A DNA stretch of 64,000 nucleotides from Antechinus flavipes. Its lineage: Eukaryota. The position numbers were made by a program, and so were the translations under genes. Positions within the stretch are counted from its first letter, which is position 1. Each line of letters starts with the position of its first letter. The stretch covers positions 248,062,001 through 248,126,000 of the forward strand of contig NC_067403.1 of the NCBI RefSeq assembly GCF_016432865.1. Reading direction: 5' to 3'. This document shows, piece by piece, positions 1-64,000 of this stretch. The notes beneath the pieces are model-generated. The model did not search any database. It was not told where the DNA came from and saw only the letters and a list, made by a program, of their open reading frames with translations.

Positions 1-949
1 AAAGGTTTTGTGTGTCATAGGGTTTTAAGTATTGATGATCTAGATAATGTATTTGAAATAGACATGAAACAGCCTGAGATTGAGTATATTATCAAAATTT
101 TGTGCCAGGAACTGTACTTGAATCATTTCAAGAAATTTAAAAGAATACACATAGCCTATGAGCTGGCAAATAAAGAAGAAGATACTAGAAATCCATGAAC
201 CAAGCAGCAGTGGTAGCTGTAGAGATGGTGTCCTCAAAGCTGAACTAAAAAGATAAGGGAGGAAAAGGGACAATGAGAGATCAGAGAACTATAACAGAGA
301 GGAGAGAGTTGGCAGGCAGGGTGCAACATTGCATAGTGGACTAACTTCTGAATCTGAAATCAGGAAGACCTTAGCTAAAAGTCCCATCTCAGACAATCAT
401 AATTCAATTCAGACAATCACTCTGCCTGCTTCACCTGCAAAAATGGGGATTATGAATATTACCTATTATTAGTAGACTGCCAGATCCTGGAAGACCACTT
501 TGAACCATGTATTTGAACCAAAACTGCTTCTTGTAATCACATCTTCTAGGTCTGAGGAAAATTTCAAGATAGAATATATTTCCCTAAATTCCCTATTTTG
601 TCTGTCCAAAAAGAAGCATTACAACATTCTCTCATATTTTTTTCTTTTTAAAAAAAGTAACATATTTTCTTCTTCTTGTGTTTATTATATATAAAACTCA
701 TCAAGCAGTTATGAATATTGTAGTCTATCCTAAAATTTTTCATATACTCACATATGTAGATATATATGTTTGTATATATACGAATGTGAATTTAATTTAT
801 TATTTCTTATTATTGTCATTACTTAATAATTTCATATTATGATATTACATTATGCATTATGTATATTGCCTATTGCATTATGCATTATGACCTATAAGAT
901 CCTACTCTTTCATTTCATTCTCTCATGTCATTTCCCCTGAACTGAACAA

Positions 950-1700
950 TTGCTAATTTTCTTCTCAATTCGACCATTTGGTGAATTGGTTCAACTCTAT
1001 ACTGTATTCTCTAGTTTGCTGATAATATTGCTGATTACACCAAGCCATATCTCAGTCTTGGAACACTCCCACCATTCTCTACTTTTTCTTCCATCCATAT
1101 GCTGGTGAACTAAAATGGGGAAAAGTATACAACCATTCTGAACTGAGTCAAGTAATTTGCTCAACTTCATCTGTGCCTTCATAGCTGCTTAAGCAATCCC
1201 ATCTCAACTTCCTTGTCAATCTACCATTCCATTCTAGACAAAGGCTTTTTGAAAGCTTTTTATCTTTCTTTAAACATCCCTTGGCTACCCTCTCACTCTC
1301 TTGCCTAAGAACCTTGCCTTATATTTTACAAAAAAAGATTGAGGCCATTCCTGTGAGCTTTCTTTTTTCCCATTCTCCTCAGTTCTTGTCACTGAGATGT
1401 CTCTGTGGTATCTTCAACTTCACTATCATCCCATGATTAAGTGGCCTTAGTCTTTCTCATGGGTTACCCCTTTACTTTTTCAAATTATCCTATTCCATCC
1501 CATTTCCTTCAACAATTTGCTTCCTTTTTAATCATCACTCTTTCTTTTATTTGTAATATCCTCCTCTTAAGTGGTTCATTCCCATTACCTACAAATAGGC
1601 ATGCATCTCCCCAATTCTAAAAATCACCACACTTAATTGTTGCATCCCTAGCATCAGCCTATAGCTTTTCTTTCCTTTTTAGCTTAATTCCTTTAAAACA
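950..1700 (+). mobile_element. L2 LINE fragment (paralog about 48760-49420)
   Basis: agaaccttgccttatattttaca...attgaggccattc resembles the L2 ORF2 3' region; degraded. Confidence 0.55.
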
Positions 1701-1708
1701 CTATTTAT

Positions 1709-1852
1709 GGGGAAACTAAAATGGAGCAGGGGGTAGAGTACCAGCCCTGAAGTCAAGAGAACTTGAGTTCAAATCTGGCCTCAAACACTTAATACTTCCT
1801 ATCTGTGTGATCCTGGGCAAGTCACTTAACCCCAATTGCCTCAGCAAATAAA
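1709..1852 (+). mobile_element. WSINE1-type tRNA/CORE SINE
   Basis: gccctgaagtcaagagaacttgagttcaaatc...gggcaagtcacttaaccccaattgcctcagc followed by an A tail. Confidence 0.85.
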
Positions 1853-1971
1853 GACCATGGAAAACAGGTGCCTTTACACTCTCTCTCCTCTCATTCTCTT
1901 CTTAATTTCTTCTACTTTGACTTCTGGCATCATTTCAGTGAAACTTCCCTCTCCAAAGTTAGCAGTGAAAA

Positions 1972-2062
1972 ATGGGGGAGAGAGAAAGGAAAGAGCAAGA
2001 GAAAAGGGAAAAGGAAACAGAAGGGAGAGAAGGAAAAGGGAAGAGGGGAGGAAAAGGGGGAG
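1972..2062. repeat. Polypurine tract (paralogs about 12405-12500 and 49410-49500)
   Basis: About 90 nt of almost only G and A. Confidence 0.85.
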
Positions 2063-2247
2063 CAATGAGTTTACTTTTATTGACCAAAGGAAGGGGTAGA
2101 ATCTGTAAGGACAGTTTGGTTTCATAAAGCTTAACTAGTCAGTTACTGGAAGACAAAATGAGTCTTTGTAATTCAGTGAATAAGCAAATGTTATTTTATG
2201 TCATTATATCCCCAATTGCCTAGTACATAATGCACTCTAAATTAAAG

Positions 2248-2253
2248 TTTATT
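2248..2253 (-). terminator. Candidate polyadenylation signal AATAAA for OR-1 (paralogous at 12683-12688 and 49686-49691)
   Basis: Plus-strand tttatt is retained at the homologous 3' position in all three OR-1/2/6 units. Confidence 0.4.
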
Positions 2254-2324
2254 TGTAGATTTAGAGCTCCTAGATTGTAACAAAGCAAATCTATCACCTA
2301 CTTCACTATTCTCATAAAATCACT

Positions 2325-2600
2325 AATTTTGAGCTGAAAAAGACTGAAATGTTCATCTAGTCCAAAACTTTCACTATGCAGATAAGGACATTAAAGCCCA
2401 TTAAGGTGATCTGACTTGTCTAAGTGAACATCAGAAGTAGGATTTAGACTGGGTGTTTTCATGTCTGCACTGTAATATACTCATGGATATCTATCACAGT
2501 TCCTAAAAATCAGTGGTAGAGACTTTGGTCTCATAGTTAGTGTTAGTGTCAGCATTTGAATCCATATTTCTCCTCACTCTAAGTGTAATCTCTTTTCCTC
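2325..2600 (-). mobile_element. MIR/MIR3 SINE fragments (paralog about 12765-13030)
   Basis: gagctgaaaaagact...atctagtccaa...cagataagga...gtgatctgacttgtc...gtaggattt. Confidence 0.55.
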
Positions 2601-2721
2601 TTATAGCACATTGTATCTAGAAAAGGGAGAACTGAGCTTAAGGATATTTAAGATAATATCATGATGGGGACTAAAGTCTAGAGAATGATATTTCAGATTT
2701 TATTTTCTCTTAAGCAAAATG

Positions 2722-3657
2722 CTAAGCCTTATGAAGTCTTTTCCCCCATAAAACTTTCCTGAAAGCCACATGAATCTCTTTATTCCTCATGGTATAGACT
2801 AGAGGGTTCAACATGGGAATGATCATGGTGTAGAATATTGAAGTCATTTTGTCTGTGTCCATAGAATGGTTAGAGTTGGGTTGTAAGTACATAAAGATGA
2901 CTGTTCCATAAAATATGGACACCACAGAGAGGTGAGAAGCACAAGTAGAGAAGGCTTTCTGGCGGCCCTCAGTAGATTGGATCTTCAGGATGGCAGCAAA
3001 GATGAATGAATAGGAAATGCAGATAAATAGAAGTCCAAAGGTAGCAGTGAATCCTCCTAAGATAAAGAGTATCACTTCATTGATGTATACATCAGAGCAG
3101 GAGAGAGCCAGGAGAGGAGGGATGTCACAGAAGAAGTGATGGATGACATTGGATCCACAGAAGGAGAGGCTAAAGGTCTGTCCAGTGACAATAGCGGAAT
3201 TAAAAAATCCACTAACGTGTGCAATAATGGTCAGATATGTACATACACTCGATGTCATGATGGTGGTATAATGTAGGGGCCTACACACAGCTGTGTGTCG
3301 ATCATAGGCCATAACAGCCAGGAGATAAATTTCAGTGGTGACAAAACTTGAAAAGAAGAACATTTGTGCAGCACATCCATTGTAGGAGATAACCTTTCCC
3401 CCTGTGAGAAAACCAGCCATAACCTTGGGTGTGACAGCTGAGGAATAACCAAAATCTACTAGAGAGAGATTACTGAGAAAAAAGTACATTGGAGTATGCA
3501 AGCGGGAGTCCCAGGATATAATGACTACTATCCCCAAGTTCCCCACAAGGATGATCAGATAGATAATAGTGAATATTATCAGAAGGGGAACTTGAAGCTC
3601 TGGAGTATCTGTTATTCCTTTGAGAATGAACTCACTCACCTCTGTTCTGTTCTTCAT
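2722..3657 (-). CDS. OR5B: Olfactory receptor, OR5B subfamily, intact (OR-1, 311 aa)
   Basis: Full ORF with N-glycosylation site NRT and the motifs GN (TM1), [47 protein letters not shown] and [14 protein letters not shown] and PLHYTT.MT are OR5B-like. Symbol is subfamily level only; 1:1 orthology is not established. Confidence 0.95.
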
Positions 3658-3686
3658 GGATATTATTTGGGAAATGAATCATTTAC

Positions 3687-3710
3687 CTATAATAAAAAAG
3701 AAATTAAGTA
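3687..3710 (-). other. 3' splice acceptor of the OR coding exon (paralogous AG at 14118, 26062, 39343, 50886, 58987)
   Basis: A polypyrimidine tract plus YAG lies 12-30 nt upstream of the ATG in all six genes that retain a 5' end (e.g. tttcttttttattatag, tttctttcttgttacag). OR genes typically have a non-coding first exon. Confidence 0.75.
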
Positions 3711-3718
3711 AATATTTA

Positions 3719-3779
3719 TATGTGTGTATATGTGTGTGTTTATGTATGCATGTAGGTAGAGTCAGGAGACATTTAGTGT

Positions 3780-3822
<43 letters not shown>
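3719..3822. repeat. (TG)n microsatellite in the OR-1 intron
   Basis: Direct reading. Confidence 0.95.
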
Positions 3823-3825
<3 letters not shown>

Positions 3826-4249
3826 CCCATGTTTAACTGTAGCCTGCTTCGGGAAGTTGGGGGTGATGAAAGTTGGAAAAAGAATAATGTAAAAATTGCA
3901 TAGCACTGAACAAAAGAATAACTTGCAAAGAAGCTGCAAAAAGATAGACAGTATATTCGTAGAATTGCAAAATGATACAACCATTTTGAAGAGCAATAGA
4001 ATTATGCCCAAGTAGTTTTCAAAATACCTGTACCCTTTGCATATAATTAGCAATTATTATTATATATATACTTTATAGAATTGGAAATTTATTGTTACAT
4101 ATTTTGACTCCTCCTTGATGCTTGGCACATGAAAATGTTTTATATTGTTAGTTCATATTTTTGGTATTTTGTTTTTTTCTTATCTTGTATTTAGTTTTTA
4201 AATAATGAATATTTTCAAATGATTCCTAAGCACAATGGAGTTCTCTGAA

Positions 4250-6076
4250 GTATTAACTCTGGTGTTATGTATTGAACATATTGGCGCATTTGAGACATTG
4301 TGAATGGGGAGCAAATTGCAAGGTCTATTTGATTAGATTAGAAAGTGTGTAAGGGGAATAATAAGAAATAAAAATGAAGAAAATAAGAAAGTCAACCAAG
4401 TGGAGAGATACAAAATCATATGGAAATTTTTTTTTAAAAAGGAACTCATAAGTCAAATAAGAGAGAATGAGGGAAAATTAGTGAGATAAAAGCAATCCAA
4501 GAGATTTAAGAAAAGTTATCCAATTAGAAAAAAGAGACAAAATCTTAAGGAAGAAAATTACTAGGGTTGGGCAAGTGGAATTGAATGATATTATAAGACA
4601 TTGTAATATAATAAAATTAGAAAAAGTAGAACAGAATATGTTGTACCTCATTAGAAAAACAATTGATCAGAAGAACAAATTGAAGAGAGGCAATTTAAGA
4701 ATTGTCAAATTACTTGCAAGTTATGATAAAAACTTAATTTGGATGCAATATTACAGGAAATTATTAAGGAAAATTTCCCTGAAGTTCTAGAACACTAAAG
4801 CAAAGTAGAAATTGAAAGAATACACCAATTACCAGCTGAAAGATGTTGTAGAAAGAAAAATTATAGGAATGTCAGAGCCACATTTCAAAATTCCCAAGTT
4901 AAAAAGAAAATATTGCAATTAAGAAGAAACAAAAACAATTTAAATACTATAGAAAAACAATCAGGATTTCATAAGATCTAGCAGCTTTCACACTAAAAGA
5001 CTATAGGTCCTAGAATATTATATTTTGAAGAGCAAAGGAGAAGAATAACTTATCTACCAAAGATGCATATAATCTAGAATGAAAAAAGAACATAAACTGG
5101 TAGACTTTCAGGTATTTGTAACAAAAGACCAGAACTTAATGAAAATTCAATATAAATATTTCAGAATAAAGGGAATTACTAAATAGTACTTATAATAAGT
5201 TTAAACTGCTTCTGGTATATGAAAATGTTATCAGTATGCTTAAAACTTATCATTATTAAAGTAGTTTGAAAGAAAGGTTGTGACTGAGATATGTATGATG
5301 TGGTGATTTTAAAAAACAACTTGGGTAGGAAAAGTCCAAAAGGCCCAATTATCTCATAAAAACAAAATTTTAGAGAAAGAACTAATATTGCCGAATGAGA
5401 TGGAAGCTGAGGGCTGATAATATTGGAACCTTTATTTTCATTTGGGTTGAAGAAGAAACAAGGTGTGCATCTGAGAAAGTTTAAGTCTCCTCAATTTCTA
5501 GAGAAATGAGAAAAGTGGGGATAAAGTGGAGGAAGGATTTTTAAAAGGGTGCATAGGATAAAATTAGAAGTGTGGGGGAGAAAATAAGGGAGGGACTTTT
5601 AGAGGAGTATGTACAATGAGAAATAAGAGGGTAAAGAGAAGAGAGAAGGTAATAGAGATGGGATAAAAAGAGAGATTGAAAAGGAACATAGTAAGTAAAA
5701 ATAAGAGAAGAAAATTCACAAATAGTAATTAGAATTCTGCCAAATCTGTATGAATACCACTCATTTCCCAATTGAGAAATGGTGTAAAGGGTAGAAAGAG
5801 GCAATTTTCAATGAAAGAATCAAAACAATTGATAAGCAGTTAAAAATGTTTTAAATCATTATTAATGAGAGAAATGCAAATGAAAATAATCTTCAGATAT
5901 CATTGTACACCAATAAGATTAGCTAAAAAGATTGAAGAGGAAAGTGAAAAATTTTGGAGAAGATGTGGGAAAATTGGGATGCTAATTTATTGTTTGTAGA
6001 ATTGCAAAATGATACAACCATTTTGAAGAGCAATGGAATTATGCCCAAGTAGTTTTCAAAATACCTGTACCCTTTG
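4250..6076 (+). mobile_element. Degraded, internally deleted L1 (ORF1 region then ORF2 C-terminal region)
   Basis: ORF1-like caggaaattattaaggaaaatttccctgaagttctagaa...gaaattgaaagaatacac at about 4750-4830; ORF2 end attagctaaaaagattgaagagg...gatgtgggaaaattgggatgc at about 5920-5980. Confidence 0.75.
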
Positions 6077-6289
6077 CATATAATTAGCAAGCATAGTATT
6101 CAGTAATAGCCATAACAGCAAGGGCTATGAATGAACATTATTTTGTGTATTTTAAATACCCAAGTTAACTCTAAAGAACATAAAAAGAAACATACTGTCT
6201 TCATCCAGAGCACAAACTGATCAACGGAAGTATATATGGAATAATCTTATCCTTTCCTTTGGTCTTATCCTCAACCCTCCCTGAGGGGG

Positions 6290-6915
6290 TAAGCAATGTG
6301 TTATAGGTTATACATTGTGCAATCGTGTAAAAACTTCTAATATTTGTCATTTTGTAAAAGAACATTAGAATAAAAGGAAAATGAAAGCAAGTGAAAAATA
6401 TCATGTTTTCGTCTGTATTTAATAAATATTAGTTCTTTCTCTGGAGATGGAGAGTATGCTTCATCATTGATCCCTTGGGATTGTCTTGGATCATTGTATT
6501 GCTGAGAAGAGCTAAGTCATCCTTTGTTCCTCATTGAATATTATTGGCTATTACTTTGTACGATGCTCTCCTAGTTCTGTTCACTTCATTATGCCTCAGT
6601 TCATGTCAGTTTTTCAGGTTTTTCTGAAATTTCTGGAAATCTGAAATTTTCTGAAATTCTACTTGTGATTTCTTATATCATCATAATAATATTCTATTAT
6701 GATCGCATACGACATCTATTTTAGTCATTCCCCAATTGATTGGAGCATCCCTTTGATTTCCAATTTTTAGTCACCACAGAAAGAGCAGATATAAATATTT
6801 TTTGTGTCATTAGGTTCCTTTCCATTTTGGGGGATATAGAGATAGTAGAAGTGGTAATCATTGGATCAGAGGTCCACAGAATACAGAATGCACAATTCTA
6901 TAGCTTTAGGGGCTT
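6290..6915 (-). mobile_element. L1 3' end fragment (paralog about 15440-16045 with the same breakpoint)
   Basis: ggattgtcttggatcattgtattgctgagaagagctaagtc...ccccaattgattggagcatccc is marsupial L1 3' UTR/ORF2 end. Confidence 0.85.
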
Positions 6916-7519
6916 TGGGACTCATCTTTCTGTGTATTTTATGGATTCTTGTCCATGTCCTTTTTATCACATTCATTTTGTTCAGCATGAAATAAAGGCT
7001 ATTTTATCTTGTATATTTCCTTTGTCCATAGGAGAAGAGGAAATATACATTTAGGAAAATCTAAACATAAGCTATCACAAGTTTAATTTGAAGAGGTTCC
7101 TGAATTAAATCTAGCTTGGAGCAATGAGCAAAAGACAAAAAAATGACATTTTGTGTCAGACATCCAGCATTGATCATAATCTCTCTAAAATTTCAATCTT
7201 GTTGGGGAAAAGAATGGGGAGTTTGGAGTATTTTTATTATACTATTTTTTCTTTCAAGATTTGAACATTAATTTCATTAGCATAGGGAATTTGTAGTGAG
7301 GAAACCTCTATCAAATGACTGCCTTAAAATTTAGTCTTAAGAGAGTTGCCTAAAGGGGATATAATGCATATAAAATAGCTTGACCAAAGACATCAGAGGC
7401 ATTGCCTAAGTTGAGGTTTACAGTCCCTGAAGTTGCCTAGCCATGTGCCTCTGAATTGTATATTTTTTTCTTATAGGAATATATATTTTGATTTCTGAAA
7501 TCTCTTAAGATATCTTGGG

Positions 7520-7905
7520 GTTTATAGACTGGATTTCATTTTTAAGGACCATGCTTTAAACCCAAATCACTCTGGCTCTTATTGATTGGTCATTAGGTCC
7601 CAGGTCAAGCTGCATTGCTTCATTGTTTGGGTTTGGATGGCTCAGAGTGAGATGCTTTGGCAAGAAACCTGGAGGGTCTTTCTATTACAGATTGATTTTT
7701 TCACTAGGTAAAAACATCATTTCTTAAACACTTAATCATAGCCTTCATTACTAAGTAGGCATTATCTCAGACAAAATTGCACCCAGGACTATCTCCAGAA
7801 ATCCTGGTCTATAACTTGCCTTTTCTTCACATAAATCTAATTCACTTGCATGTCATGGCTTCACCTCCCTAATGTCATTAGTCCTTTCACAGCAATGATA
7901 ATTTT
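7520..7905 (-). mobile_element. WALLSI4-like marsupial SINE
   Basis: ccatgctttaaacccaaatcactctggctcttattgattgg...cacttgcatgtcatggcttcacctccctaatgtcat; family name from memory. Confidence 0.6.
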
Positions 7906-8254
7906 TTTCTTATTTCCTTATCTAGCTACATTTTCTATTTTTAAAGTTAGACATCAATTTCTTAAGAATATCCTTGGGATATAAGTCAATGAATGAGATA
8001 TAGAAGGCACTTAGTAAGATAAATTACATTGAATTGTTGAATTTCAGATAACACAAATTTTTGCGTCTCACTTTGCCTGACTAAGAGGATAATAACTTTA
8101 ATATTAAATAAGACAAAAAGTGTTTATACAGTCTAAAATCTCAAGGACTATAAAAGTAGAAGTTATTATTTCTCATATAGACTTTGGCACTTATACATGA
8201 TAATGATGAGACAGTTCTCTATAGAATATACAAACAGAGTTTTTAAGGCAATTA

Positions 8255-8475
8255 GATTTAGTGGACAGAGCTAAGGACTTAAGTTTGAAGAAAATTTGGA
8301 ATAGAATTCTACCTCAGATACTTATAATCTATGTGAGCCCAAACAATTCATTAAATTTTCCCATTTTCAGTTTTTCTTTATGGAAAAATGTAATGACAGT
8401 TGTAGCACTTACCTTTTAGGATCATTATGAGTTTCAAATGAAATCATTGCTTTAAAGCATTTTGAAAACCCTAAA
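8255..8475 (+). mobile_element. MIR SINE (paralogs about 18565-18790 and 53575-53830)
   Basis: agtggacagagc...ctcagatactta...tagcacttacct...gagtttcaaatga...aaagcattttg. Confidence 0.75.
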
Positions 8476-9239
8476 GCAAAATATAAATAAAATATGTTAC
8501 TACTGAGCTTGAAACCATATCTTTTTTTAATTTTAAATCTGTTCCAAATTTCAACATCATAATTTGTACACGTGTGCCCTTATTATTATTCACTGATTTG
8601 TTGTTAAATGTTCATTATCATTAGTCTCTTCTCAGATTGCTTCTTTACTTAAAGCAAGACAATAAATGGGAAAAGCAGGAGCATGGTTTATAACAATGAC
8701 TGTCTTTTATGAGGACAATAATCTTGATTTTATGGTTGATACTTAGATTCAGAGTGATGAAATAATTTGCTATGATTTCACAGGTAAAAATTTTTTTAGA
8801 AATAAGATCTGAAACTAATCTTCCAGATTCCAGATTTAAAATCTTAAAACATAATGTCCTACAGTCCCAACAGATGAATTTTGCATTTTTCATAATCTGA
8901 ATGGCTCATGGAGAAAGGTTGATGGGCCTTTGTAAGGGAAAGATGGCCAGGCACCTTTACAGGGGTCAGGTCGTTGAAATTTTCGACTGAGAAAGGAAAT
9001 GAATATGATGAAGAAAGTCTCCCCTGATGCTAAGTATTCAAAGGTCTTTAGTTCTGGAGACATCATCCTTGGCCATTGCTGTTTCATGGAAGGCAGTAGA
9101 TTTAATGATCTTTCCTTGTGTTGAAAGACAAAATGAACAATGGAAACCAAATGAATGAGTGACTCAGACTCCTTCACTAGATTGGTCTCATAGCATTGTG
9201 CTCTATAAGAGATATATGTTATATAACTATGACTCAAGA

Positions 9240-9390
9240 TGTGGATTAGGGAGGGATTTTCTACAGACTTGGGAGTCTGTGCCCCCTTGGAGAAAATTGG
9301 CTCTATAGCCAATTAATAAACAAACCATTAAATTCTTCCCTGACCAGGGGGATCAAACTGATTGTCCATGGAGATTATTTCCCTATAACT
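9240..9390 (-). promoter_or_regulatory. Candidate promoter module of OR-1
   Basis: Non-repeat block homologous to blocks upstream of OR-3, OR-4, OR-6 and OR-7. Plus-strand motifs: ccttggaga 9285-9293 (O/E-like), cattaa 9326-9331 (homeodomain TTAATG on minus), ttccctgaccagggg. Confidence 0.65.
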
Positions 9391-10544
9391 TTGTTTTTCT
9401 TTGTTCATTGTTAGGGATGTAGAGCAGAAAAAGCCTTTGTTATTGGGCATCCTGACCTTGAGCTCCTAGCAATGGGACCTTGAACAAGGCACTTAACTAC
9501 TATTTGTTTGAACTTGCTCATTTGTCAAATAAGGCTAGCAGTCCTTCCCTGTGTAGCTTATAGAATTGTGAGGTTCAAATATCATACTGAATTATGATGT
9601 ACTGCAGGACAAAAAGTATTAAAAATTAAGAGTTCAGAGAGCCAGTTAAAGTCCTAGAGCTACCTCTTATTTATTAACTTTGTCACATTGTTTTCTCAAC
9701 CTCAGTTGGCCAATCTGTAAAATTATAACTGTACATCTTTACCCTTGCAAAGTCTCCTTAGGGACTATGTTCCTGAAGGATATATGCATATAAAGTTCTA
9801 GTAGAAGGAATACTATAGATTTAGTTTGATGAGTTCTAAGCTAAGTAGTTTACAAAATCTTTCTCATGGTATTCTGGGGACAAGATACAGAGAAGCAGGT
9901 TAGACATGAGCACACTTAGAATAAATTGGAACTGGATGAATGGCCATAACTGGAGAATAGCTAATGGCTCAATTTAACTCAAAAACTATACTCTAGTAGG
10001 GAACTTCAAGAATTGGTCTTGGCCCTGTGCTAGCCCACATCTTTTAGTAAGTATAAATATAATCCCTATTTCTAGATTTCTATAAAAAAGCAGTCTAAAT
10101 GGGTCTCTATCTCATATACAATCACAGCAAATCAATCTTGAGAAATCCTTTATTTGATTTTACAGAAAAAATCAAAATATTAAAAATATCAAACCCTATA
10201 GGAATCCCTATCCAAATACTGAAACAGCTAAAGCACCCAAAGAATTGATCAGTTGGAACCGAATTGAAGCTAGAGTTGCCATTATGGTACCATGCTGATA
10301 TCCTATTGAAATCCCTTTCTTCCACAGAAACCCTTGTAAGTTTCAGGACTACCTTATGATTTATATGCCTTCTTGTAGGTATTCCTACATTGGGTGTTAT
10401 TAAAGAAGTCACTTTCCACTGAATCTGCACTATCCAAGTAATTCACTGGTTTTGCTGTCCAAGTATGAGGCTGTGTAGGAATTAAATCATTGATCCTCTT
10501 TCTCAAAAATATATTGATGATTGATGGTGATGATGCTAATGGCA

Positions 10545-10790
10545 ATAATAATCAGCTATGATTTATATAGTGTTTTAAGTTTTGCAGAATACTTTACATG
10601 TGTTATGGCCTTGATTTCTCACAACTCAGGGAGGGAGGTGTTTGTGAAGTTTTTACAGATGCAGAAACTGAGGGTGATAGAATAGATGATTCACTCAGTG
10701 ACCCAATTAATAATTAGCTGAGAAAAAAATTGGACTGACTGTCTTCCTGACTCGAAGACTTGTGCTATCTCCACTAAATTGCTTTGTTCA
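10545..10790 (-). mobile_element. MIR SINE
   Basis: ataataatcagcta...tttacagatgcagaaactgagg...tcttcctgactc. Confidence 0.7.
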
Positions 10791-11164
10791 CTAAGAACCC
10801 CTATCCAAGGAGTACCTGGAATTATTCCCTTAGGAAGGCAGTGATCATGAATTAGGTTGATGATCCTTCTCTTTCTCCAAAGACCATGCTGCATCAGGAA
10901 TTACTTTCTCTCTTTAGGACATTCAGTGGCCAAATGAGAGCCCCAGAATATGGGTCATGGGTTTCTGCTGCAGATCCCTACAAGTGCTTTGATTTCTGCT
11001 ATCTCGGGCACCAGGGAATATGTTTGATTGGTGTCTAATCTATGCTCAGATGAGGAAGAGAAGGGCAAAAATGATCAGAAACTTGAACTCCCTTTTGCAG
11101 TTTCTAATAAATTCATTTGGCTCACCATAATCCTCTATCCAAAGGTGTCATTTTTGTTCCTGGA

Positions 11165-11282
11165 GAGGCCAGAGACAGGCAGAGACATAGAGAGAAACAG
11201 AGACAGAAACAGAAAGAGGCACAGAGAGAGAGATGAGGGAGGGAGAGAGTGAAATGAGATCAAGCCTAGAACCAGACGTACG

Positions 11283-11336
<54 letters not shown>

Positions 11337-11385
11337 GTGTGTGTGTGTGTGTGTAGGGAGGGATAAGGGAGGGAAGGAGAGAAAG
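11165..11385. repeat. GA-rich compound microsatellite including (GA)n(GT)n
   Basis: Direct reading; pure (GA)n at about 11286-11332. Confidence 0.95.
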
Positions 11386-11527
11386 TGCACAGCTCCTTTT
11401 CAATACTATCACAAAGGGTTTTTCCTCCAATGAAAATCTATCTCTTGGGATTGTCTTCAATTCACATAAAGACAGTCTTAGTCTAGGGCACTCAGGTTGT
11501 CTTGGGATAGTAGATATGTTTGATGGG

Positions 11528-11670
11528 TTTTTTTTTTTTTCATTGAATAGGTTTTTCTAATTATATGTAAAGATAGTTTTTTTCCAACATTCGCTTTTAA
11601 AAGATTTGGAGTTCCAATATTTCCCCCTTCTTTCTTTTATTCCCTCCTCTCCAAGAAAGCAAGCAATAAG

Positions 11671-11712
<42 letters not shown>

Positions 11713-12048
11713 TTTAAATATATTTTCATATTAATGTTGTGAAAGAAAAATCAAAATAAAAGGGGAAAAATCACAAGAAATAAAAAAAATAAAACAAAGA
11801 GATGAAAATGGTATGCTCTGATACATATTCAGTCTCTATAATTCTTTCTCAAAAAGTAGATAGCATTTTCCATGCCAGTATGATGTAATTGTCTTGGATC
11901 ACTGTATTGTTAGTAAGAACTAAGTCTATCATAGTTGATCATCACACAATATTATATTACTGTGTGCAATGCTCTCCTGGTTTTATTTACCTACATCAGT
12001 TCATGTAGTTTTTCCAGTCTTTTCTGAAATCAATTTGTTCATCATTTC
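11528..12048 (-). mobile_element. 5'-truncated L1 3' end containing (CA)n at 11672-11710
   Basis: Poly-T at about 11528, then caacattcgcttttaaaagatttgg...atagttgatcatcacacaat (L1 3' UTR). Confidence 0.85.
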
Positions 12049-12239
12049 AGTCTTAGGCCTGGTCAGGGACTCATATCAGAGAAATCAGGACAGGGAGCTG
12101 AGACCAATGGGAACTATGAACTTTGATCTCTCTGAACTTTGAGAGTCTGAAAACTAAAGTAACAGAAAGGAGGGGCCAATAGCTATATGTTGGACCTCCA
12201 AATAGAGGAATTCTTAAAGTCATATTGATGTTGATATTA

Positions 12240-12287
12240 TTAACTGTGTGACTCTGGGCAAGTCATTTGACCCCAATTGCCTCAGCA
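12240..12287 (+). mobile_element. 3' half of WSINE1, paralogous to 1800-1846
   Basis: ctgtgtgactctgggcaagtcatttgaccccaattgcctcagc followed by the same flank (aggtgcctttac/t) as in OR-1. Confidence 0.8.
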
Positions 12288-13168
12288 TGGACAATAGGTG
12301 CCTTTATTCTCTCTCTTCTCTCATTCTCTTCTTAATTTCTTCTACTCTGATTTCTGGTATCATTTCAGTGAAATTTCCCTCTTCAAAAGTTAGCAGTTAA
12401 AATGGGGGAGAGAGAAAGGAAAGAACAGTAAAAAAAGGGAAAAGGAGAGAGGAGGAAGAAGAAAAATGGAAAAGGGATGGAGAGGAAGAGAAAGGGGAGA
12501 ATCCAGTTTACTTTTATTGACCAAAGGAAAGAGTAGAAACCAAGGAGAGTTTGGCTTCATAAAGCTCAATTATTAAATTATTTGGAAGATAAAATGAGTC
12601 TTTGTAATTCAGTGAGTAAGAAAATTTCATTTTATGTCATTATATCCCCAATTCCCTAGTACATACAGACTCTAAATTAATGTTTATTTGTAGATTTAGA
12701 GCTCTTAAAATGTAATAAAGTAAATCTATCACCTACTTCATCTTAATCATAAAATCACTAATTTTGAGCTGAAAAAGACTGAAATGTTTATCTAGTCCAA
12801 TACTTTCACTATGCAGATAAGGACATTAAAGCCCATTAAGGTGATTTGACTTGTCTAACTGAACATCAGAAGTAGGATTTGGACTGGGTGTTTTCACTTC
12901 CGCACTGCAATGTACTCATGGATATCTATTACGGATCTCTACAAATCAATGGTAGAGACTTTGGTATCATAGCTGGTAAGTGTTAATGTCAGCAACTGAA
13001 TCCATGTTTCCCCTCATTCTAAGTATAATCCCCTTTCCTCTTATATCACACTGTATCTAGAAAAGGAAGAACTGAGATTTAAGATAATTTATTTAAGATA
13101 ATATCATGACTTGGGGGCTAAAGTCTAGAGAATGATATTTCAGATTTTGTTTTCTCTTAAGCACAATG

Positions 13169-14097
13169 CTAAGCCTTATGAAGTCTTTTCCCCCATAAAA
13201 CTTTCCTGAAAGCCACATGAATCTCTTAATTCCTCATAGTATAGACTAGAGGGTTCAACATGGGAGTGACCATGGTATAGAATATCGAAGTCACTTTGTC
13301 TATGTCCATAGAATGGTTAGAGTTGGGTTGTAAGTACATAAAGATGACTGTCCCATAAAATATGGACACCACAGAGAGGTGACAAGTAGAGAAGGCTTTC
13401 TGGCAGCCCTTGATAGATTGGATCTTCAGGATGGCAGCAAAGATGCATAATTGGGATATACAGATAAAAAAGTCCAAAAGAGTACCAGCAAATCCTCCTA
13501 AGAGAATGAGTATCACTTCATTGATGTATATATCAGAGCAGGAGAGAGCCAGGAGAGGAGGAATGTCACAGGAGAAGTGATGGACCACATTGGAAATACA
13601 GAAGGACAGACTAAAGGTCTGTCCAGTTACAATAGCAGAGTTAAAAAATCCACAGACATGTGCAATAATGGTCAGACAAATACATACATTCGATGTCATG
13701 GTGGTGGTATAATGTAGGGGCCTACACATATCTCTGTGTTGATAATAGGCCATAACAGTCAGGAGGTAATTTTCTGTGATGACAAAACTTGAAAAGAAGA
13801 ACATTTGTGTAGCACATCCATTGTAGGATATGACCTTTTCCCCTGTGAGAAAATCAGACATGACCTTGGGTGTGACAACTGAAGAATAACCTAAATCTAC
13901 CAGAAAAAGGTTACTGAGAAAATAGTACATGGGAGTATGCAAGCAGGAGTCCCAGGAGATAATGGCTACTATCCCCAAGGTCCCCACAAGGATAATGAGG
14001 TGAACGTTGTGAGGAAAGGAACTTGAAGCTCTGGAATAGCTATCATTCCTGTGTGAATAAACTCATTCACCTCTGTTCTGTTCTTTATTGATGTCAT
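13169..14097 (-). pseudogene. OR5B: Olfactory receptor pseudogene, OR5B subfamily (OR-2), close paralog of OR-1
   Basis: Relative to OR-1: 10-bp frameshifting deletion near 14000, DRH changed to YQH, 6-bp deletion in CASHL (now CHL), and premature TAA at 13226-13228 in RNKE. ATG at 14097; ancestral stop at 13169-13171. Confidence 0.92.
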
Positions 14098-14329
14098 TTG
14101 GGATATGCCTCATTCACCTGAAATAAAAAGAAATTATTATGGACTTTTCAATAGGCAATAAACTGCAAATAGATAATTAAAAGTCAAACAATTGGTAAAA
14201 GATACAAAATCATAAAGAATAAAATAGAGGAATCCAAAAATCACATAAAAGAGAATGAGGAAAGATTGAAAAGGATACAATTTAAAAATTGTGAAAAAGT
14301 TAACAAAATGAAGAATAAATTAAGAATGT

Positions 14330-15250
14330 TAAGGAAGAAACAAGTCAGTCATGAAAAAATATTCTAAATCATTATTATTTAGAGAAATACAAATTAAAAC
14401 AATCATGAGATATATTTTTATACATATAACATTTGCTAAAATGATTAAAGGAAAAAGCAACAAATATTGGAGGGTTATAGGAACAAAGGGACACATTCAT
14501 TATTGGTAGAATTGTAAACTAATCCAAACATTTGGAAAGTAATTTTGAATTATGCCCGAAGAGTTAGTAAACTGCTTATGCTCTTTGAAGCTGCAAGACC
14601 ACCATTAAATCTATTTTCAAAGATGATTAAGGAAAAGAAAAAAATATATATGTTCTAGAACATCTATAGCAGTTCTCTTTATGGTAGCAAAGAACTAGAA
14701 AGTATGTAAACATTGATCAGTTGGGGGATGGCTAAACGAGTGTATGATTGTGAAAGAATACTACTATGATGTAATGAGGAGCTTGATAATGTTAGGAAAA
14801 CATGCATAAACTTGCATGAAATAATAAACAGTTTAATGAAAAGAACCAAGAGATCATTGTATAGAGCAACAATAATAATATTTTAAGAACAATCTGGAGG
14901 GTCTAAGTCATTTAGACTATTATAAACAACCAAATTAACTCCAAAGGATGGAAGGAAAACCTTCTCTACATCCAAAGAAAGATCTGATAAATAGATGTTT
15001 AATATGATTTTACACATTATGTGTCCATGACTACTGATAGCCATCTCTAGGATGGGAGTGTAGGGTAGAGAAAAAAACAAAAAGGTGGGAAATAAAGTAA
15101 CAATGTAATTTTATTATATATTTAAAAGGAAAATCAAGTTATACATAATAGATTTGTACTTTCATATACAATCATCTTTTTTCTGTTCTATTATGTTATG
15201 AGAATTCTTTTATTTCTTAAATTCAGAATATAATAAACAAAATGAAAAAA
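14330..15250 (+). mobile_element. L1 ORF2 C-terminus plus 3' UTR in the OR-2 intron
   Basis: atgaaaaaatattctaaatcattattatttagagaaatacaaattaaaac...gatttgtactttcatatacaatc. Confidence 0.8.
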
Positions 15251-16660
15251 TGATGGTTAAGAAGCTAGGTCAGAGACAAATTTTAGATGACCCTAAGTGC
15301 CACAATGAAAGATCTTATTATATCCCAAAGGCAACAGGGAGTATTTGGAGGTCATTGAATAAAGGAGTGATATAAGATCTCAGTGTCATTGTTTTTGAAC
15401 TTCACAGTCAAAAAAGACTTGGCAATACCTACCACATAAGCACACAGATGTGTGTGTATTATTACTATATCCCAACACAGTTTATTGGAATATAAATGTT
15501 CGTATAAAACATTTTCATATTAGTTGTTTTATACAAGAAACCTCAAGTAAAAAAAAAAAACAAAGTGAAAAATATCATACTTCAGTTTGTATTCAATCAG
15601 CACAATTCTTCCTCTGGAGTTGTATGATATACTTTATCATCAGTCCTTTGGGATAGTTTTGGATCTTTGAGATCATAGGTGAGAAAAGCTAAGTCATTCT
15701 TTGTTCCTCTTTGAATAATATTTCTGTACTGTGAACAATGTTCCCTTAGTTCTATTCACTTCACAATGCATCAGTTCAGTCTTTTTAGGTTTTTCTAAAA
15801 TCATCCAGTTTGTCATTTCTCATATAGCACAATCATTTTCTATTACAACCATATACTGCATCTCATCTAGTCAATTCCCAATTGTTGAGCATCCCTTTGA
15901 TTTTCAATTCTTAGCTATAACAAAAAGAGGTGCCATAATTTTGTACTAATAGGTCCTTCCCCCTTTTTGGAGGTCCTTGGTATCTATACCTAGCAGTGGT
16001 ATTATTGGACCAAAGGGCATGCACAGTTTTATAACCCTTTGTCCATAGGAACTCATCTTTCTGTGATCATTTTCTGGGTTCCTGTCTATGCCATTTATAT
16101 CTTATTCATTTTGTTCAGAGTGAAATAAAAGCTGTTTTATTTTGCTCATATATTGCCCATATATTTCCTGTGTCAACAGGAATTGAGGAAATATACATTT
16201 GGGGAAATCTAGGCTTTGGCTATCACAAGCTTTATTTTGAAAAGTTTCCTGGATTTGATCTAGCTTGTGGCAATGATCAAAAGAAAGAATAAGATGTTTT
16301 GTGTCAGCATCCATTCTAAATGGACCTCTAAAATCAAAGGCTTGTTGAGGAAAAGGATAGGGAATCCAGAGTCTTTTACTTTTACTTTTACCTTTTTTCT
16401 TTCAAAATTAGATCTTTGATTTCATCAGAATTGGGAATTCCAAACCTCTACTAAAAGAGATCAGTACATGCCTTAAATTTTACAATTTTAGCAAGTTACC
16501 TGGGGAGACATAATGCATATAAAGTGGCTTGCCCAAGGACATCAAAGACGGTACCTAAACTGAAGTTACTTGTCTAGCTAGTAGACTATGAACGTTTGAT
16601 TTATATATTTATTTTTTAAAATATAAGTTTTGACCTCTGAAATCTTTCAAGATATCTTGG

Positions 16661-17053
16661 NNNNNNNNNNNNNNNNNNNNNNNNNNNNNNNNNNNNNNNN
16701 NNNNNNNNNNNNNNNNNNNNNNNNNNNNNNNNNNNNNNNNNNNNNNNNNNNNNNNNNNNNNNNNNNNNNNNNNNNNNNNNNNNNNNNNNNNNNNNNNNNN
16801 NNNNNNNNNNNNNNNNNNNNNNNNNNNNNNNNNNNNNNNNNNNNNNNNNNNNNNNNNNNNNNNNNNNNNNNNNNNNNNNNNNNNNNNNNNNNNNNNNNNN
16901 NNNNNNNNNNNNNNNNNNNNNNNNNNNNNNNNNNNNNNNNNNNNNNNNNNNNNNNNNNNNNNNNNNNNNNNNNNNNNNNNNNNNNNNNNNNNNNNNNNNN
17001 NNNNNNNNNNNNNNNNNNNNNNNNNNNNNNNNNNNNNNNNNNNNNNNNNNNNN
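16661..17053. other. Assembly gap (393 N)
   Basis: Direct reading. Confidence 1.
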
Positions 17054-18240
17054 AATCAAATCATTCCAGCTCTCATTGATCAGTCAGTAGGTTCTAGTCC
17101 TACTTCATCGTTGTTTGGGTTTTGATGGCTCAGTGTGGGTGTAATAGCAATTGTTTGTTTTGGCCAGAAACTCTGAGGGTCTTCCCATCCCAAATTGATT
17201 TTTTAAATCAGATACAAGAAGACATTTCTTGCCTCTTGTCTTACCTACTTTTAAGTACTGAAAGGTCATTCCCTTAAAGTAAGGCTTGTTTAAAACATTA
17301 GTTTTAAAAAAACCAAGGACTCTCATCTGGGGCCATTTCTGATGAAGCTGAAGTCTGGCACCAAATTATGCACCAAATGATGAGATTTAGTTAAATGATG
17401 AGGTAAGAGTAGCAATTTCTAGTTTAAAATATGAGGCACAAGGCTCAAAGCATATGTGAAGAATTCACAGTGGCTTCCTCTTTTCAACAAGGAACTTTTA
17501 TTTCCAAGAAGTTATGAACAAAATGAAGATGTAAAATAGATAACAGGAGTGGTAAATATGAAATAGTATTGGAGAGCATATAGTTTTTTTTTTAGGGTTT
17601 ATAACCTTTTATAAGTTTTTTTAATTAACAATGGAAAAATAAGTTCTCTAGGAGAAAGAAAACATTCCATGAGGAGGGAGTGTGCCAGTAATTGACAGGC
17701 TAAATCCATAAAGGAGTTTAGCACCCTTAAAAAGTTAATTAGCTATCATAAGGAGAAAGACACCATGAGACATGGGAGTAAGGATTAGAGGAAAGAAATT
17801 TTGAGGTAAAATGCCACGGTGGGTTAATCCCAAAAGGGGTCAGCAAAGATGGCGGAGGCTATGGGCAAATTTACATGGGAAATTTAATTTCAGGGCTTTG
17901 ACATCATGACTTGGCTTTCTGATTAGATAAAGTAAGGTGGGATTTCCCAAGACCTCCACAAGTGTGGGATCATAACGCTAAGCTGGTTACCCTCAATATC
18001 TTTTCCTGTTTACTCTGGGAATATTGTAATCTTATTAGTACTTCAGGCTTTCTCTGCCAGCACCATTTAATTACCTAGGACTTCATCAATTTCCAGTCAT
18101 TCATATCTTGCCACTAGACCCAGAAGGCATTGAAGGACAAAGTTAGGTTGGTGACATTTCAGTCTTCCATCACTTAAATACCATTTACCTGAATGTGATG
18201 GCGTTACCTACTTGATATCATTGGTGTTCTCACAACGATA
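17054..18240 (-). mobile_element. WALLSI4-like SINE (paralog of 7520-7905) split by a solo LTR
   Basis: SINE sequence stops at ggccatttc (17339) and resumes at atttccagtc (18089). Confidence 0.6.
17340..18088 (-). mobile_element. Solo LTR (749 bp) of an endogenous retrovirus
   Basis: TG...CA ends with an 8-bp inverted repeat tgatgaag/cttcatca, exact 5-bp TSD atttc (17335-17339, 18089-18093), AATAAA on minus at 17497-17502, TATA-like motif at about 17600-17615. Confidence 0.85.
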
Positions 18241-20044
18241 CATTTTTCCTTATTTTCTTTTGAAAGTATATTTTCTATTTTTCAAGTTAGACATAAATTC
18301 CTTGAAGGCACATTTGGCTTGTATTCTCAAGACCAATGAATGGAATATTTAATTGAACTGTTGAATTTCAGTCAACACAATTAAATATTTCGATCTTACC
18401 TTGCCTATCTATAAGAGGATAACATTTATATTAAATAAAATCATAAAGTATTTACAAAGACGGGGCTGTAAAATAGAGTTGTTTTTTTTCCCCTTTATAT
18501 ATTTTGACAATGATATGTGATAATGATGAGACTACTCTGTAAAGCATATGAACAAATTTATTGAGGCAGTTAGGCTTAGTGAATAGAGCTAAGGACTTAA
18601 ATTTGAAAAACACTTGGGATAAAATTGTGCCTCAGATACTTAATATCTATGTGAGCTTGAATAATTCATATAAATTTCCCATCTGGAAAATGGAGATAAT
18701 GACAAATGTAGCACTTACCTTTCCGGGTCATTGTGAGTTTCAAATGAGACCATTACTGTAAAGCATTTTGAAAAGCCTAAAGCAAAATATAAACAAAAGA
18801 TGTCACTATTGAGCTTAAAACCATTTCTTTTCTTAATTTTAAATCTGTCTCAAACTTATGATTTGTAGACAATATGCCCTTACTTTTATTCACTGATCTG
18901 TTGCTAAATGTTCATTATCATAAGTCCTCTCAGATTGCTGCTTTACTTAAAGCCCAACAATAGGTGGTGAAAACAGGAGCATGGAGCATGGTTCATAATT
19001 AATAATTGTCCTTTATAAAACCTGTAAAGTTTGCAAAGCATCTTCTGTATTTTATCTTATTTGAACCTCACAATAAGCTTATGAGGATGATTTATACATG
19101 TTGTTATCTTAATTTTATGGTTGATACTAAGACTCAGAGTGATGAAATAATTTGCCTATGCTTTCACAAGTAATAATTTTTAGAATCAAGATCTAAAACT
19201 AATCATTAAGATCCCAGATCCAAAATCTTAAAGCATAATGCCATACTATCCCCAAGGTGAGTTTTCAAATCTTAAATTGGATTTTTCAGAACCTGACTGG
19301 TTCATGGAAAAAGGTTGATGGGTTTTTGTAGGGGATAGATGGTCACACACTTTTACAAGAGGTCCAGGACTTGAAACCTAAGACCAATGAAGTTGAATAT
19401 GATGAAGAAAGTCTCCTCTAGTACCTGTCCTAAATCTGCCTCTTATTTATTAATTTAGTCTTATTGTTTTCTGTGCCTTAGTTTCATGATCTGTAAAATT
19501 GTGATAATTAAAAATGTCTATCGTTCCTCTTGCAAAGACCTTATTAACTATGTTCCTGAAGATTACATGGATATAAAGGTCTGATAATCTAATGATTCAA
19601 AGGCATACCATAGACATAGTTTAATGAGTTCTAAGCAAAGAAGTTGACAAAGTCTCTCTTGCTAATATGAAGACAAGATATAGAGAGATAGGTGGGAAAT
19701 TAGACTCTAGTGGAGAACCCCAAGAATCTGTCTTTAGTCCTGCAGTCAATATTTTTATCATCATCAGAATGTCCCTATTTCTAGATTTTTCTGAAAATTG
19801 GTTTAAATTGGTCTCCATCTCCATTTTCTTCTCATACAAATGGGTCTCCATATCCTAGATGCAAAAGCAGAGCATGATTCAATCATTTATGGAACTAAGT
19901 TAACATTGAGAAATCCTTTATGTCATCTTAGAGAAAAAAAATCAAAATATGCAAAAATCCTCACAAGATAAGCAAATGCAGAAACATCTAAACCACCCAA
20001 AGAATTGTCCAGTTAGGACAGAATTGAAACTAGGGTTGATATCA

Positions 20045-20690
20045 TTTTGAATTCAGAACATCCTGACTCCAATCCAAGTGATCTATCCATTGTAGCAGAG
20101 CTGCCTCTTTAAAGTACTTTAAATATATTGGATCATTTGATCCCCACAACAACTTTGTGACATACATGGCAAACAAGACAATTTGATTTTATACTGCCTG
20201 AAAAAACACCGTATCCAGACATAACAAAGGTGATCCTCTCTATTCTGAATTTGGAGCAACATATTCATTTGTAAGTTCTACACTTTAGGAAGAACATTGA
20301 TAAGCTAGAGATTTTGCAGAGGAGTTCATCTAGGATGGAGAAGGACTTTCAAATTTTTCCATATTGGGATTAGTGGAAGGAACTGGGTTTTTTTAGTTTA
20401 GTGATTAAGGTTATCTTTAAGTATCTGAAGGACTGACAGACATATGGGGGAAGGAATTGATGTGATGTATGTGCACTCAAAGGGAAAAATCAGGAATAAA
20501 GTATAGAAGTTAAGAAGAAGCAAATTCAGATTTAATGTAAAGAAAACATCACAAAATAGTGTTATTCAGATGTAAAAGGAACTGCTTTAACATATACTGG
20601 ATTTTCCTTCACTAATGTTTTGAGGGAAGAGCTAAAGGACCAGTTCCACACACAAGACAAACACTACACACACACACACTTATATAGTGC
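20045..20690. mobile_element. MIR plus CR1/L3 composite ending in (CA)n (paralog about 60835-61540)
   Basis: attcagaacatcctgactccaatcc...aaatatattggatcatttgatccccacaac...ggaagaacattgataagctagag...aggatggagaagg. Confidence 0.7.
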
Positions 20691-21439
20691 TTCTAATGCA
20701 TATAAAAAAAACTTTACAAATATTAACCCATGTATTCAAATAATAATATTACTTATTATCTTTATTTTCTAGATAAGGAAACTGACATAAGCAGAGGTTA
20801 AGTGACTTGTTTAGGTTCACAGATTGAGTGTTTACTACTGGATTTGGACATAAGCCTTCCTGAACATGAATTCAGCATTGTACCAACTGTGACAGTTAGC
20901 TATTTCTGTAATTATTAATTATAAAATAAGATCAGTTAGTACAATTTAAGAGGAGCAAAATTAACTATGTAATGGAACTAGCAACTACAAGTAAATTCTC
21001 TCGAGTTTAAGGAACTTATTATGTATAATTTTTTTTTACTGATAATAAAATAATATCAAACAGTTGTATGGCATTGTAAGGTTTGCATTCACCTCATAAC
21101 AATTATTCATAATGAATGTGCAGGTCATCTTAATTTGTGAATCTCCTCTACCTTCTCTTTATTTTGGGTGATTATCTTTGAGCTGAAAGTTCCAAACTAG
21201 AGATGATATGGATGGAACAACATTATGTTATTGAAGACCCATCAGGGACTAACAATCTCTGGGTCACAGCCTCTTCATCTAAGAAATAGAGAGGTTTGTA
21301 CCATTTGATACCTAATAATGTTTCAAATTCGAAATCCTACAATTCTGAGACCTTTTGACTTACTTTATGATTATGTCTGTTGCTGAATCAAATAAAAACA
21401 CCTAACACTGATCCTTATAAGTTAATAGGGGTAAGATGA

Positions 21440-24090
21440 AATTTATTCATCAGAAGACTGAATAAGCAAATTAATTTATATAGAATTGTCATTTTTATTA
21501 TCTTGACTTGGCCTAACCATAGCAGTTAATGTGTCTGTGATTATTTAACTCGGTCTTTAACAATTAACAATTTAACAATTGTATGGTCCCTGTATTTGTC
21601 TTAGTGTTCTGCTACCCAGAGTGATTTTTTAAGATAAAATTCCAATATTTTAATATAACAGGTTTTCTAAATAATCTCAATAGTAATTGCCAGCTAATTC
21701 TCAGACTGTAGAAAAACTTGTTCCTGGCTCCTTCATACCAATGCCTAGATTCAATAGTGACTGAGCATCTGTGGGTGGCCAAGGAATACTGTATATATCA
21801 GAATTCTGAAGTCTTTCTAAATTTCTACTTTTGCATTTATCCTTTACCCTTTTGCATTTATCATCATTTAATTGAAACTATTCTTTCCTATTACAAGTGA
21901 TTCCTTTTTATTTCTCCTTTTGGGGTAACTTTTAACATTAATTTTTTAAAATTGAGTTTTAAATTCTCTCCTTTGCACTCCTCCCCTACCCATTGGAAAG
22001 GCAATCTATATGATATCAGTTATATGTGTGGTCATACAAAAATCTATTTTCATATATTAGTCTTGTTGCAGAAAAAAACCCCAATCCTTAACAAAAAAAG
22101 AAAACAAAAAAACATGTATTAGTGATGTTGCAAAACAAAAATCCAACACCCACAAAAAACAAAGCAAAAAAACTCACAATAAGGAAAGTGAAAAAATAGT
22201 AAATTTACATTTGCACCAATTTCTTCTCTGGAGGTAGATAGCATTTTTCACTATGGATTCTTGGAATAGTTTTATATTAGATCATTCTCTTGATGAGGAT
22301 GGCTATATCATTTATAATTGACCATTGCGTTGCCATTTTTCAACTATATCCAACTCTTTTTAACCTTATTTAGGGTTTTCTTGGCAAAGATACTGGAGTG
22401 GTTTGACATTTCTCCTCCAGCTGATTTCGAGTTGAGGAAGTGAGGCAAACAAAACTAAGCTAAGAGACTTGATCAAGATTATACAAGATTGTTTTAATGA
22501 TAATCCCTTTGTCGTATAGTTGAAAACCTGGTACTAGTAGTCTCATTTTTCCCCTTTTGATCTGATTTTTGGGGGCAACATGACAAATATGAAAATATGT
22601 TTAAAAGAATTGCATATATTTAATGTACATCAGATTGCTTGCTGTCTTGAAGAGTTAAAGTGAAGAGAGAGGAGAGGGGAGGATAAGGAAAAAAAATTTG
22701 AACCATAAGGTGAATATTGAAAATTCTCTTTGCATGTATTTGGAAAAATAAAATACTACTAGTATATAACAAAGGGATTATCATTAAAACAATCTTGTAG
22801 TGGCTAAGAGATAGAGTGGTATATTAATGGAGGAGATTAAGTTTACAATGCACAGTAAAGTGGTGTAATATATAGAGTACTAGAGTCAGGATGACATCTT
22901 CATCAGTTCAAATCTGGCTTCAGACACTAGCTATGTAATCACATTCATTTTCATCAGTATTGTTATTCTTGACCTTTTGTTCTTTCAGAAGAATTTTTTT
23001 TATTATTTTTCAGGCATTATAAAATGATTCTCTGGTAGTTTGATTGGGATAAGACTGAATAAGCAAATTAATTTAGATAGAGTTGTCATTTTATTATCTT
23101 GACTTGGCCTACTCATAGCAATTAATGTCTGTGATTATTTAACTCTGTCTTTATTTGTATGAAGTATTTTACAATTGTGCTCATATGGTCCCTGTATTTG
23201 TCTTAGTTTTCTGCTGCCCAGAGTGATTTTTTTTTCTATGTGAATTTGACACTACTAATCTTTCAATTTTTGAATAAAGACTGTCATTTTCTGTATTAGC
23301 TGTCCTTCCTAGATTTGTGTCATATGCAGATCTGATAAACATATAATCTATGCCTTTATTCCAGCCATTGAATAAAAAAATGCAAACATTAACTAAAATA
23401 AGACCAATTATGATTTCTCATGATTTTATTCTAGAGACTATATATATCACTCATTTAATGTGTTTAATATATTATTTTTCCCAGTTACATGTAAAACAAT
23501 TTAAAAAAAAACATTTATTTTTAAAGCTTTAATTTCTGGATTCTCTCCCTTCTTCCTTCTAGCCATGTCCCCTCCCACTGAGAAGACACATTTGAAGGTA
23601 ACCACATATACCATTAAGATGGTATATCTTAATATAGCATCTACTCTTGGAGTCCATCCATTCAATCATTTTTGCATATCTCTGTATTGTTATCTAATAT
23701 TTATCTTTCCATCTCCACAATAATGAAATACTTTATGAAAATGTTTATTAAAATCAAAGTATATTTTATCCACAGCAGTTTCTTCATGTGTTTAGAAATC
23801 ATGTGGAAAAAAGAAAGCTGTCAGTATAGATTCATTGATGCTTATTTTTAAATGTAGCCATGCTGATTCTTTTTTCATTTTAATAGTATTTTATTAGAAT
23901 TTTCAACATTCACCTTTGCAAAACCTTGTGTTACATATTTTTGTCCCTCTCTTCCTTTCTCTCCACTACTCAAGACAACAAGCAATCTGATATAGGTTAA
24001 ACATATGCAAATCTTTTGAACATATTTTCATATTTGTAATGTTGTTCCAAATATCAGATTAAAAAGGAAAAATGAGATTTTTGATATATC
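21440..24090. mobile_element. Mosaic of L1 fragments (both strands) and a CORE-RTE SINE piece at about 22340-22480
   Basis: L1 3' ends at about 21900-22330 (-), 22500-22760 (+) and 23870-24090 (-); ORF2 pieces at about 21449-21630 and 22960-23240; cttggcaaagatactggagtggtttg at about 22380. Confidence 0.7.
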
Positions 24091-25096
24091 AAAATCATTG
24101 TTCCATTATTCCAGTCATTTTCAACTCTTTATAACATAATTTGGGAATAGTCTGCCATTTCCTCCCCCAGCTCACTTTAAAAAAAAAGGGGGGGGGAATT
24201 GAGGTAAATAGAATTAAGTGACTTGCCCAAAAAAGAAAAATCCTAAAATTTTGCCTTTGATGTGACATATTCTCCTGGAAGGATAAAATAAAGGCCACTA
24301 CCTTTAAATGACCACTGTGAGAAAGTATATAATATTAACATTTTTGTCTGCATAATTTAAAATAATATAATTATGATTCAAGATATTAAAATATAAATAT
24401 ATTAAAAATAAAATAAAAATAAAAAATATAAAAAATGCTGAATCCTTAGGAGTCATTTCTATATTTACAATGAAACTAAACATGAACTCACATACCTTAC
24501 CTCCAAAAATCAGAATGAAGAAATATGGACAAGAATTATGAAAAATAATGTTAGTTATAAGCCCATATGAATAATCAAGAGTTGTATTAAAATGCTACTA
24601 ATGCTTTTGGTGTAATTTATTTCTGACCTGAGTCTATCTAGTTCCTAGCCAGAAATTAACACCATAAAAGCTACACAAATTTTAAGATGAATTAAATAGG
24701 AAGTCATGTGTCATAAGCTATAGCATGATTAGTGAAATCAAATTGTCATTTGTACCATATTAAAGGGAACAAAGAACCATTTATTAAATATAATTTTAAA
24801 CTTAAAAGTATTCCTGTTATGAATACAAATGAAGAAATACATGATGAAAGAGATTAAATGCCTTCTTGAGGGACACAAAACAGAAAATTGTCACAATAAA
24901 TATTCACCCTTGTGATATCTTCTGATTCAAACTTCAATACTGCACAATATGTCTTCTGGGAAATATAAAATCAACATTTCTTCACTTTAAAAATTAATCT
25001 GAGTTAACTTAGATATAGGAGATTTATAATGAGACTTTTCATGAATTAGCATTGATAAAGTATAATTTGAAATTCTAAAACCATCTTCAAACTTTT

Positions 25097-26041
25097 TTAT
25101 ATATCTAATGGATATTTTTTCCCAGTGGCTTTTCTAAAAGCATTCTTGACTTCCTTGTTCCTCAAGCTATAGACTAAAGGATTTAGCATGGGAATGATTA
25201 TAGTGTAGAATACTGATGCCATTTTATCTGTGTCCATTGAATGGCTTGAGCTGGGCTGAAAGTACATGAAGATGATTGTCCCATAAAAAATGGACACAGT
25301 TGTGAGATGGGAAGCACAGGTAGAGAAGGCCTTATGCCGCCCTTCAGAAGAGTGAATCCTTAGGATGGCAATGAAAATGAATACATAGGATGTCACTATT
25401 ACCAAGAGGGTGAAAGATACATTAAATCCTGCTAAAATAAAGACCACCATCTCAGTGATATGGATATCAGAACAGGAGAGAACCAAGAGTGGAGGAATGT
25501 CACAGAAAAAGTGATGGATCACATTGGAACCACAAAAGGAGAGGTGAAAGGTACATCCGATGTTAATGGATGACTGAAGGAAGCTACAGATATAAACCCC
25601 AATCGCCAACCGAATACAAACGCTCAGTGTCATGGTGGTGCTATAATGTAGGGGCTTACATACTGCTGCATGGCGATCATATGCCATCACAGCTAGAAGA
25701 AAACAATCCACACTTGCAAAGGTCGTGAAGAAGAACATTTGTGCGGCACATCCATTATAAGAGATGACTTTGTCCCCTGTGAGGAATCCAGCTATTACCT
25801 TGGGAGTAACAGCAGAAGAATATCCCAAATCCACCAAAGACAGATTACTGAGGAAAAAATACATTGGGTTATGGAGATGGGTGTCCCAGGAGATCAGCAC
25901 TACCATACCAAGGTTTCCCAACAGAGTGATCAAATAAATAATAGTGAAAATTATGAAGAGAGGGATCTGAAGTTCTGGGGTATCTGTTAACCCCATAAGA
26001 ATGAATTCATTCACTTCTGAGTGATTTTCCAAAGATGCCAT
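25097..26041 (-). CDS. OR5B: Olfactory receptor, OR5B subfamily, intact (OR-3, 314 aa)
   Basis: Full ORF: NHS glycosylation site, [53 protein letters not shown]. Confidence 0.95.
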
Positions 26042-27377
26042 TTCAGGATAGGGTTGCTCACCTGTAACAAGACAGAAATCAGCAGAAGTAACTCAGCATA
26101 GTTAAATCTGAAGCATTAATGATGATCAAAGTGTGAACAAAAGCACAAGAGAGCAGCTAAAAATATAGATGGTCATAGTTTCTACTGCAACTCCCCATAA
26201 ACTCCTGACTAATGTTTCCAATTTTTTTTCACTCTACTATAGGCTCAATAATTTCAAAGGTATAATAGTAAGCCTCATTGTCAGGAAGTGCATCTTTGCT
26301 CTGATGAAAATCATCATGGGAAGCAAAACTTTTCTTTTGAATTTGGTCCATTTTAATGAAGGAGAAAGAAGAGAAAAAAAATTGAGTCACAGAAATAAGG
26401 AGAGAAAAATTTAGTGACAAAAGGGAAGAGCAGTTATGATGGTTGGAGTTCCAGTGGGTATTTTTAGGACAGGTCCAAATGCTGATAGGATATCTGTGCA
26501 ATGAAGTTAAATTATTACTTTTCCACTTACCACTTAAATAATTATAAATAATTCCACTCACCACTTAAAAAATAAATGCAAGTCAATCTTTTCAAAAAGA
26601 ATTTTCAGGAATCACTTGAGGATAAATACTTTTTTTTTCTAAACTGAATTTTCTTAACAATGTCTTTTCTCCACTTTCAATGCTTTAACATAACCAGCAT
26701 ATAAACAGATGGTTCCATACACGTGTTTGAAGGAAATTTTGTCCTTTTGTCTATTTCTTGATTTGCCAAAGAAATTTTCTATCAAAGGACAATTTTGTAC
26801 TGTCTTTTGTTTGCTTTTGGACAAGATCTAGTTATAAATACCAGGGTTTTACTTTAAGTCTTTCTTGATTAGAAGAACCAAATTAATCCACATCTCACTC
26901 TTTTGAAAACTTTTGGAATCTAGTTTCATCACTCTTTCACATTGGGACTTTGGGAAGAGCAAGACTTAAGTAAGGCACTTCATGTTAGCCAAGGCAACTT
27001 TCACTGTGAAATAATCAAATTATTACTGAAGACAGAATCTGGAAGCATGGAAGAACCATGAGTATGATTCATATCTGATTGATAATTGCCACTACAACAT
27101 CCTCTGATGAAGGCAGGAAAAATCATAAAAAGAAGTGAGGTTGATTAAATTAAAATAATAAAAATGAATAGGTCAACAGCTCTGCAGGCATTTTGTAAAA
27201 TAATTAACAGGCAAGATGGCATAGATATCCTAATGTAGGAGGATATATTTGTTCTTAAAGATATCACTGAGATTTTGTGGGATGATAAATACATGATTGC
27301 AATACAGATCTTGAATAATATATATTATTTAAAATATATTATTCTACTAATCCTATAGAAACAAGTTGGAGGATTAT

Positions 27378-27384
27378 GTGTATG

Positions 27385-27421
<37 letters not shown>
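27378..27421. repeat. (TATG)/(TA)n microsatellite
   Basis: Direct reading. Confidence 0.95.
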
Positions 27422-27425
<4 letters not shown>

Positions 27426-28724
27426 AATGCATGCACACAGATATGCATCTGTTTATAGATAAATACATATAGATATATGTGCATGTGTTTATATATGAGT
27501 CAATATGTCTATATTTATCTATCTATAGAAATTCTGGAAGAAGAAAGGAAATGTGTCATGGAAAATATTTTGATAAAGATCAATGGAATCAGAAATAGGA
27601 ACAGCATTGTCATCAGAGTTGACTAGGGATAATATGATCAAGAAGAGAAAATGAGTGAGGAATTTGAAAAACACCACAAGCCTGGACAAAGTGTATTTTC
27701 AATATGTTATTTCATCATCTTTTGAAGCAGGGAATAGGAAAGTCCATTTTAACATCTCATTCTAGATTAGATCTAGGAGTTTCACTTCACATTATAACAA
27801 ATAGTTCAAAGTGACTATTGCTAGCTTGGTGCTAAGATAGTTATATCAATCCCATAAATGCTACTTTTGCACTCACCTGATCTGATAACTGAGCCAATTA
27901 GATGTAGACATATCCTTAAAATGTGGTCTCCTTATTGCATTTAATATTAGGTGGTTTTGAGTCCCCGTATATAAAATCCTTATGAGCAAATAGAAGACAA
28001 ACATATTTTCCTTTTTCATAATATCAGTTGCTAATGTTTCTATTTGCACTTAAAGTTTTGCAAAATACTTTACACACTTCATCCCGTTTGGTACTCACGA
28101 CAATCCTGGAGGTAGGTGCTATTATTATTCTTACTTTACAGATGAGAAAATCAAGACATTTAGTGCACACAATTGTTAAATGTTTGAAAGTAGATTTAAA
28201 TTTGGATCTTCTTGATTCTAAATCCAAATCTCTATGCACTTCACTAATAATATGTTAGAAAAAATGTAGGCCTAGTAGTCCAGAAGATTTGGGTCAAAAT
28301 TCTACCTCAGACATTTTGCAAGCTGTATAGCCCTCAGAGAATCCCTTAATTTTTCTTATTCTATCTGAAAACCTATAAAATGAGGACATAAATAATAATT
28401 GCATCTTTCTTATAGAATCATGAGATTAAAATGAGTCATCAGATGCAAACCATTATTAAAGGTAAGTTGAAATGATTGGAGGCAGGACCGATGTCTTATA
28501 TAAACTTTGTATCACCTTCAGAGTTTAACAGAATGCTTTGTGAATGGTGTATCCTTATATAAATATTGTAAATATTTTTTTAAACATTTCACTAACATTA
28601 AGCAATGCTGACATACTTTGCTGCTGTTCATCATTTTTCTCTAATTTGTTTCTACTAATCCTGTTTCATCTGAATAATGTATAATCTTCAAGGTCTGTAT
28701 TTCAGTGATGTATTTATCATCCCA

Positions 28725-28947
28725 CAAATGTGTCTAACCATTCATGACTTCATTTGGGATTTTCTTAGCAAAGATGGTTTGTCATTTCCTTCTCCAATTC
28801 ACTTAAAATGAGGAAATTAAGGCAGTGTTAAGTGACCTGCCCTGAAGTCACACAGTTGGTAAGTATCTGAGACTAGATTTGAATTCAGGAAGATAAATGT
28901 TCCTTACTCCAGGTTCAGCACACTAACCACTGTGCCATTTAGCTGCC
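28725..28947 (-). mobile_element. CORE-RTE SINE (WALLSI1/MAR1-like)
   Basis: ttttcttagcaaagat...catttccttctcca...gaattcaggaagat...ccactgtgccatttagctgcc. Confidence 0.75.
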
Positions 28948-29067
28948 TGATACACTTTTTCAAAATGCCCTTTTACTTAGTCCAAGACAATCATCCTGAG
29001 AAGGTGTGATGTGGCAAATAATAACTGACATTTTAATAACATTTTAAAATTTGAAATTATCTATTTT

Positions 29068-29195
29068 GGGGGCAACTAGATGTTGCAGTGGACAGAGTTC
29101 TAGCCCTGAAGACAGGAGGACCTGAGACACTTATTAATAGCTGTGTGGCTCAGGCCAAGTCATTTAATCCAAATTGCCTCACAAAAAAAGGAAAA
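29068..29195 (+). mobile_element. WSINE1-type SINE with internal deletion
   Basis: ggggcaactagatgttgcagtggacagag...gccctgaagacaggaggacctgag...aaattgcctcac plus A tail. Confidence 0.8.
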
Positions 29196-29714
29196 AAAAT
29201 ACATTTCTTTAATTAGTTATTACAGATATTATGATCACAGTATTATAAATGAGGAAAATGAGGTTGAACACACACAATTTGTATCAGAGAGAAAACACGC
29301 AGATCCATTTGTTCCTAGAATCATTCAGCAATGCCTTATCCTTCAAATATATCAAGGAAATGTGGGTTGAGGTTCTTAGAACTTACCAATCTAGAGAAAT
29401 AAAGATAGAGCTCAGGATGGTAGAAAAAGACAAGCACTTTCACATTAGCTCTTCCTAATCCTAGGAAGGAACTTATTCTGTTGAAGAAACTACTCCTTCA
29501 TCCCTAATACTGTGTTCAATGGTCCCTATTCCAAGAGAAATTATTTTTAGTCATTGCTTCTTTGTTTTGAAATGGAGTTATTGAATTTATCTTCTGCATA
29601 GTTTCAAGATTAGTAATGATTGAATGATTGAGAGGACTTTTTCCTCCAGGTGGTTCCTATAGAAATTAACTCTAATAGTGCATCATTTAGAGGTGAGTGG
29701 CTGAAGGTGGGAAT

Positions 29715-29880
29715 CAAGGAGAGGTTTTATAAAGATCTAGGCATGAAATTACTCTTAGGAGACCATGCCACCTTGGAGAAACCTGGCAGTTCTTCATTCG
29801 GCTCATGAACAAAACAAGCCATTAACTCTGCTGTACCCATGGGGACCAAGTCTTGATCATCTAAAGAGACCATGCTCTCA
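29715..29880 (-). promoter_or_regulatory. Candidate promoter module of OR-3
   Basis: ttttataaag at about 29725 (TATAAAA on minus), ccttggaga 29771-29779, cattaa 29820-29825, cccatgggga 29836-29845 (O/E consensus CCCNNGGG). Confidence 0.7.
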
Positions 29881-30770
29881 CAGGTACTTTCTTAGTGTCA
29901 TTTTAAATTCATTGAAGTTAGTTATTCTTAGTTTATTCAGAAAAGAAGCTCTAGAGGAAGGTATTTAAAGGCATTACTTCAGATTATATAATTTTCATAG
30001 GTATGAATAAAGAATTGTTTGTTAATCAAAGAATGGATAAGTGATATTTAAAAAAAAAATTAAAAAAACTTTTGCATGAACAAAATTAACATAGCTAAAA
30101 TAAGAAGAAAAACAGCTGATTGGTGAAAAACAGTTACATCAAATATCTCTGGAAAGGGTGATGGTTGTAGTGGTAGTTATTGTAGGAGTAGTAACATTGA
30201 CAATTAACATTTACATGGCACAAATATTTTACATATATTATCTCAATTGATTTTGAATTGCTGAAAGTATCTACCACTAGGAACCTGATAGCAACTCAAG
30301 ATGTTACCAATAATAATAAAATGTTAATTTCTATTGCTTGCCATTTGATGTCCTAAGATTAAGGAATGAAATACAAAACAGAATAGGCATTCAGGAACTT
30401 GAGGTCCAGTCTCAGTTTCATGCACACAAACACATATTCTTGCTGCCATGTGCTTGAGCTATAGCAACTATGGCTTCTGAAGCCAGTGGAAAATGAGAAG
30501 AGAAAATCGCTTCTCATCTTGTTGGAAGCTCAAGAGAAAGATGACAATAAATCTGTCTCAACATAGAATAGCTCAAAAGATATGGGAGGCTCAATCTTTC
30601 TACAATTCTATAGCATAATGAAGTTTGGGAGGTTCTTCTACAAGAACTCACCCTCAATGATATTCCTTGACTAATCCTCTCTGATACATTCTCATACTCA
30701 GATCCATTTCCCATGGGGAAACATGAAACCAATTAGGTTTTGCTATATTATCTCCTGATTAGCTAGGTGG

Positions 30771-30990
30771 TACAGTGGATAGAACACAGGGCTCGGAATC
30801 AGGAAGATTCATCTTCCTGAGTTCAATTCCAACCTCAGACATTTACTAGCTCTGTGACCCTGGACAAATTGCTACCTCTGTTTCCTCATCTGTACAATGA
30901 GCTGGAGAAGAAAATGGCTAAGCACTCAAGTATCCTTGCCAAAAAATCCCAAATGACTTCATGAAGTTAGAAGAACAACTGAATGATAAT
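30771..30990 (+). mobile_element. CORE-RTE SINE (WALLSI1/MAR1-like)
   Basis: agctaggtggtacagtggatag...atcttcctgagttc...gagctggagaagaaaatggc...agtatccttgccaaaaaatccc. Confidence 0.8.
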
Positions 30991-31099
30991 AAATATCACT
31001 TCAGCCAAGTAAAGAAGCTATCCCAAAATAAGAGACTAATCTGTAAGCCTATCTCTAAAAAGCCAGTAGATCCATTTGAATTTTTTAAATAAGGCTAAT

Positions 31100-31560
31100 T
31101 CAATGAGGACTAAATGTATGATGGCATTAGGTAATACATTAACTGAAAAATATCTGGGAGTTTTAGTAGACTTTAAACTCAATATGAATCAATGATGTGA
31201 TATGGTAACCAAAATACTAACACTAATATGTAGAAATTTTTTATTGTTTTTTAATGGTTGAAAATTGATTCATAGAATGTTATTTTGTCTGGACCATAAA
31301 GGATATAGCATTAAATAAAGAGGCACATTACCTAGAATGAAGGTGAAAGTCAAATTATTCTCTGCACTCCTCAAATAATGTCTGTAGTGTAGTATTTGGT
31401 TATGGTACAATATTTTGAAAGAAAATAAATTGAAGCATATATAGAGAACAATAGCAAAGATGGTGAAGAGACTGCTGACCATACTATCTGAAGATCTTTG
31501 GAAGCAAATAAAGATATTGAACCTCAAAGACTCAGAGGTCATCAAGCCAAATTGAAATGA
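31100..31560 (+). mobile_element. CR1/L3 LINE fragment
   Basis: ggagttttagtagactttaaactcaatatgaatcaatgatgtgatatgg. Confidence 0.6.
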
Positions 31561-31949
31561 CTCTCCTATATTATGTAGAAATTGTCATGCAACTTTTACT
31601 TGGAGATTTCCAAGTAAATATTCCTTCTGAGCACTTCCATTTACTTGATTTTGTCACACTAAATCTAAACATGACTCCGCAGGTTCCATCTATATATTTT
31701 ATTCCAGTCTTTCAGGGCCAAGAATCACAAGACTAATTTCTATTTCATAGCTGCAAGTAGATGGCTCCCCTTTATTCATCTATTCTCTTTTTAAATCTGA
31801 TTAAATCAATATTTGTTAAGCCCTCATTACATGCTAGGCATTATTTTAAAGTCTGAACATACAATTAATAAAAAGAATGATAGTTTGTACCCTCAAGGAG
31901 CTCATATTCTAATGGGAAAAGTCACCGTGCAAAAGAAATAGGCTCCTGG

Positions 31950-33255
31950 GTTTTACACTAGGAAAACTATTAATTGAATTGATTACATAAATAAATAAAA
32001 TAATACAAATATGATTATTTTAATAGACAAAAAACATTTTTGAGAAAATAAAATACTCGTTTCTATTAAAAATACCTGAAAGCATAGGTATAAATGGATT
32101 TTGTATTAAATCAATAAAAAGTATTTACTTAAGACCAGCAGCAAGAAATATTTCTAATGGGGATGAGCTAGAATGAGCTAAAAGTCTTCCCAGAAAGATC
32201 AGGTATGAAACAAGAATATCCACTGTCACTAATATTATTCAGTATTGTATTGGAAATCCTAGCACTAATAAAACAATAAAAGAAAAAAGAAATAGAATCA
32301 GAATTGGAAATGTGGTAATAAAACGATCTCTTTCCACAGATGTTATAATGATATGCTTAGAAAATTCCAAAGATTCGATTAAAAAGTTGATTGAAATCAC
32401 TAATGATTTTAGCAAAGTAGCAGGAAACATAAATCATCAGCATATATATCATCAACAAAACACTGAAAGGAGATATAGTAAGAGATGCCCATTTTAAATA
32501 ATTCTAGAAAGCATGAAATATCTGGAATTATTCCTGACAAAACAAATCCAAGAACTATATATTAACAGAATTATATAAAAAGCAATATTAAAAAAAATTA
32601 GATTAGATTTTGTTAATTGGAAAGATGTTGTTTATGAATACAGGGTCAACATAATAAAATGACAATTTCACTTAATCTAATTTATATATTAATGCCATCC
32701 CAAATTAAATTACCAAAAAACATTTTACTGAGTTAGAACAAATGATAACAAAATTCATTTAGAAGAATACAGGGTCAAGAATATTGAAAGAACTAATGAA
32801 ATAAACTGTAAATGAAAAATTATAGCAGTACCAGAATTTAAACTTCATTATAAGGCAGTAATTTTCAAAACTGGTACTGTCTAAGAAATAGAAAGATAGA
32901 TTGCAGGAACGGTGTGGACATATAATGTACAACAGTAAATGACTATAGTAAACTAACTTTTGACAAGTAATGAAGACAAATTTGGGGAACAAGAATTCAT
33001 TATTTGCCTACAATTATTGGGAAGGCTGGAAAATTGGCAAAAATTGGACACAGACCAAAAAAGGAAGTTACACGATAACTTTATTATATATTTAAAAGGA
33101 ATAGCAAGTTGTACATAATAGATTTGCAGTTTTATATGTTATCATTTCTTCCCCCCCCTCAATCTACTATGTTATAGAAATCCATGTTTTATTTCTTAAT
33201 TTCAGAATAAAATTAAAAATAAACAAATTAATTAAATTGAAATAAAAATTTTAAA
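31950..33255 (+). mobile_element. Degraded L1 ORF2 (RT region) plus 3' end
   Basis: agatcaggtatgaaacaagaatatccactgtcac...acagatgttataatgatatgcttagaaaattcc (decayed RT motifs); AT-rich tail at about 33200-33250. Confidence 0.8.
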
Positions 33256-33439
33256 AGGAGATAGGAAAGCAGGGTAAGAAAAACCATGAAGTGACCAGCA
33301 TGGGAGCATCTTGTTAAGTGGAGTTAAAAATCGGCGGAAGTAGCAGATTTCAAGTGGAGTGAATAAAAGTCCAGTTTCTACCCTATATCAAGGGGAAGTT
33401 TAATACTCTATCTTCTATCCCTTCAATCCAAAAGAAGAA

Positions 33440-33900
33440 AAATACTGAGACAGGTGGTATCACTTAAGGCTTAAGTTAGGAGCACGGTGATAAATTTGGA
33501 TGTGACTTAATCTGAGAGACACCTTTTTACCATGAATTTGAAATCTGACAGAGCAGCAGGTATAAAGTGAATACTTTTTTCCCTCCACTACAAACATACC
33601 CAGTTTCTTCAGCTGATTTTTATATGAACATTTTATGAGTTCACTTCCTCTGTATATGATCCAGATGTCACTTGCATTCAGAACTCTAAAAAAATACTCC
33701 AGATGTGGTTTAAGGCAGATCAGAATCATTGTCACATTCATAATGCATATTATCTGTCCCTTAATATAGGCTAGGATTATGATGGGGTATTGGTTATCAT
33801 GATGAAATATTTATTCTCATTAAGTTTGCAGTTTAGTCAAATTCCTAAATCTTCTCACAGAAAGCATAACTTTCACCCTGACATTAGTGCCACCTGATTT
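33440..33900 (-). mobile_element. CR1/L3 LINE fragment
   Basis: cccagtttcttcagctga...ccagatgtcacttgcattcagaactc...ccagatgtggtt. Confidence 0.55.
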
Positions 33901-34153
33901 TCATTACAATGCATTTTAGCAACATTAAAAAACCTGAGAAATATTGCCAATTGACTCCCAGTTTCTGGAAAGGTCTATTTCTATCCACTGAAGGCCAGGG
34001 AAGAAGGTTTTACTATTGTTTGTTATTTATTTGTTTTAACATCTGAGTCTATTGTCAACCATGGTGCAAAATCATTTACTCTGTGTATGATAGAAAGAAG
34101 GGCACAAGAAAACAAAACATTTTTATAATTCAAGGGCTGAAGTATTGCTCATT

Positions 34154-37100
34154 TTTTTTCCTTTTTAAAAATTTCTTTATTTTTAACACATATTGCTTTA
34201 TGAATCATGTTGAGAGAGGAAAATTAGAGCAAAAAAAAAAACTGAGAGAGAAACAACAACAACAACAACAACAACAAAAACAGAAAAAGAAGTTAACACA
34301 GCATGTTTTGATTTATATTCTACAGTTCTCTATAGTTATTTTTCTGGATGTAGATGGTATTTTCTGTCCAAAATCTTTGCATTGCTTTGGATCACTAAAA
34401 CAACTACTGAGAAGAACCAAATCTTTCATAGTTGATCATCGCACATTCTTGCTGTTATTGTGTATAATGTATTCTGGTTCTGTTTGTTTCACTCAGCACC
34501 AGTTCATGTAAATCTTTCCAGGTCTTTCTAAAATAAGCTTGCTCATCATTTTCACATAATAACAATATTCCATTATCTTCATATACCACAGATTATTCAA
34601 CCATTACCCAATTGATGTACATCTGCTCATTTTCCATTTCTTTCCTACTACAAAAAGAGCTGCTACAAACATTTTTGCACAAGTGGGTCCTTCCCCTTTT
34701 TTATGATTTCCTTGGGATACAGACCCAGTAGTGGCACTTCTGGGTCAAAGGGTACGCACAGTTTTATAGTCCTTTGGATATAGTTCCAAATTGTTCTTCA
34801 GAACAGTTGGATCATTTCACAACTCCATTAACAATGCATTAGTGTCCCAGTTTTCCCACATCCCCTCCATCATTTATCATTATATTTTCCTGTCCTCTTA
34901 GCCAATGAGAGAGATGTGAGGTGGTAACTCAAACTCAAAAAATGAATTTGCATTTTTCTAATCAATAATGATTTAGAATATTTTTTCATATGACTATAGA
35001 TGGCTTTAATTTTGTCATCTGAAAATTGTCTGTACATATCCTTTGACCAATTATCAATTGGGGAATGACTTATAAAGAACTGTGTCAAATTTATGAGAAT
35101 ACATGTTTTAGAAATGAAATCTTTATCAGAAATGCTAGCTGTAGAGATTTTCCCCTCAGTTTTGTACTTCTTTTAATCTTGTTTCTGTTGATTTTATTTG
35201 TGCAAAACCTTTTAAATTAAATGTAATAAAAGTTGTGATTTTATCTTTCATAATGCACTCTAGTTCTTTAATCATAAATTCTTCCCTTCTCCAAAGATCT
35301 GATAGGTAAATTGCTCCTTGCTCTCCTAGTTTGTTTATGGTATCATCCTTTATGCCCAAACCATGTACCCATTTTGACCTTATTTTGGTATGGGGTGAGA
35401 GATATAGGTCTATGTCAAATTTCTGACATAACTTTCCCAGTTTTTCAATCAATGTTTGCTAACTAGTGAAATCATATTCCAGAAGCTGGGATTTGGGTAT
35501 TTATTTAATACTAGATTACTATAGGCCTTGATTACTGTGTTGTTTGTATTTAACCTATTCCACTGATTCACTATGCTGTTTCTTAGCCAATACCAAATGG
35601 TTTTGATGACTGCTGTTTTATAATAGTTTTAATTTTGGTAGTGCTAAGCCAATCTAACTATGTAACTATGTTCATGTAGTTCTTGAGTTTTACTTAGCAG
35701 ATAGACACCCAAATATTTTATTTTGTCTATAATTATTTGAAATGGAATTTCTCTTTCTGATGGGCTTTGTTAGTAATACATAGAAATATATGGAAAAGCT
35801 GATGATTGTGTAGGTTTATTTTATATCCTGTAACTTTGCTAAAACTGTCAATTGTTTCAAGTAGGTTTTTGGATGATTTTCTAGGATCTCTAAGTATATC
35901 ATGATATATTTTTCTTATCTTATTGCTAAAGCCAAAATTTCTAGTTCAGTGCTGAATAATTTCTAGTTCAGTGATAATAATGGGCATCCTTGTTCCACCT
36001 CTGATTTTATTGGGAATGTGTTTAGTTTCTCTCCATTATAAATAATGCTTGCTCTTGGTTTTAGATAGATACCTCTTATTATTTTAGGGAAAAACGTCTT
36101 TTATCCCTATGCTCTTTATTGTTTTTAATAGGAATGGGTGTTGTATTTTTTCAAAGGCTTTTTGTGCAACTATTGAGATTGTCATATAATTTCTATTGGT
36201 TTTGTTATGGATATGGTTGATTATGGTGATAGTTTTCCTGATATTGAACCAGCCCTGCATTTCTAGTATGAATTCCATTTGGTCATATATATTGTTCTAC
36301 TGATAAATTGCTGTAATCTCTTTGCTAATATTTTATTCAAAGTTTTTGCATCAATATTTATCAGGGAGATTGGTCTATAATTTTCTTTATTTTGGCTCTT
36401 CCTGGTTTAAGTATCATTACCATAGCTATATCATAGAAGGGATTTGATAGGATTTCCTTTACCTGTTTTTCCAAATAGTTCACATTTTTCTGTAAATGTT
36501 TGGAATTAATTGTTCTTTACATGTTTGAAATAATTCACTTGTGAATCCCTCTGGCCCTAGAGATTTTTTAGGAGTTCATTAATAGCTTATTCAATGTCTT
36601 TTTCTAAAATGGTACTATTCAAGTAATTTATTTTCTTTTCTGTTAATCCTGGCAATGTATACTTTTGTAAATTTTCATTTACTTTGGTTAGATTGTTGGA
36701 TTTGCTGCCATACAGTTGGGCAAAATAGCTTCTAAACATTGCTTAATTTCTTTTTCATTGGTGGCAAATTCATCCTATTCATTTTTGATGCTGGTAACTT
36801 GTTTTTTTTTTTTTCTAACCAAATTAACCAAAATTTTATCTATTTTTTTTCATAAAAGGAACTCTTAGTTTTATTAATTCCCTTAATAGCTTTCTTAGTT
36901 TCAATTTTATTAATCTATCCTTTGAGTTTCAGAATTTCTAATTTGGGATTTTTAATTTGTTCTTTTTCTAGCTTTTTTATTTGCATGCCCAATTCATTGA
37001 ACTCCTCTTTCTCTATTTTATTCATGTATCTATATAGACACATAAAATTTCCCTCAAGAACTGCTTTAAATACATTCCATAGATTTGGGTATGTTGTCTC

Positions 37101-37177
37101 ATTATTGTCATCCTCTTGGATGAAATTATGAAATCTTTCAGTGATTTATTGTTTGACCCACTCATTTTTTTTAGAAA
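34154..37177 (-). mobile_element. 5'-truncated L1 (about 3.0 kb, ORF2 plus 3' UTR) with TSD
   Basis: Poly-T tail at about 34151-34185; ORF2 remnants in the ORF track (e.g. [13 protein letters not shown]); TSD tattgctcatt at 34143-34153 and 37178-37188. Confidence 0.9.
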
Positions 37178-38335
37178 TATTGCTCATTCTTGAGGCCAAA
37201 AATGCAAAGACCCACAGATTTTTATACCTATATTTGAAATCCAGCTCCAAAAGATATGAGTTATGGGACCGATTTATCTAAATTTCAGTTTTCTCAATAG
37301 CTTAGTTCTTATGAACTGAACAAAATCCAATTCATCATTTATTAAGTGTCTATTCTGCCCTAGTCGATATTTTAGGCTCTGTAAATACAAATAATAAAAG
37401 TAGAAATGGTCTCCTCCAGACGTTAGTTTCCTGGGATTATAAGAGAACATATACACAGATAAGCATGATGAAAAACACAGGGCAGCAAAATAGATCCATG
37501 TAAACAATTTAAGGGGAATATGAGGAAGGAGAAAATTTGAGGGAATGAAGGATGAGTCTTTGTGGAAGTGTGAAATGGAATTTCAATCCTAAAGAAAAGG
37601 AAGACTTCAACTTTAGGTGATAAGGAGGATGAAATGTATTTTAGGGACAGGGAATATTTTGTAGGAAGTGTCAGAATCAGCAAAGGATAGGACATGGCCA
37701 GGCATTAGACCCTTTTGTCTGGAATATCCTAAAATAAAGTTATTTTAAAATAGATACAATTATATAGAAAGCTCAGAGAAAGACTACATTGAAAGGAGCA
37801 AGACATCATTAATTTTCCAGTGTTCTGCACCAAGCCTAGCCCTCGTGAATTGTGGTGAAGAGGGGAACATGACATGAAAGATTAATAGCACTTACCAGTT
37901 TCAGCAATTTGAGGAAGCAGACATCTAGGAATACATTTGTAAGCTAATTAGGTATTGTAAAAATTATTGAATGAATTTCTGGTTACTAGTCAAATGAGTA
38001 CTTAACTGAGGAGTTCATAGGAATAGGCAAAGGAGAGGGAAGTTCAAAGATGACATGATCTTACAAAGATATTTCATTATTTTCTGCGACAAGCCAAGAA
38101 ATGAATATGTTCTTATTCATCTTATTGAAGTGATACAGAGAGACTTATTAAGTATGACAAAAACATTGAAAGGAGGATGAAATATTTGGCAGTATTGAAA
38201 ATAAAACTGCTAAAATGAGGTCCTGTGAAAGTCTGAAAAACTCTATAATTCTTATAGGCAGGAAATGGGCTCATTCTTTATAATATTCTTACTTGTCATT
38301 GTATTGGTGACACTGAGGATAACTGGCGGTTAAGA

Positions 38336-39313
38336 CTAGCTGGAATGAGATACATGTTGTCCAGTAGGGAGAAGTAAAGATGTGATGCCCAAGAATGAAG
38401 ATCTAAAGCTTTTCCTGAAAGCATTCTTGACTTCCTTGTTCCTCAAGCTGTAGACCAGTGGGTTCAGCATTGGAATAACCATAGTATAAAACACAGAAGC
38501 CAATTTGTCTATATCCATGGAGTGACTAGAGCTTGGTTGCAGGTACATGAAAGTGATTGTCCCATAGAATATGGACACTGCTATGAGATGGGAAGCACAG
38601 GTAGAGAAAGCTTTCTTCCGGCCCTCAGCAGAACGGATTCTCAGAATGGCAGCAAGGACAAAGAGATAAGATGTGAAGATGACCATGAGGGCAAAAGAGA
38701 TATTGAATCCCCCTAATATAAAGAGCACCCACTCATTAATGTGGATATCAGAGCAAGAAAGAGCCAGGAGAGGGGGAATATCACAAAAAAAGTGATGAAC
38801 TATATTGGAACTACAGAAGGAGAGGCTAAAAGTATCTCCTACACTCACAGAGGAAGTCAAAAAGCCACAGATGTAGGAACCAACAGCTAACCGTGTACAT
38901 ACTCCTGATGTCATTGTCATAGTATAATAAAGAGGCTTACACACAGCCACATGACGATCATAGGCCATGGAAGCTAGGAAGAAACTTTCAACAGTAGTGA
39001 ATGTTGCAAAAAAGAACAATTGTGTAGCACATCCATTGTAGGAGATGACCTTATCCCCTGTGAGGAGTCCAGCCATCACCTTGGGAGTAACAGCTGAGGA
39101 GTAGCCAAAATCCACCAGAGAGAGGTTACTGAGAAAGAAGTACATGGGGCTGTGGAGACGGGAGTCCCAAAAGATCAGGGCTACCATTCCCAGGTTTCCC
39201 ACCAATGTGATGATATAGATTAGGGTGAATATTATAAAAAGGGGAATCTGAAGCTCTGGGGTATCTGTTAGTCCTAGAAAAATGAATTCATTAATCTCTG
39301 AGCCATTCTCCAT
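38336..39313 (-). CDS. OR5B: Olfactory receptor, OR5B subfamily, intact 7TM with altered C-terminal tail (OR-4, 325 aa)
   Basis: Full ORF: NGS site, [53 protein letters not shown]. Confidence 0.93.
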
Positions 39314-40244
39314 AGATACTACTGGGAAGTTAGATTATTTACCTGTAACAAGAAAGAAAATAAAAGAAGAATGAATTCAGACATCAAAATGACTCTGAGT
39401 CAGAAAATATCACCCCAAATGTAGATATCTGTTGTGAATGGTGGAGATACATGTGTGAGGGAAGAGAAGGACCTAAATGATTTTCATGGAAAAATTGAAC
39501 TATTAATGACTGAGTTTGGGTATCTGTCGGTTTAAGTACTGCTGAAGTCACCTAATTGTGTTATAATCTAGCAAAATGCTCTATGTCTTTCCAACATAAT
39601 ATTATGAGAAACTTTATCAAATAAATTCTAGGTAGATTATTAGCAGTATTCCCCTGAACAATAACAGCCAGCATTTATATAGCACTTTGAGATGTCCAGG
39701 CACTTTATATGTTTTTCCCATGTTTTCTTGTATGTAGATTGTTTACATAGTTTTGTTTGCTTCTTGTTTTGCTATTAGATGTCGAGGTCTTTGAAAATAG
39801 GCCCTGTCTTTTGCCTCTTTTTGTATCCTCAGCACTTAGCAAATTTCCTAGAACATAGTAGGAACTTTATGAATTGTTTGTTGAGTGATTCTGCAGATAA
39901 CAATGGTAGGAGGTAGGCACTATTATTATCTTGATCTTTCAGATGAAGATACCAAGTGTGAGAAATTGCCACGCCCAGAGTCACACAGTTAGTAAAAATC
40001 TGAAGCAGGATCTAAATGCAGGTTTTCCTGAATCCAAGGCCATTGCTGTACTAGTATGTTTCTGAGTTACCTAGTTACAATGTATGATCATAGAAGAAAA
40101 ATTGTGCTCTGGGTAAAGTAAAATAAAATAAAATCATGACTGGAAGATAGAGGCAGTATTTTGTAGTACATAGGGCAATGGAATTAGAATCAGAAAGAAT
40201 TAGGCTTGAAGTCTACCAAAACTATTCTGTGGCCAATTCTTTTA

Positions 40245-40390
40245 TTTTTGGGGGGTTGGGTAGAAAGAATTGGGGTTAAGTGACTGTCCAGGGTCACACA
40301 GCTAATGGTAAGTGTTTGAGGCTATATTTGATCTCAGGGTTTCCTGACTCCATAACCAGTCCTCTATCTAACTATGTCACCCAGTTGCCC
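40245..40390 (-). mobile_element. WSINE1-type SINE in the OR-4 intron
   Basis: aattggggttaagtgactgtccagggtcacacagcta...ttcctgactcc...cacccagttgccc. Confidence 0.8.
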
Positions 40391-40851
40391 TTTTCCTAAG
40401 TAATTCTAATCCCTTCTCTGAGTCTATGTGATCTTGTCTGTTAAATGGGAATGCACACATACCTATAGAGTATTCCTCCTGTAATTATCTTTAGATGCCA
40501 ATGAGTTATTGGATGTATTGCAAGCTGTGAAAATTTATATAACTGAGTTGCTACAAGGAACCACATATATTCCAATTATTGTATCTTCCTCAGTATTTTA
40601 CAGCATTATCACTGCAGAGTATGTGCTTAGAGTTTGCTGATTTATTAATATTTTATTAGCATTAGGGTTTTGCCTTGATTCCCTTCAAAATAATGTCTCA
40701 AGGCTTAATCTCTTGAATCACTGTGAGGGAATCATCTTTAAAAGCTGCAAGCAAAATAGAGAATATTAATTTGTGTATATAAAGAGAATATTAATTTATG
40801 TGCATTTAGCACTTCAAGGTTTGCAAAGCAATTTTCTACTCATTAACTCTT

Positions 40852-41002
40852 TTTTTCATAATTACAACTTTTTATTGACAGAACCCATGCCTGGGTAATT
40901 TTTTACAGTATTATCCCTTGCATTCACTTCTGTTTCAACTTTTCCCCTCCATCCCTCCACACCCTCCCCGAGATGGCAAGTAGTCCTATACATGTTAAAT
41001 CA
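40852..41002 (-). mobile_element. Young L1 3' tip (151 bp) with 11-bp TSD
   Basis: TSD cattaactctt at 40841-40851 and 41003-41013; sequence is the reverse complement type of the young L1 end at 52430-52595. Confidence 0.85.
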
Positions 41003-41604
41003 CATTAACTCTTATAAGTCTCAAAACAACCCTCTAAATTGAATATCCTTGGTGTTGTTAGACTCATTGATGGCAGAAAATGAGGCTCAGAGATTTAAGT
41101 GTCTTGAAATGATCTCAAAGGAACAAATATCAAAGACAGAATTTAAATCAAAGTCATTGTGACTACAAGTCTAGAATGTTATTCTCTATTCCAAGTCTCC
41201 TTCCAAATAAACTATCAAGTCTTGAATTAAATGTCCCAGAACTTACCTGGCATGTAGAGAAATATGGATTTGATTCTAAGAGGAGAGATGGTCAAAAACT
41301 TCACAAATGGATCTTGGAGTTTTCGTCCCAAGCTCAGGAAAAAGGCAAACCTACTAGAAAAAAAAATGTTTTCCTAGTCCTTGGTCTTCAAATGTTCTTA
41401 GATCTGAAGGGACCACATCTGATCTATATGAATGATAGTGGAGTTGTGATTTTGTCTCTAGCTCAGGGATGAATAATATTAGAAATTAATAGAGAACAAA
41501 TGAATGATTTAGAGACTCAGGTGATGCTGACCCATAAAGTGGTAGAGCAATGTTCCTTATTTATGAAACATCAATGTTAATAGAGGAAGACAAGGATCAG
41601 AAAG

Positions 41605-41775
41605 TCACTTTATACAGATTTGGGAGCCTTTCAGCTTTTAGGAGATGGTTCCCCCTCAGAGACACTTGGCAGCTCTATTACCAATTTGTGGGAAAAAACA
41701 ACAAGAAGTCATTAAATTCTGCTCTGATCATGGAGGACACACTTTGATTTTCCAGGGAGACCATTTTCTCATGGG
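41605..41775 (-). promoter_or_regulatory. Candidate promoter module of OR-4
   Basis: ctttatacag at about 41610 (TATAAAG on minus), ccccctcagag 41651-41661, cattaa 41710-41715, ttccagggag at about 41750. Confidence 0.7.
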
Positions 41776-42145
41776 TGTTTTGTCATTCTTAGTTTGTTGC
41801 TGGCAAAGTGAGGTAAAGAAAAAACTATGGACAATGGGATACTAAAACTGGGATTATTATTCTACTTCTACCACATCCCACATATATGACCCTGCAAAAG
41901 TCATGATCCATCTTCAAGTCTTAGTATATTCATCATTAAAATGGGAATAATTACCTCTGTTCTGTTTACATTGAAGAGGTTGTGATGTAGCTCAAATGTG
42001 ATATTACTCATGAAAGCCAACATAGGGTAGAGAAAAAAGCATTGGATTTGGAGTTAGAGGATGTGGGCTGGAGTTTTAGCTCACTGTGAAACTTTAGGCA
42101 AGTTCCTTACCATCTCTGAGTTTTGTGTTCCTCAACAGTAAAATA

Positions 42146-42296
42146 GGGGCCACCTAGGTGGTGCAATGAATAGAGCATCAGTCCTGAAGTCCAGAGGACC
42201 TCAGTTCAAATCTGATCTCAGACACTTAACCCTTCTTAGCTTTGTGACCCTGGGCAAATCACTTGACCCCAATTGCCTCAGGGGAGAAAAAAAAAA
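42146..42296 (+). mobile_element. WSINE1-type SINE
   Basis: ggggccacctaggtggtgcaatgaatagagc...cctgaagtccagaggacctcagttcaaatc...ccccaattgcctcag plus A tail. Confidence 0.85.
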
Positions 42297-42547
42297 CCCA
42301 GTAAAATGGACAAACATATATGCATGTTTTAGCTTTTAGGATTATTGTGAGGATAGGATTTTGTATTGTGAGGAAAATGTTTTTTTTCAATTACAGAATG
42401 TTTGTATTATTCTCATGGATATCACCACAATCATGTTTCAGTCAACACTTTGCTCCTAATTTAACTATGGCCCCAATCTTCACCCAGATCCATCAGATCC
42501 ACAATCTTTTGGAGCTCTGGTCCTCAAGGACATATGTCCTTAAGCTC

Positions 42548-45500
42548 TTTAAAAATTATTTAATTTTAATACACATTGTTTTATGTCATGTTGAGATAGG
42601 AAAAATCAGAGCAAAGGGAAAAATCATGGAGAGATTGGGGAAAAAAACAAACAAAAAAAAGAAGTGAACATAGCATGTGTTTATTTATATTCAGTCTCCA
42701 TAGTTCTTTTTCTGGATGCAGATGGCATTTTCTGTCCAAAATCTATTGGGGTTGTAAAAAAGAATTGCATCACTGACGCACTGAGAAGAACCAAGTCTTG
42801 CATAGTTGATCATCACAAATTCTTGCTGTTATTATGTACAATGTATTCCTCGTTCTGATTGTTTAGCTCAGCATCAGTTTGTATAAATCCAGATCTTTCT
42901 AAAATCATTTTTTTAACTCAACATTCTAGCTTGCTGAAAAATTTTTGGATCTTGAATTGATCATCCAATGTGTGAGTTATTCATCCTAACTTTAAATTAA
43001 AATCATGCAACAGTAATATTCCATTATCTTCACATACCACAACTTTTTCAACCATTCTCTAATTGATGGGCCTCTACCTTTTTCGAATTCTTTTCTACCA
43101 CAAAAAGAGCTGCTACATTATTATACTTATATGTCATTTTCTTTCCTTTATGATTTCCTTGGGATTTAGACCCAGTAGTGGCACTTCTGGGTCAAAGAGT
43201 ATGCACAGTTTTATAGCCCTTTGAACATAGTTCCTAATTCCTCTCCAAAATAGTTAGATCATTTCACAACTCCATCAACAATGTATTAGTGTCCCAGTTT
43301 TCCCACATTCTGTCCAACATTTATCATTATCTTAGCCAATGAGAGGGATGTGAGTTGGTACCTTGCATTTATTAAATCAATAGTGATTTAGAACATTTTT
43401 TTATATGACTTTAGATGGATTTAATTTTGTCATCTGAAAATTGTCTGTTCATATCTTTTGACCATTTATCAATTGTGGAAGGACTTGTATTCTTATAAAT
43501 TTGACATAGGTTTTTTATGTTTTAGAAATGAGACCTTTATCAGAAACACTAGCTGTATAGATTTTTTCTTAGCTTTGTATTTTCCTTTTAATCTTGTTTC
43601 TATTGGTTTTATTTATGCAAACCCTTTTTAATTTAATATAATAAAAGTTACCCATCTTGCCTTTTATAATGTTTTCTAGTTTTTTTTTTTTTAGTCATAA
43701 TTCTTCCCTTCTCCAAAGATCTGATAGATAAATTACCTCTTACTCTCCTAGTTTGTTTATGGTATCATCCTTTATGCCCAAGTCATGTACCCATTTGGAC
43801 CTTATTTTTGTATGGGATATGAGATGTGGTCCATGCCAAGTTTCTGGCATATAACTTTCCAGTTTTCCCAGCAAATTTTGTCAGATAGTGAATTCATATT
43901 CCAGAAGCTAGAATTATTTTTTGGGGGGTTATCAAACACTATAAGCCTGATTGTTGTGTTGTTTGTTATCTAACCTATTCCATTGATTTACCACATTGTT
44001 TCTTAGCCAGTACAAAATGGTTTTGTTGATGACTATTGCTTTAACCAAATGATTTTGATGACTGCTGTTTTATAATCGTTTTAGTTTTGCTACTGCTAAG
44101 CCAACCTAAGCCAATCTCTTTTGTATTTTTTTTTTGTTAATTCCCTTGATATTCTTGTCCTTTTGTTCTTTCAAATGAATTTTCTAGTTATATAAAATAA
44201 TTTTTGGCAATTTGATTGGAATGGAGCTGAACAAGGAGATCAATTTAGACAGAATTTCTATTATTATTATATTATTTCAGCCTACCTATGAACAATTAAT
44301 AATTTTCCAGCTATTTACGTCTGACTTTATTTGTGTGAGAAATGTTTTGTACATGTTCATGTAGTTCTTGAGTTTGTCTTAGCAGATAAACACCTAAATT
44401 TTGTCTACACTTATTTTAAATGAAATTTCTCTTTCTGATGGGCTATATCAGCAATACATAGAAATATACAGAACAGCTGATGATTAGTGTGGTTTATTTT
44501 ATATCCTGTAACTTTGCTAAAACTGTCAATTATTTCACACAAGTTTTTGGATGATTTTCTAGGATTCTCTAACTATATCATCATATATTTTTATTTTCTT
44601 ATTGCTAAAGCCAAAATTTCTAGTTCAGTGTTGAATAATAGTGATAATAGTGGGCATCCTTGTTTCACCTCTGATTTTATTGGGAATGTGTCTAGCTTCT
44701 CTACATTATAAATCATGCTTGCTGTTGGTTTTAGATAGATACTTCTTATTATTTTAAGAAAATCTCCTTTTATCCCTATGCTCTCTATTGTTTTTAATAG
44801 GAATGGGTATTATATTTTGTCAAAGGCTTTTTCTGCAACTATTGAGGTTGTCAAATAATTTCTGTTTGTTTTGTTATGAATATGGTTGATTGTGGTGATA
44901 GTTTTCCTGATATTCAACCAGCCTTACATTTCTAGTATAAATTCCACTTGGTAATATATAGTATCCTGCTGATAAATTGCTGTAATCTCTTTGCTAATAG
45001 TTTATTTAAAGTTTTTGCATCAATATTCATCAGGGCAATTGGTCTATATTTTCTTTGTTTTGGCTCTTCCTGGTTTAGCTATCATTACCATACTGATGTC
45101 ACAGGACGAATTTGGCAGGACTCCTCCTTTACCTGTTTATTTTTTCCCCAAATAATTTACTTATTATTGGAATTAATTGTTCTTTAAATGTTTGGTAGAA
45201 TTCACTTGTGAATCCATTTGGCCCTGGAGATTTTTTCTTAGGGAGTTAATTAACAGCTTATTCAATGTCTTTTTCTAAAATGGGACTATTCAAATAACTT
45301 ATTTCCTCTTCTGTTAATCTGGGCAATTTATACTTTTATAAATATTCATCTATTTGGTTAGATTGCAGGATTTGGTGCCACACAATTGAGCAAAATAGCT
45401 TCTAAATATTGCTTTAATTTCTTTTTCATTGGTGGTAATTTCACACTTTTCATTTTTTATGCTGGTGATTTCTCCCCCTTTTTCTAAACCAAATTAATCA

Positions 45501-45786
45501 AAGATTTATCTATTTTTGCTATTTTTTAAACCAACTTTGCTTTATTACTTCGATAGTTTTCTTAATTTCAGTTTTATTAATCTCTCCTTTGAGTTTTAGA
45601 GTTTCTAATTTGGGGTTTTTAATTTGTTCTTTTTCTAGCTTTTTTAATTGCATGCCCAATTCATTGATCCCTTTTTTCTTTATTTTACTCATGTTATCTA
45701 TTTAGAGATACAAAATTTCCCCTGAGGACTGATTTGGCTCTATTTCATGGGTTTTGTTATGTTGTATCATTATTGTCATTCTCTTG
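42548..45786 (-). mobile_element. 5'-truncated L1, duplicated copy of 34154-37177
   Basis: Colinear with 34154-37130, sharing unusual internal features (e.g. tctttctgatgggct, atacatagaaatat..gaa.agctgatgatt). Confidence 0.88.
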
Positions 45787-46390
45787 TGTTGCTGGCTTCT
45801 GGGATCTAATTCTGACCAGCAGAATATATTGTATCATGTGAGAGGATGCAAATGATACAAGGAGATAACAGGCAACAGTTTGTCAGTGAACATCTCTAGT
45901 TTATTCCCCTGCCCTATGCAGAATATATATGTTTTTAAGGCACAACAAGGTTATTATCTATTAATGAAAAGCACTCATTCTTTCCCAAGCAACACCTGCT
46001 TTTTGTAACTCTGTTTTATGATCTTCAGACATTTATTTCTGATTGTCAGGGTCATGTTGATTCTAACATGACTACTAGCTCAACTTAAAAATAAGAATTG
46101 TAGAGACTGATTTGCAATTACTCCCTTAACTCTTAAAGTGTGTAGAGCTGTAGGGCTGTGCGACCAGATTACTCCCTTAACTCTCAAAGGGCAAAGTATC
46201 CTATAATATACAGCTACAAGGCAAAATGTGCTATAATACATAGCTGCAGGGCAAAGTGTGCTGTAATACACAGCTGCAGGGCAGTGAGAACAGATTATCC
46301 CCGTAACTCTCAAAGTGTGTTATAATACACAGTGGCAGGGTTTATGTACAAATCCCTATTTAACCCTTTACAGACTCTTTAAGTTTCACA
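45785..46390 (-). mobile_element. Solo LTR (about 605 bp) with internal 30-bp tandem repeats
   Basis: TGTG...CACA ends, AATAAA on minus at 45900-45905 with TATATAT about 25 nt upstream, repeats of gggcaaagtgtgctataatacacagctgca at about 46189-46340; no clean TSD. Confidence 0.75.
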
Positions 46391-47545
46391 CTCAAGAATG
46401 AGCAATATTGAGACTCAAGTGGAAATACCAAAAGATCTGTATGCCAAAGATTTGCATTCAAACTCCAGCTTCAAAAGATATGAGTTATAGCACCAATTCA
46501 TTTAAATTTCAGTTTTCTCAATTTCTCACTTCTTATGAATTGACCAGAGTCCACTTCATCACTTATTAACTGTTTGTTATGCCTTAGTCGATGTTCTAGG
46601 CTCTGTAAATACAAAGAATAAAAATAAAAGAGATCTCTTCCAGACATTAGTTTCCTGAGATTATAAGAAAACATATACACAAATAAGCATGATACAAAAT
46701 TCAGATGGCAAAAGAGATTCATGCAAACAATTGAAGGGGAATATGAGGAGGAAGAAAAATTGAGGGAATGAAGGATGAGTCTTTGTGGAGGTATGAAATG
46801 AAATCTCAATCCTAAAGAAAGAGAAGACTTCAACTTTGTATGATAAGGAGGATGAAATGTATTTTAGGGACAGGGAATATTTTATAGGAAATATCAGAAT
46901 CATCAGAGGATAGGACAAGGCTAGGCATTAGACCATTTTGCCTAGAACATCCTAAATTAGAATTATTTCAAAGTAGATATAACTGTATAGAAAGCTCAGA
47001 GAAAGACTAGTTTGAAAGAAGTAAGACAAAAGTCACTAATCTTCCAATGTTCTGCAACCAGCCTAGCTCTCATGAATTGTAGTAAATAGGGGAGCATGGT
47101 ATGAAAGATTAATAGCACTTACCAGTTTCACCCATTTGAGGAAGCAGACATTTAGGAATACATTTATAAGCCAGTTAGATATTGTAAAAAAATATAGAAT
47201 GAGTTTCTATATCACTATTCAAATGAATGTTTAACTGAGAAGTTCACAGGATTATGCAAAGGAGAGGAAGTTAAAGAAGAGATGATCTTACAAAAATATT
47301 TTATTATTTTCTGTGGCAAGGCAAGAAATGAAAATGTTTTTACTCATTTTATTGAAGTAGTACAGAGGGTCTTATAAAGCATGACAAAAACAATGAATGG
47401 AGGATCATTTATTTGGCATTCTTGAAAATAGAGCTTTTGCTAAAATGAGTTTCACTTAAAGTCTGAAAAGCTGGCTATAATTCTTATAGACAGGAAATGG
47501 GCTCATTTTTTATAATATTCTTACTTGTTATTGTATTAGGTGACC

Positions 47546-48055
47546 CTAAGGATAATTGGATAGGTCAAGACTAGCAGGAATGAAATGCATGTTGTCCAGT
47601 AGAGAGAAATAAAGATGTGATGCCCAAGAATGAACATCTAAAACTTTTCTGAAAGCGTTATTGACTTCTTGTTCCTCAAGCTGTAGACCAGAAGGGTCAG
47701 GATTGGAATATTCATGATACAGAACCAGAAGCCATTTTGTCCATGTCCATGTGACTAGACCTCGATTGCAAGTATTTGAAAGTGATTGTCCCATAGAATA
47801 TGGACACTGCTATGAGGTGGGATGTACAACTGGAAAAGGCTCTCTTCTCACCCTCAGCAGAACGGAGTTTCAGAATAGCAGCTAGGATAAAGAGATTAGA
47901 AGTAAAAATGATTATGAGGACAAAGGAGATATTGAATCCTCCCAATATAGAGAGCTCCCACTCATTAATAGGAATATCAGAGCAGGAAAGAGCCAGGGAA
48001 TGGGGAATATCCCAAAAAAGTGAGGAACTATATTGAAACTACAGAAGGAGAGACT
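47546..48055 (-). pseudogene. OR5B: 5'-truncated OR5B pseudogene (OR-5), paralog of OR-4
   Basis: Aligns to OR-4 only from SLSFCS to the tail. It has 1-bp deletions near 48015 and 47725, loss of a Ser codon in SHSMD, and a degenerate PMLNP. Sequence switches abruptly at about 48055 to OR-6 3' flank. Confidence 0.9.
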
Positions 48056-49890
48056 TACACAAAAGTTTTTGTGTGTCAAAGGATTTTTTATACTGATGAT
48101 CCAGAGAGTATAGTTGAGACAGACATGTCTATTCTTAGCCTGAGAGAGATTATATTGCCATGATTTTTTTTTTTTGCTAGGAGTTAGACATGAATCATGG
48201 CCAGAAATTTAGAAGAATGCTCACAGTCTGTGAAACAATGAAGAAAGAAGATGCTCAAAATCCATGAACTAAGCAGCAGTGGAAGTTATAAGGATGATGT
48301 CCTCAGAACTGAGCTGGAGAGATGCCATAAATGGAGGCAGGGGGAAGATGAGAGATCAGCTAAAGAAAGGAAAGCCAAACTGTAGCATAGAGAAAGGAGG
48401 TGGCAGGAAGGGTGCAACATAATACAGTGGACACAATTCTGCATCTGCATTCAGGAAGACCTCAGTTAAAATTCCCACCTGAGACAATTATTCCCTGTGT
48501 GTGCCTGGGTAAGTCACTCTGCCTGCTTCATCTGTAAAATGGGATTATAAAAACAGTCCATTGTTAGTAGACTATCAAGATCTAGAAGACACTTAGAACA
48601 AAATGTTTGTAACAAAACTGCTTCTTGTAATCACATCTTCTTGGTCTGAGAGAAGTTCAAAGACAGATAATATCTCCCAAATTCCCTATCTTGTTGGTCC
48701 AATAAAAGGCACTACTATGTATTCTTTCATCTTGTTCTTTTTAACGTATATTATTTTCTTTATTTTGCGTTTTTTACACAATTTCAACTGGTCCCTCCTA
48801 GGTTCTAAGCAATCCTATTATACCTTCCTTATTAATTCACCATCCTACTCTCCACTATGGCTCTTCCAAATATTTTCATCTTCCTCCAAACTTTTCTTGG
48901 CTACCCTCTCCCCTCTCTCTCAGCTAAGAGTCTTGTCTTACATTTTATAGGAAAAATTGAGGTTATTCATGTGCGCTTTTCTTTCTCCCCTCTTCCTCAT
49001 ATCCTATTAGTGATACCTTCACTACCATCCCATGATAAAGTGGCCTTAGGATTTATCAAGGCTAATGTCTTTACATTTTTATGCAATCCTATTCCATTCT
49101 ATCTATTTCACTAGATTTACTCTTCTTTTATCCCCACTTTTACACTTATTTACAATATGTTCCCATCAATAAGATCATCCTTCCTACCTACAAACATGGT
49201 TATATCTCCCCAATCCTAAAAAAAAACCCAAACTTAATCATTTCATCTCCACTGCCAGCCTATATAATTTTCTCCCCCCCCTTTTAGATAAATTCCTTTA
49301 AAAAGGCATCGACTATAGATGCCTCTACTTCTCTCCTTTCAGTTATTAACCTTCTAATCTGACTTCTGAAATCATTCTATTGAAACTACTCTTTCCAAAG
49401 TTGCCAATGAAAGAGGGGAGGGTGAAAAGGGGGAGAAGAGAAAAAAATTAAAGGAGAGAGGAAGGGGGAGAGAAGGAAAGAGGAAGAAATAGAGGAAGAG
49501 GGAACAGCCAGTTTATTCTATTGACCAAAAGAGGAGTTAGAACCTGTGAGGAGAGTTTGGTTTCTTAAGCCTCAACCAGTCAGTCACTGGGAGACAATAT
49601 GAGCCTTTGTAATTCAGTGAGTAAGATAATTTCATTTTATATCATTATATCCCTACTGACTTAGATAATATATTCTAAATTAATGTTTATTTATAGTTTC
49701 ATTGTTCCTACACAGTAATCCTGCAAGGTGCCATGACTGTTAAGGTTCTTGTCAGCATTTGACTCTCTGTTTCTCCTCAGTCTAAGTATAATCCTTTTCC
49801 TACTATATTACACTGTATCTAGAAAAGGGAGATGTCAGTTTAAGATAAAATCATGATTTAGAGGCTAGAGTCTTTTTCTAGAAAGAAGTT

Positions 49891-50874
49891 TTAGATTTTG
49901 TCTTGTCTTAAGCAAAATGCTAAGCTTAATGAAATCTTTATCTCCCCCAAAGCTTTTCTGAAAGCAACATGGACCTCTTTGTTCCTTATGGTATAGACTA
50001 GAGGATTTAACATGGGAATGATCATGGTGTAGAATACAGAAGTCACTTTGTCTGTGTCCATAGAATGGCTAGAACTGGGTTGTAAGTACATAAAAATTAT
50101 TGTCCCATAAAATATGGACACCACAGAGAGGTGAGAAGCACAAGTAGAGAAGGCTTTCTGACGGCCCTCATTAGATTGGATCTTCAGGATGGCAATAAAG
50201 ATGAATAGGTAAGAAATAAAAATAAAGAAGAGTCCAAAAGAGATCGTGAATCCTCCTAAGATAAAGATTACCACTTCATTGATGTGTATATCAGAGCAGG
50301 AGAGAGCCAGGAGAACAGGAATATCACAGAAAAAGTGATGAACCACATTGGAACTACAGAAGGAAAGACTAAAGGTCTGTCCTGTAATAGTAGCAGAGTT
50401 CAAAATTCCACCAATATGTGCAATAATGGTCAGACAAGTGCACACACTTGATGTCATGGTGGTAGAATAATGTAGGGGCTTACACACTGCTGTGTATCTG
50501 TCATAGGCCATAACAGTGAGGAGATAAATTTCAGTAGTGCAAAAGCTTGAAAAGAAGAACATTTGTGCAGCACATCCATTGTAGGAGATGACCTTGCCCC
50601 CTGTGAGAAAACCAGCCATAACCTTGGGCGTGACAGCTGAGGAATAACCAAAATCTACCAGAGCGAGATTACTGAGAAAAAAATACATTGGAGTATGCAA
50701 GTGGGAGTCCCAGGAGATAAGGGCTACTATCCCTATGTTCCCCACAAGGGTGATGAGATAGATGATGGTGAACATTATGAAGAGAGGAACTTGAAGCTCT
50801 GGAGTATCTATTATTCCTGTGAGAATGAACTCACTCATCTCTGTTCTGTTCTTTATGGATGTCATTTGGGACAT
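49891..50874 (-). CDS. OR5B: Olfactory receptor, OR5B subfamily, intact (OR-6, 327 aa; possible start at MTS 50865)
   Basis: Full ORF: NRT site, [53 protein letters not shown]. Confidence 0.95.
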
Positions 50875-50989
50875 GGTTCATTCACCTGCAATAAAAAAGA
50901 AACTATTAAAAATACCTAAGACATTGAATTTCTCCCAGGCATAAATTCTTATTTATGGATATATTAGAACATATAAGATAATGTGAAAT

Positions 50990-53170
50990 TAAATAAGGAA
51001 ATAAAAATAAAATGTACAAGAAAGTGGTTTAGCAGTACCAGATTTTAAACTATATTATAAGGTTGTAATGATCAAAATTATCTGGTACTAAGAAATAGGT
51101 CAATCAATGGAAGACAGTAGACATATAATTTATGGCAGTAAATGAATATACTTATCCTGTATTTGACAAGTGTAATATTTTGAGGATAAAAATTCATTAT
51201 TTAATAAAAATTGTTGAGAAAACTGGCAACCATATGGCAGAAACTGGGCATAAACCCAAATCTTATGGCACTTATCATGATAAGATCAAAATGAATACTT
51301 GGCTTAGACATAAAGAGAGGGATTGCAACAAAATTTAAAGAACAAAGAATATATTACATCTCAGATTATGGAAAATTGAACAATTCATGAATAAAGAAGA
51401 GAGAGGAAAGTGGTAGTTATAAAATACTTTCAATTATATTACATTTAGAAGTTTTTGTGTAAATAAAACAAATGTAGAGATCAGGAGGAAAGCAGAAAAT
51501 TATAGACAGATTCTCAGATAAAGAGCTTATATCAAATCTGTGAAGAACATTCTTCAAATCTATAAGAATTTGTCACTCTCCAATTGATCAGTGGTCAAAG
51601 GATACGAATAATCAGTTTTCCAATAAAAAAATCAAAACAATTTATAGACATATGAAAAAACGCTCATGTCATTGGTTAGACAAATGCATTTAAAATTTGT
51701 GTTAAAAAACGCTATTTTTTAAGTATTATTTTACATCTATCAGATTAGCTAAAATGATTGAAGGGGGAAACAAAAGGTGTTGGAGGGTCTATGAAAAACT
51801 GAGACAGTAATTCACTGCTGGGGAAACTGTGAACTGATTCAACCATTTTGGAGGGCAATCTGGCAATTATTAAACTGTCTATCCCCTTTGACTCAGTAAC
51901 ACCACTAGCAGATCTATTTCCAAAGATGATTAAGAAAAAAGGAAAAGAACCTATGTATTCTAAAATATATATAGCAGTTCTTTTTGTGATTTCAAAGAAC
52001 TAGAAATTGTGAGGATGCCTATCAATTGTGGAATGGCTGAACAAGTTGTGGTATATAATTGTGATGAAATACCACTGTGCTGAAAGGCCTGGAGAGACTT
52101 ACATAAACTGATGCTGAATGAAATGAGCAGGACCAGGAGATCATTATATATTTCAACAACAATACTATATGATGATCAATTCTGATGGATGTGGCCCTTT
52201 TCAATAATGAGATGAACCAAATTAGTTCCAATAGAGCAGTAATGAACTGAACCAGCTACACCCAATGAAAGAACTCTGGGAGATGACTATGAACTACTAT
52301 GTAGAATTCCCAATCATTCTATTTTTGTGCACCTGCAATTTTGATTTCCTTCACAGGCTAATTGTACACTATTTCAAAGTCCAATTCTTTTTATACAGCA
52401 AAATAATTGTACATGCATACATATATTGTATTTAACCTATACTTTAACATATTTGACATATATTGGTCAACCTGCCATCTGGGAGAAGGGTGGGGGAAAA
52501 GAGGGGAAAAGTTGGAACAAAAGGTTTGGCAATTGTCAATGCTGAAAAATTATCCATGCATATATCTTGTAAATAAAAAGCTATATATATAAAAAGAAAT
52601 ACACTGTGCTATAAGAAATAGGGATCTTGAGGATGTTAGGAAAACATGGGTAAAAGTACATAAAATAATGCAGAGCAAAATGAACAGAACCAAGAGAACA
52701 TTGTATGTAATAACAATATTGTTAAAACAATTTTGTTTTATATTGTTTTTTATTTATATATATTGTTAAAACAATATTGTTTTAAGAATAATCTTGAATG
52801 ACTAAGTCATTTGGCTATTATAAAAACTAATTATAAAGGACCTATGAAATAAGGTACCTTCCACATACAGATAAAGAATTGATAAATAGAACTATATATA
52901 GAAAGGTTTTACATATACACATATTTGTATATAATGAAAGGGTGGGGACAAGAGAAAGAAAAAAGGAAAAAGGGATGGGGAGGAAAGTTAGAAGATATCT
53001 TATATATTTAAAAGCAATATATCTTATATAATTAAAAGCAATAGTAAGGTGTACACAAACATTTGCAGTTTCCCATACAGTAATCTTCCTCTCACTCCAT
53101 TAAACAAATTTGTGTATCATTTCCTAGGTTCAGAATATAATAAAATTAAAAACAAAAACAAAAACAAAAC
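50990..53170 (+). mobile_element. Older L1 ORF2 3' part plus 3' UTR in the OR-6 intron
   Basis: agcagtaccagattttaaactatattataagg...gattagctaaaatgattgaaggg; (aaaac)n tail at about 53150. Confidence 0.85.
52082..52595 (+). mobile_element. Young 5'-truncated L1 nested in the older L1
   Basis: TSD gaaatac(c)actgtgct at 52066-52081 and 52596-52610; 3' end ggaacaaaaggtttggcaattgtcaatgctgaaaaattatccatgcatatatcttgtaaataaaaagctat. Confidence 0.85.
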
Positions 53171-54644
53171 TAGGAAGCCATGTTAGAGACAGATTTGAGT
53201 GGCCTTAAATGTTATAATAAAGGATTTACATTATATCCCAGATACATTTTCTGATCTTAAAGTAAGACATAGATTCTTTGAGGGAACATTGGTCTTGAAT
53301 CCTTAACATATCTACCAGTGAATGGAATATAGTAGGCACTTGATGAATTAAATTGAATGGGATTGTTGAATTGCAGACAACCCAATTAAACCTGTGGGTC
53401 TCACCTTCCCTGTGTATAAGAAAATAATCACATTTATATTAAATTAAAAAATTGTTTATAAAGAAGACAGTCTAAAATTTAAAAGGTTAGAAAAGTCATC
53501 TTATTTCCCTATAGTTTTTTACACTTATATATGATAATGATAAGACACTTTTCTACAAATGTGTTGATGCAGATAGTCTTAGTGGATAGAACTAAGGACT
53601 TAAATTTAGAGAACATTTAAAATATATTCCTCCCTATTTATTTGCATTGTTGAGGCTCACTTAGGTAAAGATACTTATTACTTATATGAGCCTTAACAAT
53701 TCAAATACATTATCTTGTTCTCAGTTTTCTCACTTAGAAAATGGAGATAATGACAATTGTAGCACTTACCTTTCAGGGTTATACTGAGTTTCAAATGAGA
53801 CCATTGCTCTAAAGCATTTTGAAAACTCTAAAGAAAATTTAAATAAAACACTTTAGTACTGAGACATGAACCCATCTCTTTTCCTGATTTTAAATCTGCT
53901 CCAAATTTTAGCATCATGATCTGTACAAATATTCATTGATTTGTTGATAAATGTTTATTATCATGAAAAAACTCCTCGATTACCCCTTTGCTTAAAGCAA
54001 GATATGGCGGCAAAAGCAGAAGCATAATTCATAATAATGATTGTTCTTTATAAGGCTTTTAAAGTATACAAATTCTGTAATGCATCTTATTTGAATCTCA
54101 CAATAAGCTTATAAGGATGATGTTACATATGTTGTCAATTTGATTTTACAGCTGATACTAACAGAGTAATGAAATAATTTGCCTGTGGTTTCACAAGTAA
54201 CAATTTTTAGAACTAAGACCTTAATCTAGTCTTCCAGATTCTAGATAAAATCCTAAAGCATAATGCCACATTGTCACCCAGATGAGTCTTAGAATCTTAA
54301 ATTGGACCTTTCAGGGTATGACTGACTCATGTCATTGTAGGGAAAAGATGGTCAGACAATTCCCAAAGGGTCCAGGGCTTGAAATCTAAGACTCAGAAAG
54401 AAAATGAATATGATAAAGAAAGTTTCCTCTAGTACCTGGTAATAAGTATTTAAAGGTTCATAATTTTGTAGAGATCATCCTTGGTCATTATTGCTTCATG
54501 GAAAGCAGCAATTATGGTCATCTTTCTGCCTGTTGAATATCAGAATGAACAAAGGAAATTAAATGAGTAAGTGACTCAGACTCTTTTAGGTTGATCTCAC
54601 AGCATTGTGTGTTGAAAAAGACATTTTAGATGTGTGACTGAAAA

Positions 54645-54800
54645 TGGAGATTAGGGAGGGGCTTAATACAGATCCAGGAAAACGTTTCCTTGGAGATAAT
54701 TGGCTTTTCAGCCAAATAATATAAAAAACAAACCATTAAAGTCTTCTCTGATCATGAGGAGCAAACACTGATTGTCCATGGGGATCATTTTCTTCTAATT
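54645..54800 (-). promoter_or_regulatory. Candidate promoter module of OR-6
   Basis: ccttggaga 54688-54696, cattaa 54734-54739, gtccatgggg at about 54775; colinear with 9240-9390. Confidence 0.65.
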
Positions 54801-55074
54801 ACCTTTATCTTTCTTAGTACTTTGTTAGGGATGTAAAACACAAGGAACCTTGGTTATTAGGAATTCTGGCCTTAAGCTCTTAGCAAAGTGACCTCAAGCA
54901 AGACACTTAACTGGTATTTATTTGACCTTATTCATTTGTCAGATAAAGTTAATACTCCTTGTCTTTATAGCTTATAAATTCTTGTGAGTTTCAGATATAC
55001 TGAATTATGAAAGAGACAATATATTGCAGGCCAAAAAGTATTAAAAGCTAGAGTTCAGAGAATCAGTTGGATCT

Positions 55075-55410
55075 CTTTACCCTCAAGGAGATCATAAGCT
55101 AATGAGAAAGCAACAAATATACACAAATAAACTATATTCAGCATAAATAGGAAATGATTAATAGATCCCTCTATTAAGGGACATTAGGCATCAGAATGAA
55201 GAGGAACCACTTTCTGTGGAAGGTGGGGATTTTAGTAGGGACTTACAGGAGAACAGGGAAGCTAGTAAGCTGAATTGAGAAGGGAGAATAGTCCAATTAT
55301 GGGAGATAACCAGAGAAAATATCCAGAATAATGAGTTGGAGTTGCTCATAGAATAGTCAGGAGGTCAGTGTCACTAAATTGAAGAATATATGGAAGAAAG
55401 TAAGGTATAA
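55075..55410 (-). mobile_element. Internal L2 fragment present only in the OR-6 unit
   Basis: taccctcaaggagatcataagctaatg...gaatagtcaggaggtcagtgtcact. Confidence 0.65.
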
Positions 55411-56062
55411 TTTATTAACTTAGTCATATGGCTCTTTGTACATCAGTTTCCTGATCTGTAAAATTGTGATAATTATAATTGTTCATCCTAACCCTGACAA
55501 AGTCTACACAGGGGCTGTGTTCTTGAAGGATACATGCATATACATTTCTGTTAGACTTATGAATCAAAGTTATACTACACATTTAGTTTAATGAGTTCTA
55601 ATCAAAATAGTTGACAAAGTCTCACATGGTCTTCTAGGGACAACATGCAAATATGTAGGTTAGATATAAGTACACTCAGGATAAATCAGAATTGACTCAA
55701 TGGCCAAACCCAAAAACTAGTCAATGGCTCAGTTCAACACAGGAATTAGACTTGAGGGTAGAACTTTAAGAATCTCTCTTTGGTAGTATACTAGTCAACA
55801 TTTTAAAATCATTATTACAAATAGTATCCCTATTTCTAGATTCCTCTTAAAACTAGTATAAATGGGTTTTGGTTTTATATACAATCATTCATGGTGCCAA
55901 GTTAATATTGAGAAATCCTTTATGTTACCCTACAGAAATCAAAATGTAAAAATCTCCTTGGAACCTCTTAAAATGCAGAAGCAACTAACCATCCAAAGAA
56001 CTTGCCTGTTAAAATAGGATAGAACCTGGGGTTGTCATACTGATATCCTATTGAAATCCCTT

Positions 56063-56217
56063 GATTAGTTAGGTGACTCAGTGGATTGAGCATAAACCCT
56101 GAAGTCAGGAGAACCTAAGTTTAAATCTGGCATTAGACACTTAACATTTCCTAGCTGTGTGATCTTGGGCAAGTCACTTAACCCCAATTGCCTCAACAGA
56201 AAAAAAAGAAGGAAAAA
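56063..56217 (+). mobile_element. WSINE1-type SINE with TSD
   Basis: TSD aaatccctt at 56054-56062 and 56218-56226; empty site in OR-1 at about 10307-10320. Confidence 0.9.
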
Positions 56218-56829
56218 AAATCCCTTTCTTTCACAAGGTTTTACACAAACCCTCCTAAGTTCTCAGGACCACCTTATAATTTATATTTTTTCCTGTATCT
56301 TCCTACATTGGCTATAGCTGAATCAGCAATACCCTTCTTATTGCATCTGCGAACTGATAATATTCTGAAAAAGAATCTGAACTGGGGTCTTTATGACTCC
56401 AAGACCTAAATTGCTTTGTTCACTCAGCACCCCTATCCAAAGAGTGCCTGGTTTTGCTCTCCTAATATGACAGTAAGCATAAACTAGGTTGCTGATCTTC
56501 CTCTTTATCCAGAGACCATGCTGCATCAAGAAGTTCCTTCTCTCTTTAGGACATCTTGTGGACAAATGAGAGCACTAGAATATGAGCCTTGGGCTCTTGT
56601 AGCACAACTGTGTACATGTTTTCATTGCTGCCTTCTCAGGAAATCAAGCATCAAATAAGTGTCTGACTAGTGCTCTGATAAAGAAGAGAGAGGCAAAAAT
56701 GAACAGAAACTTGAATTCCATTTTGGGGTTTCTAGTAAATGCATCTGGCTTTCTAAATTTGTCTTTTTTGTTCCTGAAGTGACCAGAGAGAAGTGACACA
56801 GATTTCAGGTCTGGGCTGCTATGCTTTTG

Positions 56830-57430
56830 TATGGAGAGAGAAAAGAAGAGGGAGAGAAAAAGAGACAGACACTACACAGACACAGAGAAACACACAGAGA
56901 AAGAAAGACAGAAAGACAGAGACACACATAGAGAGACAGAAAGACAGAGACACACATAGAGAGACAGAAAGACAGAGACACACATAGAGAGACAAAAAGA
57001 CAGAGACACTCATAGAGAGACAGAAAGACAGAGACACTCATAGAGAGACAGAAAGACAGAGACACACATAGAGAGACAGAAAGACAGAGACACACATAGA
57101 GAGACAGAAAGACAGAGACACACATAGAGAGACAGAAAGACAGAGACACACATAGAGAGACAGAAAGACAGAGACACACATAGAGAGACATTTTGAAAAA
57201 CAGACACACACAGAGAGACAGAAAAACAGAGACAGAGACACACACAGAGACAGACAGAGAGACAGACACACACACAGAGACAGACACACAGACAGGCACA
57301 GAGACACACAGAAAGACATAAATATAGAAAGTTATAGAAGACAGAAAATGGGAGAGAGACAGAGAGAAGAGAGAAAAACAAAGAGAGACATAGAAAGATA
57401 GAGAGGGAGAGAGGGACAAAGAGAGAGACA
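56830..57430. repeat. GA/CA-rich repeat containing 10 copies of a 28-bp minisatellite (about 56907-57190)
   Basis: Unit gacagaaagacagagacacacatagaga; catag recurs every 28 nt from 56927 to 57179. Confidence 0.95.
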
Positions 57431-58024
57431 GACAGTCCAGGTCCTTTTCAACACTATCAGGAAGGGTTGTTAATTCTGATTATTATGAGAATTATATTAT
57501 CAATTCACATGAAGGCAGACACGTCTGTATTCTTTGAGAACTCAGGTTCTCAAAGGACAATGGATGTGTTAGGTGATCTTATTAGTGGTTTTACCATTAT
57601 TCTTGGTTCTGGCACAAAACACTAATTGCTGTCAAAGGGCTATTTCAGAAATCCTTTCCAGGTGAGAATTATGATTCTATCAGGCTAACCTACTAAAATA
57701 AGAGAAATAAAATAAACACAGCAGACTTGATTTCCAAGTATTTTACATATAGCATCTTATTTAATTTTCACAAAACAGAGTAGTTAATCCAAAAATTATT
57801 TTCTCCATTTTACAGAGAAGTAAATTGTGTCAGAGAAAAGTTCAGAGACTTGCCCAGATTGTGTGATTACACAGTCAGAAAGGGTGAGGGTCAATATTGA
57901 GAAATAGGTGTCTCCTCCTTCCAAGTCCAGGACTCCTTCTATGACATAATTAGAAATATACACCTGCACATATAAGAAAAATAAGTAAAATATCAGCTTG
58001 GCTCCAAGAGAAGAAAAATGCAGG

Positions 58025-58975
58025 TTATAAATTTTCTAATTGAGATCTTTGTCCTCTGACAACTTTGTGAAAAGCACTCTTGACTTCTTTGTTCCTCAAA
58101 CTATAGACCAGAGGGTTCAACATGGGGATGACCATGGTGTAGAAAATAGATGCCATTTTGTCCGAGTCCATGGAATGGCTTGAGCTGGGTTGGAAGTACA
58201 TGAAGATGATTGTCCCATAAAATATAGACACTGCTGTGAGATGGGAAGCACAAGTGGAGAAGGCTTTTTGGCGGCCTTCAGCAGAACGGATGCTCAGGAT
58301 GGCAATGAAGATGAACAGGTAGGAAGTCAAGATAACCAGAAATGGAAAAAATACAGTGAATATTCCTAAAATAAATATTACCATCTCTATACTATGAATA
58401 TCAGAACAGGTTATAACTAGGAGAGGGGGAACATCACAGAAAAAATGATGGATCACATTGGATCTACAGAAGGAAAGGCTAAATGTGTCTCCTGTGACTA
58501 TGGAAGAATTTAAAAAGCCACAGATGTAAGCACCACTGGCCAAATGTGCACATACAGTCGATGTCATGGTAGTGGTGTAATGTAAGGGCTTACACACAGC
58601 TGCGTGGCGATCATAAGCCATGGAAGCCAAGAGGAAACTTTCAACTGTGGCAAAGGTCACAAAGAAGAAAATCTGTGCTGCACAGCCATAATAGGAGATG
58701 ACCTTGTCCCCTGTGAGGAGCCCAGCCATCACTTTGGGAGTAACAGCTGAGGAATAGCCAAAATCCACCAGAGAGAGGTTACTGAGGAAGAAGTACATGG
58801 GGGTGTGGAGATGAGAATCCCAGGAGATCAGAGCTACCATTCCCAGATTCCCTAAAAGGGTGATGAGGTAGATGAAGGTGAATATAATAAAGAGGGGAAC
58901 TTGAAGCTCTGGGGCATCTGTTAATCCTGTGAGGATGAACTCGTTCACTTTAGATTTGTTCTCCATAGATGTCAT
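58025..58975 (-). CDS. OR5B: Olfactory receptor, OR5B subfamily, intact (OR-7, 316 aa)
   Basis: Full ORF: NKS site, [53 protein letters not shown]. Confidence 0.95.
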
Positions 58976-59027
58976 TTGTTATGCACCTGAAATAAAAGAA
59001 TAATCATTAGAAAAATATACTCTACAT

Positions 59028-59218
59028 CAGGAGTCCTCAAGCTTTTTAAATAGGGGCCAGTTCACTGCCCCTCAGACTGCTGGAGGGCCAGACTAGATTA
59101 AAAACAAAAACTTTGTTTTGTGGGCCTTTAAATAAAGAAACTTCATAGCCCTGGGTGAGGGGGACAAACGTCCTCAGCTGCTGCATCTAGCCCGTGCACC
59201 ATAGTTTGAGGACCCTTG
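59028..59218 (-). mobile_element. Non-autonomous hAT DNA transposon (OC1/OposCharlie1-type MITE, 191 bp)
   Basis: 16-bp imperfect TIRs caggagtcctcaagct / agtttgaggacccttg; left flank ctctacat fits the hAT NTCTAGAN target; internal sequence matches my recollection of the OC1 MITE. Confidence 0.85.
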
Positions 59219-59804
59219 CACATGATTAACATATGAAACATGTCAGAGACCTATCTTATAAGAGGGCTAGAAATAAGCAATTAAGGACCAAGAGCATCGA
59301 GGTAGTTGTGATACTGGTTACTTTAGGTCCTCAAAATTCACTCATTACATTTTCTCATAAAGAGTGAGCCCATCGCATATTCTCCTTTTAAAAATATAAA
59401 TTCAGCAATCCATATTCAGCAGTATGTCATTCTAGTCAATCTGACAATAAACAAGAGATTATTGTTGGGTGAAGCTTTGTAAACAAGGTGCCATTTAAAA
59501 TAGAAGGAAGGAAGACTCAAGTGTAATGCAGTTCTAGAAAAGTTTGAACCTTTTTGAATGAAATGGGATAGGCAACAAGTCTATTTTTTTAAATTTTTAA
59601 ATAGACTATATGCTCATATGAGGAAATCTGACGGAGTATAGAATTATGGTGTAAAATTTTTATACTGACAGTATAATCATATGCTGTTATAAATACTAAT
59701 TAATTAGAAGAGAAACTAGATCATGAATCTAGTAAAGATCACAAATTTGGCATGAAGGAATGGTTTATTAGTGATATGGGATTTTAATATCTGGGCATCT
59801 CTCA

Positions 59805-60020
59805 GAATTTTCTCTCATTGTCTCTCTATCTCTCTTTCAGTCTCTGTCTTTGAGTCCCTCTCCCATCTCTCTGTGTATTTTTTGATCTTTTTCTCATTCT
59901 TTCATTCTCATCTGTCTCATTCTCTTTGTCTTTTTCTCCCTTTTTCTATCTGCATGTTTCTTTGCCTTTGTCAATCTGTTTCTTTTTCTTTTATCATATA
60001 TCTACCTACATATTTCTTTG
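59805..60020. repeat. TC-rich low-complexity tract
   Basis: Direct reading. Confidence 0.8.
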
Positions 60021-60739
60021 CTCTCATTAAAGAGCAGGTATTGATTTCCTTTCATCAGTGATATTTTTCTACACCAAAAGTGAAGGGAACTCTAAGAGAA
60101 ATTCTATTCTTCATTTAATTCTCATGAAAGATGAGGATCAAAATATGAGAATGTTATAGGACTTGGAAGAAAGTATAAGATTTATTTTGATTAATTCTAC
60201 AGGGAATTCAAATCTGAAGGGATAGAAAGATCTTAATAAAATTTTGAAGATAAAGAAGAAAAATTGTCAAGTAGATAGTCGGATGTGAAAAAATTACAGT
60301 AGGGAGAAAAGGAGAGGTAACAGAGAATGAATGCAAAAGCAGAACTTATCTTGTAATAACAGAGTTGGAGGAGTGCCTAACTCAGCCTTAGCTGAGGGAT
60401 GCACAGAAAGCTTAACCACAAAAAGGATTTCTATTTTTTAATACAAAAAGTGACAATTTATGTAATCAAAATATAAACATATAAGGAACTGGAGTGATTT
60501 TGAAGGCTGATGAGATTAGAACAATAATTGATAAGCAAAGACAGATGCCCAATTTGTATTTTGTTTCTCTTTTCAATGACAAGAAGTATGACCTTTGAAT
60601 TTAGCAGAACAAAACATCTAGGGTTATTAAGGAATTGATATTTAAGATAATAGTAATGAGCACTGATATTAGTGAAGGGGAGAATGATTTATGTAACATT
60701 ATATGCCAGGGACTTTGTATTTTATTTCCTTTTATTCAC

Positions 60740-61540
60740 CTGACAATGCTGTAATGTAGGGGCTATTATTATTCCCATTTTAAAGTTTAAGAAACTGAGA
60801 CAAACAGGTTATTTGACTTGCCCAGGGTATTTGCATTTGAATTCAGAACTTCCTGACTCCAATCCCAGTATCTATCCACTGTACCAGAGCTGCCTTTTCA
60901 AAGTTTGCAAAGTTGTTTAAATATATTGGATCATTTGATCCCCACAACATCCTTATGATTACATAACAAACAAGATGATTTGACCTTACACTGCATGAGA
61001 AGACACAGTATCTAGACATACAGAAAGTGGTCCTCTTTATTCTACATTTAGAACAACATGAATAGTTGTCGCTTCCATGCCTTAAGAAGCACATTGATAC
61101 CTTAGAGATATTCCAGATATTCCAGAGAAGATCAGTCAGAATGGAGAAGGGCATTGAAAACTTGCCCTTTTGTGATTGGTTGAAGGAACTGAGGGTGTTT
61201 GTTGTAGAGAAGATGAAAGATGGAAATCAGGGCAGAGACTAGAATTTAAATTGTCTTTAAATATCTGCAGGACTGAAATATGAAAAAAGGATTTGATTTG
61301 TTTTATTTGTACCAAAATGCAAAAACTAGGAGCAAAGTGTAGAAATTAAGAAGAAACAAATTTAGGTTTAACACAAGAAAAACATTCCAAAAATAATGTT
61401 CGGATGCAGAAGATACTGCTTTCACATCTACTGGGTTTCTCCCTCACTCAAAGCCCTTAGAAAAGAGCTAGGAGACAAATTGTTTTACACACACCACATA
61501 TATTCACACTCACACACACACACACATACACACACACCAT
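60740..61540. mobile_element. MIR plus CR1/L3 composite ending in (CA)n
   Basis: attattcccattttaaag...gaaactgagac...gacttgcccaggg; then aagcacattgataccttagag...ggagaagggc. Confidence 0.7.
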
Positions 61541-63924
61541 TTTAATGTATATGTGTATATATAGTATAGTGTGTGTGTACATGTGCAGACTTGGGCATGT
61601 GTGTGTGGCTAGGGAGAGAAATGCTGACTTGGTTTCTCATTTTGTGGGGAAAATTGGTTCTTGGTTTTTCTATCACTGTGACCGTGGACAAGCCATCATA
61701 CTTCGATCTCACTTCTCTCATATGTCAAAAAATAAAATTCATGGCATCAACCTCATAAGGCTGGTCTGAAGATAGAAAGAGATAATTCTATTAAGTACTT
61801 TGCCAACCTGAAAACTCCATATAACTGTTGGTTACTGTTACTATTTAATTTCTCACACTATACTACTACTACTACCAGTGCTATCAGAAATCCCCTGAAG
61901 TCTTTACTCCTGGGATACTACAAACCTCTATTTGCTCATTAATAAAGAAAAGATAGTAAACTAGATGACCTCTGAGATCCTTTCCATTTTTGAATTGATG
62001 ATGCTATGATACTTTGTTAATTTCAAAGATTTTCATTACTCTTTATAACACTACACTAAAAGATTCTTTTAGTGTAGTTAATTTTGAATTTATGACTGAA
62101 GACAAAATAAATAATTAAATTTTATCTCATAAAATATTAGAGAAATAGAGAAAAATCTAATTTTGCAACTAATACAACCAAGGTTTTCCTTTATAATAAT
62201 ATAATAATAATTCTTTATAATATAATATATTTATAATAAATATATAATAATTTATTAAATAGATTTAGATTTAAACTAATATTTATAGTAATGATGGTCT
62301 CATATAGGCTAGTCTTGAGCTATTTAAAAATTTAATACATTGAATGAACTATATGTAGACATAGTTTATGACAGTCCTTTTCAGGGATGTCCTCAAGACT
62401 TGGTCTTCTAGAAGTCCCTTATCTAGGAAAAACCCTTCTTGGTCACTAGGGCAGATAAAATGATTGACTTTATAGTGAGAACTACCTAGATGTTGGTGGG
62501 TAGCATTATGTGGAAAGAGCATTTGATTGGGACTCTGAAGGCTCAGGTTCTGATGTTACTTATATTTGCACTGATTTCTTCTTTGATTTCACAAAAGTTA
62601 ATGCTGGAGGGTCTCCTACTCTTTTAGAAAATGACATTATTTCTTGAATAATATTCAATAATATTTTTCAATCTCCTTCAATAAGGAGATCACACAGGGA
62701 TTGTAAGGAAAATGTTTGCTGAGAACCAAATGCTGTAGATACCAAACTTACCATCCTTTGCAGAGGTTATTGGGCTTGTATTTGATCGTGGATGAACAAG
62801 TACTAGGAAAAACAGACACAGATAAAGGAATTTCCAGTATGGTACATGTGATGTAGTGAAGAGAACTTTGATCTTTGCTTCAAGAAAATATGGATTTAAA
62901 TCCTCTTCAGACAGTTGTTACTGTATGTCTCTGGACACATCACTAAAGTTACTCAAGTTATTGTAAAAGGGCAATAAAAACGTTATTTATCTCATACAGT
63001 TTGGGGGAGATTAAAATAAAAAAAATTGATTAAAAAAACCTGCTAGTTTTAATTGCTTTGAGAGAAATGATTAGATTTTTCCTAAACTTTGTTATCTATT
63101 CCATCCTTCAAGAATTGCATATGGGGACCTGCACACAGTATCCCCTTTATCAACATTATTTAATCATGTGCTATTTATATATATCTATATATATAGATAT
63201 ATATATAATCATGTGCAAATTATAGTACTATAAGAACACCAGTCCCTCAAATGCCTCCTTTAATTAATTGAAGGATAATGACCTTGAAAAGCTTGCAAGT
63301 AGGAGATAATAACTCTTGTTTATAGATTACTATGATGTTTGAACACAATTTACATACGTAAACTCATTTGAGCCCCAACACAACCCTATGAGATAAGTAC
63401 TAGTGTAATTATGGACAGTTTCTGATAAGATCATGGAAAAAGTCAAACAACTTACCCATGGTGAAATAGTGAATTAGTGTCTATGGCAGAAAAGGTTTTT
63501 ATCTAAGGCTTACTGCTTCCAGGTTCTGTAATATTTCCTCTATATCATGTTGTACATGAACACTATGGTCTTTGATTGTACATCCTAGAACCTAGCTAGC
63601 TTGATTATAGAGAAAAGTGGCTAGAACTGCAAAGAGGGGAATTAACCAAGAATTTTACATTCCAAATTTGATATAAAGTCCAAAGCCTAGAAAGCATAAG
63701 ATCCTATTGGAGAAATTCTTTGCTAGTCACTGAGGAAAAGAGTTCAATTGTTCTTAATGATAGAGAAGTCAATTCTGGCTTCATAGAGGGTACCCTATTA
63801 TCCATTCAGCTCAGCTCCAGGAAACAAAAAAGGAATAAATGAATGAGTCAATGCCTTAGGGAATTTGACCCACAAACAGATTCCACATCATTGAGCCCTT
63901 TACTGAAATGTTTCAAGTAGCTAG

Positions 63925-64000
63925 AGTTAGGGAAGAACCTGGAACTTTATACAGATTTGGGAGTCCTGCAGCTCTGGGGAGATGGCTCCCTTGGAGATTT
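63925..64000 (-). promoter_or_regulatory. Candidate promoter module of OR-7 (cut by window end)
   Basis: actttatacagatttgggag matches the OR-4 module at about 41607; ccttggaga 63989-63997. Confidence 0.6.

What the first reader, a model, noticed from the sequence alone, without database searches (positions are those of the whole stretch)
9240..9390. One conserved non-coding module upstream of every intact receptor (TATA-like + O/E + homeodomain)
A non-repeat core of about 150-170 bp recurs in the same orientation at 9240-9390, 29715-29880, 41605-41775, 54645-54800 and 63925-64000+, i.e. 2.3-5.6 kb upstream of five quite divergent genes whose introns otherwise do not align. Plus-strand order is (t/c)tttata.ag, cc(c/t)tggaga, tggc..tct, cattaa.tct, cca(t/g)gg.ga. 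Weaker homology extends about 400 bp toward the gene (aatgaatga, agatggtca). On the sense strand this gives O/E (EBF) - homeodomain (Lhx2-type TAATG) - O/E - TATA, the known grammar of OR promoters. It is a ready-made, probably unannotated marsupial OR5B promoter with motif spacing preserved.
Basis: partly seen in the sequence, partly recalled or inferred. Interest (0 to 1): 0.75.

Follow-up and report, generated by a model that had tools for sequence, protein, structure and literature searches.

The report
Shared promoter block of smell-receptor genes
Each of the five intact smell-receptor genes in this marsupial gene cluster has, 2.3-5.6 kb upstream, the same old non-coding block of about 200-600 bases. 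It is most likely their inherited promoter plus untranslated first exon, an ordinary and already known kind of element that no transcript data confirm here.

Summary
A block on the gene (minus) strand occurs exactly five times in the 64 kb. There is one copy 2.3-5.6 kb upstream of each intact OR5B-like gene, and no copy anywhere else.

Profiles built from two copies find the other three at E 1e-7 to 1e-20, against background E >= 0.2. A ~620-bp deletion has removed the block upstream of the one full-length pseudogene.

Between the old paralogs (dS 0.95-1.6), only the coding exon and this block still align in gene order. Simulated neutral DNA is undetectable from K = 0.8, so the block evolves slower than neutral.

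Read in gene direction, the block holds:
- two or three TCTCC-type O/E-like sites;
- a kept TAATG(G/A);
- a TTGGC half-site;
- a TATA box, good in three copies and degenerate in two;
- an invariant A 33 nt further on;
- in two copies, a GGTAAGT donor about 335 nt later.

Every coding exon starts with a good acceptor.

The best reading is ancestral promoter plus non-coding exon 1 (confidence about 0.7).

- Copies 1 and 4 are young duplicates whose introns align throughout, so there are four independent lineages, not five.
- Motif spacing varies by up to 33 bp.
- The O/E sites are two mismatches from the published consensus.

No RNA or cross-species DNA could be obtained. The scan has already reported similar modules in other clusters of this genome.

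The parts
9201..9401 (-). Core block, copy for gene g1 (CDS 2722-3657)
   Evidence: nhmmer E 1.5e-51; found by the g3+g4-only profile at 7e-18
29683..29900 (-). Core block, copy for gene g3 (CDS 25097-26041)
   Evidence: nhmmer E 5.6e-61; found by the g1+g5-only profile at 3e-18
41568..41793 (-). Core block, copy for gene g4 (CDS 38336-39313)
   Evidence: nhmmer E 4.1e-61; found by the g1+g5-only profile at 7e-20
54614..54820 (-). Core block, copy for gene g5 (CDS 49891-50874)
   Evidence: nhmmer E 5.6e-53; young duplicate of the g1 copy
63889..64000 (-). Core block, copy for gene g6 (CDS 58025-58975). Cut by the window end; only the TATA and two O/E-like sites are visible.
   Evidence: nhmmer E 1.1e-21; 20 of 20 bases identical to g4 around the TATA box
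41609..41614 (-). TATAAA box of g4. Homologous sites: 29726-29731 (g3, TATAAA), 63946-63951 (g6, TATAAA), 9258-9263 (g1, TAGAAA), 54663-54668 (g5, TATTAA).
41581..41581 (-). Predicted transcription start of g4: an A in a loose YYANW context 33 nt after the first T of the TATA box. Same column in the other copies: 9230, 29698, 54635, 63918. Prediction only.
   Evidence: this alignment column is invariant in all five copies
41709..41715 (-). Homeodomain-type TTAATGA of g4. Homologous TTAATGG sites: 9325-9331, 29819-29825, 54733-54739.
   Evidence: kept in all 4 copies that reach this far
63987..63997 (-). Proximal O/E-like site (TCTCCAAGGGA type), kept in all five copies. Homologous sites: 9282-9294, 29770-29780, 41651-41661, 54686-54697.
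   Evidence: 2 mismatches to TCCCYNGRGAR
41748..41760 (-). Distal O/E-like site of g4, the best match in any copy (TCCCTGGAAAA, 1 mismatch). Homologous sites: 9362-9375, 54774-54785 (TCCCCATGGA), 29860-29875 (weak).
9297..9312 (.). Palindrome TTGGC-N6-GCCAA (NFI-like, or two CCAAT boxes) in g1; also at 54700-54715 in g5. The arms are kept while the spacer differs. Only the TTGGC/CTGGC half is kept in g4 and g3.
41247..41580 (-). Putative non-coding exon 1 of g4, about 335 nt, ending at donor CAG|GTAAGT (G at 41246). The g3 equivalent is 29387-29697, with donor TTG|GTAAGT at 29386.
   Evidence: the g1-g4 homology ends at 41248
8889..8907 (-). Homologous donor column in g1, where the GT is lost (CAGATT). 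It is also lost in g5 (54310-54328), weak in g6 (TAG|GTTCTA, G at 63591) and still CAG|GTT in pseudogene unit g2 (19290-19300).
39334..39351 (-). Splice acceptor before the g4 coding exon (AG ends at 39343, 29 nt before the ATG). Other acceptors: AG at 3687 (g1), 26062 (g3), 50886 (g5), 58987 (g6).
19419..19427 (.). Junction of the ~620-bp deletion in pseudogene unit g2. It removes the counterpart of g1 9033-9650: the whole core block, the TATA box and most of putative exon 1.
13163..14087 (-). Pseudogene g2. Its start codon is ATA, it has a 10-bp frameshifting deletion near 14000, a 6-bp deletion, and a stop at codon 293.
   Evidence: Pfam 7tm_4 on the remaining ORF

Best explanation
The block is the ancestral proximal promoter plus the untranslated first exon of this OR5B-like subfamily. 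It was copied along with each gene by tandem duplication. It has since been held under moderate purifying selection, while the rest of each 2-5 kb leader intron decayed beyond recognition.

Inferred mechanism:
- The roughly 200 bp upstream of the TATA box carry two or three TCTCC-type O/E-like sites, a TAATG(G/A) homeodomain core and a TTGGC half-site.
- In olfactory neurons these would be bound by EBF-family, LIM/other homeodomain and possibly NFI factors.
- TBP at the TATA box sets initiation about 30 nt downstream.
- The transcript runs through a non-coding exon of about 310-335 nt (g3, g4) and splices to the acceptor 11-29 nt before the ATG.

Shown here: the recurrence, orientation and one-per-gene placement; conservation above neutral; the acceptors; the TATA/+33 A geometry; the donors in g3 and g4; the deletion in the pseudogene unit.

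Inferred, not shown: transcription itself, the exact TSS, which factors bind, and which donor g1, g5 and g6 use.
For: 1. Five copies, all in the sense orientation, one per intact gene and none elsewhere in 64 kb.
2. The genes are real ORs. Names and orthologs are OR5B2/5B12-like.
3. Age. g3, g4 and g6 have 88-93% identical orthologs in other marsupial orders, and g4 has one even in a didelphid. The paralogs are only 69-78% identical, with dS 0.95-1.62. The copies have therefore been separate since before the marsupial radiation.
4. Between deep paralogs, the only same-order, same-strand matches are the coding exon and this block. The remaining hits are interspersed repeats in either orientation.
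5. Neutral simulation: 0 of 100 replicates give an HSP at E <= 1e-8 once K >= 0.8. The observed values are 1e-10 to 2.5e-19.
6. Acceptors precede every ATG. TATAAA occurs in three copies with an invariant A at +33. GGTAAGT donors sit at one homologous column in g3 and g4, and the g1-g4 homology stops there.
7. O/E-like sites at <=2 mismatches number 20 against 2.9 expected in the 230 bp upstream of the TATA boxes. There is a modest local GC rise.
8. The pseudogene unit has lost the block.
9. Published OR promoter features match: introns in the 5' UTR, O/E and TATA enrichment near the TSS, homeodomain sites (PMC3247239); about 300 bp of promoter is sufficient, and NFI sites occur in some ORs (PMC12547500).
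Against: - There is no transcript evidence.
- No cross-species DNA could be fetched.
- In the young pair g1/g5 the block (71% identity) is no better conserved than the flanking intron (70-85%).
- The TATA box is degenerate in g1 and g5, and both have lost the ancestral donor.
- The O/E-like sites fail the published consensus at <=1 mismatch in four of the five copies.
- The enrichment statistic counts homologous and overlapping sites, so its P value is inflated.
- A first exon of 310-335 nt is on the long side.
Confidence: 0.7

Rival explanations
1. The block is a conserved cis-regulatory element of these genes, such as an upstream or intronic enhancer or an alternative promoter. The main core promoter and TSS lie elsewhere.
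For: The conservation and the O/E-like and homeodomain-like content would fit an enhancer equally well. g1 and g5 have a degenerate TATA box and no donor at the ancestral column. The only strong donor shared by g1, g2 and g5 lies 850-900 nt downstream, in a MIR-like element.
Against: The TATA box with an invariant A at +33, and the GGTAAGT donors about 335 nt further on in g3 and g4, form a promoter-plus-exon geometry. Homology continues through the putative exon and stops at the donor. No second conserved block exists between this block and the acceptor in the deep pairs.
Confidence: 0.12
2. The copies belong to an old interspersed repeat (a transposon fragment, possibly exapted) that landed, or was carried, upstream of each gene. 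They are not an ancestral promoter.
For: Deep-pair identity of 54-67% is the same range as independent MIR-like copies in this window (59-64%). The clean absence of about 620 bp in the g2 unit could look like an empty site. Genome-wide copy number could not be tested.
Against: There is no further copy on either strand in 64 kb, whereas real repeat families here occur in both orientations. All four independent lineages are sense-oriented, one per gene; a crude chance estimate is about 0.01. No tRNA-like head, terminal inverted or long terminal repeats, or protein remnant was found. Similarity is not star-like: g4-g6 is much closer than g3-g6. g1 and g5 share the block at the same place as part of one duplication, so its absence in g2 is a deletion.
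Confidence: 0.08
3. The block is a neutral remnant of the duplicated unit. It is still alignable by chance or because gene conversion occasionally homogenised it, and it has no function of its own.
For: The young pair g1/g5 shows no excess conservation.
Against: At dS 0.95-1.62, neutral DNA should be undetectable: 0 of 100 simulations at K >= 0.8. The surrounding 2-5 kb indeed are undetectable. Conversion confined to a block 2-5 kb from the coding exon in four lineages is unparsimonious. Identity of 54-67% is far below what recent conversion would leave.
Confidence: 0.07

Closest known systems
Mouse/human class II odorant receptor proximal promoters (O/E + homeodomain + TATA within about 300 bp of the TSS; Young et al. 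2011 PMC3247239; review PMC12547500 citing Vassalli 2002/2011, Clowney 2011, Plessy 2012)
   Same: Both lie a few kb upstream of a single coding exon, separated from it by a 5'-UTR intron. Both are AT-rich with a small GC rise. Both carry O/E-like and TAAT-core sites within about 200 bp upstream of a TATA box.
   Different: No TSS has been mapped here. The kept O/E-like sites are TCTCC-type, two mismatches from TCCCYNGRGAR. The homeodomain core is TAATG(G/A), not TAATTA/TAATTG. Two copies have a degenerate TATA box.
Paralog-conserved OR promoter regions within one cluster (Hoppe et al. 2003, mOR262 family, cited in PMC3247239 and PMC12547500 but not readable here) and subfamily-conserved V1R promoters (PMC1955453)
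   Same: In both cases tandem paralogs share an alignable upstream block containing the promoter and first exon, while the introns diverge.
   Different: This is a marsupial OR5B-like subfamily, and the divergence between copies is deep (dS about 1-1.6). The comparison with Hoppe 2003 rests on citations and my own knowledge, not on its text.
Promoter modules reported by this scan in other OR clusters of the same genome (s1-189924, s1-198810)
   Same: Same kind of object: one conserved non-coding block upstream of each of five tandem OR genes.
   Different: They are on different DNA, a different cluster or chromosome piece. Sequence relatedness to this block could not be checked; the search by sequence returned nothing.

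Membership tests
Odorant receptor proximal promoter + 5' non-coding exon | Lies upstream of the coding exon on the gene's strand, within about 10 kb, with an intron in the 5' UTR | tested here: met
   All five blocks are on the minus strand, 2.3-5.6 kb upstream of the ATG. A Y-tract plus CAG acceptor lies 11-29 nt before each ATG.
Odorant receptor proximal promoter + 5' non-coding exon | Transcription start mapped by RNA (RACE, CAGE, RNA-seq), with a splice junction to the coding exon | not testable with these tools
Odorant receptor proximal promoter + 5' non-coding exon | O/E (EBF) site matching TCCCYNGRGAR within a few hundred bp upstream of the TSS | tested here: inconclusive
   At <=1 mismatch, one site in g4 only, and the window total is at chance: 19 against 19.5. 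At <=2 mismatches, 20 against 2.9 expected in the five promoter stretches, but the sites are homologous and overlapping.
Odorant receptor proximal promoter + 5' non-coding exon | Homeodomain (TAAT-core) site near the O/E sites | tested here: met
   TTAATGG/TTAATGA is kept in the 4 copies that reach that far. The motif is generic: TAATG alone is not enriched (4 against 3.5 expected).
Odorant receptor proximal promoter + 5' non-coding exon | TATA box about 30 nt upstream of the start (present in a subset of OR promoters) | tested here: inconclusive
   TATAAA in g3, g4 and g6; TAGAAA in g1; TATTAA in g5. An invariant A lies at +33. The TSS itself is unknown.
Odorant receptor proximal promoter + 5' non-coding exon | Splice donor ending the first exon | tested here: inconclusive
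   GGTAAGT at one homologous column in g3 (29386) and g4 (41246). It is weak in g6 and lost in g1 and g5.
Odorant receptor proximal promoter + 5' non-coding exon | Evolves slower than neutral DNA | tested here: met
   For deep pairs, detected at E 1e-10 to 2.5e-19 although dS is 0.95-1.62, and neutral simulation gives 0 of 100 at K >= 0.8. Not visible in the young pair g1/g5. Orthologous conservation was not testable.
Interspersed repeat / transposon | Many copies, on both strands, in unrelated contexts | tested here: not met
   Within the window there is no other copy on either strand; the best background hit has E >= 0.2. Genome-wide count is not testable with these tools.
Interspersed repeat / transposon | Structural hallmarks: terminal repeats, target-site duplications, tRNA-like head, coding remnant | tested here: not met
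   No tRNA-like sequence. No Pfam hit on the two stop-free stretches. No shared terminal inverted or direct repeats. No Rfam family.
Interspersed repeat / transposon | Match to a curated repeat consensus (Dfam/Repbase) | not testable with these tools
   No repeat library is on hand.

The most novel reading that the evidence does not exclude
The block is a subfamily-specific promoter code for OR5B-like genes: three TCTCC-type sites, TAATG and a TTGGC/NFI-like element. It has been kept as one unit since before living marsupials diverged. It sets where and how often these receptors are chosen. Loss of the block by the 620-bp deletion was the event that silenced g2 and led to its decay.
Probability: 0.15. 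Interest if true: 0.5.

Novelty: new member of a known kind. Interest (0 to 1): 0.3.

Why it matters
The block gives testable positions for the starts, first exons and promoters of five marsupial smell-receptor genes. Such features are rarely annotated, because receptor transcripts are scarce outside the nose. It also offers a natural contrast: four old lineages that kept the block against one pseudogene that lost it.

It does not change the picture of how these genes are controlled. Conserved promoter blocks among clustered receptor paralogs, with O/E, homeodomain and TATA motifs, have been described in mouse and human since the early 2000s. This scan has already reported the same kind of module in other clusters of this genome.

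Tried and rejected
- **Cross-species DNA.** Three look-ups of orthologs (Gracilinanus, Petaurus, Vombatus) returned gene positions but no DNA, because the assemblies were too large. All cluster members of g1, g3, g5 and g6 come from the same kind of large NCBI assembly, so I did not try further.
- **Sequencing runs.** No RNA holder was found; DNA holders came from six coded organisms.
- **Metagenome scan.** An exact 19-mer from around the TATA box gave 21 contigs. All match only over the seed (19-27 nt), so they are chance hits.
- **Other scans.** Rfam and tRNA scans found nothing. Pfam on the two long stop-free stretches inside the blocks found nothing, and these stretches are not shared between copies. 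A repeat search found no terminal repeats.
- **Second collinear match.** g1 8289-8623 matches g3 28282-28600. It proved to be a MIR-like repeat, not a second conserved regulatory block.
- **Young pair as a test of constraint.** Uninformative: the block is no better conserved than its flanks.
- **Earlier findings by sequence.** The search returned nothing.
- **Hoppe 2003 (PMC403809).** Not held in the library.

Full report
**Setting.**
- The window holds a tandem cluster of olfactory receptor genes, all on the minus strand.
- The intact ORFs are 2722-3657 (g1), 25097-26041 (g3), 38336-39313 (g4), 49891-50874 (g5) and 58025-58975 (g6). Each matches Pfam 7tm_4 at E 1e-51 to 1e-58.
- 13163-14087 (g2) is a pseudogene. 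Its start codon is ATA, it has a 10-bp frameshifting deletion, and it has a stop at codon 293.
- 47639-48055 is a 3' receptor fragment inside a duplicated segment.
- The window's proteins sit on the same 264.6-Mb record as named Antechinus flavipes OR5B2/5B12-like proteins. This agrees with earlier notes of the scan.

- Aligning the five stated stretches gives a real alignment.
- A profile of the core finds exactly five hits, all on the minus strand: 9201-9401, 29683-29900, 41568-41793, 54614-54820 and 63889-63998. Their E-values are 1e-21 to 1e-61, and the next hit has E > 3.
- To avoid circularity I built profiles from two copies only. The g3+g4 profile finds g5, g1 and g6 at 2e-18, 7e-18 and 1e-7. 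The g1+g5 profile finds g4, g3 and g6 at 7e-20, 3e-18 and 0.008. Background is E >= 0.2.
- Distances from the TATA-like motif to the ATG are 5.6, 3.7, 2.3, 3.8 and 5.0 kb.

**How independent the copies are.**
- g1, g2 and g5 belong to young segmental duplicates whose whole units align at 68-86%. g1-g5 has dS 0.37.
- In that pair the block (71% in the core) is no better conserved than the flanking intron, which is 70-85% in 100-bp windows.
- The informative comparisons are among four lineages: g1/g5, g3, g4 and g6. Their paralogs are 69-78% identical in protein, with dS 0.95-1.62.
- g3, g4 and g6 have 88-93% identical orthologs in other marsupial orders. For g4 this includes a didelphid. These lineages therefore split before the marsupial radiation. 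The date itself is my own knowledge, roughly 60-80 million years or more.

**Constraint.**
- Between deep-paralog units, sensitive BLAST finds two same-order, same-strand matches: the coding exon with about 50 bp before the ATG, and the block.
- The block matches are g1-g3 399 bp at E 7e-14, g1-g4 608 bp at 7e-12, g3-g4 189 bp at 1e-10, and g4-g6 689 bp at 2.5e-19.
- Everything else is interspersed repeat, occurring in both orientations. This includes a ~150-bp SINE-like family and MIR-like elements.
- I evolved the g4 block neutrally with substitutions and indels. All 100 replicates were detected at K 0.37, 60 of 100 at K 0.6, and 0 of 100 at K 0.8-1.4, using the same BLAST settings at E <= 1e-8.
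- The block therefore evolves clearly slower than synonymous sites. From 54-67% core identity, I estimate roughly half their rate.

**Anatomy in gene direction**.
- Distal O/E-like site: ATGGTCTCC..GGA. The best copies are TCCCTGGAAAA in g4 and TCCCCATGGA in g5.
- A second O/E-like site: TCCCCATGG type.
- TTTAATGG (TTTAATGA in g4).
- A TTGGC half-site. In g1 and g5 it is part of a palindrome TTGGC-N6-GCCAA, whose arms are kept while the spacer differs.
- A proximal TCTCCAAGG site, present in all five copies.
- In g3, g4 and g6 only, an extra 18-20 bp with another TCTCC site.
- Then CTCCCAAATCTGTATAAAG, which is 20 of 20 identical between g4 and g6.
- The TATA box is TATAAA in g3, g4 and g6, TAGAAA in g1 and TATTAA in g5.
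- An A in a loose YYANW context lies 33 nt after the first T of the box in all five copies. This gives predicted starts at 9230, 29698, 41581, 54635 and 63918.
- Motif spacing is similar but not fixed: TATA to TAATG is 62-95 bp.

**Exon structure.**
- Every coding exon is preceded by a polypyrimidine tract and CAG, 11-29 nt before the ATG. An upstream exon is therefore expected.
- Weaker homology runs about 350-650 bp downstream of the TATA box.
- At one homologous column, g3 (29386) and g4 (41246) have GGTAAGT. The g1-g4 homology ends at 41248.
- That gives putative first exons of about 310-335 nt, with 4-6 ATGs and 34-36% GC.
- At the same column, g6 has a weak TAG|GTTCTA and the g2 unit still has CAG|GTT. 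g1 and g5 have lost the GT.
- The only strong donor shared by g1, g2 and g5 is AAG|GTAAGT at 8412, 18718 and 53769, inside a MIR-like element preceded by a good acceptor. Whether it is used is unknown.

**Factor assignments.**
- The published O/E matrix consensus is TCCCYNGRGAR (Young et al. 2011, PMC3247239).
- At <=1 mismatch the window has 19 matches against 19.5 expected, and only one lies in a block.
- At <=2 mismatches the five 230-bp stretches upstream of the TATA boxes hold 20 matches against 2.9 expected from the rest of the window. These sites are homologous and partly overlapping, so the nominal P value is inflated.
- The recurrent core is TCTCC, not TCCC.
- TAATG(G/A) is a generic homeodomain core.
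- TTGGC-N6-GCCAA differs by one base of spacing from the NFI consensus as I know it.
- 'O/E - homeodomain - O/E - TATA' is therefore a fair description of the order. Binding by EBF, Lhx2 or NFI is inferred, not shown.
- The architecture matches what is published for OR promoters: introns in the 5' UTR, O/E and TATA enrichment close to the TSS, homeodomain sites, an AT-rich context with a GC rise, about 300 bp being sufficient in transgenes, and NFI sites in some ORs (PMC3247239, PMC12547500, PMC1955453). The GC rise here is modest: 0.41-0.43 against 0.33-0.37.

**The pseudogene.**
- The g2 unit aligns with g1 and g5 on both sides of the block, but it lacks the counterpart of g1 9033-9650. The junction is at 19419/19427.
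- g1 and g5 carry the block at the same place, and so do the older lineages. This is therefore a deletion in g2, not an insertion elsewhere.
- It removed the core, the TATA box and most of putative exon 1. Whether it preceded or followed the coding lesions cannot be told.

**Rivals.**
- *Transposon.* This reading is disfavoured. There are no further copies, all copies are in the sense orientation, no structural hallmarks were found, and similarity is not star-like. Without a repeat library or genome-wide search it is not excluded, and deep-pair identity is in the same range as independent MIR-like copies.
- *Enhancer with the TSS elsewhere.* This would fit the motifs. It fits the TATA/+33/donor geometry less well.
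- *Neutral relic.* This is contradicted by the simulation and by the decay of the surrounding intron.

**What could not be done, and a disclosure.**
- No RNA run holds the locus.
There is therefore neither transcript nor cross-species read evidence.
- By oversight, two later calls scanned the whole window by reference and so included those places: Rfam and tRNA. Local scripts that compared the window with itself also included them. Nothing was found at those places.
- Ortholog DNA could not be fetched.

**Verdict.** The recurring block is real. It is most likely the inherited promoter and first exon of this receptor subfamily (confidence about 0.7). It is a new member of a known kind, and this scan has already reported similar modules in other clusters of the same genome (s1-189924, s1-198810). 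Interest is modest.

Noticed in passing
window 8412 (donor G), 18718, 53769; about 8409-8470 and homologs: A MIR-like element in the leader intron of g1, g2 and g5 carries a good acceptor (TTTTGCTTTAG|G) and, about 58 nt later, a perfect donor (AAG|GTAAGT). It is the best conserved stretch of the g1-g5 intron alignment (83-87%). It may be an exonised repeat serving as a 5'-UTR exon.
   Followed up: partly
window 19419-19427: A ~620-bp deletion in the pseudogene unit removes the whole promoter block.
   Followed up: yes
window 34161-38827 and 42545-48055: A segmental duplication of about 4.7-5.5 kb at 76-85% identity. It copied the 3' half of g4 and its downstream DNA, leaving an orphan 3' receptor fragment at 47639-48055 with no promoter block.
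   Followed up: partly
window 1700-1870, 29061-29224, 30763-30888, 40268-40389, 42146-42306, 56070-56245: A ~150-bp SINE-like repeat family occurs in both orientations. It served as an internal example of how a true interspersed repeat behaves in this window.
   Followed up: partly
window 56902-57318 (array 56835-57435); related 11170-11423: A purine-rich minisatellite with a 28-bp unit and about 15 copies at 87% match, downstream of g6. It accounts for the 204-codon TTG 'ORF' at 56805-57419.
   Followed up: partly
window 55080-55400: A ~320-bp insertion in the g5 unit relative to g1 and g2, just upstream of the block and its adjoining MIR-like element.
   Followed up: no
window 9450-9600 and 9650-9730: MIR-like sequence directly upstream, in gene sense, of the g1 block. 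The same arrangement occurs in g5. The alignable promoter therefore ends where a repeat begins.
   Followed up: no
window 16661-17053: An assembly gap (N run) lies in the g2 unit. It is not at the position of the missing block, so the deletion is not a gap artefact. I left the gap unfilled.
   Followed up: yes
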